From the sequence record MZ189261.1: a stretch of 64,000 nucleotides of DNA; one strand, given 5' to 3'. Source of the stretch: Escherichia phage S143_2. Positions within the stretch are counted from its first letter, which is position 1; every line of letters begins with the position of its first letter. A program made the position numbers and the translations under genes. Under the pieces are notes generated by a model that did no database searches, was not told where the DNA came from, and saw nothing but the letters and a program-made list of their open reading frames with translations. This document shows positions 1 to 64,000 of this stretch, piece after piece.

Positions 1-2214
1 TTATTTGGCCGCTTCCACGGCCTTCATGAATTTAACGATTTGAGCGACCTGTTCTTTAGAAAGAGTACCACGTCGTCCCATGTATTCTGACACAATATGA
101 TAATTGGTTTCAAATTCAATAACCATTTTATCATCATTATCGTAAGCATTATCTTTAAGCTTATCGAAAATTTTAGCACACAATTCTAACTTCCTGTTCA
201 GGTCTCTGTTATCAGCACCTGCGAATCGATTCCATCCCCAACGATTATTTACTGTTGAAAGTTTTGCAAAATCTTTACTGATTTCTTTGTTCTTAGAGCT
301 AAAATACTTACTAAGGAAGTTAAGCTCTTCATTACGAGTAATATGATTCAAATAAGGCTGTGCTCTACGACTTGGTGATACATACTCATCATAATCCACT
401 TTATCAATTAGCGTAATATAGTCATTAATTGATTTTTCGAACAAGCATTCTACTTCACCAAGTTTACGAACTTTCTTAGCAATCTGTGGACGGACTACAG
501 TGAACTCTTTAATACCTGACAAATCAGCAATACGAGTCAAGAAACTAGAATCATAGTTCAACCAACCTTTATCTGCGTCAAGACATTCAGCGTTAGAACG
601 ATTACGAATTACAACATAACCTTGAATCTCATCAGCTTTACCTGCTGGAATAAAGAGATCTTCTGATACCCAAACATCGTTTTCATTCTTAAAGAACCGA
701 TGAGCACTTGGGGATTTAGGACGAGGCCCATTAGAACGAGTCTTGACTTCAATCCATGGCTTAACGATTTGTAAAAGCTCTGAAGTCTTGTACATGTTAA
801 TGTTGTCGCCATCAAAGATAACTTTAAGACGTTCCAGAAGTTTCATTGCATCTTCGTCTGTAGGGTCAACGAATAGTACGCTTTTACCAAAACCGCGTGG
901 AACTTTACCGTTTAATTTAACCTCGTCTTTAGACATTTCAATTGAATTAAGAGCTCGCATTAATGGAACGCGTCCCTTAACGTCGTCAATAACAATTTCA
1001 ACGTTTTTAATGTTAATGCCAATCAGACTGTTAATTGAAATGGTTGATGATGAGCTACCACTTTCACGAATACGACGAAGACGAGGGTCTTCAATGATAT
1101 CGTATACGACGCCAAGATTACACCACTCAGGCCCCATTTTAAAACGTTTGTACAACTCGGAATAAGTTAGTTGTTCTTTAGAGTATTTCAGTGATTCAAT
1201 ATTAGACCCAGCCTTTTCCATGTATTTACGAGCGGTATAGCCAAGAGAATCAATTTCACGGAACACATGACGTGGGTATTTACAATCAATCCATTTCTTA
1301 GAATCTTCAGCGAACAATTTAGCATCGATTTCTGCAACGCGTTTATGGATATTTGCTACTGTACGTTTATCAAATGACAATGCTTCACGAGACGGGGCTA
1401 CATCTAGTTCACCCATAGGGAATTTAATATAAGCTGTAGTGCATCGCGTCATCATCCATGTTTGTTCTTTAATAACACTTCCGATTGGATATACAATACC
1501 ACCATAAACAGCCATGATATTACCACGTTCACCCCATGGAGCTTCCTTGGCTAAATAAACATCATCGAATTCCGGGAAGTATTTGATATCTTTAACACCA
1601 CGAACTTCTGCAATGTCACCTAGAGGACGCATAACATAAGCAATTTCGGATGCGAACTTTTCAAAATCTTCTGGGTTAACAGGCACAACTACTTCAACGC
1701 CGGTCCGGTCATCAGGACCCATCTTATCTACGAAGGTTGGCTTAATTTGTGGGCCTGTGTCATCTTGGTAGATTACGTAACCACGAACTTCACCATTGTG
1801 ATAAGACGTAAGGTTAAACGTATCAGTATATGCTAATGGAGCTTTAGAGCCGAGCCCGAATCCACCAATGAAATCGTTACTCGATGTTTTAGTTGAAGCA
1901 AAATATGAGTTATAGATTCCTGGCTCTTCATCATTACCTCGAATGGTGAAATCACTCATACCCGGACCAAAGTCTCGAACTACAAAACGTGGGTCTAAAC
2001 GACCTGGAGCCTGAACAATAAACTTATCAGTGCAACCATTAAGAATTTGTCCATCAATACAGTTTGTGATTAATTCACGTACACAAGCCAATTCTTTGTT
2101 TGTATAAAGGTCATTAGACAAAATCTTATAAACTTTGCTATTGCCTTGAATAGTAAATGCTGTGCTCTTACCGCCTGAACCAATAATCGTTTCTTTAGCC
2201 GTTTCAATAATCAT
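1..2214 (-). CDS. rIIA: rIIA protein (complete, 737 aa)
   Basis: N-terminal GHKL-like ATPase motif (ELITNCIDG), length and position match T4 rIIA; stop codon at window position 1-3. Confidence 0.85.
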   Translation of the reverse strand: MIIETAKETIIGSGGKSTAFTIQGNSKVYKILSNDLYTNKELACVRELITNCIDGQILNGCTDKFIVQAPGRLDPRFVVRDFGPGMSDFTIRGNDEEPGIYNSYFASTKTSSNDFIGGFGLGSKAPLAYTDTFNLTSYHNGEVRGYVIYQDDTGPQIKPTFVDKMGPDDRTGVEVVVPVNPEDFEKFASEIAYVMRPLGDIAEVRGVKDIKYFPEFDDVYLAKEAPWGERGNIMAVYGGIVYPIGSVIKEQTWMMTRCTTAYIKFPMGELDVAPSREALSFDKRTVANIHKRVAEIDAKLFAEDSKKWIDCKYPRHVFREIDSLGYTARKYMEKAGSNIESLKYSKEQLTYSELYKRFKMGPEWCNLGVVYDIIEDPRLRRIRESGSSSSTISINSLIGINIKNVEIVIDDVKGRVPLMRALNSIEMSKDEVKLNGKVPRGFGKSVLFVDPTDEDAMKLLERLKVIFDGDNINMYKTSELLQIVKPWIEVKTRSNGPRPKSPSAHRFFKNENDVWVSEDLFIPAGKADEIQGYVVIRNRSNAECLDADKGWLNYDSSFLTRIADLSGIKEFTVVRPQIAKKVRKLGEVECLFEKSINDYITLIDKVDYDEYVSPSRRAQPYLNHITRNEELNFLSKYFSSKNKEISKDFAKLSTVNNRWGWNRFAGADNRDLNRKLELCAKIFDKLKDNAYDNDDKMVIEFETNYHIVSEYMGRRGTLSKEQVAQIVKFMKAVEAAK

Positions 2215-2226
2215 ATTTTTCTCTCA

Positions 2227-2427
2227 TCACAAGTTACGTTTAAAAATTTCTGCCACTTCAAGAAGTTCTTCTTTAGTAGCTGTATCGGTTTGTATTTTAT
2301 ATCGAATTTCTTTAAAGCGTTCTTTAAAGGCTTCAGCTGATTCGATATCAAAAAATCTTTGGATAAGCCGGAATTCCCGGAGCACAGCTTTATCAAAAAG
2401 TTCCAAGTCCACGTTATATGTTCTCAT
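2227..2427 (-). CDS. small protein downstream-adjacent to rIIA (rIIA.1-like)
   Basis: 66-aa ORF with GAAGAG SD; position equivalent to T4 rIIA.1. Confidence 0.5.
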   Translation of the reverse strand: MRTYNVDLELFDKAVLREFRLIQRFFDIESAEAFKERFKEIRYKIQTDTATKEELLEVAEIFKRNL

Positions 2428-2519
2428 AATATTCTCTTCAGTAGATTCCTAGGGCACTATTACTAAAGACCATATAATCTATCATCTTATGTGTAATAGT
2501 GCCTCAGGCTATTCAGGAT

Positions 2520-3620
2520 TTATGCTGTGAAGATTTTATCCCACATCGCAACAACTGCATCTCGGTTATACTTCTTCCATACTGCTTCAGCACGTTTAAC
2601 TCGAGCTTCGTATGTATCAGTGAATTCTAATACAGCTTTTGTGTAAAGCGCAACTACTTCTTTCTTAGGAGTAGAGGAATCAATTTCTACACGCACAGTA
2701 TCTGGGTCGTATTCAAATGTCGCATGAGGATAATCCTTAAAAACTAACTGGATTACAGGGACACCTTTAGAGATGGCTTCAATAGAACTATTCTCTACTG
2801 TACCTGTGTCAGGACAAGTATTAATAAGTGCTTTAGCTGTTTTAAGACGTTCCATGATTTCACTGTGTGGAGCATCAATAATAACAGGATATTTAGCTGG
2901 TGGTGCCCATTTGCTTGGACAGTATCCTACACCATTTTCGCCTAGTGCTTTAATTGCTTCAAGAGCAACATCAGTGCGACGCATTTTAGTGTCATAACGT
3001 TGTGCACTAATAATCAGATCAGTCGCCGGAAGAACTTCAGGTTTCTCATTCAAACAAATAACCGGATAATCTTCGGCTTCAAACAACGGATTTGCTCGCC
3101 AATAATCATAATCAATTTTGTCAGTCAGACCTGAAGTCATATAACAATATTTGCGTTCAAATTCACGGAAGGCTTTAGTAGGAGCATAACTCTTACCACC
3201 ATTCTTATGAATTTGAATAGTCTGGTCCCAAATTTGAACAATGCCACGAGATACTGGTTCAAATGGTGTTGCCATAAAATTCTTATGAACTTTAGAGAGA
3301 CCTGCGTCTTTAATTGCCTGAACGGTTAGTTTAGTCGGTTCCATAGTAACAACAAAATCGTATTCATGGATGCCGGCTAGTTCAACAATCTTACGAGCCA
3401 TAGTATAACTCATACCTAGACTGAATTTAGTCAGATGACCAACAGGATGATGTGTAACTTTCCAGTCACCAAACGTGTCATTATCAAAGCCGATATAATC
3501 AATATCAGCACCGATGGACACAAGATATTTCAACACATTTAAATGTACTGCTTCAAGGCCACCTTGTACACGGTCAGGATTAAATGGGACTGCGCGAGAT
3601 GGGATAAACATAACTTTCAT
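2520..3620 (-). CDS. GT-B fold glycosyltransferase (GT4-like), candidate DNA glycosyl/arabinosyltransferase
   Basis: N-terminal MKVMFIPS...GG Rossmann start and C-terminal E-x7-E motif (ENSSIEAISKGVPVI); sits between rIIA.1 and gene 39. Confidence 0.6.
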   Translation of the reverse strand: MKVMFIPSRAVPFNPDRVQGGLEAVHLNVLKYLVSIGADIDYIGFDNDTFGDWKVTHHPVGHLTKFSLGMSYTMARKIVELAGIHEYDFVVTMEPTKLTVQAIKDAGLSKVHKNFMATPFEPVSRGIVQIWDQTIQIHKNGGKSYAPTKAFREFERKYCYMTSGLTDKIDYDYWRANPLFEAEDYPVICLNEKPEVLPATDLIISAQRYDTKMRRTDVALEAIKALGENGVGYCPSKWAPPAKYPVIIDAPHSEIMERLKTAKALINTCPDTGTVENSSIEAISKGVPVIQLVFKDYPHATFEYDPDTVRVEIDSSTPKKEVVALYTKAVLEFTDTYEARVKRAEAVWKKYNRDAVVAMWDKIFTA

Positions 3621-3629
3621 AATTAAGCC

Positions 3630-3663
3630 TTATTAAAATTAAAATGAAGCTCCCGAAGGAGCT
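3630..3663 (-). terminator. UUCG-tetraloop hairpin plus U-rich tail after gene 39
   Basis: minus-sense aagctcc-ttcg-ggagctt followed by cattttaatttt. Confidence 0.5.
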
Positions 3664-5480
3664 TAGGACATCCATTCTTTACGAAGTTCAGAATCATCAC
3701 CCAACAACATTTCAAAGAGTTCTTTCCAATTTTCAGGAAGTTTAACTACGTCGTACACAGGGTTCTGAATCATTTCACGATATTCTGACTTTTCAAGGGA
3801 GCCCAATCCCTTGATGTATCGAATACTATGCTTAGGCAGTGTATCTTTAGCTTCTTCATACTCAGCTACAGTATAAAACCATTTTTGAGTTTTGCCAATT
3901 TGTGCAATAATTACAGGCGTTTTAACAAAGCGAATACGTCCTTGTTCAAACAATTCAGGCCAATTACTAAAGAAAGCAAGCAAAGCCGGATAAATACTTC
4001 CAAGACCGTCATGATCGGCATCGGTCATAATTGCAATATTACGATAGTTCGTATTCTCTGCCTTTTCACCAAGAATAAGACCTGTGATAGCACAGATATC
4101 AAAGAGCTCTTTGTTCTTCATCATATCAGCATATGACATACCCCAGCTATTCATCACCTTACCACGTAATGGGAATCCGCCGTGTAGTTCACGGTCACGA
4201 ACATCAATGAGATAACCAATTGCCGAATCACCTTCTGTTAAAAACAATGTCGTATCTGCATCTTTACCACATTGGTTAGCTTTAATATGCTTATGAACCT
4301 TAGCTTTAGTTGCCTTTTTAGCTGCTTTAGTTTCTGCAGCCTTTTCTGCTGCCAATTTACGAGCTAATGCTGCTTCAACAATAGGCATAATCAAAGCTTC
4401 ATTTTTAAGAAGTGCCTGAGCAATTTTCTTAGCATCTAATTGGATATGATTACGAATATCACCATACGTTGACGTTAAACGTTCTTTAGTCTGAGAATCA
4501 AAACGCATGTTGCTCATGTCTCTAATAAACATCAACATTGTGAGACATTCTTTAACACGAGCTTTAGTGACTTCAATACCCTTATATTTCTTTTTAATGC
4601 CGGGCAAAAGATGTTCGCAGATATCATCCATTACACATTCAACATGATGACCACCATTTTTAGTATGAATGTTATTCACATAAGTTAAATGACGGAAGCC
4701 GTCTGGTGATGTTGTGAATGCTATAGAGACTTTATCATTTTCTTGAATGATGTTATCTTCACCAAATTGTTTAGCAAATCGTTTAAAATTACCATCAACC
4801 TTTTTACCATTAAATGTGAACTTGATATCAGGATAAACGACTGCCAATGTTTGAAGTCGGTCTAAAGTAATATCTAAATAAATTTGAGATAAATTATGCT
4901 CTTCAAATGAAGAGAAATCAGGAGTGAAGATTACTTTAGTGCCTTTACCTTTAGATTTCTTAGAAGACCATGATTTGTTTTCCATTCCGTTTGAACAGTT
5001 AACAGTGATTTCATTTTCGCCATCTGACGTGATGCCTGTAAACAACGTAGAGAAGATATTAGTTAAACTACTCCCGACGCCGTTCATACCACCAGTCTTA
5101 CGTTCAGAGTCATCGCCAAAGTTACCGCCAGCCTTTGGAATAGTCCAGGCTGCTACAGGCCCAGGAATTTGTTCACCTGTTTGATCGGTAACTAAACCTT
5201 GAGGAATACCACGTCCGTTATCTTCCACCGAAACTTGATTATTTTTAATTTGCACATCGATTTTATTTGCAAACTTAAATGATGTACGAATAGCTTCATC
5301 AACCGAGTTGTCAATAATCTCATCGATTAATTTAACCAGACCGGGAACATATTCAACTTGTTGATATTTACCAAACAAAAAACGCTCGTGGGCTTCTTTA
5401 GCCGAAGATCCAATATACATACCACTACGTTTCTTAATATGTTCTACATCTGATAATACCTTAATTTCATTTTTAATCAT
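3663..5480 (-). CDS. 39: DNA topoisomerase II large (ATPase) subunit, fused gp39+gp60 form
   Basis: 605 aa, MIKNEIKVLSDVEHIKKRSGMYIGS start, GyrB-like; length matches the unsplit 39/60 form. Confidence 0.9.
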   Translation of the reverse strand: MIKNEIKVLSDVEHIKKRSGMYIGSSAKEAHERFLFGKYQQVEYVPGLVKLIDEIIDNSVDEAIRTSFKFANKIDVQIKNNQVSVEDNGRGIPQGLVTDQTGEQIPGPVAAWTIPKAGGNFGDDSERKTGGMNGVGSSLTNIFSTLFTGITSDGENEITVNCSNGMENKSWSSKKSKGKGTKVIFTPDFSSFEEHNLSQIYLDITLDRLQTLAVVYPDIKFTFNGKKVDGNFKRFAKQFGEDNIIQENDKVSIAFTTSPDGFRHLTYVNNIHTKNGGHHVECVMDDICEHLLPGIKKKYKGIEVTKARVKECLTMLMFIRDMSNMRFDSQTKERLTSTYGDIRNHIQLDAKKIAQALLKNEALIMPIVEAALARKLAAEKAAETKAAKKATKAKVHKHIKANQCGKDADTTLFLTEGDSAIGYLIDVRDRELHGGFPLRGKVMNSWGMSYADMMKNKELFDICAITGLILGEKAENTNYRNIAIMTDADHDGLGSIYPALLAFFSNWPELFEQGRIRFVKTPVIIAQIGKTQKWFYTVAEYEEAKDTLPKHSIRYIKGLGSLEKSEYREMIQNPVYDVVKLPENWKELFEMLLGDDSELRKEWMS

Positions 5481-5502
5481 GTTGTCTCCTCGTTATGAAG
5501 GT

Positions 5503-5529
5503 ATTCTATCATCCGAAATCTAAAGCAAA
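5503..5529 (-). promoter_or_regulatory. MotA-box middle promoter candidate for gene 39
   Basis: minus-sense TTTGCTTTA, 12 nt, TAGAAT, then GAGGAGA SD and ATG. Confidence 0.5.
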
Positions 5530-5546
5530 AAGGGCCGAAGCCCTTA
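5520..5546 (-). terminator. UUCG-tetraloop hairpin
   Basis: minus-sense aagggc-ttcg-gccctt followed by tttgcttt. Confidence 0.45.
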
Positions 5547-5969
5547 TTTAAATTTAATTTTCTGAAGTGCATCAATTGCAGCCAAACGCCCTTGTTCACT
5601 TTTAACTGTAATGACCACATCGCCTGATACGATCACCGAACCATCAACAAATTCTATAGAGCCTTTTTTGAAATCGACAGCTGTATCTGGTTCCGGAACT
5701 TCTTCAAAGAATTTAAATTCTGCACCATAAAGCAGAATATCACCTTGCATACTATGAATAGTTCGGCCATAATCGCCTACGGCTTCTACAGCAATCACCG
5801 AAACGCCGTAACCAATCATCTCTTCCACAATAAAATCTTTGGACAATAAAGTAGTATGCAGATTAGTATTAAGACGTTTACCAGTCGTATTAAGAATTCT
5901 CAAGAAATTATCTTCCTGTCCTTTGATAATACGATATTTCTTACCAACTTCAAAACCTTTAAAAGCCAT
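5544..5969 (-). CDS. hypothetical protein (141 aa)
   Basis: ORF track; compact spacing. Confidence 0.5.
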   Translation of the reverse strand: MAFKGFEVGKKYRIIKGQEDNFLRILNTTGKRLNTNLHTTLLSKDFIVEEMIGYGVSVIAVEAVGDYGRTIHSMQGDILLYGAEFKFFEEVPEPDTAVDFKKGSIEFVDGSVIVSGDVVITVKSEQGRLAAIDALQKIKFK

Positions 5970-5971
5970 AA

Positions 5972-6151
5972 TTAACCCTTCTTAAGTAAGTCGTAAAAAC
6001 CACCGTTCACATGTTTAGGAGCAGAAACCCGACGAGTAGACAGACGATGACATTCAGGGCAAACATCGTTTTCTCGTTCAGAAATTCTTTTAATTTTTTC
6101 ATATTCATGGCCACAATCTTCAGATTGACATTTATAGTCGTATAATGGCAT
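5972..6151 (-). CDS. small zinc-ribbon protein, FmdB-like (59 aa, below ORF-track cutoff)
   Basis: hand translation MPLYDYKCQSEDCGHEYEK...CPECH; CxxC...CxxC pattern; ATG 2 nt after upstream stop. Confidence 0.45.
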   Translation of the reverse strand: MPLYDYKCQSEDCGHEYEKIKRISERENDVCPECHRLSTRRVSAPKHVNGGFYDLLKKG

Positions 6152-6153
6152 TA

Positions 6154-6564
6154 TTATTCCTTAAAATGTGTTTTCAACATTTGATACAAAGACCATGCCT
6201 GGTCGTTATTTTCGATAGTAATCGTCATCACCGGAAATTCAGACAATTCACCAAGTTCACCAGAATCTTGCTCTTCAGACGCTTGATACGGATTTTCAAC
6301 TTCGTCAAAGAACTCTGCTTCATTCGTGGAGAGCCAGATAAAGTTTTCATCAAGGATATCACCGCCTGTTGCGTATCCAACCGTGCCAGTAGATGTTAAA
6401 ATTTTAGTAGGACGTCCGAGATGGTCAACATCTAAAATTTTAAAAGGTTCCATGCCAAGACGTCGTGCATAAATCCCATTATCAGTGTGGTCTTTAATAA
6501 ACTCTTCTTGGGCACGTTTATCTATAAATTGGTACCATGAGTTAACGCGGAATTTATTAGCCAT
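6154..6564 (-). CDS. hypothetical protein
   Basis: ORF track; start moved to ATG (MANKFRV) behind GGAAGGAAA SD. Confidence 0.5.
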
Positions 6565-6791
6565 TAGTAAGTTTCCTTCCAATAAGTTGTACCATTTTCA
6601 GTGATTTCACGGAAGATACCATAGATAGGCATTTCATCGCCGAGTTTTTCGTAAACGTAAACCACTTCGGTGTAGCATAAAAATTCGGTCCAGTTTTTCT
6701 GTACAACAACTAAATCAGGATTAAACAGAACATCTTCAAACTCATCGATGTTTGAATCAGTAGTTACGTTTTTAATGATTTGACGTTTCAT
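6564..6791 (-). CDS. hypothetical protein
   Basis: ORF track 6564..6836 trimmed to ATG (MKRQIIK) after AAGAGGAGAA SD; upstream part is a promoter element. Confidence 0.45.
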
Positions 6792-6810
6792 AATATTCTC
6801 CTCTTGTTTT

Positions 6811-6850
6811 GATAGGTCTATAGTATCATAGACCATAGTTGTTGTACATC
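6811..6850 (-). promoter_or_regulatory. early promoter with stem-loop (variant -35)
   Basis: gataggtctatagtatcatagacc inverted repeat around -10 TACTAT; -35-like TGTACA. Confidence 0.4.
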
Positions 6851-7373
6851 ATTTTAGCAAAATAAAATCAACTTGTTCTGCCAATGAACGTCTAAACATT
6901 AATTGACAACTTCCGAGGATGAAATCAGGTGCTTCATAGACCGCGATGTAGTATCCTTTAGCTTTCAAGAGTTCAACATCCACCTGGTCATCAAACCATG
7001 CATAAACCGCGTCAACACTTTCAAATCCAAAATAGAACCCTTGAGCCCAATCTTCACTCAATTCAAATGTGTGATCAATTCTATAGTATCTTAAGATATT
7101 TTGTTCAAGGAGTTTGTCTTCATTTACTGTAGGACGATTAGGGACATTATAGTTGTCGCCATGATGGTAGAAGTTACCTGAGAGTATTCCATGCTTATCA
7201 AGGAACTCCCATGTTTCTTCAGAGTTGTCGGTGCCCGACCAGCCGTATGGCGAGCGAGGTTCTTTATTCCAAGAGGTTTCCCAAATTCTGACGGCTTTAC
7301 CGTCTTCGATAGCAATTCCTGGTAATGATTCACGTTGAGTACAAAAACTACGTTCTACGCGGTAAACTAACAT
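6849..7373 (-). CDS. hypothetical protein (174 aa)
   Basis: ORF track. Confidence 0.55.
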   Translation of the reverse strand: MLVYRVERSFCTQRESLPGIAIEDGKAVRIWETSWNKEPRSPYGWSGTDNSEETWEFLDKHGILSGNFYHHGDNYNVPNRPTVNEDKLLEQNILRYYRIDHTFELSEDWAQGFYFGFESVDAVYAWFDDQVDVELLKAKGYYIAVYEAPDFILGSCQLMFRRSLAEQVDFILLK

Positions 7374-7377
7374 ATTA

Positions 7378-7428
7378 TTCTCCTCTGGTTGATATGGTTA
7401 TAATATCAAAACCGGAGGAGAAGTAAAC
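7378..7428 (-). promoter_or_regulatory. early promoter with stem-loop enclosing -10
   Basis: minus-sense GTTTAC, 17 nt, TATTAT; arms ttctcctccggttttg / caaccagaggagaa, second arm carries the SD. Confidence 0.55.
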
Positions 7429-7432
7429 AACT

Positions 7433-7852
7433 TTATGCAAAAGATGCTGGACAATATTTTTTGATTTGGAACTCAGGAACTACCATGAACTGTCCAGCGA
7501 AAACGATGTTATAAAGCTTAACACCATCTTCTACCCATTGGTCCGAAATAAAACCAGCAACTTGCTTAGTTTTCCACGGTGTTCCATCAGTTGCCGCAGC
7601 AATAGTGAATTCATGGTCTTTTACAACTAAAACAGACCTGCACAGTTTCCATTTGAACACACGTTCTTCTGGCTCAATGAATTGGCTTTTAACATAACCA
7701 ATGTTACCATCAACGTCACGAACTTTAACTTCGTTACGTCCAAAAACCGGATCACTCACAGAAAGAACTTCAACCAACTTCCCGGCAACTTTAGAGCGAG
7801 AAGCAACAGATACATATACGTAATCACCTGTAGAGAGATTTACAATATTCAT
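7433..7852 (-). CDS. KOW-like small protein, MotB-like paralog 1
   Basis: shares SRSK(A/V)AG(K/R)LVEV and GFISDQWVEDG.KLYNIVF blocks with next ORF; lies upstream of dexA as motB does in T4. Confidence 0.5.
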   Translation of the reverse strand: MNIVNLSTGDYVYVSVASRSKVAGKLVEVLSVSDPVFGRNEVKVRDVDGNIGYVKSQFIEPEERVFKWKLCRSVLVVKDHEFTIAAATDGTPWKTKQVAGFISDQWVEDGVKLYNIVFAGQFMVVPEFQIKKYCPASFA

Positions 7853-7861
7853 AATAATTCC

Positions 7862-8392
7862 TTAAGCTTTACGAGGAGACACATAGCGAGTGATTTCAGA
7901 TTCTTTAACAACTCGGAAGTCACCTAAGAATACGATATTGTATAACTTTTCGCCATCTTCAACCCATTGGTCACTAATGAAGCCACACATGGTATCAGTT
8001 GTGCTTGGATAACCGTATTCGTCGATGTAATCAAATTCTTTATCGGTTATAAATTCAACGCCTTTGCAAAGGGCCCATTTGAACTGTACATTAGGCTCAG
8101 TGGATTCACATACGTATCCATCACATGATTCAACTTCTTCAACAGAAGAAAAGTGTGCAGGTGCAACTTCTTCGCTTGAAGCAAATTGGACTCGTATATG
8201 TTTTTCCAGGAATTTAGGACTTACGTAAGCATACTGGGCATCTTGTCCGCCAAAACTGGGCATGATTCGAACTTTAACTTCTTTAACACGTCCCATGCCG
8301 TTAGTACGAAGCCCTGCGACTTCAACCAGACGACCTGCAGCTTTAGAACGAGAAGCAGGAGATACACGAAGGATTTCACCAATAGTAATCAT
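7862..8392 (-). CDS. KOW-like small protein, MotB-like paralog 2
   Basis: paralog of 7433..7852; ORF track start (TTG) trimmed to ATG (MITIGEILRV). Confidence 0.5.
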   Translation of the reverse strand: MITIGEILRVSPASRSKAAGRLVEVAGLRTNGMGRVKEVKVRIMPSFGGQDAQYAYVSPKFLEKHIRVQFASSEEVAPAHFSSVEEVESCDGYVCESTEPNVQFKWALCKGVEFITDKEFDYIDEYGYPSTTDTMCGFISDQWVEDGEKLYNIVFLGDFRVVKESEITRYVSPRKA

Positions 8393-8422
8393 ATTTTTTC
8401 TCTCTTTGTTTAAGTTGAATTC

Positions 8423-8452
8423 ATTATACTCCAACCATCCTTGGTTGTAAAC
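8423..8452 (-). promoter_or_regulatory. early promoter cassette class A
   Basis: minus-sense GTTTAC, 18 nt with caaccaaggatggttg hairpin, TATAAT; same cassette at 49593 and 50613. Confidence 0.55.
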
Positions 8453-8457
8453 TGGTT

Positions 8458-9135
8458 TTATCGCTGTTTTACACTTAACGGATCAGGATTCTCAGGGACA
8501 TCTTCAAGGCCAAGCGCATAACGCTGGGCATATTTTAACATCAAAATATCTTTAGCACAATCATGAATACTATCATGGGCAACGAATCCTTTTAGCGTAC
8601 CCATTGGTAATGGACACATACTTAATCCTCGTGTCAACGAGTAAGCTTCGATTGCCGTACGAATATCGCGTTGAGCCCAGAATTTAACCGGTTCTAATTT
8701 ATCAGTATCAATCTCTGGTTCAGGAACACCTTCATCACGATAGAGGTCACGAATCAAATCAACCAAGATCGGGAAGTCAAAGCTCATACCACGGCACCAC
8801 ATCTGTGATTTCCATTGGTCAACTTTATTAGCTCGACAATAATCTAAAAAGATTTTAATGCCTTCAAGCGTAGTGACATCGTCTTCAGACGGAGCCAAGT
8901 TTTTACGTGCTTCAGCCGATTGTTCTTTCCACCATTTCATAGTGGATTTAGCGAAAACTCGCTTCCCTTTCTGAGAAGCTAAATTAAATTTAATTCGCTT
9001 ACCTCGTTGAACAAGTTCTTCAAATGATTCAACAACTTCAGGGTCGGAATTATATGCAATAACCGCAAGGTCAATAACAGCCGCTTTTGATGTATTGCCG
9101 AATGTTTCAAAATCTATAATAACATCAGTGCTCAT
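8458..9135 (-). CDS. dexA: exonuclease A (DnaQ-like 3'-5' exonuclease)
   Basis: IIDFETFG exo motif, 225 aa, synteny with dda. Confidence 0.8.
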   Translation of the reverse strand: MSTDVIIDFETFGNTSKAAVIDLAVIAYNSDPEVVESFEELVQRGKRIKFNLASQKGKRVFAKSTMKWWKEQSAEARKNLAPSEDDVTTLEGIKIFLDYCRANKVDQWKSQMWCRGMSFDFPILVDLIRDLYRDEGVPEPEIDTDKLEPVKFWAQRDIRTAIEAYSLTRGLSMCPLPMGTLKGFVAHDSIHDCAKDILMLKYAQRYALGLEDVPENPDPLSVKQR

Positions 9136-9144
9136 AATTTTCTC

Positions 9145-10458
9145 TCAAATAAAATGGACGTCAAACCGACCACGAGTTGTGCCGACATACAATAACTGTT
9201 TAGCTAATTCTGAATCAGCGTAATGGATACACGGTGTATAAACAAAGGCCGTGTCAACAGACATACCCTGGGCCTTATGGAAGGTTGATACTGGTAGTGC
9301 CTTCACCTTAGTGAACATACGTTTAGCATCCCAGAATTCGCTCCATGGAGCTTTACCACCTTTATTCCAAAATTTGTATGTTTCTGCGGTCTTAGCCAAA
9401 AACAAATTGAACTTATAAAGCTCTTCTTCAGAAGAAATAACCTTTATATCTTCGCGGATGTATTCTTCATCATCCCCGTATGTTTCTACTGTAAGATTCC
9501 AGTATCGTATCATATATTCGCCTGAAACACCACGTGCTTTAACAAATGTAGACGTTTCTACAGCATCTCGAATACGAACGAATTGGCCGTTATTGAAAAG
9601 CATTTCGGTCATATTTTTACCATCTAGCTTATATGTCTTAGTAAATGGCTCTTGTAGAACAATGACTTCGTCTTTAATAAATGGTTTTTCTGTTTCAAGA
9701 AGTTTTCGGCGAATAATTGAATTTAACTTGTCCACCGACTTATTTGTGAATGCCATCATTCGATTTTCGAAAAGGTCTTCAGGAGTTTTAACGACGTTAA
9801 AATAGTTCATCATATACGATTTAAGGTCTGTATATCCATGAACACCGTGCCCATCAACTACTTTATCATAAATCCATTTCCCATTACGAATATCAGTCGC
9901 AACATCAATAATTGGTGCATTGCTACGTTTAACTTCTGTAAGGTTGCATTGCACGAAGTCTTTGTGGGTGAAGAAAGGACTTAGATACGCAGTTGATTCG
10001 CCTGGGTCTACCGGACGAATCTGGCAACGGTCGCCGATTCCAATTACTGTACACCATTTAGGGATACTAGCTAACATTATTTTAAACAGAGAACGGTCGC
10101 ACATTGACGCTTCATCAAATAACAGTACACGACACAAGGCTAAGTCTGGAACCTTTTTCTGTTCAAACAATACGTTTTCTTCGTATGTAGTTGGGTTGAT
10201 TTTAAGAATGCTATGAATAGTCGATGCTTCTTGACCAGCAAGTTTACTTAGAACCTTTTTAGCGGCATGTGTAGGGGCTGCTAAAATAATACCTGATTCT
10301 CCAGAAGAAATAAGGGCTTCAACGATGAATCTAGTAAGGGTTGTTTTACCTGTACCAGCAGGCCCATTAATAGTTACGTGATGTTTCTTTTCTTTAATAG
10401 CGTTCATAACAACGTTGAAGGCGTTTTTCTGGCCTTCAGTCAAATCATCAAATGTCAT
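9145..10458 (-). CDS. dda: Dda DNA helicase (SF1B)
   Basis: Walker A GPAGTGKTT, 437 aa, MTFDDLTEGQKNAF start typical of T4 Dda. Confidence 0.9.
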   Translation of the reverse strand: MTFDDLTEGQKNAFNVVMNAIKEKKHHVTINGPAGTGKTTLTRFIVEALISSGESGIILAAPTHAAKKVLSKLAGQEASTIHSILKINPTTYEENVLFEQKKVPDLALCRVLLFDEASMCDRSLFKIMLASIPKWCTVIGIGDRCQIRPVDPGESTAYLSPFFTHKDFVQCNLTEVKRSNAPIIDVATDIRNGKWIYDKVVDGHGVHGYTDLKSYMMNYFNVVKTPEDLFENRMMAFTNKSVDKLNSIIRRKLLETEKPFIKDEVIVLQEPFTKTYKLDGKNMTEMLFNNGQFVRIRDAVETSTFVKARGVSGEYMIRYWNLTVETYGDDEEYIREDIKVISSEEELYKFNLFLAKTAETYKFWNKGGKAPWSEFWDAKRMFTKVKALPVSTFHKAQGMSVDTAFVYTPCIHYADSELAKQLLYVGTTRGRFDVHFI

Positions 10459-10766
10459 CGTAAAGTCCCTGCAATTGGAATACTAACAATACGGCCTGTG
10501 TCCAGGATTCGTTGATACAATTTTTGCGTCTCCGCATCTAGTTTAACGTGTTTCATTTCAAGCTTATTAAACCAGAACTTACGCGGAGTTTCAACCATTC
10601 TTAGAACTCCCATTTTTAAATCTGTTTTATACTGTGTTTTCAAAGTATCGAAAACTTTATCTGCAATATCCTTTCTAAAAAATACTGCAGGACGATGCTC
10701 ATCAAGTGGAACCGGGACAGTAAATCCTTCCATATCTCGATAAACTATTGCATATACATAAACCAT
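10455..10766 (-). CDS. hypothetical protein (dda.1 position)
   Basis: ORF track; start overlaps dda stop. Confidence 0.5.
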   Translation of the reverse strand: MVYVYAIVYRDMEGFTVPVPLDEHRPAVFFRKDIADKVFDTLKTQYKTDLKMGVLRMVETPRKFWFNKLEMKHVKLDAETQKLYQRILDTGRIVSIPIAGTLR

Positions 10767-10768
10767 AA

Positions 10769-11515
10769 TTAACCTTTAATCAGTTGGAATAATGATGCGC
10801 TAAGTGGTAAGCCACGTTTCAATTTTAATTTACCAATGAAACCAATCTTTTCAAAACGTTGCAGACCTTGGATAACTTTATCATATGTATCGAAAAGCGA
10901 TTCAGCGTCAGTTAATTTAGTTTTAGTTTTCCAGTCAGAGCCTTTAAGAAGAACGTTGAGTTTAGTAAGTTCATGGCCTTCTGCTTGATGTGAGCCATTA
11001 ATGCGTGCTTTCAAAGCAACAATTCTAAGTTTAGATTCGTTAGATAAAGGTTGATTTTTCATCATGTTCGCCATATGCTTAACACGATTTTCACGTTTTG
11101 CTCGGATTTTTAAAATAGTACCATAAACCTTTTTAATTTGGGCCCATTTCTTCTCATCGAGATTAAGTTTCTCTACTTTACGGGCAGAAGGATTAGCAAT
11201 ACGTCTTGCAACAGCGTCACGTTTCTCAATAAGTTCTTCTAATGTTAAATCAGAACGAGCCGTGTTATATTTTTTCTTAACCGGGATAACATTACCTTTA
11301 ATGTAGCCGATATCGTTATTAAAACGTTCTAAGGATAATTTCTCACCTTCAACAGAGTTATTGAAAGATTCACCTGAGTAAGCGCAGACCTTTTGATCAA
11401 GAATGTTTTTAAGGTAATTAAAGTCTAAGTTAAAATCCTTAGAGCGTCTCTTCGCAGAAGCTCTGGTGTGGTCAAGACGACGATTGATTTTGTTAATTTT
11501 ATTATTTGATAACAT
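10769..11515 (-). CDS. hypothetical basic protein (Srd position); degenerate HNH-like motif
   Basis: 248 aa, CAYSGESF...NDIGYIKGNVIPV; synteny only. Confidence 0.45.
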   Translation of the reverse strand: MLSNNKINKINRRLDHTRASAKRRSKDFNLDFNYLKNILDQKVCAYSGESFNNSVEGEKLSLERFNNDIGYIKGNVIPVKKKYNTARSDLTLEELIEKRDAVARRIANPSARKVEKLNLDEKKWAQIKKVYGTILKIRAKRENRVKHMANMMKNQPLSNESKLRIVALKARINGSHQAEGHELTKLNVLLKGSDWKTKTKLTDAESLFDTYDKVIQGLQRFEKIGFIGKLKLKRGLPLSASLFQLIKG

Positions 11516-11555
11516 AATATTTTCCTCTGTCTTACGGACGTTAGGCCATTTAGCT

Positions 11556-11593
11556 GATAGGTCTATAATATCATGCCCTCAGGTAGTGTACAC
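11556..11593 (-). promoter_or_regulatory. early promoter element (variant -35 GTGTAC)
   Basis: gataggtctataata core, 17 nt, GTGTAC. Confidence 0.4.
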
Positions 11594-11666
11594 TCTTTTT
11601 CATAAAATGCTTTAATTTTTTATGTGTTATAATGGTTCTGAGTTCCATCCGGTTATTCCAATCCAG

Positions 11667-12275
11667 TCAGTAACCAACAATAGACAGATTCCAGATTGTA
11701 TAACGTCCATCTTGAATAATAGAATCTACACGCAGTGTAGTCCCTATAGGGAGCATAAATTCACATTCGTCAGATATAAGTCTAGCATTAGACCGTCTTG
11801 TCGCTTCAGGGAAAGCTCCATTGAACTCACAAGATGGCGCAGCCAGAATCATATTAAGCATATGTTCACGGAAGTTGAAAGCAAATGGTGCATCTTTGAT
11901 GCAGAACATATTAAATGTTCCGTAAAAATTATACGAAGCAAAGTTACGTGCTACACCGAACACTGGGCTGAAGCTCATTACTCTGTCAAATTTAATAATA
12001 CTACCAATGCCTTTATCATCGAGTGTGGCCATAGTTTTCTTAGAGATTCCACGATACATTGTCTCAGGAACAGAAGACGTCCAATTTCTACGAACGATTG
12101 AACTTAACTCCTGTTGAATACAGTCTGGCTTGTTTTCCATACATTGCCACAGTACACTTTGTTCAATGTCGCTGAATTGACTATCAATTTCGTACTGCAA
12201 TACATCTTGATATTCGGGGTTTTGAGCACGACGAACCATTTCTTCAATTTCACACTCGTTATACGGCATAAACAT
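11667..12275 (-). CDS. modA: ADP-ribosyltransferase, ModA/ModB-like
   Basis: R-S-E type motifs (MYRG, ECEF), 202 aa, position after the Srd-like gene. Confidence 0.6.
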   Translation of the reverse strand: MFMPYNECEIEEMVRRAQNPEYQDVLQYEIDSQFSDIEQSVLWQCMENKPDCIQQELSSIVRRNWTSSVPETMYRGISKKTMATLDDKGIGSIIKFDRVMSFSPVFGVARNFASYNFYGTFNMFCIKDAPFAFNFREHMLNMILAAPSCEFNGAFPEATRRSNARLISDECEFMLPIGTTLRVDSIIQDGRYTIWNLSIVGY

Positions 12276-12282
12276 TTAGGTT

Positions 12283-12333
12283 TCTCCTGTGGTTGATAAA
12301 AGTATAATATCATCGTCAGTAGAGTTTGTACAC
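12283..12333 (-). promoter_or_regulatory. early promoter element proximal to the ModA-like gene
   Basis: minus-sense TGTACA, 17 nt, TATTAT, then GGAGAA SD. Confidence 0.4.
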
Positions 12334-12424
12334 TAAAAATTCAACATTTTCAAATGAATGATTTTGTTAGGTATTCGCGTTCTTGAAGTTCAGATTGACA
12401 TGTCATGATAGACCTCCATTTAAA

Positions 12425-12462
12425 GATAAGCCTATCATAACACGAGAGGAGGGAATGTAAAC
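12425..12462 (-). promoter_or_regulatory. early promoter
   Basis: minus-sense GTTTAC, 17 nt, TATGAT, then GATAGGCTTATC. Confidence 0.45.
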
Positions 12463-12626
12463 TACTTTTTAAGCTTTCCTACTAAAGGTCCATCAGGACC
12501 TGGTTGTTCTAACATGAATAATGATGCTTTAAAAAGCAATGTCAACCCTTTCACCATTCGATACCATGTCTCAAAGTCTTTTTCCTTGATTTCTAGTAAG
12601 AATTTCTCTTTAAATTTCTCTTTCAT
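12462..12626 (-). CDS. small ORF (54 aa, below cutoff)
   Basis: ATGA start/stop overlap with upstream gene; hand translation MKEKFKEKFLLEIK... Confidence 0.3.
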   Translation of the reverse strand: MKEKFKEKFLLEIKEKDFETWYRMVKGLTLLFKASLFMLEQPGPDGPLVGKLKK

Positions 12627-12811
12627 TTCCAAGGACTCCATGGTGGAGGGTCGTCATAATAAGAGGCAAGGTCTTTCAGGGCTTCGACAGGTAAACTAAA
12701 GCCGTGACGTTGTATAATACTATCTAGTTCATCAACAAGTTCACTACGATGCACTTTAGGAGCCTCAACTTCGGGCTCATCAAACATACTCATCAAGTCC
12801 ATATTATTCAC
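12623..12811 (-). CDS. hypothetical acidic small protein
   Basis: ORF track. Confidence 0.45.
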   Translation of the reverse strand: MNNMDLMSMFDEPEVEAPKVHRSELVDELDSIIQRHGFSLPVEALKDLASYYDDPPPWSPWK

Positions 12812-13268
12812 CGAGATAAAAACTAGCAGGTTCAGAGAATGTTTCTAGCGCTACACCTTTTGTCTTAAAAAATTTCCAAATAGCTCGTTGCAAATGGACT
12901 AAATCTGCTAATGATGTAATAAAGTATTTTTTGGCAAAATACTTATGGTCTCGCTTTTCAAACAAGTCTAAACGCTTTTCAGGATTCACATAAACTGCAT
13001 TTTCCGTAGATTCATAACCTAAGTCCTTTATGCCTTCTTCAAGACTAAACGGAGAATTTTTAGAACGAGTAATAGCTCCAACTCGCTCTACACGAATTTT
13101 GTAACCTTTAGGAATCTGCAATTTGCAGAATTCTTCTACGATATATTGCGGATTATTTAGACTTTTGTTAATTAGAATAGCTATTTCTAGTGGAGTCTTA
13201 TCTTCCACTGGTATATGTTTAAATGACTTGGCTTCAAGCAAATACATTTTAAATAGCATAGCATCCAT
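12804..13268 (-). CDS. hypothetical protein (154 aa)
   Basis: ORF track. Confidence 0.55.
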   Translation of the reverse strand: MDAMLFKMYLLEAKSFKHIPVEDKTPLEIAILINKSLNNPQYIVEEFCKLQIPKGYKIRVERVGAITRSKNSPFSLEEGIKDLGYESTENAVYVNPEKRLDLFEKRDHKYFAKKYFITSLADLVHLQRAIWKFFKTKGVALETFSEPASFYLGE

Positions 13269-13447
13269 TATAATTTCCTCGATGGTTCACCCATATAAAG
13301 TTTTACAATACGTTCGCCTTCATCTTCGACGAGCTTTTCTTCATGTTTCTGGAATTCTTTAGCCATATTCTCTTCAAGAACATCCAGCCAATCTTCTGGA
13401 CCGACACCATCGTCCCAGCTTTTAAACCATTTAACTATCTTGTTCAT
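13268..13447 (-). CDS. small ORF (59 aa, below cutoff)
   Basis: ATGA overlap with upstream stop, TAATG overlap with downstream start. Confidence 0.35.
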   Translation of the reverse strand: MNKIVKWFKSWDDGVGPEDWLDVLEENMAKEFQKHEEKLVEDEGERIVKLYMGEPSRKL

Positions 13448-13630
13448 TCGCAGCTCCCTGAGCTTGAATCACAATCAGAATAACTTGACCCAGAATCACC
13501 AGACCAAGACGATACGTATGAATGATTATAACTTGAAGAGCTTGAAGCAGACTTTGGACGAATAACTTCTTCCATCATGCCGTCACCAATGTATTCCCAA
13601 GCCTTTTCACGTGTATCAGGAATAGGCATC
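13444..13630 (-). CDS. small Ser-rich acidic protein (start uncertain)
   Basis: ORF track 13444..13755 trimmed to internal ATG; overlaps next gene in another frame. Confidence 0.3.
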
Positions 13631-13645
13631 ATACCTTCGCCTGGT

Positions 13646-13873
13646 TTAACAGCAAACAACTTCTTCAGCATCGTAAGCATTAATTGTTCCTCGAACAAAA
13701 CGAACACCACCATCATCCCAACGGATTTCGGCATTAAATTTGACGTCTTCACCATCCATCATGAATGAGTGTACGACTACGTCGTCATAATATCCAAGAC
13801 CATATTTCAACGAAACTTCTTGAGCAATCAAAGCACCTAATGTGTTATTAGGTTTAATCCAACGATTTAACAT
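13646..13873 (-). CDS. hypothetical protein (75 aa)
   Basis: ORF track 13646..13942 trimmed to ATG behind GAGGAGAA SD. Confidence 0.4.
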   Translation of the reverse strand: MLNRWIKPNNTLGALIAQEVSLKYGLGYYDDVVVHSFMMDGEDVKFNAEIRWDDGGVRFVRGTINAYDAEEVVCC

Positions 13874-13879
13874 ATTGTT

Positions 13880-13930
13880 CTCCTCTTGAGTAAGTAATAA
13901 TATCTTAACACAGTTTTTAGTGGTTGTAAA
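13880..13930 (-). promoter_or_regulatory. early promoter
   Basis: minus-sense GTTTAC, 17 nt, TAAGAT, then GAGGAGAA SD. Confidence 0.45.
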
Positions 13931-13937
13931 CTGTAGA

Positions 13938-13966
13938 AACAAAAAAAGGAATCCCGAAGGATTCCT
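13938..13966 (-). terminator. UUCG-tetraloop terminator after soc
   Basis: minus-sense aggaatcc-ttcg-ggattcct followed by T7. Confidence 0.6.
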
Positions 13967-13974
13967 TAAATTAT

Positions 13975-14211
13975 TTAACCACTTACTGGTGTAGGGGTAA
14001 ACATTGCAGCGTTCTTAGTTTTCCAAGTTGCTGCATCAGAAACGACATCAGAATAAGCTGCCTTTTCTGATGGAAAGATTTGGTAATGAGAATCTGCAAT
14101 CCGATGTTCGTTTGAATAAATCTCAAACGGTACAGAAACTTCCATACCTTTAACTTCTTTGCCTTCACCTGCAGGATGCGTAAAGGTTTTGATATTAACG
14201 TAACCACCCAT
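13975..14211 (-). CDS. soc: small outer capsid protein Soc
   Basis: 78 aa, GYVNIKTF...HYQIFPSEKAAYS matches Soc. Confidence 0.8.
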   Translation of the reverse strand: MGGYVNIKTFTHPAGEGKEVKGMEVSVPFEIYSNEHRIADSHYQIFPSEKAAYSDVVSDAATWKTKNAAMFTPTPVSG

Positions 14212-14242
14212 AATTAACTCCTTTGTTGTTTAATTACAGGTG

Positions 14243-14250
14243 TATTTATA
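14243..14250 (-). promoter_or_regulatory. late promoter TATAAATA upstream of soc
   Basis: exact TATAAATA on minus strand about 30 nt before soc ATG. Confidence 0.55.
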
Positions 14251-14256
14251 ACTTAA

Positions 14257-14778
14257 TCAGTAACCATTATCCTGGCGTTCAAAGTTGTGTTGGTTTTTCA
14301 AGTAGTAAAGTTTAAAGATTTCTTCAGCAGAAAGACCCAGACCTTGGAACATGTTCAGAACGAAGTGCAGAATATCAATCATCTCAAATTTAATTTCAAG
14401 CTGGTCTTCAGGAGACAGTTCATCGATACGACGATTACGATATTCAGCATGTTGTGCTTTCCACGGCTTCCATACACTGCTGGCGGCTTTTTCACCATTG
14501 CTCATACCACCAAGTGAAGTCAGCAGTTCACGGAATTCATCATCAATATAATCTTTCTGATTACGCAGCCAATCAACAACGTCGCCTGCAGTGGCCAATT
14601 CATCAGGATGTTTGTTATGTTCAGGCTTGTCATTTGCCAAACGAACCTGTAAAGATTTCTGCATATCAAGCATTACCTGAAGTGGGTCTTTATCTTCGTG
14701 AATCAGAGCATTAAAATAAGCTTCTTCTGCTTTATCAACACCAGAAATAAGTTGTGAACATTCGTTAAAGTGTGCCAT
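14257..14778 (-). CDS. 56: dCTP pyrophosphatase (dCTPase) gp56
   Basis: MAHFNEC start, MazG-like, conserved LANDKPEH / ETAGDVVDW blocks; start set to ATG behind GGAAA SD. Confidence 0.85.
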   Translation of the reverse strand: MAHFNECSQLISGVDKAEEAYFNALIHEDKDPLQVMLDMQKSLQVRLANDKPEHNKHPDELATAGDVVDWLRNQKDYIDDEFRELLTSLGGMSNGEKAASSVWKPWKAQHAEYRNRRIDELSPEDQLEIKFEMIDILHFVLNMFQGLGLSAEEIFKLYYLKNQHNFERQDNGY

Positions 14779-14866
14779 TATTTTTCCTTTCAATTCAGTA
14801 TAAGAGAGTTAATTCTAACATTAATTTTATAAAGCGTAATAAATAATAGGTAACTAAGGAGATATT

Positions 14867-15064
14867 ATGTTTAAACTTCCATCGTTAATCAATGCTATTA
14901 AAGGCAATAAAAAGAAAACTGCTATCGCCGCAATAGTTGTAGGTGGCATTATTTCATGGAACTTCGGTATCGCACCATTATTAGTTGCTAATGGTATTAT
15001 AGTTCCTTCTGTTCCATTGGATACTGTAGTTGATTTAGCCTTTGCTATTATAGGGCTTGTTTAA
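14867..15064 (+). CDS. small hydrophobic membrane protein (only convincing plus-strand gene)
   Basis: AAGGAG SD 7 nt before ATG; two hydrophobic segments; fills the gap between genes 56 and 61. Confidence 0.5.
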   Translation: MFKLPSLINAIKGNKKKTAIAAIVVGGIISWNFGIAPLLVANGIIVPSVPLDTVVDLAFAIIGLV

Positions 15065-16083
15065 ATCTTCGAATAACGAGATAATCTCATTTTAGCATGC
15101 AACCCACTTGAAATATTCTGTTTCATATATTCTAAAATTTCTTGTGGTGTTGCATTTTCTTTCATTACCATATCATTCACATCCTTTGAACTCCATGGAG
15201 CTCGGTCCCAGAACATGACACGTTCGCCTGCATCAACTAATCGCTTCATGCGAGCTATAGTATCCGGATGCCTAGGTTCATTATCCATTACCCATACCCG
15301 ACGTTCTTTAAATGGTACCACATCTAAATCTATTGAGCCGCCTGTAATAGCGATTGCATTGGGTATGAATAAACTATCAATAGGGCCTTCCATTACCCAG
15401 ACGTCTCCTTCCTTAACACGTTCAACACCATAAATTTTTGTTGCAGACTCGAACGCTTTAATAGTGATATATTTCTGAGGAGCATCTTTACGAAGTGCAC
15501 GTCCTTGGAATGACTCAGCCTTCCCGTCTTTATTAAAAATAGGAATCACTAAACGTGGTTCGGGAATCTCTTTCTTATACGTACCAGGTTGAATCTTGTT
15601 GACCAATTTAGGCCATTCTAATGTGAACCATAATCTGTTCCACGATTCTTTAGGAATACACCGAGACTTAACATATTTCACAATAGGATGCTCTTCGGGC
15701 AGCTTGTCCAGACGAGAACAAGACGGCAAAGAATTTATAGTCTTTTTCTCCGGTTCTGGTTTATGTTCAGGAACCTTTTCAATCTTTGGTTCCATTCTAG
15801 CTTTTTCTTTACGAACTTCCATTAGATATTCGCGATAAAGCTCTTCATCATACTCTTTTAAGTATCCGGAAATTGTATTGTGGTATTGGCAATTATAACA
15901 ATGTACATTACCAGGAGTACCGCCATAATACCATCCGCGAGCTTTCATTGCATCTGTCTGGGAGTCGCCACAAACTGGACATCGAAATGTTAATTTAAAT
16001 GTGCTTGAATTATTGATTTGTCTAAAACGAGGTAGGTGAGAAAACGCGCGATAAGCAAATTCATTATCTATCCATTCAGCCAT
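15061..16083 (-). CDS. 61: DNA primase gp61
   Basis: zinc ribbon CPVCGDS...HCYNC, Toprim motifs (VMEGPIDSLF, VMDNEPRHPD), 340 aa. Confidence 0.9.
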   Translation of the reverse strand: MAEWIDNEFAYRAFSHLPRFRQINNSSTFKLTFRCPVCGDSQTDAMKARGWYYGGTPGNVHCYNCQYHNTISGYLKEYDEELYREYLMEVRKEKARMEPKIEKVPEHKPEPEKKTINSLPSCSRLDKLPEEHPIVKYVKSRCIPKESWNRLWFTLEWPKLVNKIQPGTYKKEIPEPRLVIPIFNKDGKAESFQGRALRKDAPQKYITIKAFESATKIYGVERVKEGDVWVMEGPIDSLFIPNAIAITGGSIDLDVVPFKERRVWVMDNEPRHPDTIARMKRLVDAGERVMFWDRAPWSSKDVNDMVMKENATPQEILEYMKQNISSGLHAKMRLSRYSKI

Positions 16084-16122
16084 AGTATTCTCCAGAGGCC
16101 TTAAATTAATAAGGCCATCTTA

Positions 16123-16590
16123 TCACAACTTATTAATATTTACTTTAATTCGCTTTCTTTTCTTGGAAGGAATTTGTTCTGGACCTTTATTTACTACTGC
16201 ACCTGTAGTTGTTCCTGATGCAATAGCTTGAGGGCTGCCACCTGAATCACCAGCAACCATATCCTCAAATAAAGGGAGTTCTTTAAATATTTCTTTCTGC
16301 TGTTCTTCCGTAATGTTATAGCGTGAAGCTACAGCACTCCAGGCAGACATCATTGAGGCCATTCCATTAAGACCTGGAACAGTGCTCATCATTCGCTTCA
16401 TTGAACGAACTGAAGCATGAAAAGGTGTATAAGCCGCTTTCTCTTCAGGAGTGGAAGGACGTTTAAGAACACTTCCACGTTCATCGATGATTTTGGCTTC
16501 GTATGCTTTCCATTCGGTAAAAGGTTTTTGCATTAGTCGAATAAACTTATATGCGTAAACAGAATCTATTGCAGTGTTAATAATACCCAT
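16123..16590 (-). CDS. hypothetical protein with basic C-terminal tail
   Basis: ORF track trimmed to ATG (MGIINT) behind AGGAGG SD. Confidence 0.5.
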   Translation of the reverse strand: MGIINTAIDSVYAYKFIRLMQKPFTEWKAYEAKIIDERGSVLKRPSTPEEKAAYTPFHASVRSMKRMMSTVPGLNGMASMMSAWSAVASRYNITEEQQKEIFKELPLFEDMVAGDSGGSPQAIASGTTTGAVVNKGPEQIPSKKRKRIKVNINKL

Positions 16591-16609
16591 AGGTACCTCC
16601 TGAGTATAT

Positions 16610-16807
16610 TTAATCAATTACAAAGATTGCTTTGTCACCATTTATATCCGTGACTTCATATGTAGTGCCTTCATACTGTGGAATATTCCAAATTACACCA
16701 TCATTAGCTTTTACGCTAATATGGCATTGGTGTTTTGAAACAACTTCGTAATCTTCAAAACTTGTAAAAACACTAATTTTAGAACCAGTGCAAATTGCAG
16801 TAGTCAT
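16610..16807 (-). CDS. hypothetical protein (65 aa)
   Basis: ORF track. Confidence 0.45.
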   Translation of the reverse strand: MTTAICTGSKISVFTSFEDYEVVSKHQCHISVKANDGVIWNIPQYEGTTYEVTDINGDKAIFVID

Positions 16808-16808
16808 T

Positions 16809-17468
16809 TTAACCTCGATTCATAAATGCATTAAATATTTGGTCATCAACAGAAATTTCTAATTCAGCTTCAATTGTTTCAGCCTTTTCTTCAGGTGGTA
16901 ATTCGTATCCACACACTACAATTTTTTCATCGATATCAAAATATACAGAAGCAATACGATTAATGTTATTTTCAGTTAAGTCTAAATCAACATCAACATC
17001 TTTTTGACCTTCACTTAAAGGATAACTAATACGGGTTATTTTATTATCTTTAACAAAGAGTCCACCAACATACTCTGTACTACGTTTGAAGTTTACACGT
17101 TTCCGAATTGAAAGATATGATGCATCTTTACCGTGAGCTCGGCTCATAGGACATAATGAATAGCTAGAATAAGAGATGTCAAATCCTACACCTTCAATAT
17201 GAGCCAACGTGTCATGATTAAACCAATTATAATCATATGCCAAATCCATTATATTGTAATATGTGAAAGGCACCGGATTAACATCATACGTTGTACCTTT
17301 AAAATCTGCCCAGGCAATGATTTCGTTATCTTTAACAATTACAAAAATTACACCAATATGATATCCGTTATTATTTTCGTTCGGCGTTATATTATAACAT
17401 TGTGCATTAGGAAATTTACCATATTTAAATGGCGCATTTTTGTGCATATAATAAATCATATTATTCAC
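16809..17468 (-). CDS. hypothetical protein (219 aa)
   Basis: ORF track. Confidence 0.55.
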   Translation of the reverse strand: MNNMIYYMHKNAPFKYGKFPNAQCYNITPNENNNGYHIGVIFVIVKDNEIIAWADFKGTTYDVNPVPFTYYNIMDLAYDYNWFNHDTLAHIEGVGFDISYSSYSLCPMSRAHGKDASYLSIRKRVNFKRSTEYVGGLFVKDNKITRISYPLSEGQKDVDVDLDLTENNINRIASVYFDIDEKIVVCGYELPPEEKAETIEAELEISVDDQIFNAFMNRG

Positions 17469-17754
17469 CTGTGATTTCGGTTACGATATCTTTGTTATCG
17501 AAATTAGGGTCACAATACAAAACATAATTGTACTGCATGATACCGCCAGACTTAAGTTGTTCAACAACTTTATTAACCATATTAGGACGGTCTCGTTTAG
17601 TGATGTTCATGATATCAGAGAAGATTTGTTGTTCAACATCTTCTTGATTTGCAGTCATTGACCACTCACAGAGGTCTTTATCATAACCTGCCGTAACTGG
17701 AGCTGGTGCACATGATACTGCGAGTAAGATTGCTGCCAATGATAACCTTTTCAT
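17461..17754 (-). CDS. sp: periplasmic protein with signal peptide, Spackle (Sp)-like
   Basis: 97 aa, N-terminal signal sequence; size and Cys pattern fit T4 Sp. Confidence 0.5.
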   Translation of the reverse strand: MKRLSLAAILLAVSCAPAPVTAGYDKDLCEWSMTANQEDVEQQIFSDIMNITKRDRPNMVNKVVEQLKSGGIMQYNYVLYCDPNFDNKDIVTEITGE

Positions 17755-17774
17755 TTTAACTCCTTAGTTGATTT

Positions 17775-17813
17775 GATAGGACTACTATACTATAGTCCAT
17801 CTATAATGTAAAC
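17775..17813 (-). promoter_or_regulatory. early promoter with stem-loop
   Basis: minus-sense GTTTAC, 18 nt, TATAGT; ggacta...tagtcc hairpin around -10. Confidence 0.5.
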
Positions 17814-17817
17814 AAGT

Positions 17818-18066
17818 TTATTCTTTTTCGCGAATAATAATTACTTGTTGAGGCTGTAGAGCAGATTTCTTTTCGGCAACGATAGACCAAATTAAAGTTC
17901 CAATCCAACCAACCATCGTCCAGTTAAAGAGTAAAGATACGAAGAAGATTGCTGTTGTGCTTTTTGTGCCACGAATAAGTGCGATTACCCAAGGCAACAT
18001 GTAAATGATGATTGAACCAATACCTGCGATTAAAACTGCTACTGAACTAGCTACGAATAATTCCAT
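17818..18066 (-). CDS. imm: superinfection immunity (Imm)-like membrane protein
   Basis: two TM segments, IALIRG...WT.VGW motif typical of the Imm family. Confidence 0.55.
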   Translation of the reverse strand: MELFVASSVAVLIAGIGSIIIYMLPWVIALIRGTKSTTAIFFVSLLFNWTMVGWIGTLIWSIVAEKKSALQPQQVIIIREKE

Positions 18067-18080
18067 GTTAATTTCCTCTT

Positions 18081-18124
18081 GATTTGTTATGTTTATAGTA
18101 TCTTGGTTTAACTTTAGTGTAAAC
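18081..18124 (-). promoter_or_regulatory. early promoter
   Basis: minus-sense GTTTAC, 18 nt, TACTAT, GAGGAA SD. Confidence 0.5.
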
Positions 18125-18127
18125 CAA

Positions 18128-18496
18128 TTAATTAAATTTGTTTAAACGTTCAATACACTGGATGTAGTTATTCGCGATTTGTTTCTGGGTAGGCTCTTTA
18201 CCAGTTGTTTCAACATAGCGAATGAATGCGATTTCAGTAGCCTGTAAGCAATGTTCTTTAACGCGCTGTTCTTTTGACATAGCTACAGTATCAGAATCAC
18301 GATAACGTTGAGCATGAGCATCAGCTTGAATCATTCGATTACCTACAGTAACCGGGTCTTCCACTTCAACTTTAGGTTGTTCATACTGTTTAACATTCGG
18401 ATTGTAAATCAGTTGGCCGACGTTATTAGGAATAAAGCCATGGGCACCACATCCTGTTAATCCAAATACCATTGCTAAAGCGATTAATTTTTTCAT
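18128..18496 (-). CDS. putative lipoprotein (122 aa)
   Basis: signal peptide with LTGC lipobox. Confidence 0.55.
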   Translation of the reverse strand: MKKLIALAMVFGLTGCGAHGFIPNNVGQLIYNPNVKQYEQPKVEVEDPVTVGNRMIQADAHAQRYRDSDTVAMSKEQRVKEHCLQATEIAFIRYVETTGKEPTQKQIANNYIQCIERLNKFN

Positions 18497-18502
18497 TTCA
18501 AT

Positions 18503-18554
18503 TTCCTCTGTAGTTGATAGAAAGATAGTAACACAGTATGTGGTGCTTGTAAAC
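18503..18554 (-). promoter_or_regulatory. early promoter
   Basis: minus-sense GTTTAC, 18 nt, TACTAT, GAGGAA SD. Confidence 0.5.
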
Positions 18555-18556
18555 AG

Positions 18557-18769
18557 CTATTTTAAACTTTTGCGAAATTTGCGTTTTTCTTGACGAATCT
18601 GTCGTTTAGTCGGACGTACAGCAAATTTAACGAAGTCCACTTTGCCGTGTGGAAACTTTTCAGATGCTTCACAGTCCATCATTAGTTCCCATCCTTCCAG
18701 AATAAGAGCTTTCCATTGTGTAGTTGATGCAAATTCGTATGTTGATGGTTTAAACACAGTTGAATACAT
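18557..18769 (-). CDS. small protein with basic C-terminal RPTKRQIR tail
   Basis: trimmed to ATG (MYSTVF); C-terminal motif shared with 46987..47157. Confidence 0.45.
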   Translation of the reverse strand: MYSTVFKPSTYEFASTTQWKALILEGWELMMDCEASEKFPHGKVDFVKFAVRPTKRQIRQEKRKFRKSLK

Positions 18770-18770
18770 A

Positions 18771-18962
18771 TTATCCTCTGAAATCAGCTTCAAAAACTTT
18801 CTCGTCATTAACAAATGCTTTAACTAATGCTTTGTTCACTTCAGCAAGTTGTACCGCAACCCACTCGATTTCTTCACGGTCACCTGATAACATGATATCT
18901 TTAGTGAACGTATTATCATTTTTAAACCAGCCAATAAAAGTAACTTTAGTTAATTTGCTCAT
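18771..18962 (-). CDS. dmd: Dmd-like antitoxin (discriminator of mRNA degradation)
   Basis: 63 aa, FIGWFKNDNTFTK...AEVNKALVKAF...FRG pattern; start trimmed to ATG (MSKLTK). Confidence 0.6.
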   Translation of the reverse strand: MSKLTKVTFIGWFKNDNTFTKDIMLSGDREEIEWVAVQLAEVNKALVKAFVNDEKVFEADFRG

Positions 18963-19276
18963 ATTTCCTCGCAAAATGCCCATTCAGCGTGATAAACTGT
19001 AGCACCTTTAGTATTATTCATTTGAACTACATCTACCGGAGAAATTACTCGATAGAGACGTGGTTCACCTCCATAAGAGCGTGCTGCTCGTCCTGCATAA
19101 ATCTTTGCTAAACCGATATCTTCGGTAAAGAATACACGATCCAAGTTTTTCTTACGTCCTGTTTCAGACAGAACTCCTGTTTCTTCAGGAGGACAAAGCA
19201 TGTTTTCGATGTTAGCTGAACTACTTGAACCGTGATAAAAAATCTTAAATTCTGCTTTACAATCGATGGTTTTCAT
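18959..19276 (-). CDS. hypothetical protein (105 aa)
   Basis: ORF track. Confidence 0.5.
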   Translation of the reverse strand: MKTIDCKAEFKIFYHGSSSSANIENMLCPPEETGVLSETGRKKNLDRVFFTEDIGLAKIYAGRAARSYGGEPRLYRVISPVDVVQMNNTKGATVYHAEWAFCEEI

Positions 19277-19280
19277 TTTG

Positions 19281-19331
19281 TTCTCCAGTAGTTGATAGGT
19301 CTATAATAACACAACTACTGGAGAAGTAAAC
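19281..19331 (-). promoter_or_regulatory. early promoter with perfect stem-loop enclosing -10
   Basis: minus-sense GTTTAC, 17 nt, TATTATAGACCTATC; arms ttctccagtagttg / caactactggagaa. Confidence 0.6.
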
Positions 19332-19706
19332 TTAAAAACGTAATTTAGATATATCTGCGTTGATTTCGTTTTGGTTTGCGTCGTATGCAATTAAACGAAC
19401 CGCTTTAGATGGGTCATTCAATGCATAGAAATGATGGAACATTGCTCGAACGATATCACCATTTACGAGTTCTACCTGGATAGGAGAACCTTTTTCGAGT
19501 TGGAAATGTTCATAAGCTTTGATGGTTCGTAGATAATCAAGTTTTTGATTTCCAGCTCCAACTATTTGTACGATACGTTTGCCTGTGTTTTCCATACGAG
19601 ATACAATAGTTTTAGGAGCAAGAATAACGTAGGTTGCCAGCGGAGAAACTACTTCAACAGTTGTGTTTTCGGTGATTGCAGTAAAAATTGCTTGAGACAT
19701 ATTCAT
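19332..19706 (-). CDS. hypothetical protein (124 aa)
   Basis: ORF track. Confidence 0.5.
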   Translation of the reverse strand: MNMSQAIFTAITENTTVEVVSPLATYVILAPKTIVSRMENTGKRIVQIVGAGNQKLDYLRTIKAYEHFQLEKGSPIQVELVNGDIVRAMFHHFYALNDPSKAVRLIAYDANQNEINADISKLRF

Positions 19707-19735
19707 AATGTTTTCCTCTTGGTTGGTGTAAGTTC

Positions 19736-19765
19736 ATCATATCATGCCTAGAGGAAGATGTAAAC
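19736..19765 (-). promoter_or_regulatory. early promoter
   Basis: minus-sense GTTTAC, 18 nt, TATGAT. Confidence 0.45.
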
Positions 19766-19767
19766 CC

Positions 19768-19794
19768 CGAAAGGAGACCGAAGTCTCCTTTTTA
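19768..19794. terminator. hairpin ggagac-cgaa-gtctcc after gene 41
   Basis: perfect 7-bp stem with tetraloop; T-run on plus side, weaker U-tract on minus. Confidence 0.4.
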
Positions 19795-21237
19795 TTAAAA
19801 TTTTAACTCATTGGCTAAGCTATCTAGGTCAGCCCGTGTTGTTTTGGCTTTACCTACGCGTTCCGTACGATTCACCTCTGCCTGACGCATCTGAGCACCT
19901 GCGTTTTCATTTACCGTGTTAGGTGTGTTCATTCCTTCTTGCTCAATCTCAATCCATTTCTGGTTGCCTTTACGTACACCCATCAGGAATTTATTCCATT
20001 TATTCTTATCACCATATCGTGATTTGATTTGTTTGATAAGTTGTTGTTCAGCTTGTGCAAGTTCTTCGGTTTCAATTACAGCCAACATGAAATCTGCCGT
20101 TGCCGGTAAACCTGCTGATTCTGCAATATCGCTCATGTTCATATCCGAAGCATCCCATGCTGCACGTCCTACTTGAGCTGCAGTCCATAGAACTGTTTCA
20201 GATTCTACTGCTAATGCACGAAGTTCTTCTGCGATAGCTTTAACTAATGTGTAGCTATTTTCAGTATAAACTCTGATACGACAAGACCCACAAATACCTA
20301 AGTAATCAACCATGATTACGGATGGCACAAAGTTCTTCTTAAGTTTTAACTCATTAAGCAATGCACGAAATGTATTAGCATTAGCTCCACCAGTAGGATA
20401 CTGTTTAACTACTAAACGTCCTAATGTGGATTTTGAACGCCATTTTTCCATCTTGGCTTTATATTCAGCATAAGATACGTTGCCATCATCGATATCATCG
20501 AGCGATACGTCAAGCATGTTTGCATCTATACGCTTAGCACAAACTTCTTCAGCCATTTCCATGGAAATATAAAGAACATTATGACCTGTTTGAAGATAAT
20601 CTGCAGCAAGTGAACAAAGGCCTAAAGATTTACCAACGTTAACACCGGCCATTAAAACATTCAGTGTACCGGTTTCAGCACCACCTTTAGTGATTTTATT
20701 CAAAATGTTTAATTTGAACGGGACCTTACGTGCTTTGTTCAGATAAGAAAGCCAGCGTGCTTCGTAGTCTTCCATCCAGTCATGTCCAACATAACTATCA
20801 AACGAAATTGAAAGTGCTTGACGCATAATATCAGGAATAGCTCCTACGTCAGGCATTTTCTTGTTACGTTGTTCTGGAGGTAATTCAGCATTAGACTGAA
20901 TCTCAATGATTTTGGATGTAGCATTATACATCGCTTTTTGCTGGACATATTTCTCAGTTTCTTTAACCAACCATTCGTGGTCTTCAGGAGTATCAGCCAA
21001 TTTTTCAATTAGGTCTGAAGTTCCTTTATATTCGACTTCAGTTAAAGAACTGTTATCTAAAGCCACCTTTAACGCATTGATAGACGGCATTGCATTATAT
21101 TCGTTAACGTGGCTCTTTATAATTTTAAAGACATTTTTTGCCGGTCCACGCTCAAAATACTCAGAATCCATATAAGGCCAGACCTTAGAAAAATAAGCCT
21201 GGTCGTATACTAGATGAGACAAAATAATTTCTACCAC
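19795..21237 (-). CDS. 41: replicative DNA helicase gp41 (DnaB-like)
   Basis: 480 aa, Walker A GVNVGKS, DnaB-family architecture. Confidence 0.9.
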   Translation of the reverse strand: MVEIILSHLVYDQAYFSKVWPYMDSEYFERGPAKNVFKIIKSHVNEYNAMPSINALKVALDNSSLTEVEYKGTSDLIEKLADTPEDHEWLVKETEKYVQQKAMYNATSKIIEIQSNAELPPEQRNKKMPDVGAIPDIMRQALSISFDSYVGHDWMEDYEARWLSYLNKARKVPFKLNILNKITKGGAETGTLNVLMAGVNVGKSLGLCSLAADYLQTGHNVLYISMEMAEEVCAKRIDANMLDVSLDDIDDGNVSYAEYKAKMEKWRSKSTLGRLVVKQYPTGGANANTFRALLNELKLKKNFVPSVIMVDYLGICGSCRIRVYTENSYTLVKAIAEELRALAVESETVLWTAAQVGRAAWDASDMNMSDIAESAGLPATADFMLAVIETEELAQAEQQLIKQIKSRYGDKNKWNKFLMGVRKGNQKWIEIEQEGMNTPNTVNENAGAQMRQAEVNRTERVGKAKTTRADLDSLANELKF

Positions 21238-21246
21238 GATAACTCC

Positions 21247-21588
21247 TTAAAAGAATTTAAATTTTTTCTTGGTCCGTTCATTAAAAGCTTGTTGTACTTG
21301 CATTGTAACACATTTTTCAACATGTGGTGCAAGTTCTGCTTTTCTGTCTTGGTCAAGAACTGCAAAGTCCATTACGATTTTACCATCAACCCAGTCTAGT
21401 TTTGTAATATAGACTATATGATGAGAACCATCTTCAAGTGTAATCAGAATCTCTTGAATGACATTTTCCATTGCTGAACGGATAATTTTAAGAGATTCAT
21501 TAAACACTCGTTCTTTGCGAATGTCTTCCCCTTCCGAAGAAGGGGATTCATCAACGATTTCTAGATTTAAATCATCAAGATTATTCAT
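21247..21588 (-). CDS. small protein at gp40 position
   Basis: ORF track; start probably at ATG overlapping the uvsX stop. Confidence 0.4.
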   Translation of the reverse strand: MNNLDDLNLEIVDESPSSEGEDIRKERVFNESLKIIRSAMENVIQEILITLEDGSHHIVYITKLDWVDGKIVMDFAVLDQDRKAELAPHVEKCVTMQVQQAFNERTKKKFKFF

Positions 21589-22753
21589 CGAAATCTTCCA
21601 TTTCGTCAAGGTCGTTTTCTATATCTGCTGCAGACGGAGCATCAGAAGTTTTAACCGGAACTTTAGTTGTTGCTTTGCAATTAATAAGGTCGTTAACAGC
21701 GTCATCAACTTCTTTAATAGAAGAGATAGCACCTAGTTTATATTTAGTTTCAATTGCATCTCGGAAAGGTTTGTGTTTAAACAAAGGTCCCCAGAATTCT
21801 ACACAATCAGTAGCTTTAGCACGCCACGATTTCTCTTCACGAATCATTTCGCCTGTTTCTTCGTCAAGGAATTCACGAGCATACCAACCGGCTTTAGGCT
21901 TAACCACAAAACCGATTTCAGTTGCCATTTCTAACAAGCCACTGAATGGGTCAATACCACCATCGAAATTAACCGTGATTGGGAAAGTAGATTTCTCTTT
22001 AACTGTACGAGATTTTTCTGCTTTCAACGTGAAATCATAACCGGTCAATTCTGTACCTTCTTTAACCTGACGTTTAGAGATAAAGAATACAGTGTTAGCA
22101 GAATAAAGAATACCTGTACCACCACCCATAATCTCTTTAGGATATAGTCCGCCGATTTCCATTGCTGTATGGTTGATTGCAACACATGGAATATCTTTAA
22201 TAGTCAGATAAGGAGTCACAATGCGGAACAGAGATTTAAGTGCCTTAGCACGAGACATATCACCTACAACTTTCTCGTTCAACGCATCTTCGGTTTCTTT
22301 CTTAGATGCAGTATTACCGATTGAATCGATAAAGATAATAACTTTATCACCACGTTCAATCGCGTCAAGCTGATTAGTCATATCAACTTTAAGTTGTTCG
22401 ACAGATTGAATCGGAGTATGAACTACACGGTCTAAATCAACACCCATTGAACGAAAATAAGATTCTGAAGCACCAAATTCTGAATCATAGAACAAACAAA
22501 TTGCATCTTTATATTTCTTCATATATGCTGCAACCATGGTCAGCCCAAACAACGTTTTAAAGTGTTTAGAAGGAGCAGCAAAAATAGTTAAGCCTGATTG
22601 CAACCCGGCATTCAGTGCACCACCTAATGCAATATTCAACATCGGAATACGAGTAGGGACTTCATCGCGATTATTAAACAACTTAGACTTAGTCAAGTCT
22701 GCAGTCATTTTAGAAGTAGAAGCTTTAATCAGACGAGATTTTAAATCAGACAT
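21581..22753 (-). CDS. uvsX: UvsX recombinase (RecA-like)
   Basis: 390 aa, RecA-fold P-loop region, acidic C-terminus. Confidence 0.9.
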   Translation of the reverse strand: MSDLKSRLIKASTSKMTADLTKSKLFNNRDEVPTRIPMLNIALGGALNAGLQSGLTIFAAPSKHFKTLFGLTMVAAYMKKYKDAICLFYDSEFGASESYFRSMGVDLDRVVHTPIQSVEQLKVDMTNQLDAIERGDKVIIFIDSIGNTASKKETEDALNEKVVGDMSRAKALKSLFRIVTPYLTIKDIPCVAINHTAMEIGGLYPKEIMGGGTGILYSANTVFFISKRQVKEGTELTGYDFTLKAEKSRTVKEKSTFPITVNFDGGIDPFSGLLEMATEIGFVVKPKAGWYAREFLDEETGEMIREEKSWRAKATDCVEFWGPLFKHKPFRDAIETKYKLGAISSIKEVDDAVNDLINCKATTKVPVKTSDAPSAADIENDLDEMEDFDE

Positions 22754-22806
22754 TGTATTTTTCCATAGGCATCATTATATTTTACTCATGTTTAAAAGAT
22801 AAGACG

Positions 22807-22834
22807 ATTATATACTAAGGGTTATACAGCATTT
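22807..22834 (-). promoter_or_regulatory. possible MotA-box middle promoter upstream of uvsX
   Basis: minus-sense TGCTGTA, 12 nt, TATAAT. Confidence 0.3.
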
Positions 22835-22853
22835 AAAAACTTTAAACAGGCTC

Positions 22854-23402
22854 TTAACGAGCCCATTTGATAATTTCTGTAATCAAATTATTACGTTCGC
22901 TTGCATTAAATCCTATAACTTTGTTAGCACCATCATGATTAAGTAATTGATACGTTTGGATTTTGTTATGAATTGCAAACTCTTCAAAATATGAAATGAC
23001 TGTATTAAAACCAAATGAAGACAAAGTAATAAGGTCGTCTTCAAAACTTTCAGTCATTTCGTTACGTGTTAAAATAATTGTGAACACATCATGGTTTTGG
23101 CAAAGACGAACATAATCCTGTTCATAAACGTCAAGAACCGAGTCCACATCTTGTCGAATACGTCCATAAACCCAGTTACTAATATATCCACGGTCTAACA
23201 GATAAATCTTAGTAGGGTCTAAATAATTCAACATCGTTTCGAAACAGCCAACTTCATTTCGAGACTTAACATCGAAACGTCCATCAACTGTTCGTTTAGG
23301 GAAATCAATCTTTACATATCTTTCACTAATTTCCATTATGTCATTAATGAAAGTTGTTTTACCAGCATTATCCGGGCCATCTACTAAAATAATTTTAGCC
23401 AT
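22854..23402 (-). CDS. P-loop nucleotide kinase, thymidylate-kinase-like
   Basis: Walker A DGPDNAGKTT and LLDRGYIS (DRY-like); 182 aa; at the bgt position. Confidence 0.5.
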   Translation of the reverse strand: MAKIILVDGPDNAGKTTFINDIMEISERYVKIDFPKRTVDGRFDVKSRNEVGCFETMLNYLDPTKIYLLDRGYISNWVYGRIRQDVDSVLDVYEQDYVRLCQNHDVFTIILTRNEMTESFEDDLITLSSFGFNTVISYFEEFAIHNKIQTYQLLNHDGANKVIGFNASERNNLITEIIKWAR

Positions 23403-23403
23403 T

Positions 23404-24303
23404 TTATTCCTCGATTACGACATCTTCATATTTAGGTATATTATACGGTGAAGAAATTAAAGCATTAAAGTAGATGAACTCACCAAGACCTGGATGGAAT
23501 ACTTCTTCAGGATTTTCGAAATATTGAATCTTCGGACGTCCTTTAAGAATTTGATAGTACTCAGTTTTAGTTGGTTTAAAAATTCGAATCAACGCTTCTT
23601 CAGGATACTTATTTCTGTCGAAGCTATTATTTGGATCGGTTATATAAAGCGGTTGGCCTAATTGAATTGCACATTCAACCACTTGTTCAAAACGATAGCA
23701 CGGGTCACTAATTCGAAATGGATGAAAAATACCATCTAGATGAATAGGAGCCAAATCACCTACAAGACGCTGCATGATGGAAGGACGTATAACTTTCTGC
23801 GTTACGATAATCTTATTACCATCTGCACCTGCGTTAACCAGCACTTCTTTTTGACGTTCATTCAACACAGTAGTTTGAAGTGAACGATTAACCGACAACA
23901 TATCAGTTTTTAAGAATTCGTCAATATAAAAACGTGGTTTATTAGGGTCTGCAGTGATATTGAAATTGAATTCCACATCAAAAGCGCCGTCATATCCGGT
24001 GATATCTGTGATTAGAAAATCACAATCATAATAAGCAATTAATGAATCAACCACAAATTCATTTTCAGACCAGAAATATTTACGAGTGTTATACGCGTTA
24101 TCTTTATACCATAATGGAACAAACTTAAATTCTGGGAAAAGACGTTCACATTCTTTAATATCAGATGCATTACGTGGATATGTAATCACATCACCAGGAT
24201 TAGCACGGTGCAAATGAAGTTGGAAGTTGCCATCCTTAAGGATAGCGTACTGTCCAGTTTCATAAGACCGCATACTCAAGATAGGTACGCGGAAAATAGC
24301 CAT
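23404..24303 (-). CDS. hypothetical protein (299 aa) at the bgt position
   Basis: start overlaps stop of gene 42 (TAATG); no motif recognised. Confidence 0.5.
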   Translation of the reverse strand: MAIFRVPILSMRSYETGQYAILKDGNFQLHLHRANPGDVITYPRNASDIKECERLFPEFKFVPLWYKDNAYNTRKYFWSENEFVVDSLIAYYDCDFLITDITGYDGAFDVEFNFNITADPNKPRFYIDEFLKTDMLSVNRSLQTTVLNERQKEVLVNAGADGNKIIVTQKVIRPSIMQRLVGDLAPIHLDGIFHPFRISDPCYRFEQVVECAIQLGQPLYITDPNNSFDRNKYPEEALIRIFKPTKTEYYQILKGRPKIQYFENPEEVFHPGLGEFIYFNALISSPYNIPKYEDVVIEE

Positions 24304-25019
24304 TAGTCAAGGAATCCTTTAACATAATCAAAATCACGTTCAAACACATGGGCACTTACCATGGTATGAGTATAATCACCAACTTCTACACCGCATTCGT
24401 TAGCGATATAATGAAGTAATTTTCCTTGGAGATAAAAATCCAACTGCATAACAACAGCACAGTTCTGAGAACGCATATGACAGTGGGTATAAAGCTTACC
24501 ATCACGAATATAATAAGTTACTGAGTCAGTACATGGATATTCAAGCGTTTCGTCTGAATCAAGCAAAGCCTGATCAGAACTTTCTAGAATTTGGAACACA
24601 ACTCTTCGAGAGTTAGGCTTCTCTTTAAGTTCTTTTAGAAGAGCTGGTAATTGGGCCGCAATGCGAGGACCATAGAAAGTGTTGAAGTTCGCCGGCAAAA
24701 CATCTGATTTTGGTTTAGAAATAAATTTAGCGACATTAGGATATGCCTTAAACGCTTCTTCTGCGTTGGTACCACCAGAAATCATAAACTTCCAGAAGTC
24801 TTCGGCATATTCATAAGAGATGCGGTTAATACGTGGGTCAGTCATTTTGAATGATGACGGAGTGTCAACAACTACTGTCATAGACCCAATTTCATTACAA
24901 CGTCCAATACGAGAATCAGTTACGAATTCCGGGTTTTCTAAAATTTCACGATTGACTGCTTTAAATGCGGTTTGAAAATCTGCGGCTTTGATATATTTCA
25001 TTGTGTTATGTTTTCCCAT
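24303..25019 (-). CDS. 42: dCMP hydroxymethylase-like (thymidylate synthase family)
   Basis: 238 aa; EYPCTDSVTYYIRD...MRSQN resembles the catalytic-Cys region of T4 gp42; synteny. Confidence 0.65.
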   Translation of the reverse strand: MGKHNTMKYIKAADFQTAFKAVNREILENPEFVTDSRIGRCNEIGSMTVVVDTPSSFKMTDPRINRISYEYAEDFWKFMISGGTNAEEAFKAYPNVAKFISKPKSDVLPANFNTFYGPRIAAQLPALLKELKEKPNSRRVVFQILESSDQALLDSDETLEYPCTDSVTYYIRDGKLYTHCHMRSQNCAVVMQLDFYLQGKLLHYIANECGVEVGDYTHTMVSAHVFERDFDYVKGFLD

Positions 25020-25038
25020 GTTTACCTCAATACAATTT

Positions 25039-25064
25039 ATTATATACTCAATTCGTAAAGCTTA
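25039..25064 (-). promoter_or_regulatory. possible MotA-box middle promoter upstream of gene 42
   Basis: minus-sense AGCTTTA, 11 nt, TATAAT, GAGGT SD. Confidence 0.3.
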
Positions 25065-25200
25065 TTTGAATTTCTTGACAATGTTGATATAACGTAAAGC
25101 TTCAGCATCGATACTTCCAAGAACACTATGAAGAAATGCATCAGCGTAGTATTCCAATTAAACAGGTTCTTTAATCACTTTAGCCGCTTTAGTTTCAAAC

Positions 25201-25221
25201 AGGCCCATCAGGGCCTTTTTA
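25201..25221 (+). terminator. plus-strand hairpin plus T5
   Basis: aggccc-atca-gggcct followed by ttttt on plus strand. Confidence 0.3.
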
Positions 25222-25297
25222 AGAATTTGTTCGATGCTGTTAATTTTCATAGCCAAAATCTCTTCGTTAAGTTGGTGGTTAAAAGTTTTTCTAGAAA

Positions 25298-26458
25298 TCA
25301 TTCTGGGTACCTCAAAGCGTCGTCAGAGTTAGTTATATCAATAATAGATATAGAATTTTCTGATAACCCATTTTTAGATAACTGACGTTTATAATATCTT
25401 TCACAATATGTACACGTCGTCCCGCAGATTTCATTAGCACAATCGAAATCCGGATGTTTGAACCACCTTTTTTCTAAAAAGCCATCTAACAAAGAGGTTT
25501 CAATATTTACCGTATGTGAAAACTCGGTCTCATTTTCAAGAGTGAAAATGGTCTCTAAAGGCTTCCACAATTCCAACAAATTACCTTCAAATTTTTCAGA
25601 AGCATAAGCTTCAAGAACTTTCAAAATGTAGTCTGTGCTACCTGTACGTCCTGAAACTTTGAATTGAGTGATACCGATATCATTATAAAGTTTCAAATCT
25701 TGAGGACGAACAAAACGAGTTCTCAACCAGTTAAATGGGTCTGTATCACGAGCTTTAATACAGTGCTGCATTGGATATCCATTTAAGGATTTGGCATCAT
25801 CTACTGTAACATCGGTGCTATGGAAAATATAGCAAGAGTCACGATAGCTACAATGTGTTGTATACCCTTTACCAGCATTAGAGCAGAATTCATTTACGAG
25901 AACTTCAAATATTATATTGTTCTTATTACAAAACTCTGCTGCACGCTTCAGGAAAGAAACTGAACGGTTCTTATGAATTCCACAGCAGACCTTTTTGATA
26001 TTATATTGGTCATGCAAGTATTTGATTTGAGTTACAGCATCGACATGTAGAATTGTTGAAACTTCAATCTCAATGTCTTTATTGACTTCACGAACAATTT
26101 CCATAACAACAGGGTTAGCGATAGTAATACGCCATACGCCTATTGACCAAAGATACTGAACATAATCCTGAATAGCTTTCTTCTTCCACTCAACTAGTTC
26201 TCTTTTTGAACCAGGATTTATCGTGTTGAGTGTATAGTTAAAGCAAATACCTAATTCGTTACAACGTTTAACGTAATCTTCTAACATCTTTTTGTCAACG
26301 TCGGGAAGCCTAAAATCAGGTCTGGCTGCTACAAAAGCCATTTCTCTTGTAGAGCCGTATACTTCGTTTATCAAGCTATTAGGATAAGTTTTATTGAGCT
26401 CTACGATTTTATCAAGAAGAGCTAAATCAAAATTCGTTCCGATTTTAAAGGTATTCAT
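25298..26458 (-). CDS. U32-like protein with C-terminal CX3CX2C cysteine cluster
   Basis: 386 aa; EVLVNEFC...C...C resembles U32 core; C-terminal CANEICGTTCTYC. Confidence 0.5.
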   Translation of the reverse strand: MNTFKIGTNFDLALLDKIVELNKTYPNSLINEVYGSTREMAFVAARPDFRLPDVDKKMLEDYVKRCNELGICFNYTLNTINPGSKRELVEWKKKAIQDYVQYLWSIGVWRITIANPVVMEIVREVNKDIEIEVSTILHVDAVTQIKYLHDQYNIKKVCCGIHKNRSVSFLKRAAEFCNKNNIIFEVLVNEFCSNAGKGYTTHCSYRDSCYIFHSTDVTVDDAKSLNGYPMQHCIKARDTDPFNWLRTRFVRPQDLKLYNDIGITQFKVSGRTGSTDYILKVLEAYASEKFEGNLLELWKPLETIFTLENETEFSHTVNIETSLLDGFLEKRWFKHPDFDCANEICGTTCTYCERYYKRQLSKNGLSENSISIIDITNSDDALRYPE

Positions 26459-26513
26459 TTTTGCATCTCGCGTTAATTGTTGCGATGGTTTTTTGCAGGT
26501 CTTACTTAAATTA

Positions 26514-26900
26514 TTATAGATTCGGTTTATATGATTTAAATGTTTCGAATTCGCCTTTATTCATAAGAGCTTTGAATTCGTCAGGACGCATAGCTTTGTC
26601 GTCGATAATCCAATCATATACTGGTTTATGTGTTAGCAAATTATGGTACTTCAATCCAATGTTTGCCAAGTTCTGAATCAGACTTGGGAGAATGTCAATT
26701 GCTATACGACCAGGACCGACTGACTTCATACCGCGAGCAGTGTAAAGCGTTATGGTATGCCCTGCATCATACAGGGCATTAATGGCAGACACCATTTCGA
26801 CGTCTGGTTTGAAGTTCACGTAATCACGATTGTTATTCCACTCTGTTATACAATCATCGACATCAAAACAAAGATTAAGCATGTTTTTTACACGGTGCAT
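26514..26900 (-). CDS. HAD-superfamily phosphatase-like protein
   Basis: FDVDDCIT near N-terminus, TLYTARG, WIIDDKA; start overlaps upstream stop. Confidence 0.45.
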   Translation of the reverse strand: MHRVKNMLNLCFDVDDCITEWNNNRDYVNFKPDVEMVSAINALYDAGHTITLYTARGMKSVGPGRIAIDILPSLIQNLANIGLKYHNLLTHKPVYDWIIDDKAMRPDEFKALMNKGEFETFKSYKPNL

Positions 26901-28585
26901 TAGATTCGTTCCCATTGATGAGTGATATCGCCACCGATTGGACGATAAGAAACACCAGTTTCTTTATCAGTTAGTACCCATTTACCAGGATTTTTTGTAA
27001 TCAGAGTAGCCGTTACAGGTTCTGCTACATCATAACTAATAGTGCCGTCCTGAAGTACACGGCCCATGTTACGTAATTGCTTAGTCAGAAGTTCCATACC
27101 TTTATAATATGCGGCTACCGCTTTAAGTGGATTATTCTTGAAATAACCACCTAATGCAATCCAGATAATTGCCACTGCCAAATGATGATACTCGTTAAAC
27201 GAACTCATCTTTCCATATTTGTAAACTAATGGATTGATGTTAATAGTCACATTACAAGTTGTTTCATCAATAGTAAACTGACCCCAGGTCGGATTAGCGT
27301 TGAATTCATCATAACCTGAAACAGCGTAAAGCACTTTAGCTTCATCATACAATTTTGGCCCGTAAATCTTGGTTTCACCAAAATATCCACGAGGGTCAAT
27401 AAACTTGACTTCGCCGTTATCAGTAATCATAGTATTACTGAAGTTCGGGTCACCATGAATAACAGAGTACTGTCCCTGAGAACGGTTATGATAACGAATA
27501 AGGTGTTCTAAAGCTTGTTTCAGCATTGGCTTCAGACGCCCAATCTTAGTGTAGTTCACATGTGTGATTTTACCAAATGAATCAATCAATGGTTGAATAC
27601 TTTCACAACGATCAATAACTTTCGTATAGAACTCTTTAGTGAAATCACGACGAACAGTTTCAGGACTTACAAAATAAGTGTCTGTGCTGAATTTCAGTGC
27701 GTCTAAAATTGCATCAACAATTTGTGGACGAGCAAGACTTGATTTGGATTTAATATATTCAAATGCCGGCTTACCTTTAATGCGTTCCATTTCAAAGTTA
27801 TTTTCATTAACAGAAACTAACTGAGGAACTGAATCTGATTTCACTTTAAGATACCATGAAATCTCATCTTTCTGAAGAGCTCGGCCCTGTTCGGTTAATG
27901 CGAATTTAGTTACAGTTTCTTCACCAATTTCAACTGCATTAAAACTACGATTAAGTTCACGAACTTCATGAGCTTTTTCAAGTTTAGGCATATCACCTAA
28001 ATCAATTAGATTCATAAGCTCTGATTTATTGAATGCGCTGCCGTAAAGGAATTCTACGAAATCGCGTCCTTTGCAGTATTCATGAATTTCCTCATCAGTA
28101 GAACCCATATAGAATTCCCAGTCTTTGAACTGATAAATTCCTACAACATTACCACCTGTTGAACCTACGTTAGTGATATTTTCACCGTCGAAATTATATC
28201 GACATTCGTCGCCCTTAACATAGATTGCGTTAACATTCCAAGACCATGAACCAAAATCAGGAATAATATCACACCAGTTAACAATTACATTATGGCCGTC
28301 TAAATCTTTGTGTAATTTAGCAAGAGCATAAGCGGAACCATACGCTTCATCAACTGTACGAATAGTCACATTGAACCCTTCTTGCTCACAATAAGCTCGA
28401 ACAGTTTCAGCAAATTTTGAATGAACTACTACAATAATTTCATCTGCGCCAAGGTCAGAATAAATTGTATACAAATTGCTCAGAATAGTGTCTTGTTTAT
28501 AGTTAACAAGCACCTTAGGAATATGATGCGTTATTGGATACAAACGAGTTGCCAGTCCAGCACCAAGAATAACAGCTTTTTTCAT
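26900..28585 (-). CDS. bifunctional sugar-1-phosphate nucleotidyltransferase (N) / sugar kinase (C)
   Basis: N-terminal MKKAVILGAGLATRLYPIT...PK NTase signature; C-terminal HGDPNFSN...IDPRG Brenner motif; 561 aa. Confidence 0.7.
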   Translation of the reverse strand: MKKAVILGAGLATRLYPITHHIPKVLVNYKQDTILSNLYTIYSDLGADEIIVVVHSKFAETVRAYCEQEGFNVTIRTVDEAYGSAYALAKLHKDLDGHNVIVNWCDIIPDFGSWSWNVNAIYVKGDECRYNFDGENITNVGSTGGNVVGIYQFKDWEFYMGSTDEEIHEYCKGRDFVEFLYGSAFNKSELMNLIDLGDMPKLEKAHEVRELNRSFNAVEIGEETVTKFALTEQGRALQKDEISWYLKVKSDSVPQLVSVNENNFEMERIKGKPAFEYIKSKSSLARPQIVDAILDALKFSTDTYFVSPETVRRDFTKEFYTKVIDRCESIQPLIDSFGKITHVNYTKIGRLKPMLKQALEHLIRYHNRSQGQYSVIHGDPNFSNTMITDNGEVKFIDPRGYFGETKIYGPKLYDEAKVLYAVSGYDEFNANPTWGQFTIDETTCNVTININPLVYKYGKMSSFNEYHHLAVAIIWIALGGYFKNNPLKAVAAYYKGMELLTKQLRNMGRVLQDGTISYDVAEPVTATLITKNPGKWVLTDKETGVSYRPIGGDITHQWERI

Positions 28586-28626
28586 GTTGTGGTCCTCATT
28601 GGTAAGTAGGAGTATTGTACACTATT

Positions 28627-28770
28627 CTAGTTAAAGCATTCATACTTTGCTTGTAGTCCAATCATAATCCATCCGGTTATAAGAGTCGGAATCATTACTG
28701 GAGCCGTTAAGCTCCAGTAGATAGTCATGACAAGCATCAATAGTAAAAGTCCTATTGTTATTGCTTTCAT
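28627..28770 (-). CDS. small hydrophobic protein (47 aa, below cutoff)
   Basis: ATGA overlap with upstream stop; hand translation MKAITIGLLLLMLVMTIYW... Confidence 0.3.
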   Translation of the reverse strand: MKAITIGLLLLMLVMTIYWSLTAPVMIPTLITGWIMIGLQAKYECFN

Positions 28771-29402
28771 TGTTCGCCTCGTAACATGGCACCTAGTGCA
28801 CCGCCAGGGTGGAACTTAAGGAAGTCATTAGAGGTAAATCCACGTTCAGACGAAAGGTTGATAGCAAACGTATCGATAAGCGCTAACAACAATGTAGTGG
28901 ACATAGTCGGAGCCAGAGAATTCTCATCAACCTCTACTGCGATGCCTGTACAGAAAGAGTAATCAAAAAGGGCTTCATTTTCTTGTGGAATGTCTGGGTT
29001 ACAATGCAACAGAATCTGTTTGACGTTCGGACGAATCATTTTAAGATGCTTAGCCACGCCTATCATTTCTTCAGTTTTACCAGAACGACTAATATGAATC
29101 AACACATCATTAGGCGCAATGAATCCTGCATCACCGTGAGAATAATGCCCGGTGTTCAAGTACATACTCGGGATACCAAGTGAAGCAAATGTCTCAGAAG
29201 CTTTAGTTGCAATATTAGCATTCTTACCCACACCTGTAATAATTACACGACTTTCATAATTACTAAGTCCAGGGCGTCGAAGAGTTTCTAGAATAGCATT
29301 ATAACGAGCAGGGTTTTGACTAATTACTTTGGCCATAGCGGCCAAAGAAGAAGCTTGTTTTATGATTGCGTCAATAGCGATAGTAATAGGAGTAGTTTTC
29401 AT
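28767..29402 (-). CDS. SIS-domain sugar-phosphate isomerase, KdsD-like arabinose-5-phosphate isomerase
   Basis: VIITGVGKN, HGDAG, APTMSTT, FHPGGALG motifs line up with the KdsD SIS domain; 211 aa. Confidence 0.7.
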   Translation of the reverse strand: MKTTPITIAIDAIIKQASSLAAMAKVISQNPARYNAILETLRRPGLSNYESRVIITGVGKNANIATKASETFASLGIPSMYLNTGHYSHGDAGFIAPNDVLIHISRSGKTEEMIGVAKHLKMIRPNVKQILLHCNPDIPQENEALFDYSFCTGIAVEVDENSLAPTMSTTLLLALIDTFAINLSSERGFTSNDFLKFHPGGALGAMLRGEQ

Positions 29403-29442
29403 ATTTCTCTCATTTAATTAGTTTACCGTCCATGTCATTATA

Positions 29443-32154
29443 TCAAAAATCGAACATATCGAACAGAGATGCTTTCTTCTCGTAATCGAGTTTCGCTGCT
29501 GATGTGAATCCTTCAAGTGGTTTAATAAATGTCTTCTCAAGGAGAACAGTGTAGTCCATCCAATGAAGTACATCGTCTTTAATTAAATCTGTGATTTCAG
29601 TGCCAGAAGGCCATGCGATACATTTATCACCGAATGGGTTTCCTTCACGTAAAGGCAGAACATATACTTTTTCACCTTCTACAACTTGCGGTGCATCGAT
29701 ATTACCTTTGATAGCCCGGTTATACGTCAGAATTCCACGAATATGGAATGGGCATTTGGGACCAGGGAATCCACCTACATCATATTTAGCAATGTTATTC
29801 GCAGAAGATACCGACGCGATGCTAATATAATTCAATTGACGGAATTCTTTTTCAAACTCTTTAAAATATTCTTGTAATGATTCTTCACCTTCTTGAAGCA
29901 TACGACGAATACATTCTTTAAGAGCTTTCTGTACTGCTTTAGGAGTCGAAGATTTCTGAGTCTCTAGACCCATGATTTTGAGTTTAGGCTCAGCGTAACG
30001 AGTACCTTCCATATCCCACACGTTTAATGCATAACGTTTCTTACCAGTCCAGAATCCACCAATACCTTTAGAACCGAGTGGAGGCCCAGCGATAGCTTCT
30101 CGGTCCATGAACATTAAGTGTTGTTTATTGTTCATGTATTCACACATTTCACGGAAACCTCTATCAATAGCTGGTTCCATACGTTCACGTGCAAACTTAT
30201 CTAAGAAGTCTACCCAATGGTTGGTATCACGGAATTTAGATTCACCAACCTTATCGATAATTTTATCAGCAGATACGTAAATAGAGTCTGTATCACCATA
30301 AAGAACGAAAGCTTCACCTTCCGTACCACAAACTTCATTCAGATATTCATTAACTTTACGTTCAATCCACTGTAAAGCCATTTGTCCGAATGTTGTGATT
30401 GCAGTAGCATTACGCAAATCATAATAACGGAACCAAACGTTGCCAAGTGCACCATAAAGTGAGTTGATAAGCAATTTACGGTTAATTTGGGCAGTCATAC
30501 CTGCAACTTCAGTACGTTGAGCTCTAAACAACATTTCATTAAGAGATTTAGCAGACAACTTTTTAATCTTTTCTTTAATCTCATCGCTGAAGTCGAAACG
30601 ATAATCAACATCTAATGGTTCGTCAACAGAAAGATTAGGATTATGCAATGCCTCTTTAATTATTTCACCATTACGTTGAGCTGCAAGCATGTAACCTTTA
30701 TGTTCTTTACGTTGATTAAAGACCTTAGTGATTTCAGTTGGAACTACACCATCACGGTCTTTATAATACATCATGCCGTTAGGAGAACAACTGTACACAT
30801 CAGAAGGACGTTCAGCAACAGCGTTAATATAATCATGCAATGGAGCTACTTTAAACGTTCCTGCTATTGTTTCTGGGCTAATATTCACTTGGCGAATAAT
30901 ACTTGGATACAGAGATGTAAGGTCGAAACTCATTACATATTTGTATCGATTTGGAATAGGTTCCTTAACAAAAGCGCCAGGATAAGGTTGAACCGGGTGA
31001 GAACGACCTTGTGGAATCACCTTGTTCTGCTCTTTAAGGCTATTAAAAATAATAGCATCCCATGTTTTAATTGGACTAAACACAGATTGAATCTGTATCT
31101 TAGCATAATAACCCATGTCCAAACTCAAGTTGATGAACTGACGCTTAGCATCAATTTGCAATACACGATACACGTCGATAATGTTATAAGAAATATATCG
31201 TTGGTGATTGCTTTCACGAAGCTTAGAAATAGGGCCGTCATATTTCAGTTTACCAACGTTCAATTCAAATTCTGAAATGTAATCCAGAGAATACGACGGT
31301 TGATTGGTAAAAGAGAATTTTTTGTAAAGGTCAATGTAATCAAGAACAGATATACCGAACAATGTAATGATTTCACGAGAACCATACATGTTTTCGATAA
31401 CTTTAACACGAGTTTTACGATGCGGTGATAAACGTTTCGCAGTAGATTCGCCAAAAATATTCTTGATTCGGTTATACACATACGGAATATCAAATGACTC
31501 AACGTTCCATCCAGTCAAAATGACAGGAGTTTTCTGTTGCCAGAAGTTGAGATATTCCATCAACAATTCTTTTTCGTTATCGAACGGCATATAAATGATT
31601 TTATCGATAATTTCGGATGGAACTTCATCACCGCCCTGTTCTTGAAGCTTAGCAGCGATTTCAATAGACCATTCTTCCACATTACCGTATGGAGAATTCA
31701 ATAGATCAAATACGTAGAACCTGTCGTCAATTGAGTCATAATGGGTGATAGCATCAATCGGATGTTTTGCTTGTGACGGCTCAGGGAACCCATCGGGAGA
31801 TGTTACTTCGATGTCGAAGTTAGCCACACGAATTTTTGTATGGTCGTATTTGATTTCATAGTTATAAGTGTCAGACAAATACGCCAATTTGAAATCGTCC
31901 ATGCCAAGTGCTTCAAGACCGATATCTTCCATGCGTTTAATCCATTGGGAGGCATCACGCATATTGGCGAACAACTTACGAGTACACGGCTTACCGTAGA
32001 TATCGAAATATTTCGTAGCCTGACTTTCCGGACAATGAGCAAACAGTGATGGTTTATATTCTACTTCACGAGTACGTTCACGGCCATTAGAATCGATGTA
32101 ACGTTCAAAAATTGAATCACCAATCTGTTCAACCGTTAAGTAAAATTCTTTCAT
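29443..32154 (-). CDS. 43: DNA polymerase gp43 (family B)
   Basis: 903 aa, exo motifs (FDIE), pol motifs (SLYPS, YGDTDS), MKEFYLT start. Confidence 0.95.
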   Translation of the reverse strand: MKEFYLTVEQIGDSIFERYIDSNGRERTREVEYKPSLFAHCPESQATKYFDIYGKPCTRKLFANMRDASQWIKRMEDIGLEALGMDDFKLAYLSDTYNYEIKYDHTKIRVANFDIEVTSPDGFPEPSQAKHPIDAITHYDSIDDRFYVFDLLNSPYGNVEEWSIEIAAKLQEQGGDEVPSEIIDKIIYMPFDNEKELLMEYLNFWQQKTPVILTGWNVESFDIPYVYNRIKNIFGESTAKRLSPHRKTRVKVIENMYGSREIITLFGISVLDYIDLYKKFSFTNQPSYSLDYISEFELNVGKLKYDGPISKLRESNHQRYISYNIIDVYRVLQIDAKRQFINLSLDMGYYAKIQIQSVFSPIKTWDAIIFNSLKEQNKVIPQGRSHPVQPYPGAFVKEPIPNRYKYVMSFDLTSLYPSIIRQVNISPETIAGTFKVAPLHDYINAVAERPSDVYSCSPNGMMYYKDRDGVVPTEITKVFNQRKEHKGYMLAAQRNGEIIKEALHNPNLSVDEPLDVDYRFDFSDEIKEKIKKLSAKSLNEMLFRAQRTEVAGMTAQINRKLLINSLYGALGNVWFRYYDLRNATAITTFGQMALQWIERKVNEYLNEVCGTEGEAFVLYGDTDSIYVSADKIIDKVGESKFRDTNHWVDFLDKFARERMEPAIDRGFREMCEYMNNKQHLMFMDREAIAGPPLGSKGIGGFWTGKKRYALNVWDMEGTRYAEPKLKIMGLETQKSSTPKAVQKALKECIRRMLQEGEESLQEYFKEFEKEFRQLNYISIASVSSANNIAKYDVGGFPGPKCPFHIRGILTYNRAIKGNIDAPQVVEGEKVYVLPLREGNPFGDKCIAWPSGTEITDLIKDDVLHWMDYTVLLEKTFIKPLEGFTSAAKLDYEKKASLFDMFDF

Positions 32155-32214
32155 TTAATTTCCTTTAGACGAGTTATTGTCTTTTGTTTGTTGATGAACT
32201 TATTATACTCCAAA

Positions 32215-32230
32215 TGGGACCGAAGTCCCA
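32215..32230 (-). terminator. UUCG-tetraloop hairpin after regA
   Basis: minus-sense tgggac-ttcg-gtccca, followed by a TATAAT for gene 43. Confidence 0.4.
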
Positions 32231-32235
32231 TTGCT

Positions 32236-32604
32236 TTAATTACCAATTGTATATTTTGCTTTCAAAGTCCAGTCATCTTTCTGTTTAAAAGAGATAACAC
32301 GGAAGTTATTAGTCAGGCTAAATAGATCTTCACGAGCAGAGTCTTCAATAACAATCAATCCCCAGTCTTCAAGCAACTGGGCAATCGAATCACGTCGCTG
32401 ATAGTCTTCACCATCAATATCAACCTGACGCCCGTCCATACGCAGCATTTCTTTAAAGTGGACGATATAGTACTTACCTTGCTTTTGGAGGATATGACAA
32501 GACTGGTAAAGGACTTTATCCTTGTTATTAGCGATGCCCATACGGGTCAAAGTCTCTTTGACTTTCAGAAAATCTTCAGGGTTCTTCAATTTAATTTCAA
32601 TCAT
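32236..32604 (-). CDS. regA: translational repressor RegA
   Basis: MIEIKLKNPEDFLKVKETLTRMGIANNKDKVLYQSCHILQK matches RegA. Confidence 0.85.
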   Translation of the reverse strand: MIEIKLKNPEDFLKVKETLTRMGIANNKDKVLYQSCHILQKQGKYYIVHFKEMLRMDGRQVDIDGEDYQRRDSIAQLLEDWGLIVIEDSAREDLFSLTNNFRVISFKQKDDWTLKAKYTIGN

Positions 32605-32606
32605 TT

Positions 32607-33170
32607 TTACCATTCCAATGCTAATTTTTTAAATTGTTTTTGTTCTTTCACATTTTTTGTAACTTCTTTGAGAAACTCATCAGTGACCATGGCCTTCAGT
32701 TCTTTAAGGACTATTGGCAACTTGTTATTTTTTTCAAGGAGCCTCTTATACTCGGTAGCATCATTCATGTTGATTGTGTAATGTTTCATCAACAGTTTGA
32801 TAACTAGTAACTCTGAAGTGTCTTCGACTAGTTTAGCCCATTTAGAGAATCGACGTCCACGCGGAATTGCAGCCATCATATAGTTGAAGTGCGCTTCATC
32901 ACTTAATTCAGAACCGACTAAGTTCATCATGTAAACGGCTGGCATACATTCTGGGAACTGGGATAATGAGTTCTCAACCATAAATTTTGAGTAGTCGACC
33001 TGAGCAATTGACATAGATTTCTTTTCATTAATAGCATTAATGATTTTAAAGAATTCATTCTCAGGTTTTTCTTTAAACATATCAGCACATTTTTGAATCG
33101 CATCGGCGTCATTAGACTTCCATGCAATTTGGTGCTCGTTAAGCCGGACGTCATCATCGAATAAGTTCAT
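32607..33170 (-). CDS. 62: clamp loader small subunit gp62
   Basis: 187 aa, between regA and gp44. Confidence 0.8.
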
Positions 33171-33171
33171 A

Positions 33172-34134
33172 TTATTTCCAAGTCAGTTCGCAGGTCAGTT
33201 GAAGAAGCATATACATAACATGTAATTCAATATTACTTGCTAATCCATGAAACTTATTGTTTTCGCCTGCAATTTCATAAAGCGAAATAATACTTTTACC
33301 AGGTGCAACTTGGTCATAACATTCTGAAACTAATTTATCGATGAACCATGAATAATCTGCGGCATATTTTGGAGCTAATGCACGAAGCTGTTTGATATCT
33401 TTGTTCTTCATTGCTTCGATAACATCAGAGACTGTGCCACGGTCATTAGTTACGATAGACAGAATACCTGCATCAAGAACACCTTTAGACGAGTACTGGT
33501 CTAATTGTCCAATTGTACGACGAAAGTCCGGGAAGTTCTTTTTAACCAGAGCTGCAACAACTTTCATATCAGCGATTTCGATATTTTCGTTCTTACAGAT
33601 TTCAACCATACGATGAATCATTTTCTTCATCATCGAGATTTTATCTTCTTCGGTTGGACGTCCGAATTCGATAACTCGACAACGACTACGTAATGGTTCA
33701 ATAATTCCATCGATGTTGTTAGCAGTAATAATAATAGAACAGTTACTAGAGAATTCTTCCATAAACGTACGAAGGTGACGTTGTGATTCGGCGAGGCCAC
33801 TACGGTCAAATTCATCAATAACAATAACTTTAGGCTTGCCTTCCATTGAGACTGAACGAGCGAATGCAGTTAACGGACCACGCACAAAATCAATCTTACA
33901 ATCAGAACCGTTGACGAACATCATTTCGGCATTGATATCATTACATAATGCTTTTGCTACGGTTGTTTTACCTGTACCAGGAGAAGGAGAGTGCAAAATA
34001 ATATGAGGAAGTTTTCCTTTAGATACTAAAGACTTGAATGTTTCATGGTCATACGCAGGCAGAATACATTCGTCAATGGAAGAAGGACGATATTTCTGTT
34101 CTAGAATGTGTTCTTTGGAATTGATAGTAATCAT
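33172..34134 (-). CDS. 44: clamp loader large subunit gp44 (AAA+)
   Basis: Walker [10 protein letters not shown], Walker B IVIDEFD, 320 aa. Confidence 0.9.
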
Positions 34135-34209
34135 GTAATTTTCCTCATTATCATTAAACTGGAGGATTTCTCCTCCATAATCGTATCACAATAAACGTAA
34201 AGCTTTGAC

Positions 34210-34896
34210 TTAGAAGTCGTGAGTAGAATCGGCTTCCATCGCAATAACATAACTTACTTGAGAGCTTTCAAACTTGGCTGCAACTTTATCACCAGCTCCC
34301 CACAACATTACTTTATAGTTACCTGGCTGGATTTTCATATTAGCCATATTGATTACGAAGTTAAAGTTGTTAGAACCATCATAATCGGTAAGAGTCAAAG
34401 AATACTTAGGACGAGTTAGTCCAGAATCTTCAACTTTATTATAGCCGTTGATAACAATTTTACCATCTTTATTTGTAATAGCAATTGTATCAATCTGAAG
34501 ACCACGTGAAACTCGAAGCAATTGTTGAAGGTCTTCAGCTTTAATTTCAGTAATCACAGAAGCCACTGGGAATTGAATTGGCTTATTAGGAAAAACAATG
34601 GTGCTCTTGTCAGCGGCAGGCCAATAAACCGTGGAACGTGTATCTGCAATTTTAATATTGCCATCGGTGTGCATTGAAATTTCAGCATCATCAGACACTA
34701 GACTCAAAATGCTTAAGAAGCTATTCAAATCATAAAGTGCTACGTCAAAATCAATTTCATCAGAGATATTTGCTTCCGCATAAGTGGTGCCATTAACTGC
34801 ACGAGTCATAATAAATTTACCTTGACTCAGCAGAATGCCTGAGTTAATAGAGGCAAAGTTTTTCAGAATAGCGATAGTATCTTTAGACAGTTTCAT
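34210..34896 (-). CDS. 45: sliding clamp gp45
   Basis: start at ATG (MKLSKDT); 228 aa; C-terminal ALEADSTHDF. Confidence 0.9.
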   Translation of the reverse strand: MKLSKDTIAILKNFASINSGILLSQGKFIMTRAVNGTTYAEANISDEIDFDVALYDLNSFLSILSLVSDDAEISMHTDGNIKIADTRSTVYWPAADKSTIVFPNKPIQFPVASVITEIKAEDLQQLLRVSRGLQIDTIAITNKDGKIVINGYNKVEDSGLTRPKYSLTLTDYDGSNNFNFVINMANMKIQPGNYKVMLWGAGDKVAAKFESSQVSYVIAMEADSTHDF

Positions 34897-34938
34897 TTTA
34901 TTTCCTTTCAAGACAATTCAAAGTTTATAACAAATTTA

Positions 34939-35355
34939 TTATGCAGCAACCATCTGCTTTTTAATAGCTTCAGGCAGTGATTCAATATATTCTGGAATTT
35001 TAGAAGCAACAATTTCGCCAGCTGCAATTAGTTGTTCGTCGGCATCAACACAGTAGAAATCTTCCAGACGCTCAGAACCGTCTTTATCAAGAACGATTTT
35101 TCCGCCAGCTTCAATAGAATCTTTATAGTGCTTACGCATCAGATGAATCCACATATCAGATACATCGTTATCAATAAAACCATAAATCATAAAACGAGTT
35201 TCTTGTGGCAAAGATTGGAGTTTTTTAGCACTTGCGTCATCACAATGCAGGACCCATGCTTTACGAACACGATTATGGTTATGTGGGTTAGCGTCAGTAC
35301 GGATAGAAGTAACTTTCAGATCAGCAGCAGTGAAACCTTTAGCAGTAGTAAACAT
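34939..35355 (-). CDS. rpbA: RNA polymerase binding protein RpbA-like
   Basis: 138 aa, position downstream of gene 45. Confidence 0.45.
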   Translation of the reverse strand: MFTTAKGFTAADLKVTSIRTDANPHNHNRVRKAWVLHCDDASAKKLQSLPQETRFMIYGFIDNDVSDMWIHLMRKHYKDSIEAGGKIVLDKDGSERLEDFYCVDADEQLIAAGEIVASKIPEYIESLPEAIKKQMVAA

Positions 35356-35367
35356 ATTATTTCTCTC

Positions 35368-35568
35368 TTATTCGTAGAAGTCGGTAACTGTCCATGCGGA
35401 ATTGCGATTAGACATTATTTTATTATACTCATCTTTAAAAGCAGATTTGAGCATTTGTTCAGTAACAATATGTTCTTCACCTGAAAACGTATTGGTCAAA
35501 ACATATTTTTTAATTTCAGGGACAACAAGAAGATGTTGTCCGGTTGAATACTCCATGTTGTTCTCCAT
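35368..35568 (-). CDS. hypothetical protein (66 aa)
   Basis: ORF track. Confidence 0.45.
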   Translation of the reverse strand: MENNMEYSTGQHLLVVPEIKKYVLTNTFSGEEHIVTEQMLKSAFKDEYNKIMSNRNSAWTVTDFYE

Positions 35569-35610
35569 TTAATTTGATGTGGTCATTATAACCACATCGT
35601 GTTAAAGCGT

Positions 35611-37299
35611 TTATGAAACAGTCATTACCGTAAATCGTCCAACTTTGCTCATCTGAAGATGTTGTCCATAACGTTGAGGGTCATGGTCTCGATGAGAGAT
35701 AATGAACACATTAGTATTTTGTAAACTTCCAAGAATGGTATCTATAGCCTTAACAGCCTCAGAATCGACAGCACCATCAAAAACCTCATCAAGAATCAGA
35801 GTGTTGATTTTAACACCAGAGACCTTTTCAGCAATATCTCGCCATGTAAACAACAATGCGATATCGATACGTGCCTTTTCACCTTGACTAAATGAAGCAT
35901 AACTAAAATCTTCACGACCACGTGATTTTATAGATTCATTGAATTCTTCGTCAATAGAAAACACGTAATCAGCTTCCATGATTTTAAGATAATAGTTAAT
36001 CTGCTTGTTGAACAGAGGCACATATTTTTTAATGATAGCACCTTTAATACCAGAATCTTTTAACATATCTGTGATAATACCACGATGGTATTTTTCAAGA
36101 ACGATATCAGATTTTGTTTTAATGATTTTATCAAGTTCTTTTTGAAGCAAAGCTATCTCATCAGCATGGTCGATAAATTCCGCCGAGGCTTGTTCTATTG
36201 CAGCTTTAACTTTCTTAGCTTTATCAATAGTGGCAATCATTGCTTGTTTTTTGGTACGAATATCAGATGCAAGGTCCTGTTTAGTCTTAACATTAGCTCT
36301 ATATTCGTCCACTAGGACACTCAGATTATCTCTGTGGCAGGTAAGTTGCTCGAATGAGTGATTACATTCATGAAGCTTATCGGTAATCTTAGAGACAATA
36401 GGATCACCCTGGTGCAACTGTGATGCACAAGTAGGACATGTACCACCATCATGATACATCTTAATAACTTTGTTATATGAGTCAATTTTAGATTTAATCA
36501 AGAATGCTTCTTGTCCGATCTTGTTGAACGCCTCAGTAGGGTCTTCGTCAAGAACGATATTAAGTAGACGCTCGTTAGCTTCTTCGATTTCTGCTTTTAA
36601 TGAACGAGCTTCTTTGGCTAGGTCGTCATACATATTCTGTAGACGCGCTACATTATCACCAGATAATTTCTTTTGACGTTCGATATTCTCGTTATAAATC
36701 TTAATTTGTTGGATAATACCATCTTTCTTGGCATCGAGAACTTGTCCCTGGGAATTAAGTTCTCGAACTTGAGACTTATTGATTTTATCCATTTCAGCGA
36801 GTGTGCCGACTTCTAAAAGGTCTTCGACAAGTTTTCTACGAGCAGGGGTGCTAAGAGCCATGAAAGGGGTATACCCTGCCGTCCCAAGCACAACGATTTG
36901 TTTAAAAGACGCGTATGACATTCCGATGCTACGTTCAAATTCTTCTTGGAAGTCACGACTGCTGGCAGATTCATCAAGACGAACACCGTCAACGGAGATT
37001 TCGAAAATATTGGGCTTTTGGCCACGTTTAATGAAGTATTTTTTACCATCGAATTCCATCCAAAGCTCAACTAAGAGCTCTTTCTTGTTCGTGCTATTAA
37101 TGATTTGCCCTTTCTTAACATCACGAAATGGTTTACCGAAAAGTCCGAAAGTAATGGCTTCTAACATCGTAGATTTACCACCACCATTTTTACCGGTGAT
37201 TAATGTCTTTTGGACTTTATCTAATTGGATATCAATAGGATTCCCACCTACCGACATGATGTTTTGATAACGAACACGATTTAATTTAAATGATTTCAT
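35611..37299 (-). CDS. 46: recombination endonuclease subunit gp46 (SbcC/Rad50-like)
   Basis: Walker A GKNGGGKST, coiled coil with CPTC hook, 562 aa. Confidence 0.9.
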   Translation of the reverse strand: MKSFKLNRVRYQNIMSVGGNPIDIQLDKVQKTLITGKNGGGKSTMLEAITFGLFGKPFRDVKKGQIINSTNKKELLVELWMEFDGKKYFIKRGQKPNIFEISVDGVRLDESASSRDFQEEFERSIGMSYASFKQIVVLGTAGYTPFMALSTPARRKLVEDLLEVGTLAEMDKINKSQVRELNSQGQVLDAKKDGIIQQIKIYNENIERQKKLSGDNVARLQNMYDDLAKEARSLKAEIEEANERLLNIVLDEDPTEAFNKIGQEAFLIKSKIDSYNKVIKMYHDGGTCPTCASQLHQGDPIVSKITDKLHECNHSFEQLTCHRDNLSVLVDEYRANVKTKQDLASDIRTKKQAMIATIDKAKKVKAAIEQASAEFIDHADEIALLQKELDKIIKTKSDIVLEKYHRGIITDMLKDSGIKGAIIKKYVPLFNKQINYYLKIMEADYVFSIDEEFNESIKSRGREDFSYASFSQGEKARIDIALLFTWRDIAEKVSGVKINTLILDEVFDGAVDSEAVKAIDTILGSLQNTNVFIISHRDHDPQRYGQHLQMSKVGRFTVMTVS

Positions 37300-37550
37300 A
37301 TGTATTCTCTTCGAATGAAGTCCTCTACATATTTTAACATGTCATCCCTATCAGCAAAATATTCATCTAGTTCTGCATACATAACAACACCTGGTGCGTA
37401 CTCACAGGTAACATACATTGTTCCAAAGAAACGAGGAGTTGATTCCTCGTAATTCTCAGTCCATTCAACGATACCAATATAACCGTCACCAATACTAAAT
37501 TCATGACGATGGATTTCATAATCAGTCTTCGTCATTATACGCGTCCTCAA
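37296..37550 (-). CDS. hypothetical protein (84 aa)
   Basis: ORF track. Confidence 0.5.
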   Translation of the reverse strand: MRTRIMTKTDYEIHRHEFSIGDGYIGIVEWTENYEESTPRFFGTMYVTCEYAPGVVMYAELDEYFADRDDMLKYVEDFIRREYI

Positions 37551-37779
37551 TACATGCTTCAGCCATTTTAAGAATAGAGCCAGGAGTATCGTTGTCCATT
37601 ATATTAAAGCTAAATTCGATAGCCCAGTCGGTGCAGACATGAACTGCTTTAACTTCATTGCCTTCAATGCGTAATGGCTCAATCCAATACTTGATAGTGT
37701 TCTCGAATCCATCATCATCTTTAATGTCCATTTCAACTTCAAGCCTGAGTCCAGCATTGTTAAATTCATCTAAAGTCAT
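37522..37779 (-). CDS. hypothetical protein (85 aa)
   Basis: ORF track. Confidence 0.5.
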   Translation of the reverse strand: MTLDEFNNAGLRLEVEMDIKDDDGFENTIKYWIEPLRIEGNEVKAVHVCTDWAIEFSFNIMDNDTPGSILKMAEACIEDAYNDED

Positions 37780-38795
37780 TGTGTTGCCTCAATATAAAGT
37801 TCGTTGGAATATTTGACCAGCGCTTCTCTGTCTTCGTCTGAGATATCTGGAATCGCGTCAATATATTCTTTAATGATATCTTGAAGTGATTTAATCTCGA
37901 TTTCCTGGTCGTCATCAGATTCAACACTGTTATCAACTTTAGAAACCATACGAAGAGAGTGAACTACTTTTTCAAGTTCAGATTCAAACTTAGTCAACTC
38001 TGAATCAATTTCTGATACTATAACACGTAAGGCTAGATTAGTATAATCAGAATAATTGATTTTGCCTTTAAACGGATAAGTGATTCGTCGATGCCATGTT
38101 GTTTCATTAGGAATAAATTCCATACGTTCAACATCAGTGTCAAATACCCAGAATCCGCGCGGGTCGTTCTCATCGCCTGCAGTAAGGGTCCATGGTGTCC
38201 CAATATATTTGACGTTAGCAGCTTCAGAGATTGTGTGGAAGTGGCCGGACCAGACTTGTTTATAGGTCTTTAAGAAATCAGGTTCAAGCCCATGAGACTT
38301 CATTCCTTTATAGAAATAAAAGCCATTCAGTTCCCAGTGCCCAACACAATAAGCGGCAGAAGAAGTCTTGATGTGCTCTAAGATTTCACCTGTATTTTCT
38401 TCACACATCCATGGAACGATATCAATCAGACATCCGTCAAAATCTACAGTAGTTGGATGCTCGTAAATAGTAAAGTTTTCAAATTGAGTTAACAATTCAG
38501 AAACAGTGTTAGGTGTTATTGTATTCTTAAACGCCATGTCATGATTTCCTATCGTGACATGAACGTGAATGCCTGCTTTAGAAATCATATCAACGATTTC
38601 ACGATTGAATTCCATTGTACGATGTGTTATTGCTTTACGGACGTCAAACCAATCACCGTACTGAATCCAAGTTTTAATCCCGTGTTTCTTAGAGTATTCA
38701 ATTGCTTGACGAATACCATCACGTTGAATATCTTGAACCCATGGGTCATCTTGTTTGACTCCGATATGGAAGTCGCCTAAGTGCAAAATTTTCAT
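37776..38795 (-). CDS. 47: recombination endonuclease subunit gp47 (SbcD/Mre11-like)
   Basis: MKILHLGDFHIG phosphoesterase motif I, GNHD, 339 aa. Confidence 0.9.
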   Translation of the reverse strand: MKILHLGDFHIGVKQDDPWVQDIQRDGIRQAIEYSKKHGIKTWIQYGDWFDVRKAITHRTMEFNREIVDMISKAGIHVHVTIGNHDMAFKNTITPNTVSELLTQFENFTIYEHPTTVDFDGCLIDIVPWMCEENTGEILEHIKTSSAAYCVGHWELNGFYFYKGMKSHGLEPDFLKTYKQVWSGHFHTISEAANVKYIGTPWTLTAGDENDPRGFWVFDTDVERMEFIPNETTWHRRITYPFKGKINYSDYTNLALRVIVSEIDSELTKFESELEKVVHSLRMVSKVDNSVESDDDQEIEIKSLQDIIKEYIDAIPDISDEDREALVKYSNELYIEATQ

Positions 38796-38841
38796 ATTAT
38801 TTCCTCATTAGTTAATTCATTCTATCATCCGTTTATAAAGC

Positions 38842-38872
38842 AAAAAAAAAAAAAGGAACTCCGAAGAGTTCC
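38842..38872 (-). terminator. strong intrinsic terminator (UUCG hairpin plus U13)
   Basis: minus-sense ggaactc-ttcg-gagttcc followed by 13 T. Confidence 0.7.
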
Positions 38873-39045
38873 TATCCACATAGTACACCGTACAGAGGCT
38901 CATTTGAACTTTTAAATCGAATGGGCTTGTATGTAATAGTTCCTTCGGCTTTAGCTTTATCATAAGACTCTTTAAAACGTCTCATTCTTTCTGCTTTGCC
39001 TTTACGGATTTTATCGAAATTTTCAGAGGTCAGGTCGTTCGTCAT
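38872..39045 (-). CDS. small ORF (57 aa, below cutoff)
   Basis: GAGAGGTGA SD before ATG; ends at the terminator hairpin. Confidence 0.35.
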   Translation of the reverse strand: MTNDLTSENFDKIRKGKAERMRRFKESYDKAKAEGTITYKPIRFKSSNEPLYGVLCG

Positions 39046-39087
39046 GCATAATCACCTCTCAGAAAATACCTAAATCGATTTCTCTCA

Positions 39088-39306
39088 TCATTTCCACCAT
39101 TTCTTAACTTGAAATGAATCAACCCATACGAGTTGTTTTGGGTCTGCCTTTACAATAGGTGGACAAATTTCTGTAATAGAACCGTCGTGATATTCCTTTT
39201 CAGAGATTTTAACACAAAGAGGACCTCCCAATTTAAGGGTGAACCCTGCGTTCAGCTTCAGACGTTTAAACTTTGTTTGAACTAGCGCCATTAATGATGT
39301 CCTCAA
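39088..39306 (-). CDS. hypothetical protein
   Basis: ORF track. Confidence 0.4.
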   Translation of the reverse strand: MRTSLMALVQTKFKRLKLNAGFTLKLGGPLCVKISEKEYHDGSITEICPPIVKADPKQLVWVDSFQVKKWWK

Positions 39307-39589
39307 TAGCCTGACGAGTAGTAACCCACTGGATTTTAATTAACTTGTCATTATATGGTTGTCGTAGAATATCCCGAGATTTCTTAATAGCATATTCGTA
39401 AGCTTCGAAGTTGTTTTGAATTGCTGCTTCTTGAGCATGAGCATAAAGACGGTTTAGTTCAAAACGATTCTTTTTAAGAATCTTTTCGGATTTTTTACGT
39501 GCTTCAGCTTCATTTTTCTTTTGGATTTCTTGTAGCATTTTAGCTACTGCATCTTCTGCTTCTTTATTTTCAATAATCTCGGTAGTCAT
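39266..39589 (-). CDS. hypothetical protein (107 aa)
   Basis: ORF track. Confidence 0.45.
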   Translation of the reverse strand: MTTEIIENKEAEDAVAKMLQEIQKKNEAEARKKSEKILKKNRFELNRLYAHAQEAAIQNNFEAYEYAIKKSRDILRQPYNDKLIKIQWVTTRQAIEDIINGASSNKV

Positions 39590-39590
39590 A

Positions 39591-39806
39591 TTATCTCATT
39601 AAATTAAAATAAAAACGTCCATCCTCTTCAATACAGAACTCATACTCAACCGGAGTCCCATTTATTGAAAATGACACGTCATGTGGGTTCAAAGGGTCGA
39701 TGTCAAAATTAATTTTAAATTCACGACCCAACAGTTTTACCAAATAAGGGATTGCTTCGTCAAAAGGTTCTTCTAAGTAGTTAGAGATGTCAATTGTCAT
39801 CCTCAT
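39591..39806 (-). CDS. hypothetical protein (start uncertain)
   Basis: ORF track 39591..39884 trimmed because it overlaps the gp55 end. Confidence 0.35.
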
Positions 39807-40347
39807 ATAAAAAATCCAAACTAGGCGAATCGCTAACAACTTCCTTCTTTTCAGCCCCAGGAGCTTTATAAGCGGATTCTTCATAATGCGTCATTTTATC
39901 GTAGATGTCTTGAATAAACGTTTCATCTACCAACGCTACCATATCATCGTCATGACTGTCGTAGACATTATGAACGAAGTAACTATATTTCTTTGCAACT
40001 TCCTTACGTTCTTTTTTGATACGTTGGACAAAAGCATTAAAACAAGCTCGAGTTATGTATGCATGTGGGTTATTGTACTTAGTTTCGTCGAAATTATGAA
40101 GTCCCTTAATAGAGGCTTCAATCCCATCTGCAATCATCTCCTGCTTCCAAGACTGGGTATATCCTGAAAAGTTGAAACGTTTGGACAGGCCTTCGGCGAT
40201 AAGCATAATTGCTAAACCGATGGTATCATTCTGACGAATAATTTTGTTTGGGTCTTTATTATTTAAGAGCTCCTTTTTCCACTCGATTATAGCGGCGAGA
40301 AGCTCTTTATTATTCACATAGTTATTTTTAGGTTTTTGTTCAGTCAT
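39790..40347 (-). CDS. 55: late-transcription sigma factor gp55
   Basis: 185 aa, sigma region-2-like block [24 protein letters not shown]. Confidence 0.9.
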
Positions 40348-40368
40348 AAGTACCTCTTAGCTCAATTC

Positions 40369-40412
40369 ATAGGTCTATTATATCATAATATTTAGAGACC
40401 TATCTTAAAGCA
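40369..40412 (-). promoter_or_regulatory. promoter region upstream of gene 55 with MotA-like box and palindrome
   Basis: minus-sense TGCTTTA then aggtct...agacct inverted repeat enclosing TATTAT/TATAAT. Confidence 0.35.
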
Positions 40413-40419
40413 CGAGATA

Positions 40420-40689
40420 CTATCGGAGCAAACAATAAGCCTGAAACACTTTTTCCATTAAACGTTTGAACTCATGGATATCGATATAAAGCTCAGTAAG
40501 ACCGGCATTATAAAGAAAATCTAAAAAGTTCTCATGTGTTTCGTTATAGTCGCCTTCGTTTAATTGAGATACATGAGTTTCCCAAAAACCAACACCTTTA
40601 ACGAATGGAAAATACGTGACTTTCATGTATTCGTCAACATAAAATTCGCCCAGCTTTTCTTCAGTTATACTGATTCGAGTTAATTTCAT
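40420..40689 (-). CDS. hypothetical protein (89 aa)
   Basis: ORF track. Confidence 0.45.
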   Translation of the reverse strand: MKLTRISITEEKLGEFYVDEYMKVTYFPFVKGVGFWETHVSQLNEGDYNETHENFLDFLYNAGLTELYIDIHEFKRLMEKVFQAYCLLR

Positions 40690-40913
40690 TCTAGTTCCTT
40701 TGCTGCTTCAAGAGCAGCATCCAGCGAATCAAATTGGTCAACGAAATCAATATTCAACGCATCGTCAACCGTAGCATATAACCACCATTGTTTGAATTCG
40801 TATTCTAGAATAAATCCAGGACCTTCAATCTGAGGAAGACCTAGACTATTTGTACCAACTTCGTAACCAGCTAGACGCAGGTCATTAATCAAAGTTTCTG
40901 TTAATACGCTCAT
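40686..40913 (-). CDS. hypothetical acidic protein (75 aa)
   Basis: ORF track. Confidence 0.45.
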   Translation of the reverse strand: MSVLTETLINDLRLAGYEVGTNSLGLPQIEGPGFILEYEFKQWWLYATVDDALNIDFVDQFDSLDAALEAAKELE

Positions 40914-40937
40914 TTTACCGCCTTAACAATTTTAAGG

Positions 40938-41243
40938 TCAACGAATTTTTTTCTTACGTTGATTTTTCATACGACGGATAGTCTTTTCAGAGATTTCATG
41001 TTTCTGATAAGCTTTAGATTCAACACCAAATGCAGCAACGTCAAATTCAGAAAGAATATATTGTACTAGAATTTCACGAATAGAATTACGTCCAATTTTC
41101 TGGTCGTGTTTTTGCATGATTTCATAAAGACGGAATTCCCACGCGTCAAGAACTTGAGGAGTAACAATATTGCCGGATTCCAGAAGAGCAACAACTTTAT
41201 CGAAAGCGAAAGAATTAACTACGTTTTTGATTTTAGTAGACAT
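40938..41243 (-). CDS. hypothetical protein
   Basis: ORF track trimmed to ATG behind GAGGAAA SD. Confidence 0.45.
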   Translation of the reverse strand: MSTKIKNVVNSFAFDKVVALLESGNIVTPQVLDAWEFRLYEIMQKHDQKIGRNSIREILVQYILSEFDVAAFGVESKAYQKHEISEKTIRRMKNQRKKKIR

Positions 41244-41274
41244 ATTATTTTCCTCGGTTATTTTATTATCCAAC

Positions 41275-41296
41275 GAGAGAATTATACTCATCTCTC
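41275..41296 (-). promoter_or_regulatory. stem-loop enclosing a TATAAT
   Basis: gagaga-attatactca-tctctc hairpin; minus-sense loop reads TGAGTATAAT. Confidence 0.35.
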
Positions 41297-41309
41297 AAGA
41301 GTTTGTATA

Positions 41310-41549
41310 TTATTTTTTAAGCATGAAAAGTAAGTAATTTGTATCACGTGGAGTAATATCAACACCCATATCAAAGATGCCTTTATAGATTGGGTATTTG
41401 TTTTCGGTTGTATCGAAGCTGAAACTATTTCCATCACAACTAACAGTAATAGCATCTGTTAAAATGTCATACTCAATCCTAACAATTGAATCCCCAATTT
41501 TAACGTCGAGGTGTTTTTTGAATTTGATAAAATCTAATTCTTGGGCCAT
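41310..41549 (-). CDS. hypothetical protein (79 aa)
   Basis: ORF track. Confidence 0.45.
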   Translation of the reverse strand: MAQELDFIKFKKHLDVKIGDSIVRIEYDILTDAITVSCDGNSFSFDTTENKYPIYKGIFDMGVDITPRDTNYLLFMLKK

Positions 41550-41612
41550 GATATTTTACTCATTTTAAGACGATAGGAAGATAATAACATGTCTTCCTAT
41601 CGTTGTACATTA

Positions 41613-41825
41613 TTAACCGAACTTTTTAGCGCCTTTCCAGCCTTCGTACATAACTGCACAAGTCAATAGTACAGCGTGCTGGCATTCTTTGTATTTGTAA
41701 ACCCAGAACCAGCGTAAGAAGTCTTCATCCTCAACGCCGTTGAGTTTCATATTGGCAAAGAATTCTGCACGTTCTTCACGAAGCTTTTGCGATAACATAG
41801 ATTCAGGATTCATTTTGTGTTCCAC
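41613..41825 (-). CDS. hypothetical protein (70 aa)
   Basis: ORF track. Confidence 0.45.
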   Translation of the reverse strand: MEHKMNPESMLSQKLREERAEFFANMKLNGVEDEDFLRWFWVYKYKECQHAVLLTCAVMYEGWKGAKKFG

Positions 41826-41951
41826 GCCCCATTTTCATCGATGAACTTAATCCAGTCATTTACAGACCATTTAGTTGTATCACCCTTTGGATTAACATTT
41901 AAAGTGTATAATCCCTGCTTAAAAAGCATTCGTTTGATATTCATAATTTCC

Positions 41952-42245
41952 TCAACTGTAACGATAACATTCGTTAGCTTTACGTTTGGCTTCAGTATGA
42001 GAAGTATTATAATCATACTCTTCTTTACTGTAAACATCTTTTTTCAACTTACGAACTTCTTTGCGGAGTTGTCGATTCATTTCGTTCTTGACTTCAGAAT
42101 CAACGCCTTTCATACGTTTCCATTTATCTGAGCGGAAGATGTTTTCAACCATGTCTTTGTGGCTAACACCGTCAGGAGCTTTACGCTTACCAAAATAGTC
42201 ATAATCACGAACTTTCAAATCTTTACGACGATATGTTTTACCCAT
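41952..42245 (-). CDS. hypothetical basic protein
   Basis: ORF track trimmed to ATG behind GAGGT SD. Confidence 0.45.
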   Translation of the reverse strand: MGKTYRRKDLKVRDYDYFGKRKAPDGVSHKDMVENIFRSDKWKRMKGVDSEVKNEMNRQLRKEVRKLKKDVYSKEEYDYNTSHTEAKRKANECYRYS

Positions 42246-42252
42246 AAGTACC

Positions 42253-42501
42253 TCAGAGGTTGATCGATACAACGCGTTTGATAAAATTCACTTCACTTAC
42301 TGAAAGGTCTTTAAGACCGATTGATTCTAAACGCTGAGTAAGCGTCAACATCGGGATATAATCCCAATGAGTTTTATTTGCTTGATAAGTACGAACGCCA
42401 TTAGCAATTTCAACATGCAAATCGGAAATGGTAATGAATACCGGATGCTCGTCATTAACTTTAAGGGTTAGAACAACCTTCTTTGAATCTAAACTAATCA
42501 T
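42253..42501 (-). CDS. hypothetical protein (82 aa)
   Basis: ORF track. Confidence 0.45.
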   Translation of the reverse strand: MISLDSKKVVLTLKVNDEHPVFITISDLHVEIANGVRTYQANKTHWDYIPMLTLTQRLESIGLKDLSVSEVNFIKRVVSINL

Positions 42502-42680
42502 GGCTTAATTTCCTTCGCAATTGAACAGAAGATACTACGGTCACAAAGCATTTCACCAATTTCTGGATATTTGATTGAACGGTACCAAACATCCAGGCTT
42601 GAAATTCTGGTTATCCGTACTGCATTACCATTGACAGAATAATACCGGTCAACCTTAATTTCTTTATCTTCAATTGTCAT
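42498..42680 (-). CDS. hypothetical protein (about 60 aa)
   Basis: ORF track 42498..42842 trimmed to ATG (MTIEDKEIKV); upstream part holds a promoter. Confidence 0.4.
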   Translation of the reverse strand: MTIEDKEIKVDRYYSVNGNAVRITRISSLDVWYRSIKYPEIGEMLCDRSIFCSIAKEIKP

Positions 42681-42694
42681 TTTGTTTTCCTCTA

Positions 42695-42737
42695 TAGCAG
42701 ATGGTTTAATCTTAACATATCTATCGAGGATGTAAAC
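42695..42737 (-). promoter_or_regulatory. early promoter
   Basis: minus-sense GTTTAC, 17 nt, TAAGAT, then GGAAA SD. Confidence 0.45.
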
Positions 42738-42811
42738 TGTTTTATGAAAAATATTTTTGATTTGAGAGGGGCACAAGGAGATAGTGAAGTGAAGATTCCA
42801 ATGGTTTATAT

Positions 42812-42848
42812 TAGAAATGAGATAAAGAAGACCAGGCGGCACCTGGTC
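42812..42848 (-). terminator. hairpin after the nrdH-like gene
   Basis: gaccagg-cggca-cctggtc, then U-rich on minus strand. Confidence 0.4.
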
Positions 42849-43170
42849 AATCTTCTATGATATCAGAGTCGTATCCTAATGAAATCAAGGACTTTTTAAA
42901 CTCTGCAATATTCTTTTGTTTCTTATCATTTAAAAATATGACAGGATAACGAATATTAAGTGAAGTGAATCCTGCACGTTTAGCAAGAGATACGATTAAA
43001 GGACGGTCGTATTCAATCTTACCATTATTAGTGAGGACTTTATAAAATGTATAAGGAGCATTGAGCTCCTTTAAAAGTTTTGTAACAGCATAACATCCTG
43101 GACAACGTCCTACTTCTTCAGGGATGCCATAGATTTCAATCTTGTTCTTTAAGTTCGAGTTTTGTTCCAC
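42847..43170 (-). CDS. glutaredoxin-like (NrdH-type) redoxin
   Basis: CPGC active-site motif; probable GTG start, overlaps upstream ORF. Confidence 0.5.
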   Translation of the reverse strand: MEQNSNLKNKIEIYGIPEEVGRCPGCYAVTKLLKELNAPYTFYKVLTNNGKIEYDRPLIVSLAKRAGFTSLNIRYPVIFLNDKKQKNIAEFKKSLISLGYDSDIIED

Positions 43171-43453
43171 GAGAAATAATTCCTTGGTAAGCCCAATAAG
43201 GAGGATTAACAGAATCCTCACCAGAGTTTTCTTCAGGAAAATAAACCTGGATAACGAAGCCGGATTCATCAAATGTAAAATAAACTGTAGGCAGTTCACC
43301 TAACAATTCGACACGAGCATTAATTTCTTCGAGATCTCGTTCACGTCCAGCCCAAAAACTAGGATTTAGATTACATTCGTAAAAATAATAGTCATTACCG
43401 AACATATCAAACCCCTTCCAACTCTCTACCACGTACCGCTCAAAACTAATCAT
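43136..43453 (-). CDS. hypothetical protein (105 aa)
   Basis: ORF track. Confidence 0.45.
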   Translation of the reverse strand: MISFERYVVESWKGFDMFGNDYYFYECNLNPSFWAGRERDLEEINARVELLGELPTVYFTFDESGFVIQVYFPEENSGEDSVNPPYWAYQGIISRGTKLELKEQD

Positions 43454-43455
43454 AA

Positions 43456-43671
43456 TTAAGCCTTTTTATCAAGAACAGAATTCAGTTTGTTAGTAATTTT
43501 GTCCAGACGCTCATTGAACTCACTAGAAGATAAACCCTTTTCTGGAGAAATTAAACTAATCACGAAAAATACACCAGTAAAAGGAATAAGAAAAATAGCT
43601 CCAACTGCCATAAACAAAAAGAACGTTACAGTTGTAAGAAAATCAGCTAAACCTTTACGAAATTTGTACAT
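43456..43671 (-). CDS. small membrane protein (71 aa)
   Basis: ORF track; hydrophobic core. Confidence 0.45.
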   Translation of the reverse strand: MYKFRKGLADFLTTVTFFLFMAVGAIFLIPFTGVFFVISLISPEKGLSSSEFNERLDKITNKLNSVLDKKA

Positions 43672-43781
43672 ATTTACCCTTAATTAACTAAGCATTGATA
43701 ATCATTAAACTATATTGCGAATAAAATTCTGGACCAAAACGAAAAATCATATCATTTATAGTATCCATAATGTAATTCAAT

Positions 43782-44252
43782 TTAATCATGTTTCCACACC
43801 CCATCGGTATTTGACCAAAGTCGCTGATTATCTGATCCTCGCCACAGCTTTTTAGTCGGAAGATTTTTCTCATACTTCCCATCAATAATAACATCAACAT
43901 ATTTAAGCATTTCTAGTTGTTTAATATCTTCAAACTTATATCCTGTCCACAACCAAATGCTTTTATTGGGATAAAGATTTTTTACTGTTTGAGCAATGCG
44001 ATGAATAACATCTCGGTTATCAGGATAGAGAGGGTCTCCTCCGGTTATAGTTAATCCTTCTATATAATCATTATTCAAACATTCAATCAATTGTTCTAGT
44101 GTTTCACCAGTGAATGGAATACCATTTCTAGCATTCCATGTTGATTTATTATAACACCCTTCGCATTTATGCAAACAACCCGTAACGAAAAGAACGACCC
44201 TGCAACCAGGGCCATTCACAAAATCGCAAGGATAAAATCTATCATAATTCAT
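43782..44252 (-). CDS. nrdG: anaerobic ribonucleotide reductase activating protein NrdG (radical SAM)
   Basis: CLHKCEGC (CX3CX2C), 156 aa, adjacent to nrdD. Confidence 0.9.
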   Translation of the reverse strand: MNYDRFYPCDFVNGPGCRVVLFVTGCLHKCEGCYNKSTWNARNGIPFTGETLEQLIECLNNDYIEGLTITGGDPLYPDNRDVIHRIAQTVKNLYPNKSIWLWTGYKFEDIKQLEMLKYVDVIIDGKYEKNLPTKKLWRGSDNQRLWSNTDGVWKHD

Positions 44253-46066
44253 TGGTGTTTAACCCTATGCATGATTTCTTTATTTTTGCCGAGATTAAAT
44301 CCGCGTTCGTTCGGATTTCCCAAATAACCACAAGTTCTTCTTATTGTGTTCATCTTTTTAGGGTCAGTTTCTCCGCAAACTGAACAAACAAATCCGTTTT
44401 CAGTAGGAGTCATTTCATGGGTACTTCCACATGTAAAACATTTATCTACTGGCATATTAACACCAAAATAATCTAAATGTTGTGCGGCATAATCCCATAC
44501 AGCCTCAAGACCTTTTAAGTTATTTTTCATATCAGGAAGTTCAACATAAGAAATGTGTCCGCCAGTCGCAATGAAATGATATGGGGCTTCGCGAGAAATC
44601 TTTTCAAACGGAGTGATATTTTCTTCTACTGAAACATGGAAACTATTAGTGTACCAGCCTTTATCAGTAACATCCTTTACACTTCCATATTTTTCAGTAT
44701 CAAGTTTACAGAAGCGATAACAAAGGTTTTCAGCAGGTGTAGAATACAAACTAAAAGCAAAACCGGTTCTTTCAGTCCACTGTTTAAGATGAGCATTCAT
44801 TTTAGTTAAAATTTCTTGTCCAATATCACGACCGACAAGAATATTCAATTCGTGAATACCAATGTATCCTAGGGACACTGAACTTCTACCGTTTTTAAAT
44901 AACTCAATTATATCGTCATCAGGTTTAAGACGAACCCCGAATGCACCTTCTTGGTAAAGAATAGGAGCAACAGTCGCTTTAACTCCTTTTAAGGAACTAA
45001 TTCTACACATCAAAGCTTCAAAACACAAATCCATTCGTTCATTGAACAATTCGGCAAATTTCTGTTCATTGAATTGTGTTCCAATATAAGAATCTAACGC
45101 AATGCGAGGAAGATTCAGTGTTACAACACCAAGATTATTGCGTCCATCAAGAATTTCATTACCAGTCGAATCTTTCCATACACTCAAGAAACTACGGCAA
45201 CCCATTGGAGAAACTGGAACTGAAGAACCAGTAATAGCTTTATTATTCTTAACCGAAATAATGTCAGGATACATTCTTTTGCTTGCACATTCTAACGCAA
45301 GTTGTTTAATATCATAGTTCGGATCATCTTTATAAAGATTAACACCTTCTTCAACGAACATAACAAGCTTAGGGAAAATAGGAGTTATTCCATCACGACC
45401 AAGGCCTTTAATGCGGTTTTTAAGAATTGCTTTCTGAATCATTCGTTCAGTCCAGTCGGTTCCTGTACCAAATGTAATTGTTACAAAAGGAGTCTGTCCG
45501 TTTGAACTAAAGAGAGTATTTACTTCATATTCATAAGCTTGGAATGCATCGTATACGTCTTTTTCTGTTTTAGATTGAGCATAATTCAACGCATCAGCGA
45601 TTTGCCATTTTTCTGCATCTTCAACATGTTTAGCGTATGTGCGTTTAACATAAGGAGAAAGAACTTTATCGACATTCGCAAATGTAGTTCCGCCATATTG
45701 GTGTGAAGCAACTTGTGCGGTAATTTGTGCCATAATTGCAGTAGCAACGCCAATAGATTTAGGCGTTTCAATTTGAGCATTGCCTAATTTAAATCCATTC
45801 TCAAGCATCCCCTTTAAATCGACTAAACAGCAATTAGTAAATGGAAGAGCAGGAGAATAATCAATATCATGCATGTGAATGATTCCGCTTTCATGCGCAT
45901 TCATAATAAAAGACGGGACCATATTTTTGGCAATGTGCTTAGACACAATACCAGCCATAAGGTCCCGTTGAGTTGGAAAAACACGAGAATCTTTATTAGC
46001 ATTCTCGTTTAAAAGGTCTTTATTAGTTTTATGAATTAATCCTTCAATTTCTTTTTCAATTTTCAT
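44249..46066 (-). CDS. nrdD: anaerobic ribonucleoside-triphosphate reductase NrdD (class III), uninterrupted
   Basis: 605 aa, C-terminal glycyl-radical motif RTCGYLG, Zn site CFTCGSTHE...CSVCG. Confidence 0.95.
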   Translation of the reverse strand: MKIEKEIEGLIHKTNKDLLNENANKDSRVFPTQRDLMAGIVSKHIAKNMVPSFIMNAHESGIIHMHDIDYSPALPFTNCCLVDLKGMLENGFKLGNAQIETPKSIGVATAIMAQITAQVASHQYGGTTFANVDKVLSPYVKRTYAKHVEDAEKWQIADALNYAQSKTEKDVYDAFQAYEYEVNTLFSSNGQTPFVTITFGTGTDWTERMIQKAILKNRIKGLGRDGITPIFPKLVMFVEEGVNLYKDDPNYDIKQLALECASKRMYPDIISVKNNKAITGSSVPVSPMGCRSFLSVWKDSTGNEILDGRNNLGVVTLNLPRIALDSYIGTQFNEQKFAELFNERMDLCFEALMCRISSLKGVKATVAPILYQEGAFGVRLKPDDDIIELFKNGRSSVSLGYIGIHELNILVGRDIGQEILTKMNAHLKQWTERTGFAFSLYSTPAENLCYRFCKLDTEKYGSVKDVTDKGWYTNSFHVSVEENITPFEKISREAPYHFIATGGHISYVELPDMKNNLKGLEAVWDYAAQHLDYFGVNMPVDKCFTCGSTHEMTPTENGFVCSVCGETDPKKMNTIRRTCGYLGNPNERGFNLGKNKEIMHRVKHQ

Positions 46067-46536
46067 TTTAAACTCTTTCTAAGCTGCTTTTTGAATGAAG
46101 CTATTAATTGTGTTTTAGTATCTGATTCATTATATTCAAATCCTCTTTGAAGCATCTCGGTCATCATTTCCTCTTTACCTAGTCTTGAGAACTCTTTAGT
46201 TTTGTCTGGAACAAAATTAGGATGGATATTATTATCAGAATAATCTTGTTTCAAATAAGCGAGAAGAGCTTCAAGCCATTCTAGGTAGTCGACATCACGG
46301 CCTTTAAGACCAGAACGGTTGAACTTATGCTTCATTTGACCTTCTGCTGCGTTGCACAGATTACAGAGTAATCCACGAACTCTACCGGCTTTTGGCCCGT
46401 TTAATTCATGGTCGTGGTCAAGATGGTTACCTTGAACATCAGGGTCTAATTCACGGTGGCAAATAGGACACTTACCGTTCTGTGCATCATAAAATTTTTG
46501 TTTTTCTTCTTTATATTTTGCGCCTGATAATAACAT
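46063..46536 (-). CDS. 49: endonuclease VII (Holliday junction resolvase) gp49
   Basis: 157 aa, CPICHREL...HLDHDHELNGPKAGRVRGLLCNLCN zinc/HNH-like core. Confidence 0.9.
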   Translation of the reverse strand: MLLSGAKYKEEKQKFYDAQNGKCPICHRELDPDVQGNHLDHDHELNGPKAGRVRGLLCNLCNAAEGQMKHKFNRSGLKGRDVDYLEWLEALLAYLKQDYSDNNIHPNFVPDKTKEFSRLGKEEMMTEMLQRGFEYNESDTKTQLIASFKKQLRKSLK

Positions 46537-46571
46537 GATAAACCCTTACCTTAAATAGATAAGGGTATTTA

Positions 46572-46985
46572 TTAACTTAAACGTCTTTCTAAATATTCAA
46601 TGTATTCTGCGGCTGCTTGCATCAGGTTACCTTCATAGCCGTCGTTATTTTCTTGTCCGGCTAATTTAGCTAAAGCATAAGAAATACGTTCACCTTCGAA
46701 TTCGCCAAGTCCACCATCACAAACTACTTGGTCAATTTCTTCGAGTTCATCTATTGAATGGGATTCCCAGAAGCACCAAAGAGAAGTATCACGGTCATAG
46801 ATGCAAAGTTTCTCACCTGTGTTCAACATCACTTCGATAATGCCATGGTCGCCATAACCATCTTCGGTAGTAGTACCAATTACCTTGATGATCGTATCTT
46901 TCTTTAATTCAGGAAACTTGACTTGTAGTTCTTCATCTTCTTTAACAATCTTGAACCATTTACCGCGAGTTTCAGAAATATTCAT
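46572..46985 (-). CDS. hypothetical protein (start uncertain)
   Basis: ORF track 46572..47123 trimmed to ATG (MNISETRG). Confidence 0.4.
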   Translation of the reverse strand: MNISETRGKWFKIVKEDEELQVKFPELKKDTIIKVIGTTTEDGYGDHGIIEVMLNTGEKLCIYDRDTSLWCFWESHSIDELEEIDQVVCDGGLGEFEGERISYALAKLAGQENNDGYEGNLMQAAAEYIEYLERRLS

Positions 46986-46986
46986 A

Positions 46987-47157
46987 TCAATATTCTCTAT
47001 AAAAGTTACGATGAGAACGTTTAGCTTTGCGAAGCTGACGTTTAGTAGGACGAACTGTAAATGGTTGTCCAGAGAAAAAATTCGGATCGGTTTTAATAAG
47101 CAAATACCAATCATGTTTGCCATTTTTTAATAAACGGTACAATAATTTAACTTGCAT
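46987..47157 (-). CDS. small protein with basic C-terminal RPTKRQLR tail
   Basis: trimmed to ATG behind GGGAAGAG SD; motif shared with 18557..18769. Confidence 0.4.
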   Translation of the reverse strand: MQVKLLYRLLKNGKHDWYLLIKTDPNFFSGQPFTVRPTKRQLRKAKRSHRNFYREY

Positions 47158-47285
47158 AATAATCTCTTCCCATTTCCATATCAATTAATTCATTTATTGA
47201 AGGTTCATCATAACACGTTTCTTCGTCGTTGTAAACTGTTTCAACGTCTGGCTCGACAGTCTCCCAACGAGCAGAATACCACGGT

Positions 47286-47642
47286 TTAACCCCGGAGTTT
47301 ATTGAGCTCTTCATAATCAATCCAGGATTCTAGCCCTGACGGTAGGTCACATTCAATGTTCCACAGAAGCTCTTCAATGGCTTGCAGGCGATTATATTCT
47401 TCAACGGTAATGGTAACCATTGGTGCAACCGGTTCTGCCTTTTTAACCATCATATCGTTCATCAGGACGTAAAGGTCATCACGAACGACAGTGTCGTTCC
47501 AACCCCATGATTTGGCTTCGTAAGCTAATGATGAAGGGAGCACATTTAAAACTTCAATAATAGTTGGAGCATCAGGACCAAGTTCATTGGCACAAACTTC
47601 GTATACATCTTGGAAATCTTTAAGATTTAATGAATATGTCAT
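47286..47642 (-). CDS. hypothetical protein (118 aa)
   Basis: ORF track. Confidence 0.5.
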   Translation of the reverse strand: MTYSLNLKDFQDVYEVCANELGPDAPTIIEVLNVLPSSLAYEAKSWGWNDTVVRDDLYVLMNDMMVKKAEPVAPMVTITVEEYNRLQAIEELLWNIECDLPSGLESWIDYEELNKLRG

Positions 47643-47902
47643 TTAAAATATTCTCGCAGTTGGTCAAATCCACCAATGTGACTTCCATCAGGAGCAAACA
47701 CTTGAGGCATAGTCAATCCGACTTGTGATTCACGTCCAAGCTTAACCAGAAGCTCAGCAATTTTCTCATCATCGAACACACCTTTTTCTGGCATAACATT
47801 AATGAATTCAAATGGCTGTTTCTTAACAGTCAGCAATCGTTTCGCATTATCACAATAAATGCATTTATGAATAGTAGAGTCGTACCCGTACACTTTAAAC
47901 AT
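47639..47902 (-). CDS. nrdC: thioredoxin NrdC
   Basis: MFKVYGYDS..HKC.YCDNAKRLL thioredoxin active site; 87 aa after trimming. Confidence 0.85.
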   Translation of the reverse strand: MFKVYGYDSTIHKCIYCDNAKRLLTVKKQPFEFINVMPEKGVFDDEKIAELLVKLGRESQVGLTMPQVFAPDGSHIGGFDQLREYFK

Positions 47903-48308
47903 TATTTTTCCTTTCATCGATTAAATATGCAATGCCAAATACAATACATGTAATAAAACCTGTGATACAGATAGAAACCAACAACACTGTACCAAAGAAC
48001 CAAATAAGGTTATCTTTAGTAGTTTGTTTGATATCCATCTCACGAATTTCTATAGCTATCGTATCACCTTTATTCAGAAGCGTATAAAACGATGGCGATA
48101 CACGCCTGTCAAAAACTCGTCCTTGCTCATCTTTATAGACTGCAATAAATTCTAATTTAGAATATTTTCCTGTAGATTGGCCTGAGATTAATTCCACTAC
48201 CTCCACAGGAATTACTTTAGTTTCCATGTAAGTATTCTGGCTGTTCCAAATGAACGGAACGATGGCAAAAACTAAAGCTGCAATAAAACAACGAAGGCTG
48301 TATCTCAT
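47895..48308 (-). CDS. membrane protein (137 aa)
   Basis: two hydrophobic segments. Confidence 0.5.
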   Translation of the reverse strand: MRYSLRCFIAALVFAIVPFIWNSQNTYMETKVIPVEVVELISGQSTGKYSKLEFIAVYKDEQGRVFDRRVSPSFYTLLNKGDTIAIEIREMDIKQTTKDNLIWFFGTVLLVSICITGFITCIVFGIAYLIDERKNNV

Positions 48309-48613
48309 TATAATGTTCTCTCAAATTTGTGGAAGCATTTACGGCATTTCAATTTCAAGTTATCGGTGGTCCAGTTAACCAGTTGGACTTGGATAGTTCC
48401 ACATTCCGGACATGGATGTTTTGCTGCCGATTTGGCAGCATTTTCACGTCGTTCAACCATTTTCATTATTTCGTTCCATGCCGGAGGAACGAACTCTTCT
48501 TCACCGTGGATTTTATCTCGCTGAACAAATTCAATCTTTGAACTATCGTCAATAAACTTAACCAAGCCATGATTAGTGCTCATATCAATATCCTCTAAAA
48601 GACGTAGTTTCAT
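48308..48613 (-). CDS. zinc-ribbon protein (101 aa)
   Basis: CPEC...CRKC. Confidence 0.5.
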   Translation of the reverse strand: MKLRLLEDIDMSTNHGLVKFIDDSSKIEFVQRDKIHGEEEFVPPAWNEIMKMVERRENAAKSAAKHPCPECGTIQVQLVNWTTDNLKLKCRKCFHKFERTL

Positions 48614-49563
48614 TATAACACCTCAATGGCATTTCGTAAGCCATCCGCTTTCGCATTCAGAGCTTTTAACGATTTAGTTTGTTCTGCAATCTGGGCTTCG
48701 ACTTCTTTCAGACGAGATTTGAGATATTCGCGTTCTTCTCTTAAGTTATCAACTTTTTCTGCTTTAGGCTCTTTAATAGGCTTAGGTTTATACGTATTAG
48801 GGTTCTTCAGCTTAATTTGAATACGAGAACTGAATAACATTGAACCATTATCTTCAGTTTCGCTGAACATTTCAACAACATCCATAGTCTGTAACATCAT
48901 ACGAAGTTTATAAGACAGCGAACGAACGGTTTTGTTGCGCTTATTAATTTCTTCGGCTTTCATGGTACCGAGATTACGTGAGTAGTAATAAGGAACCTGG
49001 ATATCAATTGACAATGATGCGTTACCATTACCAGTTGGTTTGAATACTGCAGTAACCCAATCTTTAACATGAACTTTATTTGTACGACCATCACCGCCTG
49101 TGAATAATTTACGTGAATGTTTAAAAAGCATATTCACTTGGTTATTGAATTCACAAGCAAATTTATCAGCAAATTTAGTTTCAGGAATGGTAGATAACCA
49201 ATCAGCCAAATGAGTCTTTTTAACATCGTTAATAATAGTAAATTCAACTAAATCAGTTTTAGATGTCACAGATTTAATAAAGCTCGGCTTCATAAAGTTT
49301 TTAATGTTATCACGAGCTACAGTAGAAGATAATAAACGAGAACGTTTGAACCATTGAAGCAGTGTCCCTAATGAATGAGAATACGCATTCTGAGTATCTT
49401 TACAGATATGATTTTCTTGGCCTGTGTATGTACCAAAATCGCGAAGAATACCACTTACTACAACTCGGTGTGGAACATCAAATCCTAATGAACCAGAAGC
49501 ACGTTGGGCATGAACGTTAGCGATAAGACCTGCAAAATAATCAATGTAATGTGAACGTGTCAT
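48613..49563 (-). CDS. hypothetical protein with C-terminal coiled coil (316 aa)
   Basis: heptad-rich C-terminal about 60 aa; first of three similarly built genes. Confidence 0.55.
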   Translation of the reverse strand: MTRSHYIDYFAGLIANVHAQRASGSLGFDVPHRVVVSGILRDFGTYTGQENHICKDTQNAYSHSLGTLLQWFKRSRLLSSTVARDNIKNFMKPSFIKSVTSKTDLVEFTIINDVKKTHLADWLSTIPETKFADKFACEFNNQVNMLFKHSRKLFTGGDGRTNKVHVKDWVTAVFKPTGNGNASLSIDIQVPYYYSRNLGTMKAEEINKRNKTVRSLSYKLRMMLQTMDVVEMFSETEDNGSMLFSSRIQIKLKNPNTYKPKPIKEPKAEKVDNLREEREYLKSRLKEVEAQIAEQTKSLKALNAKADGLRNAIEVL

Positions 49564-49592
49564 AATATTTTCCTCTCGTTAAGATAGAAAGA

Positions 49593-49621
49593 TTATACTC
49601 CAACCATCCTTGGTTGTAAAC
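49593..49621 (-). promoter_or_regulatory. early promoter cassette class A
   Basis: minus-sense GTTTAC, 17 nt with caaccaaggatggttg hairpin, TATAAT. Confidence 0.55.
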
Positions 49622-49625
49622 TGAT

Positions 49626-50585
49626 TTATGATTTTAATGCATTCATTGCGTTAAAAAGTTTAGAGTACTGCAACTGGAGCTTGGTAACTACTTGTTGAGC
49701 ATCACGAAGCTTAGCTTGTGCTTTGTCAAGTTCAACAGACAGTTGGTCCACAGTGGCTTTAATTTGATTATAATAGTAATCTTCGGCCGGAAGAAGGTCA
49801 TTAGAAACATTTAGTTTTACTGCAGACAGTTTGCACACATTTGGCAAACCTTTAAACATTGATTTACCCGAAGTAGAATAAGCACTTAGGACTTCGGCCT
49901 GTTCAATTGGGGTCCCAGTAAGCGATGCTTCAAACAATGCATTTTCCTTTTTAAGATTTTGATAGTATTCAGAGTCTTTGTGCCACCATGGCGCAGGAAC
50001 CTTTTTACCAATAGATACACGAGCCTGGATAGCGATATGGCCCTTATTCTTGATAGGGTCGATAATATTAAGCTCACGAGAATAAATTGCTTTAATCTGG
50101 TGAATATTATCACCTAACACTTCCAACGCTCGGTGGAATACACGAGCAACGTTATCATTCTTAGGTTTATACGTAAGAGTGAACTCGTTCTCACTGATAA
50201 CCATGATTTCCAACTTATCGTAAGTATATTTCAAATGTTTCATGTTAATTGCTTGAGGACGAATACGAGAAGCAATGGCCATCAGATTGTTAAGGTTATT
50301 CCGGAACTGCTTAGCGAAATATTGTCCTTCACCACCAATACAAAAATTACGAAGTTTCTGTTTGGCTAATAAACGGCTGAACTCACCATTTTTAATGAAC
50401 TCTTTAACGGGTGTGTTAGTAACGCATTCAAATTGAGTAAACTTACGAGAAGTAATCCCATAATACGAACAGATTTCCTCAATCTCTTCAGGAGTCTTTA
50501 CAGGCATACGGATAGGATTAGGACCTGGGGTATATGCGTTCGAGGTAAATTCTTTGATAAGTTCTCTACGTGTAATAAAAGCCAT
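49626..50585 (-). CDS. hypothetical protein with C-terminal coiled coil (319 aa)
   Basis: ORF track. Confidence 0.55.
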   Translation of the reverse strand: MAFITRRELIKEFTSNAYTPGPNPIRMPVKTPEEIEEICSYYGITSRKFTQFECVTNTPVKEFIKNGEFSRLLAKQKLRNFCIGGEGQYFAKQFRNNLNNLMAIASRIRPQAINMKHLKYTYDKLEIMVISENEFTLTYKPKNDNVARVFHRALEVLGDNIHQIKAIYSRELNIIDPIKNKGHIAIQARVSIGKKVPAPWWHKDSEYYQNLKKENALFEASLTGTPIEQAEVLSAYSTSGKSMFKGLPNVCKLSAVKLNVSNDLLPAEDYYYNQIKATVDQLSVELDKAQAKLRDAQQVVTKLQLQYSKLFNAMNALKS

Positions 50586-50612
50586 TTTATATTCCTCATG
50601 TTGAAAAATTTA

Positions 50613-50641
50613 TTATACTCCAACCATCCTTGGTTGTACAT
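50613..50641 (-). promoter_or_regulatory. early promoter cassette class A (variant -35)
   Basis: same ctccaaccatccttggttg core, TATAAT, -35 TGTACA. Confidence 0.5.
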
Positions 50642-51636
50642 CATTCCTTAAGAAGTTTTACTACCTGAATAAGATTAGCTCGTTCTGTTTTATTTTTACC
50701 GTTTAAGCCTGCTAATCGTGAGATTTCATCGTCAGTCTGTTGAATAGTTACATTAAGTTCGTTAATCAAAGCTTCAAAGTATTTGATTTGCTCAGCATGT
50801 TTTGATTCAAATTTCTGAACTGGAATAACGTCTTGGTTTAGTTCATCAATAAGGTCTTTAAGAGCATCTTCTTGGTTGATATCATATTCAACTTCTTTTA
50901 TTTCTTCAACGAGCTCGTCTTTATATCTAACGTCTTTTAGTCCTGGTGCTGGTCCTGAAATCTCTTCTTTAAGAGTACAAACATATCCAATACGATATCC
51001 AATGCCGTCTCGCTTGATATCAACTTCGTCAATAAATCCACAATGTTTAAGACCAGAGCCGATTAAGTCAAAATATCCTTGACGTCGTCCTTCAAACGTT
51101 ACACGAACTACTAAGACAGTTTTACCTGCAACCTTTTGAAGCTCACATTTATAAAAGTCTGTTGAACCTGAATAACGTGGATGAGTTTTAAAGTTCATCT
51201 GACGATCTAGGCCCATTTGTAAGCGTGCTGATACGGCCATAAAACGTGTTTGGTTCTCGTTAAGATGAGCAACAATCCATTTCAAAGGCATTTTACACTG
51301 TTCACGACCGAACAAATCAGTATATCCTAGATTACGCAGAATGTTGTTAGAGTTAATCATCGACAGAACGTTAAGTTTATTCAGCGCGCTGAAGATTCCA
51401 TCGGCCATTGATTTTCCGTAACCTTTACACGCTTTAATAAGCGCTCGCGGTAGATTAGTATAGATTTCAGACGGCATATGAAAATCAAATTTACTAGTCA
51501 GTAATTGATGAACTTGGATAGCAATTTGCTCATAATTAAGCGCTCTGCGATCATTATGGTCTTTAAACCACACTTTAATCTGTGAAGCACATAAACCGTT
51601 AATTTCATGTTTTACCGCATCAGATGTAATGCTCAT
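50641..51636 (-). CDS. hypothetical protein with C-terminal coiled coil (331 aa)
   Basis: ORF track. Confidence 0.55.
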   Translation of the reverse strand: MSITSDAVKHEINGLCASQIKVWFKDHNDRRALNYEQIAIQVHQLLTSKFDFHMPSEIYTNLPRALIKACKGYGKSMADGIFSALNKLNVLSMINSNNILRNLGYTDLFGREQCKMPLKWIVAHLNENQTRFMAVSARLQMGLDRQMNFKTHPRYSGSTDFYKCELQKVAGKTVLVVRVTFEGRRQGYFDLIGSGLKHCGFIDEVDIKRDGIGYRIGYVCTLKEEISGPAPGLKDVRYKDELVEEIKEVEYDINQEDALKDLIDELNQDVIPVQKFESKHAEQIKYFEALINELNVTIQQTDDEISRLAGLNGKNKTERANLIQVVKLLKE

Positions 51637-51698
51637 AACTATTTCCTCAGATTGAATTGGAACTCAAAACCATTATAACCCTTCCTTGGGTAAAGCGT

Positions 51699-52226
51699 TT
51701 ATGCGTGAACCGTCTTTAAACGTTCTTCAAATTTCCGAAGAGTACTAATACGTTCTGCTTTCTGTTTTGTATAGTTTGCAATACGTTCTGAAGTGAGAGC
51801 GTATCGTTCGTTTACTGTTTCTTTCATGAAGTCAGGGATTTCACGAGAAGCTTTAATTTCATCAAACTTATCGAGTACTGCCTGGTCTTCAGCGATTAAA
51901 TTTTCGTACATCTCGATATCTTTCTTGATAAACTCGATATCTTCCTGGGTTACTTTGGATAAACGAGATGCTTTATCCTTTTTGTACTGCTCGTTAGTTT
52001 CACGAGACCAGAATAATGTACGTTTTTTGTTAGTGTTTTTGTAGACTTCCACAATTCCAACTGAATCGATGATAGCAATCCAATTCCAGCGAGATTTGAA
52101 AATCTGACCTCCGTCCACGGTAATCTCGTTACCATAAGCAACGTCATTAAAGAACTTGCTTTGTGCTTCAGATTTAAATTTACCGTCGTTATAATTTACC
52201 AGGTTGAAAATATCTTTAGCGTTCAT
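51699..52226 (-). CDS. hypothetical protein (175 aa)
   Basis: ORF track. Confidence 0.5.
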   Translation of the reverse strand: MNAKDIFNLVNYNDGKFKSEAQSKFFNDVAYGNEITVDGGQIFKSRWNWIAIIDSVGIVEVYKNTNKKRTLFWSRETNEQYKKDKASRLSKVTQEDIEFIKKDIEMYENLIAEDQAVLDKFDEIKASREIPDFMKETVNERYALTSERIANYTKQKAERISTLRKFEERLKTVHA

Positions 52227-52244
52227 GTTTTACCTCCAGTAGTT

Positions 52245-52282
52245 GATAGGTCTATAATAACATAACCATAGACCTTGTAAAC
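52245..52282 (-). promoter_or_regulatory. early promoter with stem-loop
   Basis: minus-sense GTTTAC, 17 nt, TATTATAGACCTATC; aggtcta...tagacct arms. Confidence 0.55.
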
Positions 52283-52284
52283 AA

Positions 52285-52572
52285 CTAAAAGAAACTTTTT
52301 TCGGTATTTTTTCCACTGAACCAAACAGACTTCGGGATTTTTTGTAATTTTTCAGATTTAAGTTTCTCTTCCTGTTCTTTCTTATATACACTCTTGTCGT
52401 ACTGGAGCATCTCTATGGCATTCTTTTGCAAATGATCTAAGGTAATTAAGGCTTTAGTTTTTCCTTTCAAGGAAGAGTCCTGGCGAACTTCCTCGCTATA
52501 TTGCATCGTAGAACTAACCATACGATGTGCATACAGTTCGACTGCGGCTTTGATTTTTTGCATAAAATCCAT
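52285..52572 (-). CDS. hypothetical protein (95 aa)
   Basis: ORF track. Confidence 0.45.
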   Translation of the reverse strand: MDFMQKIKAAVELYAHRMVSSTMQYSEEVRQDSSLKGKTKALITLDHLQKNAIEMLQYDKSVYKKEQEEKLKSEKLQKIPKSVWFSGKNTEKSFF

Positions 52573-52710
52573 AACATATCCTCTTTGATTTGTACATCAT
52601 TATTTTTAAATATTTCTATGCCCTCAGTAAGTTCCTAGTGTCCTTCTTTGAGGTAAGCCATATGATTATTCATCTTTATGGCTTTTGTTACCTCAGGACT
52701 TCCTGTAAGC

Positions 52711-53712
52711 TTATTTCAGTAAAGTTACTTCAGAGATTTCCTCCCAACCATCTTTATCAGTTGAAATAAAATCTGCCACATAAAGAGCCGTACGTAATGA
52801 TACATTGCGAAGACGAGATACGTTAGCCTTCATCCAGGACAATGCTTTGTACGTTTCAGCATCAGTCAGACCACGTTTCTGCATCATGTCAGTAGATAAT
52901 ATTACATCTTCAACTCGAACCATAATCTCTTCATTAGAGTGTACTCCAAGATCGAGATATACTGAACGAGATACTAAAGCTTGAAGGTGAGGAGCAAGTT
53001 TCGAACCACGTTCTAACTCTTTATCAATATCAACGTTTGTAATGAAAACGATAGTACCTTCAAACTCAAATTCTTTATCAATACCCTTATCATCGAGATA
53101 AGATGACGCAGTGCTCCAACAAACTTTGCGTTTATCACCGGTATCTAATGCTGCTTTAAGAAGGTTCAAGATGTCCATATCCGAGAATACGTCAACGTCG
53201 TCGATTAAGAGAACGCTGTCTGCATCACGGTTGAGCCAAAGTTGTTCGTAAAGGCCAATACCAGAGATTTTACCATTAATACTTTTGTATTTGATGAAAC
53301 CATTATCATTAGCATTATTAAGTGCTTTATCCAGAGAATACGTCTTACCAATACCTGCTGCACCTGAAATAATGAGTGAACGAATTTTGCCATCGATAAT
53401 ACCATTCGTCATCATGTTCATTACTTTAAAGCGTTTGTTGATACGAGTTTTCATATCTTCAGTGCTTTCAACAACTGCAACTGGTGACGTCTCAACTCCT
53501 TCCATTACGATGTCTGATTTGAAGACCCATACTCCACGTTCAGAACCGTCAATCATAACGAAAATTTTACCATCACCTAAGTGGGAACATTCAGGATTAA
53601 GCTTTGCCGGGAACCAGGTCTTTGTGGCAACATAAGAACCAGAGATTTCGTTATTACGATAGATACCTTTTTTGATTTGAACGTTGAACATTTTATTCTC
53701 CAATTTACTCAT
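52711..53712 (-). CDS. P-loop ATPase (AAA-like) with N-terminal unknown domain
   Basis: Walker A GAAGIGKT, Walker B VLLIDDVD, 333 aa. Confidence 0.6.
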   Translation of the reverse strand: MSKLENKMFNVQIKKGIYRNNEISGSYVATKTWFPAKLNPECSHLGDGKIFVMIDGSERGVWVFKSDIVMEGVETSPVAVVESTEDMKTRINKRFKVMNMMTNGIIDGKIRSLIISGAAGIGKTYSLDKALNNANDNGFIKYKSINGKISGIGLYEQLWLNRDADSVLLIDDVDVFSDMDILNLLKAALDTGDKRKVCWSTASSYLDDKGIDKEFEFEGTIVFITNVDIDKELERGSKLAPHLQALVSRSVYLDLGVHSNEEIMVRVEDVILSTDMMQKRGLTDAETYKALSWMKANVSRLRNVSLRTALYVADFISTDKDGWEEISEVTLLK

Positions 53713-53720
53713 TTCGTTTC

Positions 53721-53758
53721 GATAGGTCTATAATAACATGTTTAAAGCAAAAGTAAAC
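53721..53758 (-). promoter_or_regulatory. early promoter
   Basis: minus-sense GTTTAC, 17 nt, TATTATAGACCTATC. Confidence 0.55.
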
Positions 53759-53760
53759 AA

Positions 53761-53979
53761 TTATTTGCGACGAGATTTTTTGGTAAGAGGTTGAAAGAAC
53801 ACTGCTTTACCGGCTGGGGTTAAGGTGACTCGTAATGCATTACCGATTCCTAAGGATGCTTTAACTAGACCTTTAGCTTTCAGTTCACCGAATGCTTGAC
53901 GTTGGTCTGCGTCACGAGTGTTAACCATAAGACCTTTATCACCTGCTTCACGAATCATTTCTAACATTTTGGTTTTCAT
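53761..53979 (-). CDS. small basic protein, possible DNA-binding
   Basis: ORF track 53761..54036 trimmed to ATG (MKTKMLEMI) behind GAGGAGAA SD. Confidence 0.45.
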   Translation of the reverse strand: MKTKMLEMIREAGDKGLMVNTRDADQRQAFGELKAKGLVKASLGIGNALRVTLTPAGKAVFFQPLTKKSRRK

Positions 53980-53998
53980 TTTGTTCTCCTCTTGTTTT

Positions 53999-54036
53999 GA
54001 TAGGTCTATAGTATCATATCCTAAAAGCATGTACAC
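53999..54036 (-). promoter_or_regulatory. early promoter (variant -35 GTGTAC)
   Basis: minus-sense GTGTAC, 18 nt, TACTATAGACCTATC. Confidence 0.45.
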
Positions 54037-54054
54037 TACTTTTTAAAAATATTT

Positions 54055-54083
54055 TAACCCCCTAAAGGGACCCGAAGGTCCCC
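54055..54083 (-). terminator. UUCG-tetraloop hairpin
   Basis: minus-sense gggacc-ttcg-ggtccc. Confidence 0.45.
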
Positions 54084-54087
54084 ACAT

Positions 54088-54369
54088 TTACTTATCGCAC
54101 TTAGCAACATAATTAGGCATATCACAGAATACGGAGCGAGTAACTACTCGGCCCTTTGACCATGCTTCAGTTGCTTGTCCGGCCGTGCTATTAATATAGC
54201 TTGATCTAATGTTCTCAATACCCTGAGAATGTGATGCATTTACCGAACCATTAGAAGGCCCAGAAGACTGGTTACCACCAGCTCCTGCACTACCACCAGC
54301 AGCACCCGTGGTAGCACCAACAGAGAATGCCATCATTACTGCGAATAAACCAATTACTAATTTTTTCAT
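54088..54369 (-). CDS. secreted Gly/Ser-rich small protein
   Basis: signal peptide MKKLVIGLFAVMMAFSVGA; exact late promoter just upstream. Confidence 0.5.
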   Translation of the reverse strand: MKKLVIGLFAVMMAFSVGATTGAAGGSAGAGGNQSSGPSNGSVNASHSQGIENIRSSYINSTAGQATEAWSKGRVVTRSVFCDMPNYVAKCDK

Positions 54370-54400
54370 ATTTACCTCAAGTTAATGGTTATTTATCTAC

Positions 54401-55390
54401 TTATTTATAGTAAGAATTATGATTTTCGAGATAGACTTGTTCAAGGAAGTCATCCCAGAAACTCATATCTACTTTTTGTTGCATACCGTTCTTGGCAGCT
54501 TGTTCTGACGCATGTTCAACTTGGTCAACGATATCTTCTAGGAATTCTTGTACAGTTTTAAAAGTATGTTTACCAAGCTTAACATCGAGAATAAATGGAG
54601 CATCCTGAAGTGGGTAAACCAGGTCGCCTGTTTTGTAAATTTCCAATAATTGAAGTCCACCACGGCATGCATGACTCAATGCTTTCCAGTCAATACCTTC
54701 GTTAGCTTCTGCTTTACGAGCACGTTCGCCATAGTTCTCTTCTAGTTTAACAAGGATGGCATTGAACTCTTTATTGGTTAACGTGTCTTGGAATTTACGG
54801 TCTAACAGATTATAGAATGTTTGCTTACCTGTTTTCTCGTTTTCGGTTTCAACCCATGAAGCAAATTCACCTACAGGCAGAACATTCTTCATATGTGATA
54901 AACGAATTACTGCACCATTATCAAAGTATTGTCCCCATTCATTAGAACGTTTAAGGGCTTGACGAAGAACAGCCAGTCGAGAACCCTTGACACCGTATTT
55001 AGAAGCTTGCTTACGGACATACCCTAAATAAGATTTCATGTTAGTGGTATAGAAACGAGACCTGTTATCTTGAATATACTTCCATACATCAGGCAAATCA
55101 GATTTAACTACTAGACTTGGTGGAGTGTGAAGCATATCTAATGCGACGGTTTCACCATCCGCAGCTAGTTTAAAGAAATATTTGAGACTATACAACTCAT
55201 GGTCCACGTCGTCTTTTGTGTTCTTAGAAGATGTGTTATTCGTGTTCTTGCTCATATGTTCTTTAACGTTACCGGTCAAAATATCACGAGCATGAGGGAC
55301 ATAAATTTCTTTAAAATCGACGTCAGATTCAGGAGTAGACGTTCCATAAAGGTGGCTACCAAAGTAGCCTTTCATAATTGTTTTCATCAT
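54401..55390 (-). CDS. nucleotidyltransferase-fold protein (Pol-beta superfamily)
   Basis: GS-x9-SDVD signature (YFGSHLYGTSTPESDVDF), 329 aa. Confidence 0.55.
   Translation of the reverse strand: MMKTIMKGYFGSHLYGTSTPESDVDFKEIYVPHARDILTGNVKEHMSKNTNNTSSKNTKDDVDHELYSLKYFFKLAADGETVALDMLHTPPSLVVKSDLPDVWKYIQDNRSRFYTTNMKSYLGYVRKQASKYGVKGSRLAVLRQALKRSNEWGQYFDNGAVIRLSHMKNVLPVGEFASWVETENEKTGKQTFYNLLDRKFQDTLTNKEFNAILVKLEENYGERARKAEANEGIDWKALSHACRGGLQLLEIYKTGDLVYPLQDAPFILDVKLGKHTFKTVQEFLEDIVDQVEHASEQAAKNGMQQKVDMSFWDDFLEQVYLENHNSYYK
54402..54409 (-). promoter_or_regulatory. late promoter TATAAATA
   Basis: exact TATAAATA on minus strand about 30 nt before ATG of 54088..54369. Confidence 0.5.
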
Positions 55391-55860
55391 TTAGCCTTAT
55401 ATTCAAGAGTAGGACAGACTTTTTCTTTACGAGCTTTAAGGTATTCACCTATTAATGATTTCTTACGTTCAATAGGCCCAAGTCCATTTTTAATTCGTTC
55501 TTGGTTTTGCGCAATGAGCTCAATTTCTTTATAATATTTTCTGTCGTTATATTTGTCTAACAGCCAAGACGGACCAATTATCAATCCGGCAGAAATAAAA
55601 GCCATGACTGCTACCATTAAAATGCCTACACCAATTGAGGCCGGAACTAATGTCCATAGACTGCTAAAAACAAAGAATTTAGTTAAAATTTCCTGGCCAA
55701 TGATTGTGACTGCTGCTAAAATCGCAAATACAATAATTGAAACAGCCAATACAGGGATTAACGTTTTCCAAAAATAAGCACACAACGTTTTCGGACGATT
55801 CCATGTACTATTGAACGCGGCATAAATTTTAAAGTGCCAAGAGTTTTCATTGATAATCAT
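55387..55860 (-). CDS. membrane protein (157 aa)
   Basis: two long hydrophobic segments. Confidence 0.5.
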   Translation of the reverse strand: MIINENSWHFKIYAAFNSTWNRPKTLCAYFWKTLIPVLAVSIIVFAILAAVTIIGQEILTKFFVFSSLWTLVPASIGVGILMVAVMAFISAGLIIGPSWLLDKYNDRKYYKEIELIAQNQERIKNGLGPIERKKSLIGEYLKARKEKVCPTLEYKAK

Positions 55861-55869
55861 AATAATTCC

Positions 55870-56400
55870 TTATTTCAAAGTTGGGATAATGGAATCGAGA
55901 TAAGCTTTAAGAGCTACAGCTTCGTCTTTGGTAAATGTAGTAACATGTGAACGTAAATCATCATTTTGGCGAATAGTTACGACATCACCATCTTCATAAG
56001 AATTCATGACTGCCAAAGTCGTGGTATAGTTTGGAGCTATTGGATTAATAATGTAAGCACCACGACTGATACCCCATTTAAGTTTAGCCTTTTCAGGTGG
56101 TTCGGATTCCAAGAATTCTTTCACCTTAGCAACGAATGTTTTCCAGTTATCGATAGAAAGGCATTTGTCTTCAGTTTCGATATTAGCACCGTTATAAAGC
56201 CCATGATAAAAACGAGCCTGAAGGTCTCCACCAATATTAATTGCCGATGCATGACCAGGCGGATTGAGTTTCAAAATCTCGTCTAGTTCCATAGGACAAA
56301 TAGTAATACCATCATCTTCCTGAGTCAGAACGTATACATTACCACGTTTTTCGATAGTCAAATCACCGAACAGTTCGGTTGTTTCAATTACAGTTTTCAT
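55870..56400 (-). CDS. hypothetical protein
   Basis: ORF track trimmed to ATG (MKTVIETT). Confidence 0.5.
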   Translation of the reverse strand: MKTVIETTELFGDLTIEKRGNVYVLTQEDDGITICPMELDEILKLNPPGHASAINIGGDLQARFYHGLYNGANIETEDKCLSIDNWKTFVAKVKEFLESEPPEKAKLKWGISRGAYIINPIAPNYTTTLAVMNSYEDGDVVTIRQNDDLRSHVTTFTKDEAVALKAYLDSIIPTLK

Positions 56401-56401
56401 A

Positions 56402-56581
56402 TTATTCACCAATTAAAGTTTCAACAAAATTCACCAAATCATTCTGACGAGAATCAACTTGTTTTTCATAAAAGTCTCCACAGTCATTTACTGCATGATA
56501 AGCTACATCATTTAAATCTGAATCAGCTTCACGTAAGTCATGGATAAGGTCCATCAATTTATTAGCTTGTTCACGGGTCAT
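56402..56581 (-). CDS. small acidic ORF (59 aa, below cutoff)
   Basis: hand translation MTREQANKLMDLIHDLREAD...; tight spacing. Confidence 0.3.
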   Translation of the reverse strand: MTREQANKLMDLIHDLREADSDLNDVAYHAVNDCGDFYEKQVDSRQNDLVNFVETLIGE

Positions 56582-56707
56582 TTTACCATACTCGTTTCAA
56601 TAAGATTCACTATGCCGTTTACCATGTTATAAGTAAACATCGGATAATTGTATTGTACTACAACATAAGCGATAAGCAAAAGTTTCATTTTGTTCTCCGT
56701 TTGTTTT

Positions 56708-56746
56708 GATAGGACTACTATAACATAGTCCTACCAAGATGTAAAC
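56708..56746 (-). promoter_or_regulatory. early promoter with stem-loop
   Basis: minus-sense GTTTAC, 17 nt, -10 in ggacta...tagtcc hairpin, GGAGAA SD. Confidence 0.5.
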
Positions 56747-56982
56747 TACCGATTGTGTTTTAAATGTTGATAAAGTTCTTCAACTTGTTTAGGGTCCAAA
56801 ACAATTAGGTCATTTTCTTGGCGAAGATAAATCCATCCCTTATCCCCAGGACCATTTTTACAAAACATCACCGTCGTCATATCGTCATCTTCAGCGCTTT
56901 CAGGTAAAAGTTCAAGTACACCGTCTTCAGATTTTCCAGTATAATCGTAAAGCATAATATCCTCACATAATCTCGTTAACAT
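56746..56982 (-). CDS. hypothetical protein (78 aa)
   Basis: ORF track. Confidence 0.45.
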   Translation of the reverse strand: MLTRLCEDIMLYDYTGKSEDGVLELLPESAEDDDMTTVMFCKNGPGDKGWIYLRQENDLIVLDPKQVEELYQHLKHNR

Positions 56983-57142
56983 ACATTTGCAATTCGGAGT
57001 GGGCTTCGGCCATCTTTTTCATAGCTCTGTTAATGTCGATGTCTCCATCTTCGCAACCATGAGCATTTTCCCAATCAGATACCGCATTAGCGTACTCTTC
57101 AATCAAAAACATTAACTTAGAAATTTTTTCTTTACGTGACAT
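56963..57142 (-). CDS. hypothetical small protein
   Basis: ORF track 56963..57211 trimmed to ATG (MSRKEK) behind GAGGAGAA SD. Confidence 0.4.
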   Translation of the reverse strand: MSRKEKISKLMFLIEEYANAVSDWENAHGCEDGDIDINRAMKKMAEAHSELQMYVNEIM

Positions 57143-57146
57143 AACG

Positions 57147-57198
57147 TTCTCCTCTAGTAAGTAAGGACTACTATAACACAACCTGAGGAGAAGTAAAC
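57147..57198 (-). promoter_or_regulatory. early promoter with stem-loop
   Basis: minus-sense GTTTAC, 17 nt, TATAGT; arms ttctcctc / gaggagaa. Confidence 0.55.
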
Positions 57199-57243
57199 TG
57201 ATAGATGCCAAAAAGCCCCAACCATAAGGAAGGGGCTAGTAAA

Positions 57244-57546
57244 TTAGATAGATGTAGGCTCTAATTTTATTTTCATGAACTCGGCAAATTGTCTGGCAGT
57301 TTTTATGCCTTGTTCATGACATTCAAATGCATCATCACAGGGGCTATTTTTGTAATGCTTTGCCATATACTTATAGAATTTTTCAGAATTCTCTACATTT
57401 TGAATTTCAAACAAAGTATATACGTTTTTAATCCCTGATTCCATAAAGTTATCAAAATATGGGTCGGTGTACGCAGTACCAACGATAGGAGTTGTTGCTG
57501 CAAAAAACCCCAGCATCGCCATGACAGCTATCGCTCTTAAGGCCAT
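57244..57546 (-). CDS. rI: lysis-inhibition regulator RI-like (signal-anchored)
   Basis: 100 aa, MALRAIAVMAMLG signal, DPYFDNFMESGI and conserved Cys pair; position upstream of tk. Confidence 0.55.
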   Translation of the reverse strand: MALRAIAVMAMLGFFAATTPIVGTAYTDPYFDNFMESGIKNVYTLFEIQNVENSEKFYKYMAKHYKNSPCDDAFECHEQGIKTARQFAEFMKIKLEPTSI

Positions 57547-57558
57547 ATAGGCCTCCTG

Positions 57559-57771
57559 TTAATTTTGGCCAGTATTTATTTTTCGCCTTTGGACGGCCTT
57601 AACATCTGTGAGGTATTTTTCCAGCTTGCGCTTGCGTGTATAATCAGCTTTAGAACCAGTTTGACGGATATCCTCGTTTAAATGAGAAATAGAATGTCCT
57701 AATTCTCTTCGGATTTCATCCAATTGGGCTACAGTAAGATTACGAAGTTGTCTTTCGTTTAATTGCTGCAT
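57559..57771 (-). CDS. hypothetical basic protein (70 aa)
   Basis: ORF track. Confidence 0.45.
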
Positions 57772-57798
57772 ATATACCTCTTGGTTAGATATTAGTAT

Positions 57799-58380
57799 TT
57801 ATAACAACCCTGTCAAATCATTCCAATGCTTCCGGCATAATGACACATATCTATCAGTATCACCAATTTCAATTTGACTGCCATCTGTAATTGGAAGTCC
57901 GTCTTCCGTGACTCTAGCTACCATTGTGGCCTTTTTACCACAATGACAGACACCTTTAAGTTCAACAAGCTTATCGGCAATAGCCATTAATGCTTGAGAA
58001 CCTTCAAATAGATTACCTTTAAAATCTGTTCGTAGTCCATATGCCATTACCGGCACATTGTATACGTCAACAATACGACTAAGTTGATACACCTTTTCAG
58101 TAGTTAAGAATTGAGCTTCGTCAACAAATACACAATGAATATCCTTTTGTGCTGCAGCCCATTTATAGAATTCAAAGATATCCATGTCTTTTGTAATTAT
58201 ATTGGCGTCCTGACGAATACCAATACGAGAGACTATTTCACCTTTTGAATCGCGAGTATCAATAGCCGGTTTAAGAACTAATACACCCATGCCACGTTCT
58301 TTATAGTTATGAGCGGCAGTAAGTAATGAAGCAGACTTACCAGCGTTCATAGCGGCATATGTAAAAATTAAACTAGCCAT
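57799..58380 (-). CDS. tk: thymidine kinase
   Basis: Walker A AAMNAGKS, zinc-ribbon Cys pairs, 193 aa. Confidence 0.9.
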   Translation of the reverse strand: MASLIFTYAAMNAGKSASLLTAAHNYKERGMGVLVLKPAIDTRDSKGEIVSRIGIRQDANIITKDMDIFEFYKWAAAQKDIHCVFVDEAQFLTTEKVYQLSRIVDVYNVPVMAYGLRTDFKGNLFEGSQALMAIADKLVELKGVCHCGKKATMVARVTEDGLPITDGSQIEIGDTDRYVSLCRKHWNDLTGLL

Positions 58381-58570
58381 AAGAGTCCTTAGTTAAATTT
58401 TCTAAATATGTTTCTAAATCATTTTCAGCTTTATCGATAGATTTTACTAATTCGTAGTATGTTTCAGCATCTCCATAATCCGAAGCCAATTCAAAAGATA
58501 AATCTCGTTCTAAACTAATAATTTCGCTGATTAAAAATCGTATTTCATTCTTTTGTTCGCGAGTAATCAT
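58373..58570 (-). CDS. hypothetical protein (65 aa)
   Basis: ORF track. Confidence 0.4.
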   Translation of the reverse strand: MITREQKNEIRFLISEIISLERDLSFELASDYGDAETYYELVKSIDKAENDLETYLENLTKDSYG

Positions 58571-58773
58571 AAGGAATTTATATAATCAATAAGTTCTTGT
58601 TCTTTATCGTCGAAATCTTTACACAGTTCTTCGTATTCGTCGGTATTAAAAGGACCGCATTCATCGCAAACTTTTTCCAATTCACTATTTTTATCCATAA
58701 CTTCGTGAATAAGAGAAAATAGTATGTCTTTTTGTTCTTTACTTAAACTCATAACCATGTAACCTTTAAGCAA
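58567..58773 (-). CDS. hypothetical acidic Cys-containing protein
   Basis: ORF track; start may be internal ATG. Confidence 0.4.
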   Translation of the reverse strand: MLKGYMVMSLSKEQKDILFSLIHEVMDKNSELEKVCDECGPFNTDEYEELCKDFDDKEQELIDYINSL

Positions 58774-58976
58774 TATTCTTCTACATGTTGTTTACGACCT
58801 TTCTTATCAATAAAGGTATATTCAACGAATGTTCCGATGTAGTCTTTATCTACATCATGTGGACTATTAATTGGACATTTAGTACGACAAATGCGTTCCC
58901 ATTGACGAATAATTACTGCTTTATTTTTAGGATCAAACGGATGTGGGTAATGCACATTCATAATAATGGTTCCCAA
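58749..58976 (-). CDS. hypothetical protein (75 aa)
   Basis: ORF track. Confidence 0.4.
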   Translation of the reverse strand: MGTIIMNVHYPHPFDPKNKAVIIRQWERICRTKCPINSPHDVDKDYIGTFVEYTFIDKKGRKQHVEEYCLKVTWL

Positions 58977-59455
58977 TCAACAATCACAATTTCTAGTTTA
59001 GTGGAATATGTATCAAGAATTTCTTCAATGATATCCCAGTTTCCACCACCTATACCTGCACCAATTCTTGGCATATAAATTACAGGCTTTGTTATCTTAT
59101 TTTTTCCGAATTCATTTAATTCTATTATACAATTCGTTAAAGCATAGTACTCAAAATTAGGTCCCGGCTCAAACTGTGTATAAAGATTAAAGCAATAAGC
59201 TTTATGGGTCTTAAAATATTTTTCATAAACCGAATAAGTCCCGAGTTTAGACTCGTCTCCGAATTCGGTTTGAAGTTTATCGGCTTCTAGAATTTTTGGA
59301 TAAGCCTTTGCTAATTGTCCTGCCACACCGGCGCCCATTGTATGAAAACAATTACACCCATGAGCTATATTATTACCTTTAGAAAACAGGGCGACAATAT
59401 CGCCCTTGATATAGTTTTTAATCACTTGCTGCAAGTCCTCTAGTATAAGAGTCAA
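58958..59455 (-). CDS. macro-domain protein (ADP-ribose binding/hydrolase fold)
   Basis: HGCNCFHTMGAGVAG and IGAGIGGG glycine-rich loops, 165 aa. Confidence 0.55.
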   Translation of the reverse strand: MTLILEDLQQVIKNYIKGDIVALFSKGNNIAHGCNCFHTMGAGVAGQLAKAYPKILEADKLQTEFGDESKLGTYSVYEKYFKTHKAYCFNLYTQFEPGPNFEYYALTNCIIELNEFGKNKITKPVIYMPRIGAGIGGGNWDIIEEILDTYSTKLEIVIVDWEPLL

Positions 59456-59765
59456 CTAGACGGTCCACCATAGAATTGCATGCTGCCTTATCTTTAGGTT
59501 CCGCCACCGAGCATTCTAATATTTGCCATTTTTTATAGTATCTTTTAATTAAGGTAGACGCCTTGAACCTACTAGACGCCCCATCTTTTTCTCCGTCTTT
59601 ATACGCATATAACAATTTTTGTGAAAAATCTACTTTACACTCTTGACTTTTACCACAATAATCAGACGCCGTTCTGTTTGTATACTCCGTTACATCAGTA
59701 TATGTAGTATTAGCAAGAGCGCTAAATGAAACCAAGCCAACTATTAAAGCCAACATTTTGGTCAT
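59418..59765 (-). CDS. secreted protein (115 aa)
   Basis: signal peptide MTKMLALIVGLVSFSALA. Confidence 0.45.
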   Translation of the reverse strand: MTKMLALIVGLVSFSALANTTYTDVTEYTNRTASDYCGKSQECKVDFSQKLLYAYKDGEKDGASSRFKASTLIKRYYKKWQILECSVAEPKDKAACNSMVDRLVDSYTRGLAASD

Positions 59766-60304
59766 TCTTTTATTTCCAGTAGTTTATTTGATTTAAGGTA
59801 ATTAGCCTTTTCTAGGACTTCAGAAGCATATTTACTTCCAGCACTTGTCTTCCATCCCGCATTATATGAGGATATAGCTTTTCTTATATCCCCGTTATGT
59901 ATATTTAACCAATAAGAAAATTCGATATAAGCCCATCTGGCTGAATTAGACCGCTTAGATAGCATTTTCTTAATTTGGGCATCAGTCATATTATAACCAA
60001 GCTGGTTAATTCTTGCCCTCATTGTTGGTAGATAATTTTGGAACATTCCATACGCATGGTGACCTTTCTTATTTTTAAGATTAATACCGGCAGATGATTC
60101 CTGCCATAGTATTGCGGCCATTATGTATCCAAGTCCTTTCTTATGCATATTTTCATGCGTTTTAAATTTTCCATCCTTAGAAAACTGTTCCCCAAACTGA
60201 TAAGCATAATTCAAGTTATCGAGTTGGACATTACTAAAAGTATGCTCGGAGCTATGTGCTGATAACGAAAGAGCAAATAGACCAGCGAGTAGTGCTTTTC
60301 TCAT
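59762..60304 (-). CDS. soluble lytic transglycosylase-like protein with signal peptide
   Basis: SLT motifs WQESSAG and GMFQ; 180 aa. Confidence 0.6.
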   Translation of the reverse strand: MRKALLAGLFALSLSAHSSEHTFSNVQLDNLNYAYQFGEQFSKDGKFKTHENMHKKGLGYIMAAILWQESSAGINLKNKKGHHAYGMFQNYLPTMRARINQLGYNMTDAQIKKMLSKRSNSARWAYIEFSYWLNIHNGDIRKAISSYNAGWKTSAGSKYASEVLEKANYLKSNKLLEIKE

Positions 60305-60312
60305 GTTTACCT

Positions 60313-60771
60313 CTAGATTTTAATCACTGCTTTAGAAGCTTTTCCTGGTAGTCGTTTACTGTTAATAATAGCCATTCTGCATTGAAGAGTCTTCATTTTG
60401 AATGCTGGATTTTCGCGACAAACTGTAAGTCCTAACCAAAGATTTCCATCAGTTATTTCTAAACGGCCTGGACGATATTCGACACCTTCGACAAAATCTT
60501 CATCAACATCTGGACGTGCCGGCATTGATAAAAATTCTGCAACTTCTTTAACATGATTTTTTACTTTACGAAATAATTCAAAAACGTAGTTCTCATCTAT
60601 TTCTCTCTGGATAGCACGATCTAAGAGATGTTGAGAATACTTGATATGAAAGCCTGGTAGTCCAAGAGACTTTGCAGCATCTTTTATACCGGCATTTATT
60701 TTGCGGAACTCCGTTTCAAAGATTCGACGGAGTTTATTACGGCGGATAAAAACGTCAGAATTGATAGTCAT
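60313..60771 (-). CDS. regB: endoribonuclease RegB
   Basis: 152 aa, MTINSDVFIRRNKLRR start and HLLDRAIQREIDE block match RegB. Confidence 0.85.
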   Translation of the reverse strand: MTINSDVFIRRNKLRRIFETEFRKINAGIKDAAKSLGLPGFHIKYSQHLLDRAIQREIDENYVFELFRKVKNHVKEVAEFLSMPARPDVDEDFVEGVEYRPGRLEITDGNLWLGLTVCRENPAFKMKTLQCRMAIINSKRLPGKASKAVIKI

Positions 60772-60777
60772 TTTGAT

Positions 60778-60828
60778 TTCTCCTCTAGTTGACAGGTCTA
60801 TAGTAACACAACTAGAGGAGAAGTAAAC
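60778..60828 (-). promoter_or_regulatory. early promoter with perfect stem-loop
   Basis: minus-sense GTTTAC, 17 nt, TACTATAGACCTGTC; arms ttctcctctagttg / caactagaggagaa. Confidence 0.6.
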
Positions 60829-60832
60829 TACT

Positions 60833-61048
60833 TTATTGATAAAATGGAGTTAAAGCCCAAGATTCTTTAGATACCATATCGGCGAAATGCCTCATCTCTT
60901 CGATTTGGCGACGACGCTGGTCAGCATAGTCTTCTTCGCCTTCTTCCTTACAATCTTCAAGGTCTTCTTCAAGATACTTTAAGTATTCACTACAAATTTT
61001 GTTGACCTTTTCTTGAAAGTCCAATAACCCAGTAATAGTAGAAGCCAT
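60833..61048 (-). CDS. hypothetical acidic protein (71 aa)
   Basis: ORF track. Confidence 0.45.
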   Translation of the reverse strand: MASTITGLLDFQEKVNKICSEYLKYLEEDLEDCKEEGEEDYADQRRRQIEEMRHFADMVSKESWALTPFYQ

Positions 61049-61314
61049 TAGTATTTTTCCTCAGGTCGAAATACTGCACGACATGCCCACATGCTGGCTT
61101 CTTTTAGATGTTGCTTAGCATACTTAAGAGCCTGCACTGCATCCATATCTTCTTTGGTTTGTTGCTCTGATTCATTTTCTTTCAAGATATATGCTTCTTC
61201 AATCAGAGCATCAAACATCAATCCAAGACGGACTTCTGCGTCTTTAATAGCGTTCACTTTACTGATTTTATCATCGGTATGTGGCTTGTAGCCTTTGATG
61301 TCTTCAATCGACAT
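61048..61314 (-). CDS. hypothetical protein (start uncertain)
   Basis: ORF track 61048..61482 trimmed to ATG behind GAGGAA SD. Confidence 0.4.
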   Translation of the reverse strand: MSIEDIKGYKPHTDDKISKVNAIKDAEVRLGLMFDALIEEAYILKENESEQQTKEDMDAVQALKYAKQHLKEASMWACRAVFRPEEKY

Positions 61315-61528
61315 AAGGAATTTCCTCATCGGTGGCAAGGTCATATTCGACCAATTGGATAGGCTCATTAATACCATATCCGCGTACAGTGATATCGGTT
61401 GACGGATATTTTCCAGTAATATCACCCGTTCTAAATGCTTCAATGAATGATTGCTCGCCTGAGCAACTAAACCAGGCGGCAAAACATTTTAAAACATCTT
61501 CAGACCCTTCTATAATCAATTTAGCCAT
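61304..61528 (-). CDS. hypothetical protein (74 aa)
   Basis: ORF track; GAGAG SD. Confidence 0.4.
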   Translation of the reverse strand: MAKLIIEGSEDVLKCFAAWFSCSGEQSFIEAFRTGDITGKYPSTDITVRGYGINEPIQLVEYDLATDEEIPYVD

Positions 61529-61890
61529 TATAGACTCTCAGTAAAGGTACGAGCTATAACGTCGCGCTGCTGTTCTGGAGTCAGAGAGTTAAAGCGAACT
61601 GCATAACCGGATACACGGATGGTCAGCTGCGGATATTTTTCTGGATGCTTAACTGCATCTTCCAGAATTTCACGACGCAGAACGTTAACGTTCAGGTGTT
61701 GACCACCTTCAATTTTAACTTTAGGTTGATGTTCAATTTCAATTTCACGGGCATTCAAACCGTAGAAAATTTCCGGGTCTACAATAGCGTCTTCTTTAAA
61801 AGTCTTAGAGACGATAATCCGGGCTTGAGTACCGTCTTCAAAATAAATAGTGCCTTTATGTGCACCTTCAAGAATTTGATATGCTTTCAT
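61528..61890 (-). CDS. autonomous glycyl-radical cofactor (GrcA/YfiD-like)
   Basis: C-terminal glycyl-radical motif RVSGYAV; 120 aa. Confidence 0.65.
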
Positions 61891-61896
61891 ATAACC

Positions 61897-62205
61897 TCAA
61901 TTAGAAAATAAATTTATCCAAGATTTTTCTTTAATCAAAAATGGGTCGGAATTAAACGCCATTAAACTTTGAGTGATTAATCCCTTAAATGGCCCATCAA
62001 TAAATTCCATTTTGAAATGCGGAATACTAGTCATCAACCGTGCATTAGGAGCAGTACAAAGAACCTGCTGCCCTGCGAACGGACCTTTAGTCAAACGATA
62101 TCGTTTAGGTTTAAAATGGTAAATCTCATAATTTTCTACAAGAGCCCTTTTATTGCATACTGGGCTGTTATAACAATACTCAAAAACTTCAATAGTGGTC
62201 ATCAT
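61897..62205 (-). CDS. hypothetical protein
   Basis: ORF track trimmed to ATG overlapping upstream stop (ATGATGA). Confidence 0.4.
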   Translation of the reverse strand: MMTTIEVFEYCYNSPVCNKRALVENYEIYHFKPKRYRLTKGPFAGQQVLCTAPNARLMTSIPHFKMEFIDGPFKGLITQSLMAFNSDPFLIKEKSWINLFSN

Positions 62206-62741
62206 TGCATTCCAATCACAAAAAATTGAGGACGAGCAATACCGCCGATGCAATATTTGCTTTTGCAGCAGTGCTGTACTGATTTAATATGGACATTGTA
62301 AATCTTATCCATATCAGGAGCTTTAATAGGCTCGTCAATTATATACAGAATACGAGAAAGCGTTAATCCACGGAATTTAGAACCTTCATTACCAATAAAA
62401 CTACGGACAGAATCAGTAAATAAACGGAATCGAATATCATCGCTAGAATAACGAGAAAATTCTTTTTTAATGTTGCCAGCAGAAATTTTAGCATAAGCTG
62501 AAGTATTAGAAAGAACAATAACTGTTCCACCATCGAGCAGCCAATTAGCGGCAAAATTAGTTACTGCAGTTGATTTACCAGATTGTCTGCCACCATCTAA
62601 ACGAAGTGTACAGTACTGCTTGAGTACGTCTTCAAATGGTGGGGCATAACCGTTCTTACAAATTTCTTCTACTCTAGCATCAGAATGGTGTGTAAAAGCA
62701 TTCATCAGGGATAGATAAGGTCCAGTTAAAAATGTTCTCAT
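62202..62741 (-). CDS. small P-loop protein (179 aa)
   Basis: Walker A GGRQSGKST, Walker B-like ILYIIDEP. Confidence 0.5.
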   Translation of the reverse strand: MRTFLTGPYLSLMNAFTHHSDARVEEICKNGYAPPFEDVLKQYCTLRLDGGRQSGKSTAVTNFAANWLLDGGTVIVLSNTSAYAKISAGNIKKEFSRYSSDDIRFRLFTDSVRSFIGNEGSKFRGLTLSRILYIIDEPIKAPDMDKIYNVHIKSVQHCCKSKYCIGGIARPQFFVIGMQ

Positions 62742-62914
62742 TTAGTTTCTCTTAAGGTTGGGGCCATTCCGTGGCACATGTTAGGTCCTTCGACTCGCTA
62801 TGTAAACCCATTACCGCACTTGGGCTCGACCTTATTACAGGTTGGAAAAGGTACATCACTCAGAGGACTCGACGTTCATAAGGAGAGGTTGCGTTTCCCT
62901 TTATTAGGCAAGAA

Positions 62915-63244
62915 TTATACTCTAGGCTTTTGAGCTTGTTTGGTATTGGATTCCCATGCGGCTTTGGTAATTTTGTTAGCGGCATAACCAAAGGCACTAG
63001 ATAGAACACCTTTAGAGTTGAATACATCCAATCCAATAAGTACACCGGCTGTGTTAAATTTAGGAGCAAAGTACGCATTAGTTTTAGAAAGAGCTTTTTT
63101 CAATTCAGGGTCTTGAACCAAGCCATCAAAAACGCCTTTACTATTTACTTTATATGTTACTTTGGGATTTTTAGCTTCTTCGATAGCAGCTTTCTGTTCC
63201 GCAGATAATGTAACTTCAGTGATAAACTCTTGATATGTTTTCAT
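62915..63244 (-). CDS. ipII: internal protein, IPII-like
   Basis: N-terminal MKTYQEFITE capsid-targeting consensus, basic, 109 aa. Confidence 0.6.
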   Translation of the reverse strand: MKTYQEFITEVTLSAEQKAAIEEAKNPKVTYKVNSKGVFDGLVQDPELKKALSKTNAYFAPKFNTAGVLIGLDVFNSKGVLSSAFGYAANKITKAAWESNTKQAQKPRV

Positions 63245-63282
63245 ATGTTTCCTTTAAATGTAAATAGGCCTAAGTATCGGCC

Positions 63283-63861
63283 TTAATTACCACGGGCTGC
63301 ATTAGCAACGGCATAAGCGTACTGAACATTAGCGTCTTTAAACGTACCTTTAGAGGTATCTATTTCTGCCTTAAAGCCGCCTTTAGCCATAACATCGGCA
63401 AATTCTTTACGGAAGGCCATTGCATCAAGACCTTTCCATGATGATTTATGCTTGGCAAATTCAAGACCTGCGAAGTTGACAGCTTTAGCCAATTTATTAT
63501 CAATGACCCATTTACCGGCTTTAGGCACAAACTTCGGTCCTTTTTGTTTAGAGAACAGTTTTAAATTCCAGCGACGAAGATCACTGTCGGCTTTAACAAA
63601 AGCTGCGTCTAAGTTACTAGCAACAACATCTTCAATATGAGCAAATTTAAGTCCGTCAACTTCAATATTTAGATCGTTACGCCAGCGAAGTCCTTCCCAA
63701 GCGAAGGCTTTAAAATCAGAAGCCTTTGTGGCTAGATATCGTTCAATTGGAGCAGTTTTAGGGTCAAAGCCGTTTCCACCACGATAAGTCCACTCGTCCT
63801 TATTAATGCCTTGAGCTTTTCCTGCAAAGGCCTCGGCGATAAATTCTTTATACGTTTTCAT
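63283..63861 (-). CDS. ipIII: internal protein, IPIII-like
   Basis: N-terminal MKTYKEFIAEA capsid-targeting consensus, basic, 192 aa. Confidence 0.6.
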   Translation of the reverse strand: MKTYKEFIAEAFAGKAQGINKDEWTYRGGNGFDPKTAPIERYLATKASDFKAFAWEGLRWRNDLNIEVDGLKFAHIEDVVASNLDAAFVKADSDLRRWNLKLFSKQKGPKFVPKAGKWVIDNKLAKAVNFAGLEFAKHKSSWKGLDAMAFRKEFADVMAKGGFKAEIDTSKGTFKDANVQYAYAVANAARGN

Positions 63862-64000
63862 TTTTGTTCCTATTGTTTTAATTTATGTTATTCTTTAGGG
63901 AAGTTTTTAGAGTATGCGTCGTAAAGTTTATTGCCGATGCGACGGAAGACTTTAGCTGCAAAACGGTTTTCAGGGTTTTTAATCATGATTTGCATCATGT

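What the first reader, a model, noticed from the sequence alone, without database searches (positions are those of the whole stretch)
16123..19706. Block of small genes including sp-like, imm-like and dmd lies between genes 41 and 61, unlike T4
In T4, as I recall it, gene 61 directly follows gene 41 and the small genes (61.1 to dmd) lie between 61 and 56, with imm between 42 and 43. Here primase 61 abuts gene 56 and about 3.6 kb of small genes, with imm-like and sp-like genes adjacent, sits between 41 and 61. The imm slot between 42 and 43 is occupied by the sugar cassette. Three early promoters lie inside the block.
Basis: partly seen in the sequence, partly recalled or inferred. Interest (0 to 1): 0.4.

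Follow-up and report, generated by a model that had tools for sequence, protein, structure and literature searches.

The report
Ordinary T-even accessory block; imm relocated

Summary
The window is a Mosigvirus (RB69-like T-even phage), about 98% identical to more than 150 deposited genomes.

**Observation.** It holds. Ten small minus-strand genes fill 16123-19706 between genes 41 and 61, and profile searches confirm Sp, Imm and Dmd.

**Interpretation.** "Unlike T4" is wrong. T4 RefSeq reads 41-dmd-61.4-sp-61.2-61.1-61-dam-56, so T4's small genes also lie between 41 and 61. The same is true in Gaprivervirus, Dhakavirus and Jiaodavirus.

**Real differences from T4:**
- imm.1-imm sits between 61.4 and sp instead of downstream of gene 43.
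- There are extra genes: a 124-aa ORFan, a 105-aa ADP-ribosyltransferase-fold protein overlapping dmd, and a 65-aa ORF. Gene 61.1 is also longer.
- There is no dam.

RB69 RefSeq shows the identical order.

**The old imm slot.** A SIS-domain gene of the known arabinosyl-hmC cassette now sits there, flanked by gene 43 and a surviving 42.1-like ORF.

**Promoters.** Five T4-early-type promoters (GTTTAC-N16-18-TAnnnT), not three, punctuate the block.

**Likely mechanism (inferred).** Gap comparisons fit promoter-cassette (PeSL-type) recombination as the way modules were inserted.

**Verdict.** Ordinary, already known, low interest.

The parts
19795..21237 (-). Gene 41 replicative helicase; upstream boundary of the block
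   Evidence: The ORF is. It is 85% identical to T4 gp41 and 99% to RB69 gp41. Related phage records annotate it as helicase.
19736..19791 (-). PeSL-like cassette: a 9-bp hairpin with a UUCG loop (19770-19791), followed by the early promoter GTTTACA-N17-TATGAT (19736-19765)
   Evidence: The fold has z = -2.65. The hairpin and the -35/spacer are homologous to the single 41>orf105 gap of Dhakavirus IME341.
19332..19706 (-). 124-aa ORFan (RB69 ORF041c); absent from T4, VR7, IME341 and LilPanda
   Evidence: PHROG 10668 is the only family match. Only 2 homologue clusters exist among 5.8 billion proteins. The 52%-identical homologue also sits upstream of a 105-aa gene, Dmd and Sp. The structure model is unusable, pLDDT 44.
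19303..19331 (-). Early promoter GTTTACT-N16-TATTAT, embedded in a 14-bp inverted repeat
   Evidence: Motif hits are. The fold has z = -5.35. The gap is near-identical to the IME341 41>orf105 promoter and 5'UTR, alignment score 38.
18959..19276 (-). 105-aa ADP-ribosyltransferase-fold protein (RB69 ORF040c); its stop overlaps the dmd start (ATGA)
18771..18962 (-). dmd (discriminator of mRNA degradation; antitoxin against RnlA/LsoA)
   Evidence: Pfam Dmd E 3.2e-21. PDB chains 5i8j (E 1.9e-33) and 5hy3_B match. It is 56% identical to T4 Dmd.
18557..18769 (-). Gene 61.4 homologue (DUF7279)
   Evidence: Pfam DUF7279 E 5e-20. It is 60% identical to T4 gp61.4. The start codon follows the mar005P1 annotation.
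18525..18554 (-). Early promoter upstream of imm.1 (GTTTACA-N17-TACTAT)
   Evidence: Motif hits are. Its best matches are the promoters downstream of gene 43 that drive imm in IME341 (score 28, against 10-19 for other gaps) and imm.1 in T4 (42/60 identical).
18128..18496 (-). imm.1 (DUF5481), with a lipoprotein-type N-terminus (LTGC); relocated relative to T4
   Evidence: Pfam DUF5481 E 2.4e-9. It is 33% identical to T4 Imm.1, which lies next to gene 43 in T4.
18095..18124 (-). Early promoter upstream of imm; T4 has only an 11-bp gap at this position
17818..18066 (-). imm (superinfection immunity membrane protein); relocated relative to T4
   Evidence: Pfam Imm_superinfect E 1.9e-15. It is 64% identical to T4 Imm over the full length. 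There is a single copy in the window and one place per record in 1245 phage records.
17784..17813 (-). Early promoter upstream of sp (GTTTACA-N17-TATAGT), with the -10 inside a hairpin
17461..17754 (-). sp (Spackle; periplasmic inhibitor of the gp5 tail lysozyme; superinfection exclusion)
   Evidence: Pfam T4_Spackle E 1.9e-42. PDB 6x6o matches at E 3e-39 over residues 1-97. It is 65% identical to T4 Sp.
16809..17459 (-). Gene 61.2 = adfA (anti-DarT factor A); RB69-type R164 allele
   Evidence: Pfam AdfA E 2.6e-119. Residue 164 is R, as in RB69, whereas T4 has H. The significance of the allele comes from PMC11257639.
16610..16807 (-). 65-aa ORF (RB69 ORF033c); absent from T4, present in VR7 and IME341
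   Evidence: PHROG 3249. It is 66-68% identical to the VR7 and IME341 homologues.
16123..16590 (-). Gene 61.1, long form (155 aa); only the C-terminal ~40 aa match the 54-aa T4 gp61.1
   Evidence: PHROG 2086 matches the full length and PHROG 1823 the C-terminus. The C-terminal 40 aa are 75% identical to T4. The gene is split in the RB69 reference by a 1-nt indel at 16440.
15061..16083 (-). Gene 61 primase; downstream boundary of the block
   Evidence: It is 74% identical to T4 gp61 and 99.7% to RB69 gp61.
28627..28770 (-). 42.1-like 47-aa membrane ORF; a relic marking the ancestral imm slot downstream of gene 43
   Evidence: tblastn gives 60% identity over 30 aa to the T4 imm-42 intercistronic region (E 2e-10). 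It is 57% identical to VR7 gp42.1, which directly follows imm there. The RB69 RefSeq note says "similar to T4 42-imm intercistronic region".
28767..29402 (-). SIS-domain gene (RB69 ORF055c; candidate arabinose-5-phosphate isomerase); occupies the place that imm(.1) has in other genera
   Evidence: Pfam SIS E 1e-10. Its position is between gene 43 (29443-32154) and the 42.1-like ORF. Thomas et al. 2018 describe the cassette.

Best explanation
The region is the standard T-even "hyperplastic" accessory block between helicase gene 41 and primase gene 61. It is a string of small early genes for counter-defence (Dmd, AdfA/gp61.2, a small ADP-ribosyltransferase-fold protein) and superinfection exclusion (Sp, Imm, Imm.1). 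Transcription runs from sigma-70-type T4 early promoters placed in the short intergenic gaps.

**Position.** The block's position is the same as in T4.

**What is specific to the RB69 lineage (Mosigvirus)**
- The imm.1-imm module lies between 61.4 and sp instead of just downstream of DNA polymerase gene 43.
- There are a few extra ORFs, and dam is missing.

**Most likely history (inferred).** Promoter-plus-gene modules were inserted by recombination between the repeated early-promoter/stem-loop cassettes (PeSLs) that flank them.
- imm.1-imm arrived with its own gene-43-type promoter.
- At the old site, a SIS-domain gene of the arabinosyl-hmC cassette replaced it and left the 42.1-like ORF behind.

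Each module carries its own early promoter, so the move should not change when the genes are expressed.
For: **T4 and other genera have the same block position**
- The T4 map has 41-dmd-61.4-sp-61.2-61.1-61-dam-56 and 43-imm.1-imm-42.
- RB69 RefSeq has exactly the window's order. About 150 phage records carry the whole 6.3-kb stretch at 95-99% identity.
- The block lies between 41 and 61 in VR7, VR25, LilPanda, IME341 and a metagenomic relative as well.

**The imm position next to gene 43 is the common one**
- imm lies directly downstream of gene 43 in Tequatrovirus, Gaprivervirus, Dhakavirus and Jiaodavirus.
- A 42.1-like relic remains next to gene 43 in the window.
- imm is single-copy.

**Protein identities**
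-.

**Promoters and recombination signatures**
- The promoter motif occurs 20 times on the minus strand and once on the plus strand, against about 1.1 expected. Five sites lie at 17.8-19.8 kb, each in an intergenic gap.
- A hairpin plus promoter follows gene 41.
- The single 41>orf105 gap of IME341 matches both gaps that flank orf124 in the window.
- The promoter before imm.1 best matches the promoters downstream of gene 43 in IME341 and T4.
- The PeSL mechanism and the T4-type consensus TTTACW-N17-TAYWAT are published (PMC2839356 and PMC4122927).

**Mosaicism**
- Per-gene identity alternates between T4-like and Dhakavirus-like across the region, so there have been repeated exchanges.
Against: - All early promoters of this phage resemble each other. 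Several share the spacer TTCTCC..GTTGTGTTAT. Assigning gap orthology from 55-90 nt alignments is therefore weak. The imm.1>imm and imm>sp gaps have no clear counterpart.
- Only the gap after gene 41 has the full terminator-like hairpin plus promoter of a canonical PeSL. Two gaps show no significant structure.
- No promoter or transcript was tested experimentally here.
- The survey covered one or two genomes per genus and was not exhaustive. A Bragavirus carries an Imm-like gene at yet another site.
Confidence: 0.9

Rival explanations
1. One reading: relative to T4, the whole small-gene block (61.1 to dmd) has been transposed from between 61 and 56 to between 41 and 61.
For: None from the tools.
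Against: - T4 RefSeq places dmd, 61.4, sp, 61.2 and 61.1 between 41 and 61, and only dam between 61 and 56.
- tblastn of the window's proteins on the T4 locus gives the same collinear order.
- Four other genera agree.
Confidence: 0.01
2. imm.1-imm did not move within one genome. The lineage gained a T4-type imm.1-imm cassette in the 41-61 block from another phage. Separately, it lost the gene-43-adjacent copy when the 43-uvsX segment carrying the arabinose cassette was exchanged. That is two independent recombination events with different partners.
For: - The region is strongly mosaic. Genes 43, 42 and uvsX are 79-90% identical to Dhakavirus and only 25-68% to T4.
- Genes 40 and 41 are 80-85% identical to T4 and 44-68% to Dhakavirus.
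- Imm is closer to T4 (64%) than to Dhakavirus or Gaprivervirus (49-50%).
- Dhakavirus keeps imm beside gene 43 together with a related sugar cassette. The cassette alone therefore does not displace imm.
Against: - The promoter in front of imm.1 resembles the promoters downstream of gene 43. An intragenomic move explains this equally well.
- No donor with an sp-adjacent imm was found outside Mosigvirus.
- With these data the two scenarios cannot be separated. Both use the same recombination mechanism.
Confidence: 0.4
3. The Mosigvirus arrangement (imm next to sp) is ancestral, and the gene-43-adjacent position in T4 and other genera is derived.
For: Imm and Sp both act in superinfection exclusion, so an ancestral functional cluster is conceivable.
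Against: - Four genera share 43-(imm.1)-imm-(42.1).
- The window still carries the 42.1-like ORF that follows imm elsewhere. Here it follows a SIS gene.
- Blocks in Dhakavirus, Gaprivervirus, Jiaodavirus and a metagenomic relative have sp without imm.
Confidence: 0.04

Closest known systems
Phage RB69 (Mosigvirus RB69, NC_004928) genes RB69p030-p042
   Same: The gene order is identical: 41-ORF041c-ORF040c-dmd-61.4-imm.1-imm-sp-61.2-ORF033c-61.1-61-ORF029w-56. Most proteins are 97-100% identical. The arabinose cassette between 43 and uvsX is the same.
   Different: Single-nucleotide indels in the RB69 reference split 61.1, frame-shift part of gene 40, and split ORF046c/047c and ORF053c/052c. 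These genes are intact here. The ORF053c/052c case is a published sequencing error. Dmd is only 90% identical.
Phage T4 41-61 interval (dmd, 61.4, sp, 61.2, 61.1) and 43-42 interval (imm.1, imm)
   Same: The flanking genes and the order of the shared genes are the same. Transcription is leftward and early. There are early promoters before dmd and sp.
   Different: - T4 keeps imm.1-imm beside gene 43.
- T4 lacks the 124-aa, 105-aa and 65-aa ORFs.
- T4 has a 54-aa gp61.1.
- T4 carries dam between 61 and 56.
- The T4 block is about 1.6 kb, against 3.6 kb here.
PeSL (promoter-early stem-loop) mobile regulatory cassettes of T4-type phages (Arbiol et al. 2010; Comeau et al. 2014)
   Same: Repeated early promoters, some with adjacent stem-loops, flank small nonessential ORFs in a hyperplastic region. 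The T4/PST-type consensus TTTACW-N17-TAYWAT fits. The ORFan orf124 is bracketed by two related promoter copies.
   Different: Only one gap has the terminator-like hairpin upstream of the promoter. In two others the hairpin encloses the -10 element. No mini-circles or recombination products were observed here, so the role of PeSLs is inferred.
Predicted p0068-family ART + Dmd pair of enterobacterial phages (Iyer, Burroughs, Anantharaman, Aravind 2022)
   Same: A small HY-[EDQ]-type ART-fold gene lies immediately upstream of dmd and overlaps it.
   Different: Family assignment to p0068 was not tested by profile here. Pfam gives no hit. Toxin/antitoxin behaviour is a published prediction and has not been shown.

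Membership tests
T4 Spackle (PF25676) | Full-length similarity to T4 Sp above the curated threshold | tested here: met
   144 bits against a cut-off of 27, covering positions 1-96 of 96. PDB 6x6o matches at E 3e-39 over residues 1-97. It is 65% identical to T4 Sp.
T4 Spackle (PF25676) | N-terminal signal peptide and the two conserved cysteines of the mature periplasmic protein | tested here: met
   The alignment shows a hydrophobic N-terminus ending AG|YDKDLCEW and a conserved ...VLYCD. This is read directly from the sequence.
T4 Spackle (PF25676) | Binds and inhibits the gp5 tail lysozyme | not testable with these tools
   This is a biochemical property. It was shown for T4 Sp in PMC7677548 (listed).
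Imm superinfection immunity (PF14373) | Profile match above threshold and full-length similarity to T4 Imm | tested here: met
   56.9 bits against a cut-off of 27.9. It is 64% identical to T4 Imm over 83 aa. PHROG 1039 matches at E 1e-29.
Imm superinfection immunity (PF14373) | Blocks DNA entry of superinfecting phage | not testable with these tools
   This is a phenotype only. It is known for T4 Imm (note in the T4 RefSeq record).
Dmd (PF17587) | Profile match and similarity to structurally solved Dmd proteins | tested here: met
   75.9 bits against a cut-off of 27. PDB 5i8j matches at E 1.9e-33 and 5hy3_B (annotated antitoxin Dmd) at E 2.6e-18.
AdfA anti-DarT factor A (PF23813) | Full-length profile match | tested here: met
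   396.6 bits, covering positions 1-211 of 211.
AdfA anti-DarT factor A (PF23813) | Histidine at position 164, reported to enable neutralisation of DarT1 | tested here: not met
   Residue 164 is arginine, as in wild-type RB69, whereas T4 has histidine. The significance of the allele comes from PMC11257639.
PeSL regulatory cassette | Strong sigma-70-like early promoter in an intergenic gap of a hyperplastic region | tested here: met
   Five GTTTAC-N16-18-TAnnnT sites lie in five gaps. The window has 20 sites on the minus strand, against about 1.1 expected.
PeSL regulatory cassette | Adjacent stable stem-loop acting as terminator or attenuator | tested here: inconclusive
   The stem-loop is clear after gene 41 (z = -2.65) and around the -10 of the orf105 promoter (z = -5.35). 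It is weak or absent in the other three gaps.
PeSL regulatory cassette | Recombination between cassettes produces indels or mini-circles | not testable with these tools
   There is only comparative evidence: orf124 is bracketed by two copies related to the single IME341 promoter.
ADP-ribosyltransferase superfamily (HY-[EDQ] clade) for the 105-aa protein | ART fold | tested here: met
ADP-ribosyltransferase superfamily (HY-[EDQ] clade) for the 105-aa protein | Conserved H, Y and E/D/Q catalytic positions | tested here: inconclusive
   H15, Y60 and E103 are invariant in 32 homologues. Their structural equivalence to the catalytic triad was not checked residue by residue.
ADP-ribosyltransferase superfamily (HY-[EDQ] clade) for the 105-aa protein | NAD+ binding, ADP-ribosyl transfer and a defined target | not testable with these tools
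   No sequence-profile hit was found in Pfam, NCBIfam or PADLOC.

The most novel reading that the evidence does not exclude
The move of imm.1-imm next to sp could have been a rescue event. It would be coupled to the replacement of the 43-uvsX segment by the arabinosyl-hmC cassette. The result would be a single, separately promoted superinfection-exclusion island (lipoprotein Imm.1, membrane Imm, periplasmic Sp) that is inherited as a unit. Such an island might contribute to the known exclusion of T-even phages by RB69. Beside it, the ART-fold protein and Dmd would form a phage-borne toxin-antitoxin-like pair that T4 lacks.
Probability: 0.12. Interest if true: 0.35.

Novelty: already known. Interest (0 to 1): 0.1.

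Why it matters
It matters little as a discovery.

- **Gene order.** It is annotated in the RB69 reference genome and in about 150 related genomes. The supposed contrast with T4 came from a misremembered map.
- **The imm difference.** The relocation is real and gives a tidy example of how T-even phages shuffle self-contained promoter-plus-gene modules between hyperplastic regions while the replication genes stay collinear.
- **What the block holds.** It concentrates several counter-defence and exclusion genes: Dmd, AdfA, Sp, Imm, and an untested ADP-ribosyltransferase-fold protein coupled to Dmd. These are of current interest for phage-host conflict and for choosing therapeutic phages.

Tried and rejected
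- **Whole-block transposition relative to T4.** Rejected on the T4 annotation and tblastn synteny.
- **Sugar cassette as the direct cause of imm displacement.** Weakened, because Dhakavirus IME341 has a related cassette and still keeps imm beside gene 43.
- **orf124 as a relative of the cassette's SIS or phosphoheptose-isomerase-like proteins.** This was suggested by a weak PDB hit, 3trj at E 0.058. BLASTP gives E 9.5 and E 1.1, so it is rejected.
- **orf124 structure prediction.** With three sequences the model has pLDDT 44 and is unusable. No fold search was run on it.
- **NCBIfam and PADLOC scans of the ten block proteins.** Nothing useful was found.
- **PDB sequence search for the 105-aa protein.** No hit. 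Only the fold comparison was informative.
- **Foldseek against AFDB50.** The library was unavailable.
- **Literature search for an explicit description of the imm relocation.** Nolan et al. 2006 and Thomas et al. 2018 do not mention it.
- **Assigning the imm.1>imm and imm>sp promoters to T4 counterparts.** The pairwise scores do not rise above the promoter-family background.
- **The consensus terminator scan.** One site was found in 8 kb, inside orf105, against 4.7 expected. It is not meaningful.

Full report
**What the window is.** The stretch 15000-21300 matches 723 phage records. About 150 of them cover at least 80% of it at 95-99% identity. All of these are RB69-like T-even phages (PTK, JS09, HX01, mar005P1 and others; genus Mosigvirus). 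All genes of interest are on the minus strand, so transcription runs from high to low coordinates.

**Checking the observation.** Ten ORFs fill 16123-19706 between gene 41 (19795-21237) and gene 61 (15061-16083). In transcription order, with Pfam and PHROG results, they are:

| Gene | Coordinates | Assignment |
|---|---|---|
| 124-aa ORF | 19332-19706 | PHROG 10668 only |
| 105-aa ORF | 18959-19276 | PHROG 2110 |
| dmd | 18771-18962 | PF17587, E 3e-21 |
| 61.4 | 18557-18769 | DUF7279 |
| imm.1 | 18128-18496 | DUF5481 |
| imm | 17818-18066 | PF14373, E 2e-15 |
| sp | 17461-17754 | PF25676, E 2e-42 |
| 61.2 = AdfA | 16809-17459 | PF23813, E 3e-119 |
| 65-aa ORF | 16610-16807 | PHROG 3249 only |
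| 61.1 | 16123-16590 | PHROGs 2086 and 1823 |

- Sp and Dmd also match solved structures of T4 and RB69 Spackle and Dmd.

**Checking the interpretation against T4.**
- The T4 reference (NC_000866) is annotated 41 (20612-22039), dmd, 61.4, sp, 61.2, 61.1 (18966-19130), 61 (17935-18963), dam, 56. On the other side of uvsX it reads 43, imm.1, imm, 42.
- tblastn of the window's proteins on that locus gives the same collinear order.
- T4's small genes therefore lie between 41 and 61, exactly as here.
- The same block position holds in Gaprivervirus VR7 and VR25, Jiaodavirus LilPanda, Dhakavirus IME341 and a metagenomic relative.
- Gene 61 lying next to gene 56, with a small opposite-strand ORF between them, is also the common state. 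T4 is the one that carries an extra gene, dam, at that point.

**What really differs from T4.**
- imm.1-imm lies between 61.4 and sp rather than downstream of gene 43.
- Two genes follow gene 41 that T4 lacks (124 aa and 105 aa). A 65-aa ORF lies between 61.2 and 61.1.
- gp61.1 is 155 aa long. Only its last ~40 residues correspond to T4's 54-aa protein.
- dam is absent.
- These changes grow the block from about 1.6 kb in T4 to 3.6 kb here.
- RB69 RefSeq shows precisely this order and names imm, imm.1 and sp in these positions. The arrangement has therefore been public and annotated for a long time. I found no paper that comments on it explicitly.

**Which imm position is derived.**
- imm sits directly after gene 43 in T4, VR7, VR25, IME341, LilPanda and GF. 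That is four genera.
- imm occurs once per genome in all 1245 matching phage records and once in the window.
- In the window, the 47-aa ORF at 28627-28770 is homologous to the T4 imm-42 intercistronic region (60% identity over 30 aa, E 2e-10). It is also homologous to VR7 gp42.1 (57%), which follows imm in those phages. The RB69 record carries the same remark.
- Here that ORF follows a SIS-domain gene (28767-29402) that abuts gene 43. The local order is therefore 43 - SIS - 42.1 where other genera have 43 - (imm.1) - imm - 42.1.
- The cassette itself is the module that Thomas et al. 2018 linked to arabinosyl-hmC DNA in RB69. It comprises SIS, a 561-aa nucleotidyltransferase-like protein, a U32-like protein, gene 42 and others.
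- Dhakavirus has a related cassette and still keeps imm beside gene 43. The cassette alone therefore does not force imm out.

**Promoters.**
- The T4-type early motif GTTTAC-N16-18-TAnnnT occurs 20 times on the minus strand of the window and once on the plus strand. About 1.1 per strand are expected.
- Five sites lie in the five intergenic gaps of this block, starting at 19765, 19331, 18554, 18124 and 17813.
- The gap after gene 41 has a 9-bp UUCG hairpin immediately before the promoter. The promoter of the 105-aa gene sits within a 14-bp inverted repeat.
- These features fit the published PeSL cassettes of T4-type hyperplastic regions, including the T4/PST-type consensus TTTACW-N17-TAYWAT.

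**How the differences probably arose (inference).**
- In Dhakavirus IME341 the 105-aa gene follows gene 41 across a single gap.
  - The hairpin and the -35/spacer of that gap match the window's 41>orf124 gap.
  - Its promoter and 5'UTR match the window's orf124>orf105 gap almost base for base.
- The ORFan orf124 is thus bracketed by two related promoter copies. This is the signature that Arbiol et al. described for PeSL-mediated insertion.
- The promoter in front of imm.1 best matches the promoters downstream of gene 43 that drive imm in IME341 (score 28, against 10-19 for unrelated gaps) and imm.1 in T4 (42/60 identical). This suggests that the module travelled with its own promoter.
- The caveat is that all early promoters of this phage are similar, so these short alignments are suggestive and no more.
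- Per-gene identities alternate between T4-like and Dhakavirus-like, which shows repeated exchange across this region:

| Gene(s) | Identity to T4 | Identity to Dhakavirus IME341 |
|---|---|---|
| 40, 41 | 80-85% | 44-68% |
| 43, 42, uvsX | 25-68% | 79-90% |
| 105-aa gene | no homologue | 89% |
| 56, soc | 46-71% | 89-90% |

- I cannot decide whether imm.1-imm moved within one genome or was gained at one site and lost at the other.

**How it works.**
- Established knowledge from T4:
  - Sp inhibits the gp5 tail lysozyme of superinfecting phage.
  - Imm blocks DNA entry.
  - Dmd neutralises the RnlA and LsoA toxins.
  - AdfA can neutralise DarT1.
- Shown here: each gene or short group of genes in this block has its own early-type promoter and ribosome-binding site.
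- Inferred here: the block therefore behaves as a set of position-independent early cassettes, and moving imm.1-imm next to sp should not alter its timing.

**Side findings.**
  - Its stop codon overlaps the dmd start codon.
  - Iyer et al. 2022 already predicted such an ART + Dmd pair.
- AdfA here carries R164, the RB69 allele reported not to neutralise DarT1.
- Several genes that are split in the RB69 reference are intact here, because of single-base differences.

**Verdict.** The remaining difference is a known genus-level trait of RB69-like phages. It is explained adequately by the established modular, promoter-cassette shuffling of T-even hyperplastic regions. Interest is low.

Noticed in passing
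window 18959-19276 (minus strand), overlapping dmd at 18959-18962: A 105-aa protein, absent from T4, has a confident ADP-ribosyltransferase fold and invariant H15, Y60 and E103. It is 88-89% identical to its Dhakavirus and Gaprivervirus homologues, although the neighbouring gp41 is only 67-68% identical. About 140 homologue clusters exist across Straboviridae. Iyer et al. 2022 predicted an ART toxin + Dmd antitoxin pair of this kind, which I did not find tested in the papers I searched.
   Followed up: yes
window 16809-17459 (minus strand): AdfA (gp61.2) carries arginine at position 164 (RB69 numbering), where T4 has histidine. R164 is the allele reported not to neutralise DarT1. This phage may therefore be DarTG1-sensitive unless its adfN (gene 30.3) is intact, which I did not check.
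   Followed up: partly
window 14867-15064 (plus strand); T4 locus L002 4748-4936: A 65-aa hydrophobic ORF lies on the strand opposite to all neighbouring early genes, between 61 and 56. It has a strong AAGGAG ribosome-binding site and a late-promoter-like TAATAAATA at 14838-14846. Homologues are annotated in RB69 (ORF029w), VR7 and LilPanda. T4 has a 52%-identical homologue (E 1e-18) in the dam-61 gap that its RefSeq record does not annotate.
   Followed up: partly
window 16440; 21340, 21396, 21416; 23760; 27932 (compared with RB69 L003): Single-nucleotide indels relative to the RB69 reference explain several differences. RB69 has 61.1 split into two ORFs, a frame-shifted stretch in gene 40 (only 79% protein identity amid 99-100% neighbours), and ORF046c/047c and ORF053c/052c split. 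The ORF053c/052c split is a published sequencing error, so the others may be errors too.
   Followed up: partly
window 13975-32154: There is strong mosaicism. Genes 43, 42, uvsX, 56, soc and the 105-aa gene are 79-90% identical to Dhakavirus IME341. Genes 40, 41, 61, imm and 61.4 are closer to T4. Apparent breakpoints lie near the uvsX/40 boundary and around gene 61/56.
   Followed up: partly
window 8423-8452 and 49592-49621 (minus strand): Two early-promoter matches 41 kb apart are identical over all 30 nt (GTTTACAACCAAGGATGGTTGGAGTATAAT). Several other promoters share the spacer TTCTCCTC..GTTGTGTTAT (7428, 57198, 60828, 19331). These are possible recombination substrates.
   Followed up: no
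window 16084-16122 (minus strand): A stable hairpin (GGCCUUA...UAAGGCC, -13.5 kcal/mol, z = -3.1) lies between the 61.1 stop codon and the gene 61 ribosome-binding site. T4 has only a 2-nt gap there. It could be a terminator/attenuator or a translational control element for primase.
   Followed up: no
window 19332-19706 (minus strand); locus L012 90-467: The 124-aa ORFan has only two homologue clusters in 5.8 billion proteins. The distant one (52% identity) sits in the same context (ORFan, 105-aa gene, Dmd, Sp) in a metagenomic T4-like contig whose block lacks imm.
   Followed up: yes
locus L009 (Proteus phage Pm5461) 8001-8192: An Imm-like gene in a Bragavirus lies in a different hyperplastic region, between the rI/tk-like genes and the nrdC-like genes. 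This shows that imm-family genes are mobile among accessory regions of Straboviridae.
   Followed up: no

What the first reader, a model, noticed from the sequence alone, without database searches (positions are those of the whole stretch)
18557..18769. Two distant small genes share a basic C-terminal motif F.VRPTKRQ(I/L)R
The 70-aa protein at 18557..18769 ends ...FAVRPTKRQIRQEKRKFRKSLK and the 56-aa protein at 46987..47157 ends ...FTVRPTKRQLRKAKRSHRNFYREY. The underlying DNA is also similar (cgtttagt.ggacg.ac). Their N-terminal parts differ. Several other small proteins here end in Lys/Arg-rich tails (16123..16590, 53761..53979).
Basis: seen in the sequence. Interest (0 to 1): 0.4.

Follow-up and report, generated by a model that had tools for sequence, protein, structure and literature searches.

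The report
TifA anti-toxin and a short paralog
The shared basic motif is the known RNA-binding helix of the phage protein TifA, which disarms the bacterial ToxN toxin. The second gene is an unstudied, shorter relative of TifA sitting in another part of this RB69-like phage genome.

Summary
Both genes exist as described, and they are each other's only significant match in the window. Both hit Pfam DUF7279, at 72 and 54 bits against a cut-off of 24.5.

The window is an RB69-like T-even phage (Mosigvirus). The 70-aa gene (18557..18769, minus strand) is tifA (gp61.4) and is 100% identical to RB69 TifA. Published work shows that the Pro-Thr cap (P53, T54) and the basic residues K55, R56 and R59 form an RNA-binding helix. 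That helix is required to neutralise the type III toxin ToxN. So the motif is already explained.

The 56-aa gene (46987..47157, minus strand) is the intact form of RB69ORF089c. It is a short TifA paralog that lies next to pin, not next to dmd.
- Its AlphaFold model (pLDDT 84.5) has three strands followed by a PT-capped basic helix.
- The segment corresponding to the ToxN-contacting loop is 6 residues shorter and not conserved.
- It is under purifying selection (dN/dS 0.07-0.19).
- I found no literature on it.

The DNA similarity is no more than shared codons would give.

Verdict: a known family and a known mechanism, plus an uncharacterised family member whose target is unknown.

The parts
18557..18769 (-). 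tifA (gp61.4), 70 aa, inhibitor of the ToxN toxin; long member of DUF7279
   Evidence: 100% identical to RB69 gp61.4 by tblastn. Syntenic with RB69p038, directly downstream of dmd. Pfam PF23945 E 3.5e-20. Function comes from PMC9391042 and PMC10853763.
18560..18625 (-). Codons 49-70 of TifA: FAV-R-P53-T54-K55-R56-Q-I-R59-QEKRKFRKSLK. This is the Pro-Thr-capped basic helix that binds RNA.
   Evidence: Sequence read directly. P53A/T54A and K55A/R56A/R59A variants of RB69 TifA lose RNA co-purification and ToxN neutralisation (PMC10853763 section 25).
46987..47157 (-). Short TifA-family paralog, 56 aa; intact ortholog of RB69ORF089c; function untested
   Evidence: Pfam PF23945 E 1.1e-14 and PHROG 3272. 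AF2 model pLDDT 84.5 with strands 2-9, 15-24, 27-33 and helix 39-55. dN/dS 0.07-0.19 between diverged Mosigvirus orthologs. 145 phage records carry it at 80% identity or more.
46990..47061 (-). Codons 33-56 of the short paralog: FTV-R-P37-T38-K39-R40-Q-L-R43-KAKRSHRNFYREY. This is the equivalent capped basic helix.
   Evidence: Alignments A1, A2 and A6 and hhalign put P37, T38, K39, R40, R43, K46, R47 and R50 in register with TifA P53, T54, K55, R56, R59, K62, R63 and R66. The helix starts right after PT in both AF2 runs.
18771..18962 (-). dmd (antitoxin against RnlA/LsoA), immediately upstream of tifA. Its stop codon is 1 nt from the tifA ATG.
   Evidence: Pfam Dmd E 2.2e-21, RB69 annotation, sequence.
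19281..19349 (-). T4-type early promoter embedded in a stem-loop cassette, upstream of the ORF040c-dmd-tifA gene string
   Evidence: Promoter-like site at 19330..19303. It belongs to repeat families D1, D3 and D4, which recur at least 7 times in the window. Early transcription of dmd-tifA in T4 is from PMC9391042.
46572..46985 (-). pin (PinA inhibitor of host Lon protease), starting 1 nt after the stop of the short paralog
   Evidence: Pfam Inhibitor_I24 E 2.9e-47, sequence.
47147..47314 (-). True ortholog of T4 gp49.1. It overlaps the start of the short paralog by 11 nt, which suggests translational coupling.
   Evidence: Translation matches T4 gp49.1 and RB69p090. The overlap was read.

Best explanation
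The window is from an RB69-like T-even phage. The motif F-x-V-R-P-T-K-R-Q-(I/L)-R...K-R..R is the signature of the TifA family (Pfam DUF7279). A Pro-Thr pair caps a C-terminal alpha-helix, and one face of that helix is lined with Lys/Arg that bind RNA.

Shown:
- Gene 1 (18557..18769) is tifA itself. The encoded protein is identical to RB69 TifA, an early protein that binds both RNA and the type III endoribonuclease toxin ToxN. It traps ToxN in a large ribonucleoprotein complex, notably on 16S rRNA, so that phage transcripts escape cleavage. Mutating the PT cap or K55/R56/R59 abolishes RNA binding and ToxN neutralisation. This is published work.
- Gene 2 (46987..47157) is a diverged, shorter paralog. 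It is the intact form of RB69ORF089c, in the nrdC-pin-49 region. It keeps the three-stranded sheet, the invariant Trp strand, the PT cap and all the basic positions that were mutated in TifA. The segment corresponding to TifA's ToxN-contacting loop (the one carrying residue 41) is 6 residues shorter and not conserved. It also lacks about 10 N-terminal residues.

Inferred:
- Gene 2 also binds RNA through the same helix.
- It uses its different sheet and loop surface to hold some other partner on RNA. The most likely partner is another RNA-targeting defence toxin, or a ToxN type that TifA does not cover.
For: Identity and context:
- 97-99% DNA identity to RB69 and JS09, with the same gene order.
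- TifA is 100% identical to RB69 gp61.4.
- Both proteins pass Pfam DUF7279.
- Only these two ORFs in the window match the family HMM.
- hhalign of the long and short subfamilies gives 97.2% probability, E 3.2e-11.

Mechanism of the motif (PMC10853763 sections 21, 25 and 27):
- KD of 0.36-2.3 uM for 15-45 nt RNAs.
- The P53A/T54A and K55A/R56A/R59A variants lose RNA binding and ToxN rescue.

Short paralog:
- AF2 with a 10-sequence alignment gives pLDDT 84.5, with strands 2-9, 15-24 and 27-33 and helix 39-55 right after P37-T38.
- W, P, T, K, R, K, R and R are invariant across both subfamilies.
- dN/dS is 0.07-0.19.
- The gene is tightly packed between gp49.1 and pin.

Specificity resides outside the helix:
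- TifA homologs from other phages failed to neutralise any ToxN or TenpN tested.
- Residue 41 in the loop tunes inhibition.

Counter-defence context:
- tifA lies with dmd, imm, sp and 61.2/adfA.
- A distant DUF7279 member sits two genes from a Tad2-like gene.
Against: - No experiment exists for the short paralog. RNA binding and any target are inferred from conserved residues and a predicted fold.
- The AF2 alignment had only 10 sequences.
- RB69 carries the related short paralog ORF087c, yet it is still restricted by the ToxN escape alleles K111N, K111R, Y115H and L118S (PMC10853763 section 22). So at least that short type does not cover those alleles.
- T4 lost its short paralog through a 137-bp deletion, and the RB69 reference has ORF089c frameshifted. 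The gene is therefore dispensable on laboratory hosts.
Confidence: 0.8

Rival explanations
1. The short paralog is simply a second, redundant inhibitor of the same ToxN toxin (gene dosage or backup for TifA).
For: It has the same family, the same RNA-binding helix and a similar fold. Higher TifA dosage is selected under toxIN pressure in T4 (PMC9391042).
Against: The region between the invariant Trp and the F-x-V-R-P-T motif holds the ToxN-contacting loop and residue 41. It is 15 residues instead of 21 and is not conserved. TifA-family members only moderately diverged from T4 and RB69 TifA already fail on every ToxN tested. RB69, which carries the short ORF087c, is still blocked by the ToxN escape alleles.
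Confidence: 0.15
2. The short paralog is a general small RNA- or ribosome-binding protein used for host takeover or translation control, and is not a counter-defence factor.
For: TifA binds RNA with little sequence preference and associates with 16S rRNA. The short protein keeps mainly the RNA-binding module. It is co-transcribed with housekeeping-type early genes (nrdC, pin, 49).
Against: It is an accessory gene with patchy distribution. It was lost in T4, is frameshifted in the RB69 reference, and is present or absent among close relatives. That pattern is typical of counter-defence genes and not of core takeover functions. The only characterised family member is a counter-defence protein.
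Confidence: 0.2
3. The two proteins are small basic proteins packaged in the virion with the DNA.
For: They are small and Lys/Arg-rich, and TifA also binds ssDNA and dsDNA in vitro.
Against: [quoted passage not shown] Both genes sit in early, minus-strand gene strings. Read directly, neither N-terminus resembles the capsid-targeting leader of T4 internal proteins (that comparison rests on my own knowledge of those leaders).
Confidence: 0.03
4. The similarity reflects a functional DNA element (a recombination or regulatory site), recent gene conversion, or chance in AT-rich sequence.
For: A 17-nt string with two wildcards occurs exactly twice in 64 kb.
Against: The pattern was derived from these same two sites, so that test is circular. 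Codon identity at conserved residues is 6/12 against 5.05 +/- 1.67 expected. Conservation extends at the protein level to an invariant Trp 16-22 residues upstream. No Rfam family matches.
Confidence: 0.02

Closest known systems
TifA (T4 gp61.4 / RB69 gp61.4), the ToxN inhibitory factor; Pfam DUF7279 (PF23945)
   Same: Gene 1 is this protein, 100% identical to RB69 TifA. Gene 2 shares the Pfam domain, the invariant Trp strand, the PT cap, the basic helix positions K, R, R, K, R, R, and a predicted strand-strand-strand-helix architecture.
   Different: Gene 2 is 14 residues shorter. It has a segment 6 residues shorter where TifA has its ToxN-contacting loop, and it lacks about 10 N-terminal residues. 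It has its own conserved tail (K-R-x-H-R-x-F-Y). It lies next to pin/49 instead of dmd, and it has never been tested.
RB69ORF087c / PP01_083 / VR20_080 type short proteins (PHROG 3272 relatives)
   Same: They are 56-61 aa and about 40% identical to gene 2. They have the same PT-capped basic helix and the same K-R-x-H-R-x-F-Y tail, and they lie in the same nrdC-pin-49 region.
   Different: They lie between gene 49 and pin, downstream of pin, and they have a 3-residue longer strand2-strand3 connection. This type is absent from the window. In T4 it is reduced to a 16-codon relic fused to pin.
Dmd (gp61.5), phage antitoxin against RnlA/LsoA
   Same: It is a neighbouring small early protein that neutralises a host RNase toxin, and it is in the same operon as tifA.
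   Different: It belongs to an unrelated family (Pfam PF17587). By published accounts it binds its toxin directly and has no RNA requirement.
ToxI RNA and phage-encoded pseudo-ToxI repeats (phage PhiTE escape)
   Same: Both neutralise the same toxin, ToxN, on behalf of a phage.
   Different: Those are RNA antitoxins that occupy the ToxN RNA groove. TifA-family members are proteins that need RNA as a co-factor.
Double-stranded RNA-binding domain (dsRBD)

Membership tests
TifA family / Pfam DUF7279 | Match to the PF23945 profile above the gathering score (24.5 bits) | tested here: met
   70-aa protein: 72.1 bits, E 3.5e-20. 56-aa protein: 54.5 bits, E 1.1e-14.
TifA family / Pfam DUF7279 | Pro-Thr helix cap followed by the basic cluster (K55, R56, R59 in RB69 TifA numbering) | tested here: met
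   TifA has P53, T54, K55, R56 and R59. The short paralog has P37, T38, K39, R40 and R43 in register, plus K46, R47 and R50 against K62, R63 and R66.
TifA family / Pfam DUF7279 | [quoted passage not shown] | tested here: met
   56-aa protein: strands 2-9, 15-24 and 27-33 and helix 39-55, pLDDT 84.5. The 70-aa protein was not modelled here, but it is identical to the RB69 TifA modelled in PMC10853763.
TifA proper (ToxN inhibitor) | A loop of about 20 residues carrying residue 41, which contacts ToxN | tested here: not met
   This verdict is for the 56-aa paralog: 15 residues between the invariant W and F instead of 21, with no sequence conservation, and AF2 gives a tight hairpin. The 70-aa protein meets the feature (H41, as in RB69).
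TifA proper (ToxN inhibitor) | Position immediately downstream of dmd in an early operon | tested here: not met
   This verdict is for the 56-aa gene, which lies between gp49.1 and pin, 28 kb away. The 70-aa gene meets the feature: its ATG is 1 nt after the dmd stop.
TifA proper (ToxN inhibitor) | Binds RNA and neutralises ToxN | not testable with these tools
   For the 70-aa protein this is covered by the literature on the identical RB69 protein. Nothing is known for the 56-aa protein. None of the homologs tested in PMC10853763 Table S2 is of the short pin-linked type.
Packaged internal/basic virion proteins of T-even phages | N-terminal capsid-targeting leader, and late or head-gene context | tested here: not met
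   Both genes lie in early minus-strand gene strings with T4-type early promoters. The N-termini MYSTVFKPSTY and MQVKLLYRLLK were read directly, and no leader-like sequence was recognised. The leader definition comes from my own knowledge and not from a tool.
dsRBD | alpha-beta-beta-beta-alpha fold with a significant structural or sequence match | tested here: not met

The most novel reading that the evidence does not exclude
The pin-linked short DUF7279 proteins (the RB69ORF089c type in this window and the ORF087c type elsewhere) are a distinct set of counter-defence factors. On this reading they reuse TifA's trick of tethering a toxin to bulk RNA through the PT-capped basic helix, but against a different host RNase or RNA-targeting defence system. 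T-even phages would then carry a small diversifying family of RNA-dependent anti-toxins, and not a single tifA gene.
Probability: 0.35. Interest if true: 0.55.

Novelty: new member of a known kind. Interest (0 to 1): 0.3.

Why it matters
The motif itself needs no new explanation. It is the experimentally defined RNA-binding helix of TifA.

What is useful is that the same module recurs in several copies per genome:
- two copies in this window;
- three in RB69;
- at least two in the Dhakavirus vB_EcoM_005, with a pin-linked short type in the related phage IME08.

The short pin-linked copies have never been tested, although they occur in several hundred T-even-type phages and are under purifying selection. 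Most TifA-family members tested so far inhibit no known ToxN, so the family's range of targets is open. The short paralogs are cheap, well-defined candidates for new anti-defence activities. They could also show how far the idea of RNA acting as a molecular glue extends as a way to inhibit toxins.

Tried and rejected
- I first took the 56-aa gene for the T4 gp49.1 ortholog, following the RB69 annotation order. Translation showed that gp49.1 is the ORF just upstream (47147..47314) and that the 56-aa gene corresponds to RB69ORF089c.
- The word-indexed protein search returned only near-identical clusters. The exhaustive representative search gave only 8 hits at E below 1e-3, because the domain is tiny.
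- Single-sequence AF2 gave a poor N-terminal model (pLDDT 63). I used only the alignment-based model.
- One MAFFT alignment (A1) lined up FPHG of the TifA loop with FFSG of the paralog. Deeper alignments and hhalign did not keep this pairing, so I do not claim loop-tip conservation.
- The DNA pattern search is circular. I replaced it with the codon-usage test.
- Rfam and tRNA scans of the window found nothing.
- Literature searches for DUF7279 and for RB69ORF087c/089c found nothing relevant.

Full report
**What the window is.** The two regions are 97-99% identical at the DNA level to RB69, JS09 and many other Mosigvirus phages (T-even type), with the same gene order. Recognisable neighbours confirm this:
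- gene 41 helicase, dmd, imm, imm.1 and spackle around the first gene;
- nrdD, endonuclease VII (gene 49), pin and nrdC around the second.

**Check of the observation.**
- BLASTP of the pair gives 12/19 identities (E 8e-7).
- Among 1272 six-frame ORFs of the window, each is the other's only significant phmmer hit.
- A family HMM built from 19 sequences finds only these two (E 2.6e-24 and 1.5e-21; next best 0.33).
- Both pass Pfam DUF7279/PF23945 well above the cut-off. They fall in different but cross-matching PHROGs, 2375 and 3272.
- A profile-profile comparison of the long (TifA-type) and short subfamilies gives 97.2% probability, E 3.2e-11, over TifA 23-69 and short 13-53.

So the relationship is real. 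It extends beyond the C-terminal motif to an invariant Trp-containing strand.

**The DNA similarity is real but not independent.** Over 19 aligned codons, 39/57 nt are identical. At the 12 identical residues, 6 use the same codon, against 5.05 +/- 1.67 expected from the window's codon usage.

**Gene 1 is tifA.** The 70-aa protein is 100% identical to RB69 gp61.4. It sits 1 nt downstream of dmd, behind a T4-type early promoter and stem-loop cassette at 19281..19349.
- Srikant, Guegler and Laub (eLife 2022, PMC9391042) renamed gene 61.4 tifA. T4 escapes the type III toxin-antitoxin system toxIN by amplifying dmd-tifA, TifA neutralises ToxN, and RB69 TifA is the stronger inhibitor.
- Guegler et al. 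(NAR 2023/24, PMC10853763) worked largely with RB69 TifA. They showed that it binds RNA with a KD of 0.36-2.3 uM for 15-45 nt RNAs.
- ToxN and TifA form a large ribonucleoprotein complex enriched in 16S rRNA.
- The conserved Pro-Thr pair (P53, T54) caps a C-terminal basic helix.
- The P53A/T54A and K55A/R56A/R59A variants lose RNA co-purification, ToxN rescue and co-immunoprecipitation with ToxN.

In the window protein these are exactly residues P53, T54, K55, R56 and R59 of ...FAVRPTKRQIRQEKRKFRKSLK.

**Gene 2 is an unstudied short paralog.** It is not the T4 gp49.1 ortholog, which is the ORF just upstream (47147..47314). It corresponds to RB69ORF089c. That ORF is annotated as only 38 aa because the RB69 reference has one extra A in an A6 run, at window 47123..47128. 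Of the 222 phage records matched at E below 1e-3, 145 carry the 56-aa type at 80% identity or more, and all but 2 of the 222 cover at least 80% of the query.

Evidence that it is a real gene:
- dN/dS is 0.07-0.19 between diverged orthologs.
- It is tightly packed in its gene string. It overlaps gp49.1 by 11 nt, and pin starts 1 nt after its stop.

AlphaFold2 with a 10-sequence alignment gives a confident model (pLDDT 84.5). It has strands 2-9, 15-24 and 27-33, then a helix 39-55 that begins right after P37-T38. This is the architecture published for TifA: a three-stranded sheet plus a C-terminal basic helix. All the basic positions that matter in TifA are in register: K39, R40, R43, K46, R47 and R50.

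What differs from TifA:
- The stretch between the invariant Trp and the F-x-V-R-P-T motif is 15 residues instead of 21 and is not conserved. In TifA this stretch holds the roughly 20-residue loop with residue 41 that contacts ToxN.
- About 10 N-terminal residues of TifA have no counterpart.
- The short subfamily has its own invariant tail, K-R-x-H-R-x-F-Y.

**Family picture.**
- RB69 carries a third member, ORF087c, between gene 49 and pin. This window lacks it.
- The ORF087c type occurs in Mosigvirus, many Tequatrovirus (e.g. PP01), Gaprivervirus and Dhakavirus. It is always in the nrdC-pin-49 region.
- T4 itself has no short paralog, but it has a relic. Relative to PP01, a clean 137-bp deletion fuses pin in frame to the last 16 codons of the ORF087c-type gene. 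T4 Pin therefore ends ...DRMIQQYKRLHQMFYNT.
- vB_EcoM_005 has two family members in its dmd-sp locus.
- A distant 81-aa member lies in contigs that also carry a phiTE-family protein domain, next to RdgC and two genes from a Tad2-like gene.
- None of the ten TifA homologs tested in PMC10853763 is of the short pin-linked type. Neither paper mentions 49.1 or paralogs. I found no paper on ORF087c or ORF089c.

**How it most likely works.**

*Shown:* TifA binds RNA through the capped basic helix, binds ToxN through its sheet and loop side, and so immobilises ToxN on abundant RNA.

*Inferred for the short paralog:*
- It binds RNA the same way.
- It has a different protein partner, because the specificity-determining loop is shortened and diverged.
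- In the published screen, TifA-family members from JS98, VR7, EcS1, 005, PM2 and CB4 already fail on every ToxN and TenpN tested.
- RB69 carries ORF087c yet is still restricted by the ToxN escape alleles. So at least that short type does not simply back up TifA.

I rate the identity and homology part as near certain. I rate the reading 'RNA-dependent inhibitor of another RNA-targeting defence' at about one in three. The main alternatives are a general RNA- or ribosome-binding role (about 0.2) and plain redundancy with TifA (about 0.15).

**Comparison with known structures.**
- There is no solved relative. The PDB profile search gave nothing and the best Foldseek E-value was 0.8.
- BFVD returns only uncharacterised small phage proteins, for example from Citrobacter phage Merlin (TM 0.83) and Salmonella phage S16.

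**Verdict.** The other half adds an uncharacterised member, in fact a subfamily, to a known family. Nothing supports packaging into the virion or a DNA-level element. Interest is modest. This is a good lead for anti-defence screening and not a surprise.

Noticed in passing
L003 (T4 NC_000866) 1398-1600 minus strand, compared with L004 (PP01) 1330-1700: T4 Pin ends ...SFSDRMIQQYKRLHQMFYNT. Relative to PP01, a clean 137-bp deletion removes the end of pin and the first ~41 codons of the short TifA-like gene (PP01_083). This fuses pin in frame to the last 16 codons of that gene's basic helix. T4 therefore carries only a relic of the short paralog, as a Pin tail.
   Followed up: yes
window 47123..47128 (T6 on the plus strand); L002 around 2300: The RB69 reference has one extra A in this homopolymer run. 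This frameshifts ORF089c, which is therefore annotated as a 38-aa TTG-start ORF. Nearly all other Mosigvirus records have the intact 56-aa gene. It could be a sequencing error, a lab-strain mutation or slippage.
   Followed up: partly
window 46537..46571 (junction of gene 49 and pin): The third family member of RB69, ORF087c (59 aa, between gene 49 and pin), is absent here. Gene 49 and pin are only 35 nt apart. In phage PECP20 the opposite holds: pin is missing and the 56-aa gene abuts gene 49. This region is a presence/absence hot spot.
   Followed up: partly
L005 (vB_EcoM_005) 2417-2656 and 3444-3665: This Dhakavirus has two DUF7279 genes in its dmd-sp locus. The 73-aa one, annotated 'nucleotidyltransferase', is the 'tifA vB_EcoM_005' tested and found inactive in PMC10853763. 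The 79-aa JS98-like one sits downstream of dmd.
   Followed up: partly
window 7378-7446, 19281-19349, 52232-52300, 60778-60846 and others (repeat families D1-D5): Early-promoter cassettes of about 45-70 nt recur at least 7 times. On the minus strand they read GTTTAC...TATTATAGACCTATCAA, and several are embedded in an inverted repeat. They resemble the mobile promoter-early stem-loop cassettes described for T4-type phages (from memory, not checked). One drives the ORF040c-dmd-tifA string.
   Followed up: no
window 46987..46998, compared with orthologs (alignment A4): The last three codons of the 56-aa gene switch between REY, RGY and NIY/NVY among otherwise near-identical orthologs. NVY is the tail of the ORF087c type, which suggests small mosaic exchanges between the two short paralogs.
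   Followed up: partly
window 46063..46080 (gene 49 C-terminus) and 18557..18574: Endonuclease VII ends ...KKQLRKSLK and TifA ends ...RKFRKSLK. They share an identical C-terminal pentapeptide. This is probably coincidence.
   Followed up: no
window 18959..19276 (minus strand): The 105-aa ORF (RB69ORF040c ortholog) heads the same early gene string as dmd and tifA and overlaps the dmd start by 4 nt. It has no Pfam hit. By position it is a candidate for another counter-defence gene.
   Followed up: no
L011 and L012, 4001-5600: A distant 81-aa DUF7279 protein (P0008) lies in a long array of small early-type genes, directly upstream of an RdgC-family gene and two genes from a Tad2-like (anti-Thoeris family) gene. 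One contig also carries a Phage_phiTE_015 domain protein.
   Followed up: no
window 8410-8458, 49579-49627, 50599-50647 (repeat family D6): A second repeated block of about 49 nt (…TTATACTCCAACCATCCTTGGTTGTAAAC…) occurs three times. It creates shared peptide strings in overlapping ORFs. I did not examine it further.
   Followed up: no

What the first reader, a model, noticed from the sequence alone, without database searches (positions are those of the whole stretch)
19281..19331. Family of about 17 early promoters whose -10 element is enclosed in a conserved stem-loop
At least 17 intergenic sites share minus-sense GTTTAC (sometimes GTGTAC/TGTACA), 17-18 nt, TA(T/C)TAT/TATAGT, often followed by AGACCTATC. 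Stem arms flank the -10; in several copies the 3' arm contains the downstream gene's SD (ttctccagtagttg/caactactggagaa at 19281; ttctcctctagttg/caactagaggagaa at 60778). The arms change between copies but stay complementary, which points to selection for the structure. Copies: 6811, 7378, 11556, 12283, 12425, 13880, 17775, 18081, 18503, 19281, 19736, 42695, 52245, 53721, 53999, 56708, 57147, 60778. This looks like the promoter-early-stem-loop (PeSL) elements reported for some T4-type genomes, but here the loop holds the -10 itself.
Basis: partly seen in the sequence, partly recalled or inferred. Interest (0 to 1): 0.55.

Follow-up and report, generated by a model that had tools for sequence, protein, structure and literature searches.

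The report
Early promoters nested inside RBS-hiding hairpins
This T4-like phage carries at least 22 compact early-promoter/ribosome-site cassettes, and in about half of them an inverted repeat spans the -10 box so that, in the best cases (including the RNase gene regB), only RNA started at the gene's own promoter should have a free ribosome-binding site.

Summary
The window is a Mosigvirus (RB69/JS09-like T4-type phage). The motif occurs 23 times on the minus strand, 0 on the plus strand, about 1.3 expected.

The "stem around the -10" is real but not universal: 8 of 22 cassettes beat 99% of shuffles and 12 of 22 beat 95%. There are two geometries.
- **Type A** (19331, 60828/regB, 7428; weaker at 57198, 19765, 42737): an anti-SD 5' arm directly after the -35 pairs with the downstream gene's SD.
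- **Type B** (56746, 41610, 17813, 52282, 6849): the 3' arm is the +1 box.

The expected start site lies between the arms, so the hairpin can form only in read-through RNA. The predicted cost of opening the RBS is 12-20 kcal/mol in read-through RNA against 3-4 in own-promoter RNA.

regB orthologues in T4 and four other lineages keep the hairpin with different, complementary distal arms.

Type B matches the common RB49 PeSL geometry, so a -10 in the loop does not distinguish these elements from PeSLs. Type A resembles the T4 e/soc/49/I-TevI hairpins but uses an early promoter. I rate it a new variant of a known kind, of moderate interest.

The parts
19326..19331 (-). -35 hexamer GTTTAC of the focal early promoter. 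The stop codon of the upstream ORF (RB69ORF041c homologue, 19332-19706) abuts it.
19312..19325 (-). 5' arm TTCTCCAGTAGTTG (an anti-SD mimic) filling the first 14 nt of the 17-nt promoter spacer.
19303..19311 (-). Extended -10, TGT + TATTAT. It lies in the 17-nt loop.
19295..19302 (-). +1 box AGACCTAT(C). The start site is predicted at about 19296, 7 nt after the -10, so it lies between the two arms.
   Evidence: The start-site position is inferred from general sigma-70 geometry.
19281..19294 (-). 3' arm CAACTACTGGAGAA holding the SD (GGAG at 19286-19283). GGAGAACAAAA also fits the RegB/S1 target consensus GGAGRAYARAA.
19274..19276 (-). ATG of the RB69ORF040c homologue (18959-19276), followed by dmd.
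60769..60828 (-). Type A cassette upstream of regB. Arms TTCTCCTCTAGTTG / CAACTAGAGGAGAA, 14 bp.
   Evidence: z = -3.8; PF10715, E = 9e-69; p = 0.001.
7371..7428 (-). Type A cassette, TTCTCCTCCGGTT / AACCAGAGGAGAA, 12 of 13 pairs with one C.A mismatch. The stem is perfect in related contigs L197 and L218.
   Evidence: z = -4.2; p = 0.002.
57140..57198 (-). Weaker type A cassette, TTCTCCTC / GAGGAGAA, 8 bp. A GC-rich terminator-like hairpin lies upstream.
   Evidence: z = -0.6; p = 0.024.
19704..19765 (-). Weaker type A cassette, TTCCTCT / AGAGGAA, upstream of the RB69ORF041c homologue. A UUCG-tetraloop hairpin lies just upstream.
   Evidence: p = 0.007.
42678..42737 (-). Weaker type A cassette, TCCTCGATAG / CTATAGAGGA, 9 of 10 pairs.
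   Evidence: p = 0.024.
56686..56746 (-). Type B cassette, TTGGTAGGACTA / TAGTCCTATCAA, 12 bp with one G.U. The -10 TATAGT is in the loop. The SD is not in the stem.
   Evidence: z = -3.9; p = 0.001. Compensated variant in L088.
41547..41610 (-). The -10 TATTAT is in the loop.
   Evidence: z = -4.7; p = 0.001.
17752..17813 (-). Type B cassette upstream of sp (spackle), GGACTA / TAGTCC plus flanking pairs.
   Evidence: p = 0.007.
52224..52282 (-). Type B cassette, GGTCTAT / ATAGACC.
   Evidence: p = 0.034.
6789..6849 (-). Type B cassette with -35 ATGTAC, GGTCTAT / ATAGACC and a 6-nt loop.
   Evidence: p = 0.005.
8390..8452 (-). Cassette with the spacer AACCAAGGATGGTTGGAG, which forms a small hairpin inside the spacer. 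The same spacer occurs at 49621 and 50641.
   Evidence: family D7.
49561..49621 (-). Second copy of the spacer-internal-hairpin cassette.
50583..50641 (-). Third copy of the spacer-internal-hairpin cassette (-35 ATGTAC).
53977..54036 (-). Early-promoter cassette with no stem across the -10. A terminator-like hairpin lies upstream.
   Evidence: p = 0.43.
53689..53758 (-). Early-promoter cassette, no stem.
   Evidence: p = 0.75.
18494..18554 (-). Early-promoter cassette upstream of imm.1, no stem.
   Evidence: p = 0.34.
18064..18124 (-). Early-promoter cassette upstream of imm, no stem.
   Evidence: p = 0.18.
13871..13931 (-). Early-promoter cassette, no stem. An intrinsic-terminator-like hairpin lies upstream at 13967-13946.
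   Evidence: p = 0.73.
12404..12462 (-). Early-promoter cassette with only CCTCC / GGAGG complementarity. Uncertain.
   Evidence: p = 0.29.
12273..12333 (-). Early-promoter cassette upstream of modA. Marginal complementarity.
   Evidence: p = 0.049.
11513..11593 (-). Early-promoter cassette with a long 49-nt leader, upstream of the 248-aa ORF 10769-11515 (srd by its position in the T4 map). No stem.
   Evidence: p = 0.41.

Best explanation
**What it is.** The site is one of at least 22 compact early-gene cassettes of a Mosigvirus. Each cassette runs: upstream stop codon, T4-type -35 GTTTAC, 17-18 nt spacer, TGn + -10, conserved +1 box, roughly 20-nt leader, SD, ATG. These are the T-even counterpart of PeSL elements.

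**Type A (this site, regB, 7428 and weaker copies).** The spacer directly after the -35 encodes an anti-SD sequence that pairs with the downstream SD and leader, with the -10 in the loop. E. coli RNA polymerase starts about 7 nt after the -10, between the arms.
- RNA made from the cassette's own promoter lacks the 5' arm. Its leader is open and can be translated, and its GGAG is accessible to RegB.
- RNA that reads through from upstream promoters contains both arms and folds into a hairpin of about -20 kcal/mol that buries the SD.
- The gene is therefore translated essentially only from its own immediate-early promoter. Its output is insulated from upstream promoters and confined to the first minutes of infection.

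**Shown versus inferred.**
- Shown: the sequence anatomy, the statistical excess of complementarity, covariation among paralogues and regB orthologues, and the predicted accessibility difference.
- Inferred: the start-site position, the existence of read-through RNA, and the effect on translation.

**Type B.** These stems do not cover the SD. Their role is unresolved. Candidates are an attenuator, as proposed for RB49 PeSLs, or a protective 3' hairpin for upstream mRNA after RegB or RNase E cleavage. In some phages a type B stem is the inner tier of a two-tier SD-sequestering hairpin.
For: **Promoter family**
- 23 matches on the minus strand, 0 on the plus strand, about 1.3 expected.
- The window is 98% identical to Mosigvirus genomes. 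RB69 early promoters were predicted by Nolan et al. 2006 (PMC1524935).

**Structure is non-random**
- Fold z-scores are -5.0, -3.8, -4.2, -3.9 and -4.7 for 19331, 60828, 7428, 56746 and 41610.
- 8 of 22 cassettes reach p <= 0.01 against spacer shuffles.
- Cognate beats non-cognate pairing with p = 5e-5.
- Pooled over 117 distinct cassettes from T4-like phages, 21% of cognate duplexes reach -14 kcal/mol or better against 3.6% of non-cognate ones.

**Covariation**
- Anchored on CTCC/GGAG, at least 5 further pairs occur in 33% of cognate combinations against 2.6% of non-cognate ones. At least 10 different distal helices are seen, including a double compensatory change between two Aeromonas-phage contigs.
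- regB orthologues carry different complementary arms:
  - window: CTAGTTG / CAACTAG
  - T4: TTTTCCTCTTGACTG / CAGTTAAGAGGAGAA (2 G.U)
  - L184: 15 bp, perfect
  - L187 and L190: TCTCCTGTAAG / CTTACAGGAGA
  - Karamvirus and a Klebsiella phage: two-tier hairpins

**Mechanism is feasible**
- RBS opening energy, read-through versus own transcript, in kcal/mol: 19.8 vs 3.8 (19331), 18.1 vs 4.2 (60828), 15.5 vs 2.8 (7428), 12.0 vs 3.2 (57198).
- The own-promoter leader folds at 0 kcal/mol.

**Read-through is structurally expected**
- In 15 of 22 cassettes the upstream stop codon ends -1 to +5 nt from the -35, with no terminator between. All five strongest stems are in this class.

**Precedent**
- T4 e, soc, 49 and I-TevI use a promoter inside the 5' strand of an SD-sequestering hairpin (PMC3014915).
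- RegB needs single-stranded GGAGRAYARAA and is inhibited by structure (PMC1702504).
- regB is said to need tight control (PMC3014915).
Against: - There are no experimental start sites, RNA structure probing or translation data for this phage, and none for the T4 equivalents in the literature I could reach.
- Half of the cassettes have no stem.
- Type B stems do not touch the SD, so one mechanism does not explain every stem.
- The G.U versus A.C asymmetry that would prove a sense-RNA function is inconclusive. A symmetric count gives 26 vs 19, not significant. The energy-based sense versus antisense test gives p = 4e-4 but is not phylogenetically independent.
- A fixed-register covariation count on 29 sequences is only modest: 0.169 against 0.129, reached by 1 of 500 shuffles.
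- ORF040c orthologues outside the closest relatives lose the long stem, so the element at the focal site is evolutionarily labile.
- SD sequences are similar everywhere, so any TTCTCC in a spacer will pair with them. Only the distal stem is independent evidence.
Confidence: 0.5

Rival explanations
1. PeSL attenuator model. The stem-loops are transcription terminators or attenuators that stop RNA polymerase arriving from upstream, so transcription does not accumulate along tandem promoter arrays. New transcripts start inside the hairpin and escape it.
For: - Arbiol et al. 2010 proposed this. They showed that one RB49 PeSL stem-loop lowered lacZ expression as strongly as rrnB T1 (PMC2839356).
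- Type B here has the same geometry as RB49 PeSLs.
- One RB49 element (-35 at 3201) is a hairpin spanning the -10 followed by TTTTCTTTT.
Against: - None of the embedded stems in the window is followed by a T-run. The terminator scan of 6000-20000 calls none of the minus-strand stems across a -10 there; its only hit on one is an antisense plus-strand call at 6815-6834.
- Type A loops are 17 nt and the stems are AT-rich, followed by CAAAATG.
- The window has separate canonical GC-rich tetraloop terminators where termination seems intended: upstream of 13931, 19765, 54036 and 57198.
- This model does not explain why the 3' arm is specifically the SD in many independent copies.
Confidence: 0.2
2. 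RegB shield or translational coupling. The hairpin protects the SD of read-through (delayed-early or middle) RNA from RegB cleavage. It is opened when a ribosome finishes the upstream ORF, so the gene stays expressible later from long RNAs while short early RNAs are destroyed.
For: - RegB is blocked by secondary structure and cuts GGAG in early SDs (PMC1702504).
- By my reading of the sequences, seven window cassettes carry GGAG plus the A-rich RegB consensus with at most one mismatch.
- Upstream stop codons lie 0-5 nt before the -35.
Against: - The 5' arm starts 6-10 nt after the stop codon in the window and 8-14 nt after it in T4.
- From general knowledge, a terminating ribosome unwinds only about 5-7 nt beyond the stop codon. 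At most a few base pairs of a 14-bp stem would open.
- For regB itself, prolonged expression is the opposite of what the literature says is needed.
Confidence: 0.12
3. DNA-level feature or by-product. The inverted repeats act in DNA, as recombination hot-spots for cassette shuffling or as hairpins in single-stranded replication or recombination intermediates. Alternatively they arise by templated quasi-palindrome correction and gene conversion between cassettes, with no RNA function.
For: - The cassettes are the main dispersed repeat families of the window.
- Three cassettes share an identical spacer.
- In a JS98-like genome the ORF040c cassette shares its first 41 nt with another cassette of the same genome but has a different SD half, which breaks the stem.
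- Arbiol et al. mapped crossovers within PeSLs.
- The G.U versus A.C asymmetry is not significant.
Against: - By general knowledge, loops of 8-17 nt strongly disfavour cruciform extrusion.
- Orthologous regB hairpins keep pairing through different sequences in otherwise collinear genomes.
- T4 regB, nrdC.8 and dmd stems each contain two G.U pairs and no A.C pair.
- The preference for the SD as pairing partner has no DNA-level rationale.
Confidence: 0.1
4. Chance complementarity between pyrimidine-rich spacers and purine-rich SD regions.
For: Non-cognate spacer/leader pairs already average about -7 kcal/mol, and several listed copies are no better than shuffles.
Against: Permutation p = 5e-5. 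8 of 22 cassettes reach p <= 0.01 against 0.2 expected. The distal stem extension is enriched about 13-fold.
Confidence: 0.02

Closest known systems
PeSL (promoter-early stem-loop) cassettes of RB49/phi1 (Arbiol et al. 2010, PMC2839356) and of PST/T4 and nt-1/KVP40 (Comeau et al. 2014, PMC4122927)
   Same: - A compact intergenic cassette: stop codon, early promoter, stem-loop, SD, ATG.
- Many dispersed copies in ORFan-rich early regions.
- Stem position variable, commonly between the -35 and -10 or across the -10. Type B and the spacer-internal hairpins here match RB49 elements found.
- Signs of exchange between cassettes.
- The window also has the terminator-just-upstream-of-promoter form described for PST/T4.
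   Different: - The promoters are T4-type (GTTTAC) rather than TTGACA. The stems are AT-rich rather than polyG/polyC.
- In type A the 3' arm is the SD itself. Arbiol et al. 2010 contains no occurrence of the words 'ribosome' or 'translation', and the parts of Comeau et al. 2014 that I read mention the SD only as a component of the cassette.
- No type A elements turned up in the first 50 kb of RB49.
T4 e, soc, 49 and I-TevI translational discrimination: a promoter inside the 5' strand of an RBS-sequestering hairpin (reviewed in PMC3014915, section 29)
   Same: - The SD is sequestered in long upstream-initiated transcripts.
- A promoter is placed so that its own transcript lacks the 5' strand and can be translated.
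- The predicted energetic difference is large.
   Different: - In the known cases the internal promoter is late (or middle), and the hairpin delays expression. Here it is an immediate-early sigma-70 promoter whose spacer forms the 5' arm, and the effect would be to confine or insulate expression.
- It is a multi-copy family rather than single loci.
- It is untested experimentally.
T4-type early promoters (UP/-35 GTTTAC/TGn/-10); RB69 set predicted by Nolan et al. 2006 (PMC1524935)
   Same: Hexamers, spacing, TGn, A-rich upstream region, C-rich -3 to -1, orientation, and position upstream of early ORFs.
   Different: A search of Nolan et al. 2006 for hairpin, palindrome and inverted repeat found nothing. 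The passages of the Hinton 2010 review returned for hairpin, stem and sequester do not link such a structure to the early promoters.
Intrinsic (Rho-independent) terminators
   Same: A hairpin located at the end of an upstream gene.
   Different: No U-tract, long loops, AT-rich stems. Not called by the terminator scan.

Membership tests
T4-type early promoter | -35 GTTTAC-like hexamer, 17 +/- 1 nt spacer, TGn + TAnnnT -10 | tested here: met
   23 matches on the minus strand, 0 on the plus strand, about 1.3 expected. Sequences listed.
T4-type early promoter | Correct orientation directly upstream of early ORFs | tested here: met
   22 cassettes end in SD + ATG of minus-strand ORFs. The genes include regB, sp, imm, imm.1 and modA.
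T4-type early promoter | Transcription start mapped about 7 nt after the -10 early in infection | not testable with these tools
   No TSS data for Mosigvirus or T4 were found in the library.
PeSL (Arbiol 2010) | Composite of early promoter + stem-loop + SD/ATG within about 100 bp between ORFs | tested here: met
   Met for 12 of 22 cassettes with a stem across the -10, 3 with a spacer-internal hairpin and 4 with a GC-rich hairpin just upstream.
PeSL (Arbiol 2010) | Stem-loop acts as a transcription terminator or attenuator | tested here: inconclusive
   No U-tract, and not called by the terminator scan. Activity can only be settled experimentally.
PeSL (Arbiol 2010) | Association with indels and replacements between close relatives; recombination between cassettes; mini-circles | tested here: inconclusive
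   Suggestive findings: a chimeric cassette in a JS98-like genome, identical spacers at three loci, and a 5' arm without its 3' partner in L019. No systematic indel mapping was done. Mini-circles are not testable here.
PeSL (Arbiol 2010) | Sequence homology to RB49/phi1 PeSLs (TTGACA promoters, GN-loop-CN stems) | tested here: not met
   Different -35 and AT-rich stems. Arbiol et al. themselves call the T-even elements analogues, not homologues.
Promoter-inside-RBS-hairpin translational control (T4 e/soc/49/I-TevI type) | SD and/or AUG paired in a stable helix in upstream-initiated RNA | tested here: met
   Met for type A only: opening energies of 12-20 kcal/mol at 19331, 60828, 7428 and 57198 and the folds. 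Not met for type B.
Promoter-inside-RBS-hairpin translational control (T4 e/soc/49/I-TevI type) | A promoter positioned so that its transcript lacks the 5' strand of the helix | tested here: met
   The 5' arm occupies the spacer. The predicted start is 7 nt after the -10, between the arms. The position is inferred, not mapped.
Promoter-inside-RBS-hairpin translational control (T4 e/soc/49/I-TevI type) | The internal promoter is late or middle, so the hairpin delays expression | tested here: not met
   The internal promoter is of the early type. This makes the element a variant, not a member.
Promoter-inside-RBS-hairpin translational control (T4 e/soc/49/I-TevI type) | Demonstrated difference in translation between long and short transcripts | not testable with these tools
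   Needs reporter fusions or Ribo-seq.
Intrinsic terminator | GC-rich stem, short loop, followed by a U-tract | tested here: not met
   and the sequences.
Any Rfam RNA family | Match at the gathering threshold | tested here: not met
   0 hits in the whole window.

The most novel reading that the evidence does not exclude
T-even-type phages use a general, conserved 'transcript-of-origin' gate. The spacer of an immediate-early promoter encodes an anti-SD arm, so a gene is translated, and exposed to RegB, only on RNA started at its own promoter. Copies of the same gene on read-through, delayed-early or middle RNAs stay translationally silent. This is most clearly the case for the RNase gene regB itself, in T4 and at least five other lineages. 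It would be a previously unlisted layer of T4 early gene control. It would also explain how tandem promoter arrays avoid cumulative expression without terminators.
Probability: 0.4. Interest if true: 0.6.

Novelty: new variant of a known kind. Interest (0 to 1): 0.48.

Why it matters
**If the type A mechanism holds**
- It adds an immediate-early counterpart to the classic late-promoter hairpins of T4 (e, soc, 49, I-TevI).
- It gives a concrete reason why small early ORFs can sit head-to-tail behind tandem strong promoters with no terminators between them.
- It links promoter architecture to RegB-mediated early mRNA inactivation. regB's own SD sits in such a hairpin, with covarying arms, from T4 to Karamvirus.

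**For PeSL biology**
- It suggests the stem-loop of these shuffled cassettes is not only a terminator or recombination site. It may be a portable translational insulator that makes a cassette behave the same wherever it lands.

**Practical uses**
- Annotating early promoters and true start codons in the many Tevenvirinae therapy-phage genomes.
- Designing compact, insulated expression cassettes.

**Limit**
- Promoters, PeSLs and RBS-sequestering hairpins are all known concepts, so this refines existing ideas rather than adding a new principle.

Tried and rejected
1. **Generic sigma-70 scan.** 58 sites found against 46 expected, so it is not discriminating. I used the T4-specific motif instead.
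2. **First IMG/VR pattern.** With 14 specified bases it returned mostly unrelated contigs. A tighter pattern gave 53 stretches.
3. **MAFFT alignment of regB upstream regions.** It did not register the arms, so I compared the helices by hand and with an anchored test.
4. **Fixed-register pair count on 29 sequences.** The signal is only modest because the register of the 3' arm varies by 1-3 nt.
5. **G.U versus A.C asymmetry, to separate RNA-level from DNA-level function.** The symmetric count is not significant (26 vs 19). An earlier small count gave 4 vs 2. The sense versus antisense energy test is significant but not phylogenetically independent.
6. **Link between strong stems and absence of an upstream terminator.** The trend goes the right way (5 of 15 against 0-1 of 7), but the sample is too small.
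7. **Rfam.** No family matched.
8. **Literature.** Miller et al. 2003 (PMC150520), Valerie et al. 1986 (PMID 3024113) and Repoila et al. 1994 (PMC395341) are not held. No T4 or RB69 genome-wide TSS data were found.
   - From memory only: Valerie et al. 1986 (NAR 14:8637) noted potential stem-loops preceding ipIII, ipII, denV and orf61.9 in T4. If so, the bare observation in T4 is old.
9. **Intrinsic-terminator reading of the embedded stems.** Rejected, because there is no U-tract.
10. **Palindromic protein-binding site reading.** Rejected, because the arm sequences differ between copies.
Full report
**Identity of the window.** A 4-kb piece around the finding is 98% identical to Escherichia phages PTK, JS09 and other Mosigvirus genomes (RB69-like Tevenvirinae). 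Almost all genes are on the minus strand. The layout follows the T4 early region, from rIIA to the denV side of regB. The focal site lies between the homologues of RB69ORF041c (19332-19706) and RB69ORF040c (18959-19276), and dmd follows ORF040c.

**The observation at the focal site.** Read on the minus strand, the site is:

GTTTAC(19331-19326) TTCTCCAGTAGTTG(19325-19312) TGT TATTAT(19308-19303) AGACCTAT CAACTACTGGAGAA(19294-19281) CAAA ATG(19276-19274)

The two 14-nt arms are perfectly complementary. The loop of 17 nt holds the TGn-extended -10. The 3' arm contains the SD GGAG. As RNA the region folds at -21.5 kcal/mol, against -8.6 +/- 2.6 for dinucleotide shuffles (z = -5.0).

**The promoter family.**
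- The motif GT[GT]TAC-N16-18-TAnn[AG]T occurs 23 times on the minus strand and never on the plus strand, with about 1.3 expected per strand.
I added 8452, 41610, 49621 and 50641.
- 22 sites are complete cassettes ending in SD + ATG of an ORF. In 19 of the 22 the -10 to ATG distance is 26-30 nt; the outliers are 53758, 41610 and 11593.
- In 15 of 22 the stop codon of the upstream ORF ends -1 to +5 nt from the -35.
- The box TAGACCTATC occurs 11 times against 2.9 expected.
- The cassettes are the main dispersed repeat families of the window.

These are the T4-type early promoters already predicted for RB69, where Nolan et al. 2006 found 57 (PMC1524935).

[quoted passage not shown] Eight of 22 reach p <= 0.01 and 12 of 22 reach p <= 0.05. 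Cognate spacer/leader duplexes are more stable than non-cognate combinations (mean -10.1 vs -7.3 kcal/mol, permutation p = 5e-5). The complementarity is therefore copy-specific and not just pyrimidine-rich spacers meeting purine-rich SDs.

**Stem geometries.**

| Type | Sites | Arrangement |
|---|---|---|
| A | 19331, 60828, 7428; weaker at 57198, 19765, 42737 | 5' arm starts directly after the -35 with (T/A)TCTCC and pairs with the SD and the leader upstream of it |
| B | 56746, 41610, 17813, 52282, 6849 | 5' arm in the spacer pairs with the +1 box (AGACCTATC, AGTCCTATC or CTTCCTATC); SD left free |
| Spacer-internal | 8452, 49621, 50641 | Identical spacer with a small internal hairpin, AACCA-AGGA-TGGTT |

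A fourth arrangement also occurs. GC-rich, often UUCG-tetraloop, hairpins lie just upstream of the -35 at 13931, 19765, 54036 and 57198. This is the form described for PST/T4 PeSLs (PMC4122927).

**Relatives.** I pooled 117 distinct cassettes from the window, T4 and IMG/VR T4-like contigs. Of cognate duplexes, 21% reach -14 kcal/mol or better, against 3.6% of non-cognate ones. For -18 kcal/mol the figures are 9.4% and 0.5%.

T4 itself has such stems:

| T4 cassette (gene, -35 position) | Type | Stem |
|---|---|---|
| motB.2 (8218) | A | -23.1 kcal/mol duplex, with G.U pairs |
| regB (62797) | A | 15 bp, two G.U |
| denV (65413) | A | TCTCCTGTAG / CTACAGGAGA, 10 bp |
| nrdC.8 (53943) | A | 12 bp, two G.U |
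| dmd (20612) | B | 12 bp, including one U.G |
| mobD.2 (57990) | B | 12 bp |
| ipI (73939) | B | 10 bp |
| trna.4 (73572) | B | 7 bp |

I then anchored each helix on CTCC/GGAG and asked how far pairing continues. At least 5 further contiguous pairs occur in 33% of cognate combinations against 2.6% of non-cognate ones. At least ten different distal helices appear. Two Aeromonas-phage contigs differ by a double compensatory change, GTGAGTTTG/CAAACTCAC against GTGATTTTG/CAAAATCAC.

A stricter fixed-register count on 29 sequences gives a covariation score of 0.169 against 0.129 in shuffles (reached by 1 of 500). This is modest because the register of the 3' arm varies.

**regB, the clearest orthologous case.** The cassette at 60828 drives regB (PF10715, E = 9e-69). 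Its orthologues keep an SD-sequestering hairpin with different distal arms:
- window: TTCTCCTCTAGTTG / CAACTAGAGGAGAA
- T4: TTTTCCTCTTGACTG / CAGTTAAGAGGAGAA
- L184: TTTCTCCTCTTTATG / CATAAAGAGGAGAAA
- L187 and L190: TCTCCTGTAAG / CTTACAGGAGA

In a Karamvirus and a Klebsiella phage the hairpin has two tiers, an inner type B stem and an outer anti-SD/SD stem. More distant regB genes, in Serratia, Krischvirus and Aeromonas phages, lack it.

The focal ORF040c site is more labile. Only the nearest relatives keep the 14-bp stem. JS98-like genomes keep 6 bp, and 44RR-like phages have a type B stem instead.

**Mechanism.** A sigma-70 promoter starts about 7 nt after the -10 (general knowledge). That places the start between the arms in type A and inside the 3' arm in type B, so the promoter's own RNA lacks the 5' arm. 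The leader from just after the -10 folds at 0 kcal/mol. RNA arriving from upstream contains both arms.

The predicted cost of exposing the SD-to-AUG region differs sharply:

| Cassette | Read-through RNA (kcal/mol) | Own transcript (kcal/mol) |
|---|---|---|
| 19331 | 19.8 | 3.8 |
| 60828 | 18.1 | 4.2 |
| 7428 | 15.5 | 2.8 |
| 57198 | 12.0 | 3.2 |

Type B and stem-less cassettes show almost no difference.

Read-through is structurally expected. The five strongest stems all sit where the upstream ORF abuts the -35 with no terminator between them, and promoters follow each other every 300-450 nt (19765, 19331, 18554, 18124, 17813).

This is the logic of T4 e, soc, 49 and I-TevI (PMC3014915, section 29). 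The difference is that the internal promoter is an immediate-early one whose spacer forms the 5' strand.

The cassettes also end in GGAGAAYAAAA. That is the single-stranded RegB/S1 target GGAGRAYARAA, and secondary structure inhibits its cleavage (PMC1702504). The consequences would be:
- Own-promoter RNAs are both translatable and open to RegB inactivation.
- Read-through copies are neither.
- Expression, including that of RegB itself, would be confined to the window in which the gene's own early promoter fires. The review says RegB must be tightly controlled.

**Rival explanations.**
- *PeSL attenuator model.* It has experimental support only for one GC-rich RB49 stem. The stems here lack U-tracts, and the terminator scan of 6000-20000 calls none of the minus-strand stems across a -10 there; its only hit on one is an antisense plus-strand call at 6815-6834.
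- *Translational coupling or RegB shield.* This is disfavoured. The 5' arm starts 6-14 nt after the upstream stop codon (6-10 nt in the window, 8-14 nt in T4), beyond what a terminating ribosome should unwind (inference).
- *DNA-level role or by-product of cassette shuffling.* This cannot be excluded. A JS98-like genome has a chimeric cassette whose first 41 nt equal another cassette of the same genome while its SD half differs, which breaks the stem. Three cassettes share one spacer. The G.U versus A.C test is inconclusive.
- *Chance.* Rejected for the stem-bearing subset.

**Comparison with the literature.** Arbiol et al. 2010 describe five PeSL subclasses and state that the commonest stem positions are between the -35 and -10 or overlapping the -10. 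RB49 elements such as TTGACA..GGGAGTATGC TATAAT ACTCCC have the -10 in the loop. Type B and the spacer-internal hairpins are PeSL-like analogues in a T-even-type genome.

Involvement of the SD is not described in the papers I could check:
- Arbiol et al. 2010 contains no occurrence of 'ribosome' or 'translation'.
- The parts of Comeau et al. 2014 that I read mention the SD only as a component of the cassette.
- The 2010 review of T4 post-transcriptional control lists only e, soc, 49, the I-Tev genes, mobE and segB as RBS-sequestering structures.

From memory, Valerie et al. 1986 noted potential stem-loops before denV and orf61.9 in T4, so the raw observation may be old.

**Verdict.** The element is a new variant of known kinds: a PeSL-type cassette combined with a promoter-inside-hairpin translational gate. 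Interest is moderate. The mechanism is plausible and testable but unproven.

Noticed in passing
window 8410-8458, 49579-49627, 50599-50647 (minus strand); partial copy at about 32195-32215: Three early-promoter cassettes share the identical 18-nt spacer AACCAAGGATGGTTGGAG plus TATAAT, which suggests recent copying between loci. The TTGGAGTATAAT part recurs upstream of gene 43, directly after a GGGACTTCGGTCCC tetraloop hairpin.
   Followed up: partly
window 22773-22812, 35416-35455, 41547-41586 (repeat family D8): A repeated leader..TAAA(C)ATGAGTAAAATAT(A/C)ATG.., lies upstream of uvsX, of an ORF near 35.4 kb and of ORF 41310-41549. At the uvsX copy it reads as a 4-codon mini-ORF (ATG AGT AAA ATA TAA) overlapping the next ATG, downstream of a MotA-box-like middle promoter (AAATGCTGTA..TATAAT). 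Function unknown.
   Followed up: no
window 13946-13967, about 19770-19795, about 54060-54080, about 57205-57235 (minus strand): GC-rich hairpins, several with CTTCGG tetraloops, sit immediately upstream of the -35 of cassettes 13931, 19765, 54036 and 57198. This is the terminator-then-promoter form of PeSL described for PST/T4 by Comeau et al. 2014.
   Followed up: partly
L125 (2947..) and L034 (2969..), both from IMGVR_UViG_641509422_000001: In a JS98-like genome the ORF040c cassette shares its first 41 nt (GTTTACTTCTCCTGTAGGCATGATACTATAGACCTATCAACT) with another cassette of the same genome, then switches to its own SD. The stem is lost. This looks like exchange between cassettes with a crossover between the +1 box and the SD. 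T4 denV carries a near-identical cassette.
   Followed up: partly
window cassettes 19331, 56746, 54036, 53758 (perfect); 13931, 7428 (one mismatch); T4 regB cassette in L175: The SD plus spacer of many cassettes (GGAGAAYAAAATG) fits the RegB/S1 cleavage consensus GGAGRAYARAA of Durand et al. 2006. The cassettes therefore combine promoter, RBS and RegB target in about 60 nt.
   Followed up: partly
window -35 at 47236 (also 42035, 27278, 62807); T4 -35 at 47452: Four further matches to the early-promoter motif lack a nearby SD + ATG; 47236, 42035 and 27278 appear to lie inside ORFs, and 62807 sits between ORFs. The one at 47236 (GTTTACAACGACGAAGAAACGTGTTATGATGAACC) has a conserved counterpart in T4 (GTTTACACTGATGAAGAAACGGTGTATAATGAACC), so it may be a real internal promoter.
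   Followed up: no
L228 (Enterobacter phage Entb_43) and L229 (Klebsiella phage Roth17), upstream of regB: Here the regB hairpin has two tiers. An inner stem of the type B kind flanks the -10 (AGGGCTAT/ATAGCCCT; GGGCC/GGCCC) and an outer anti-SD/SD stem surrounds it. This suggests that types A and B are variations on one design.
   Followed up: partly
L019 (3625..), IMGVR_UViG_2974546015_000001: This cassette has almost the focal 5' arm (TTCTCCAGTAGCTG) and the same -10/+1 box, but an unrelated leader and SD (..CACATAAATGAGGAAAACATAATG). It is an orphan arm, consistent with shuffling of cassette halves.
   Followed up: no
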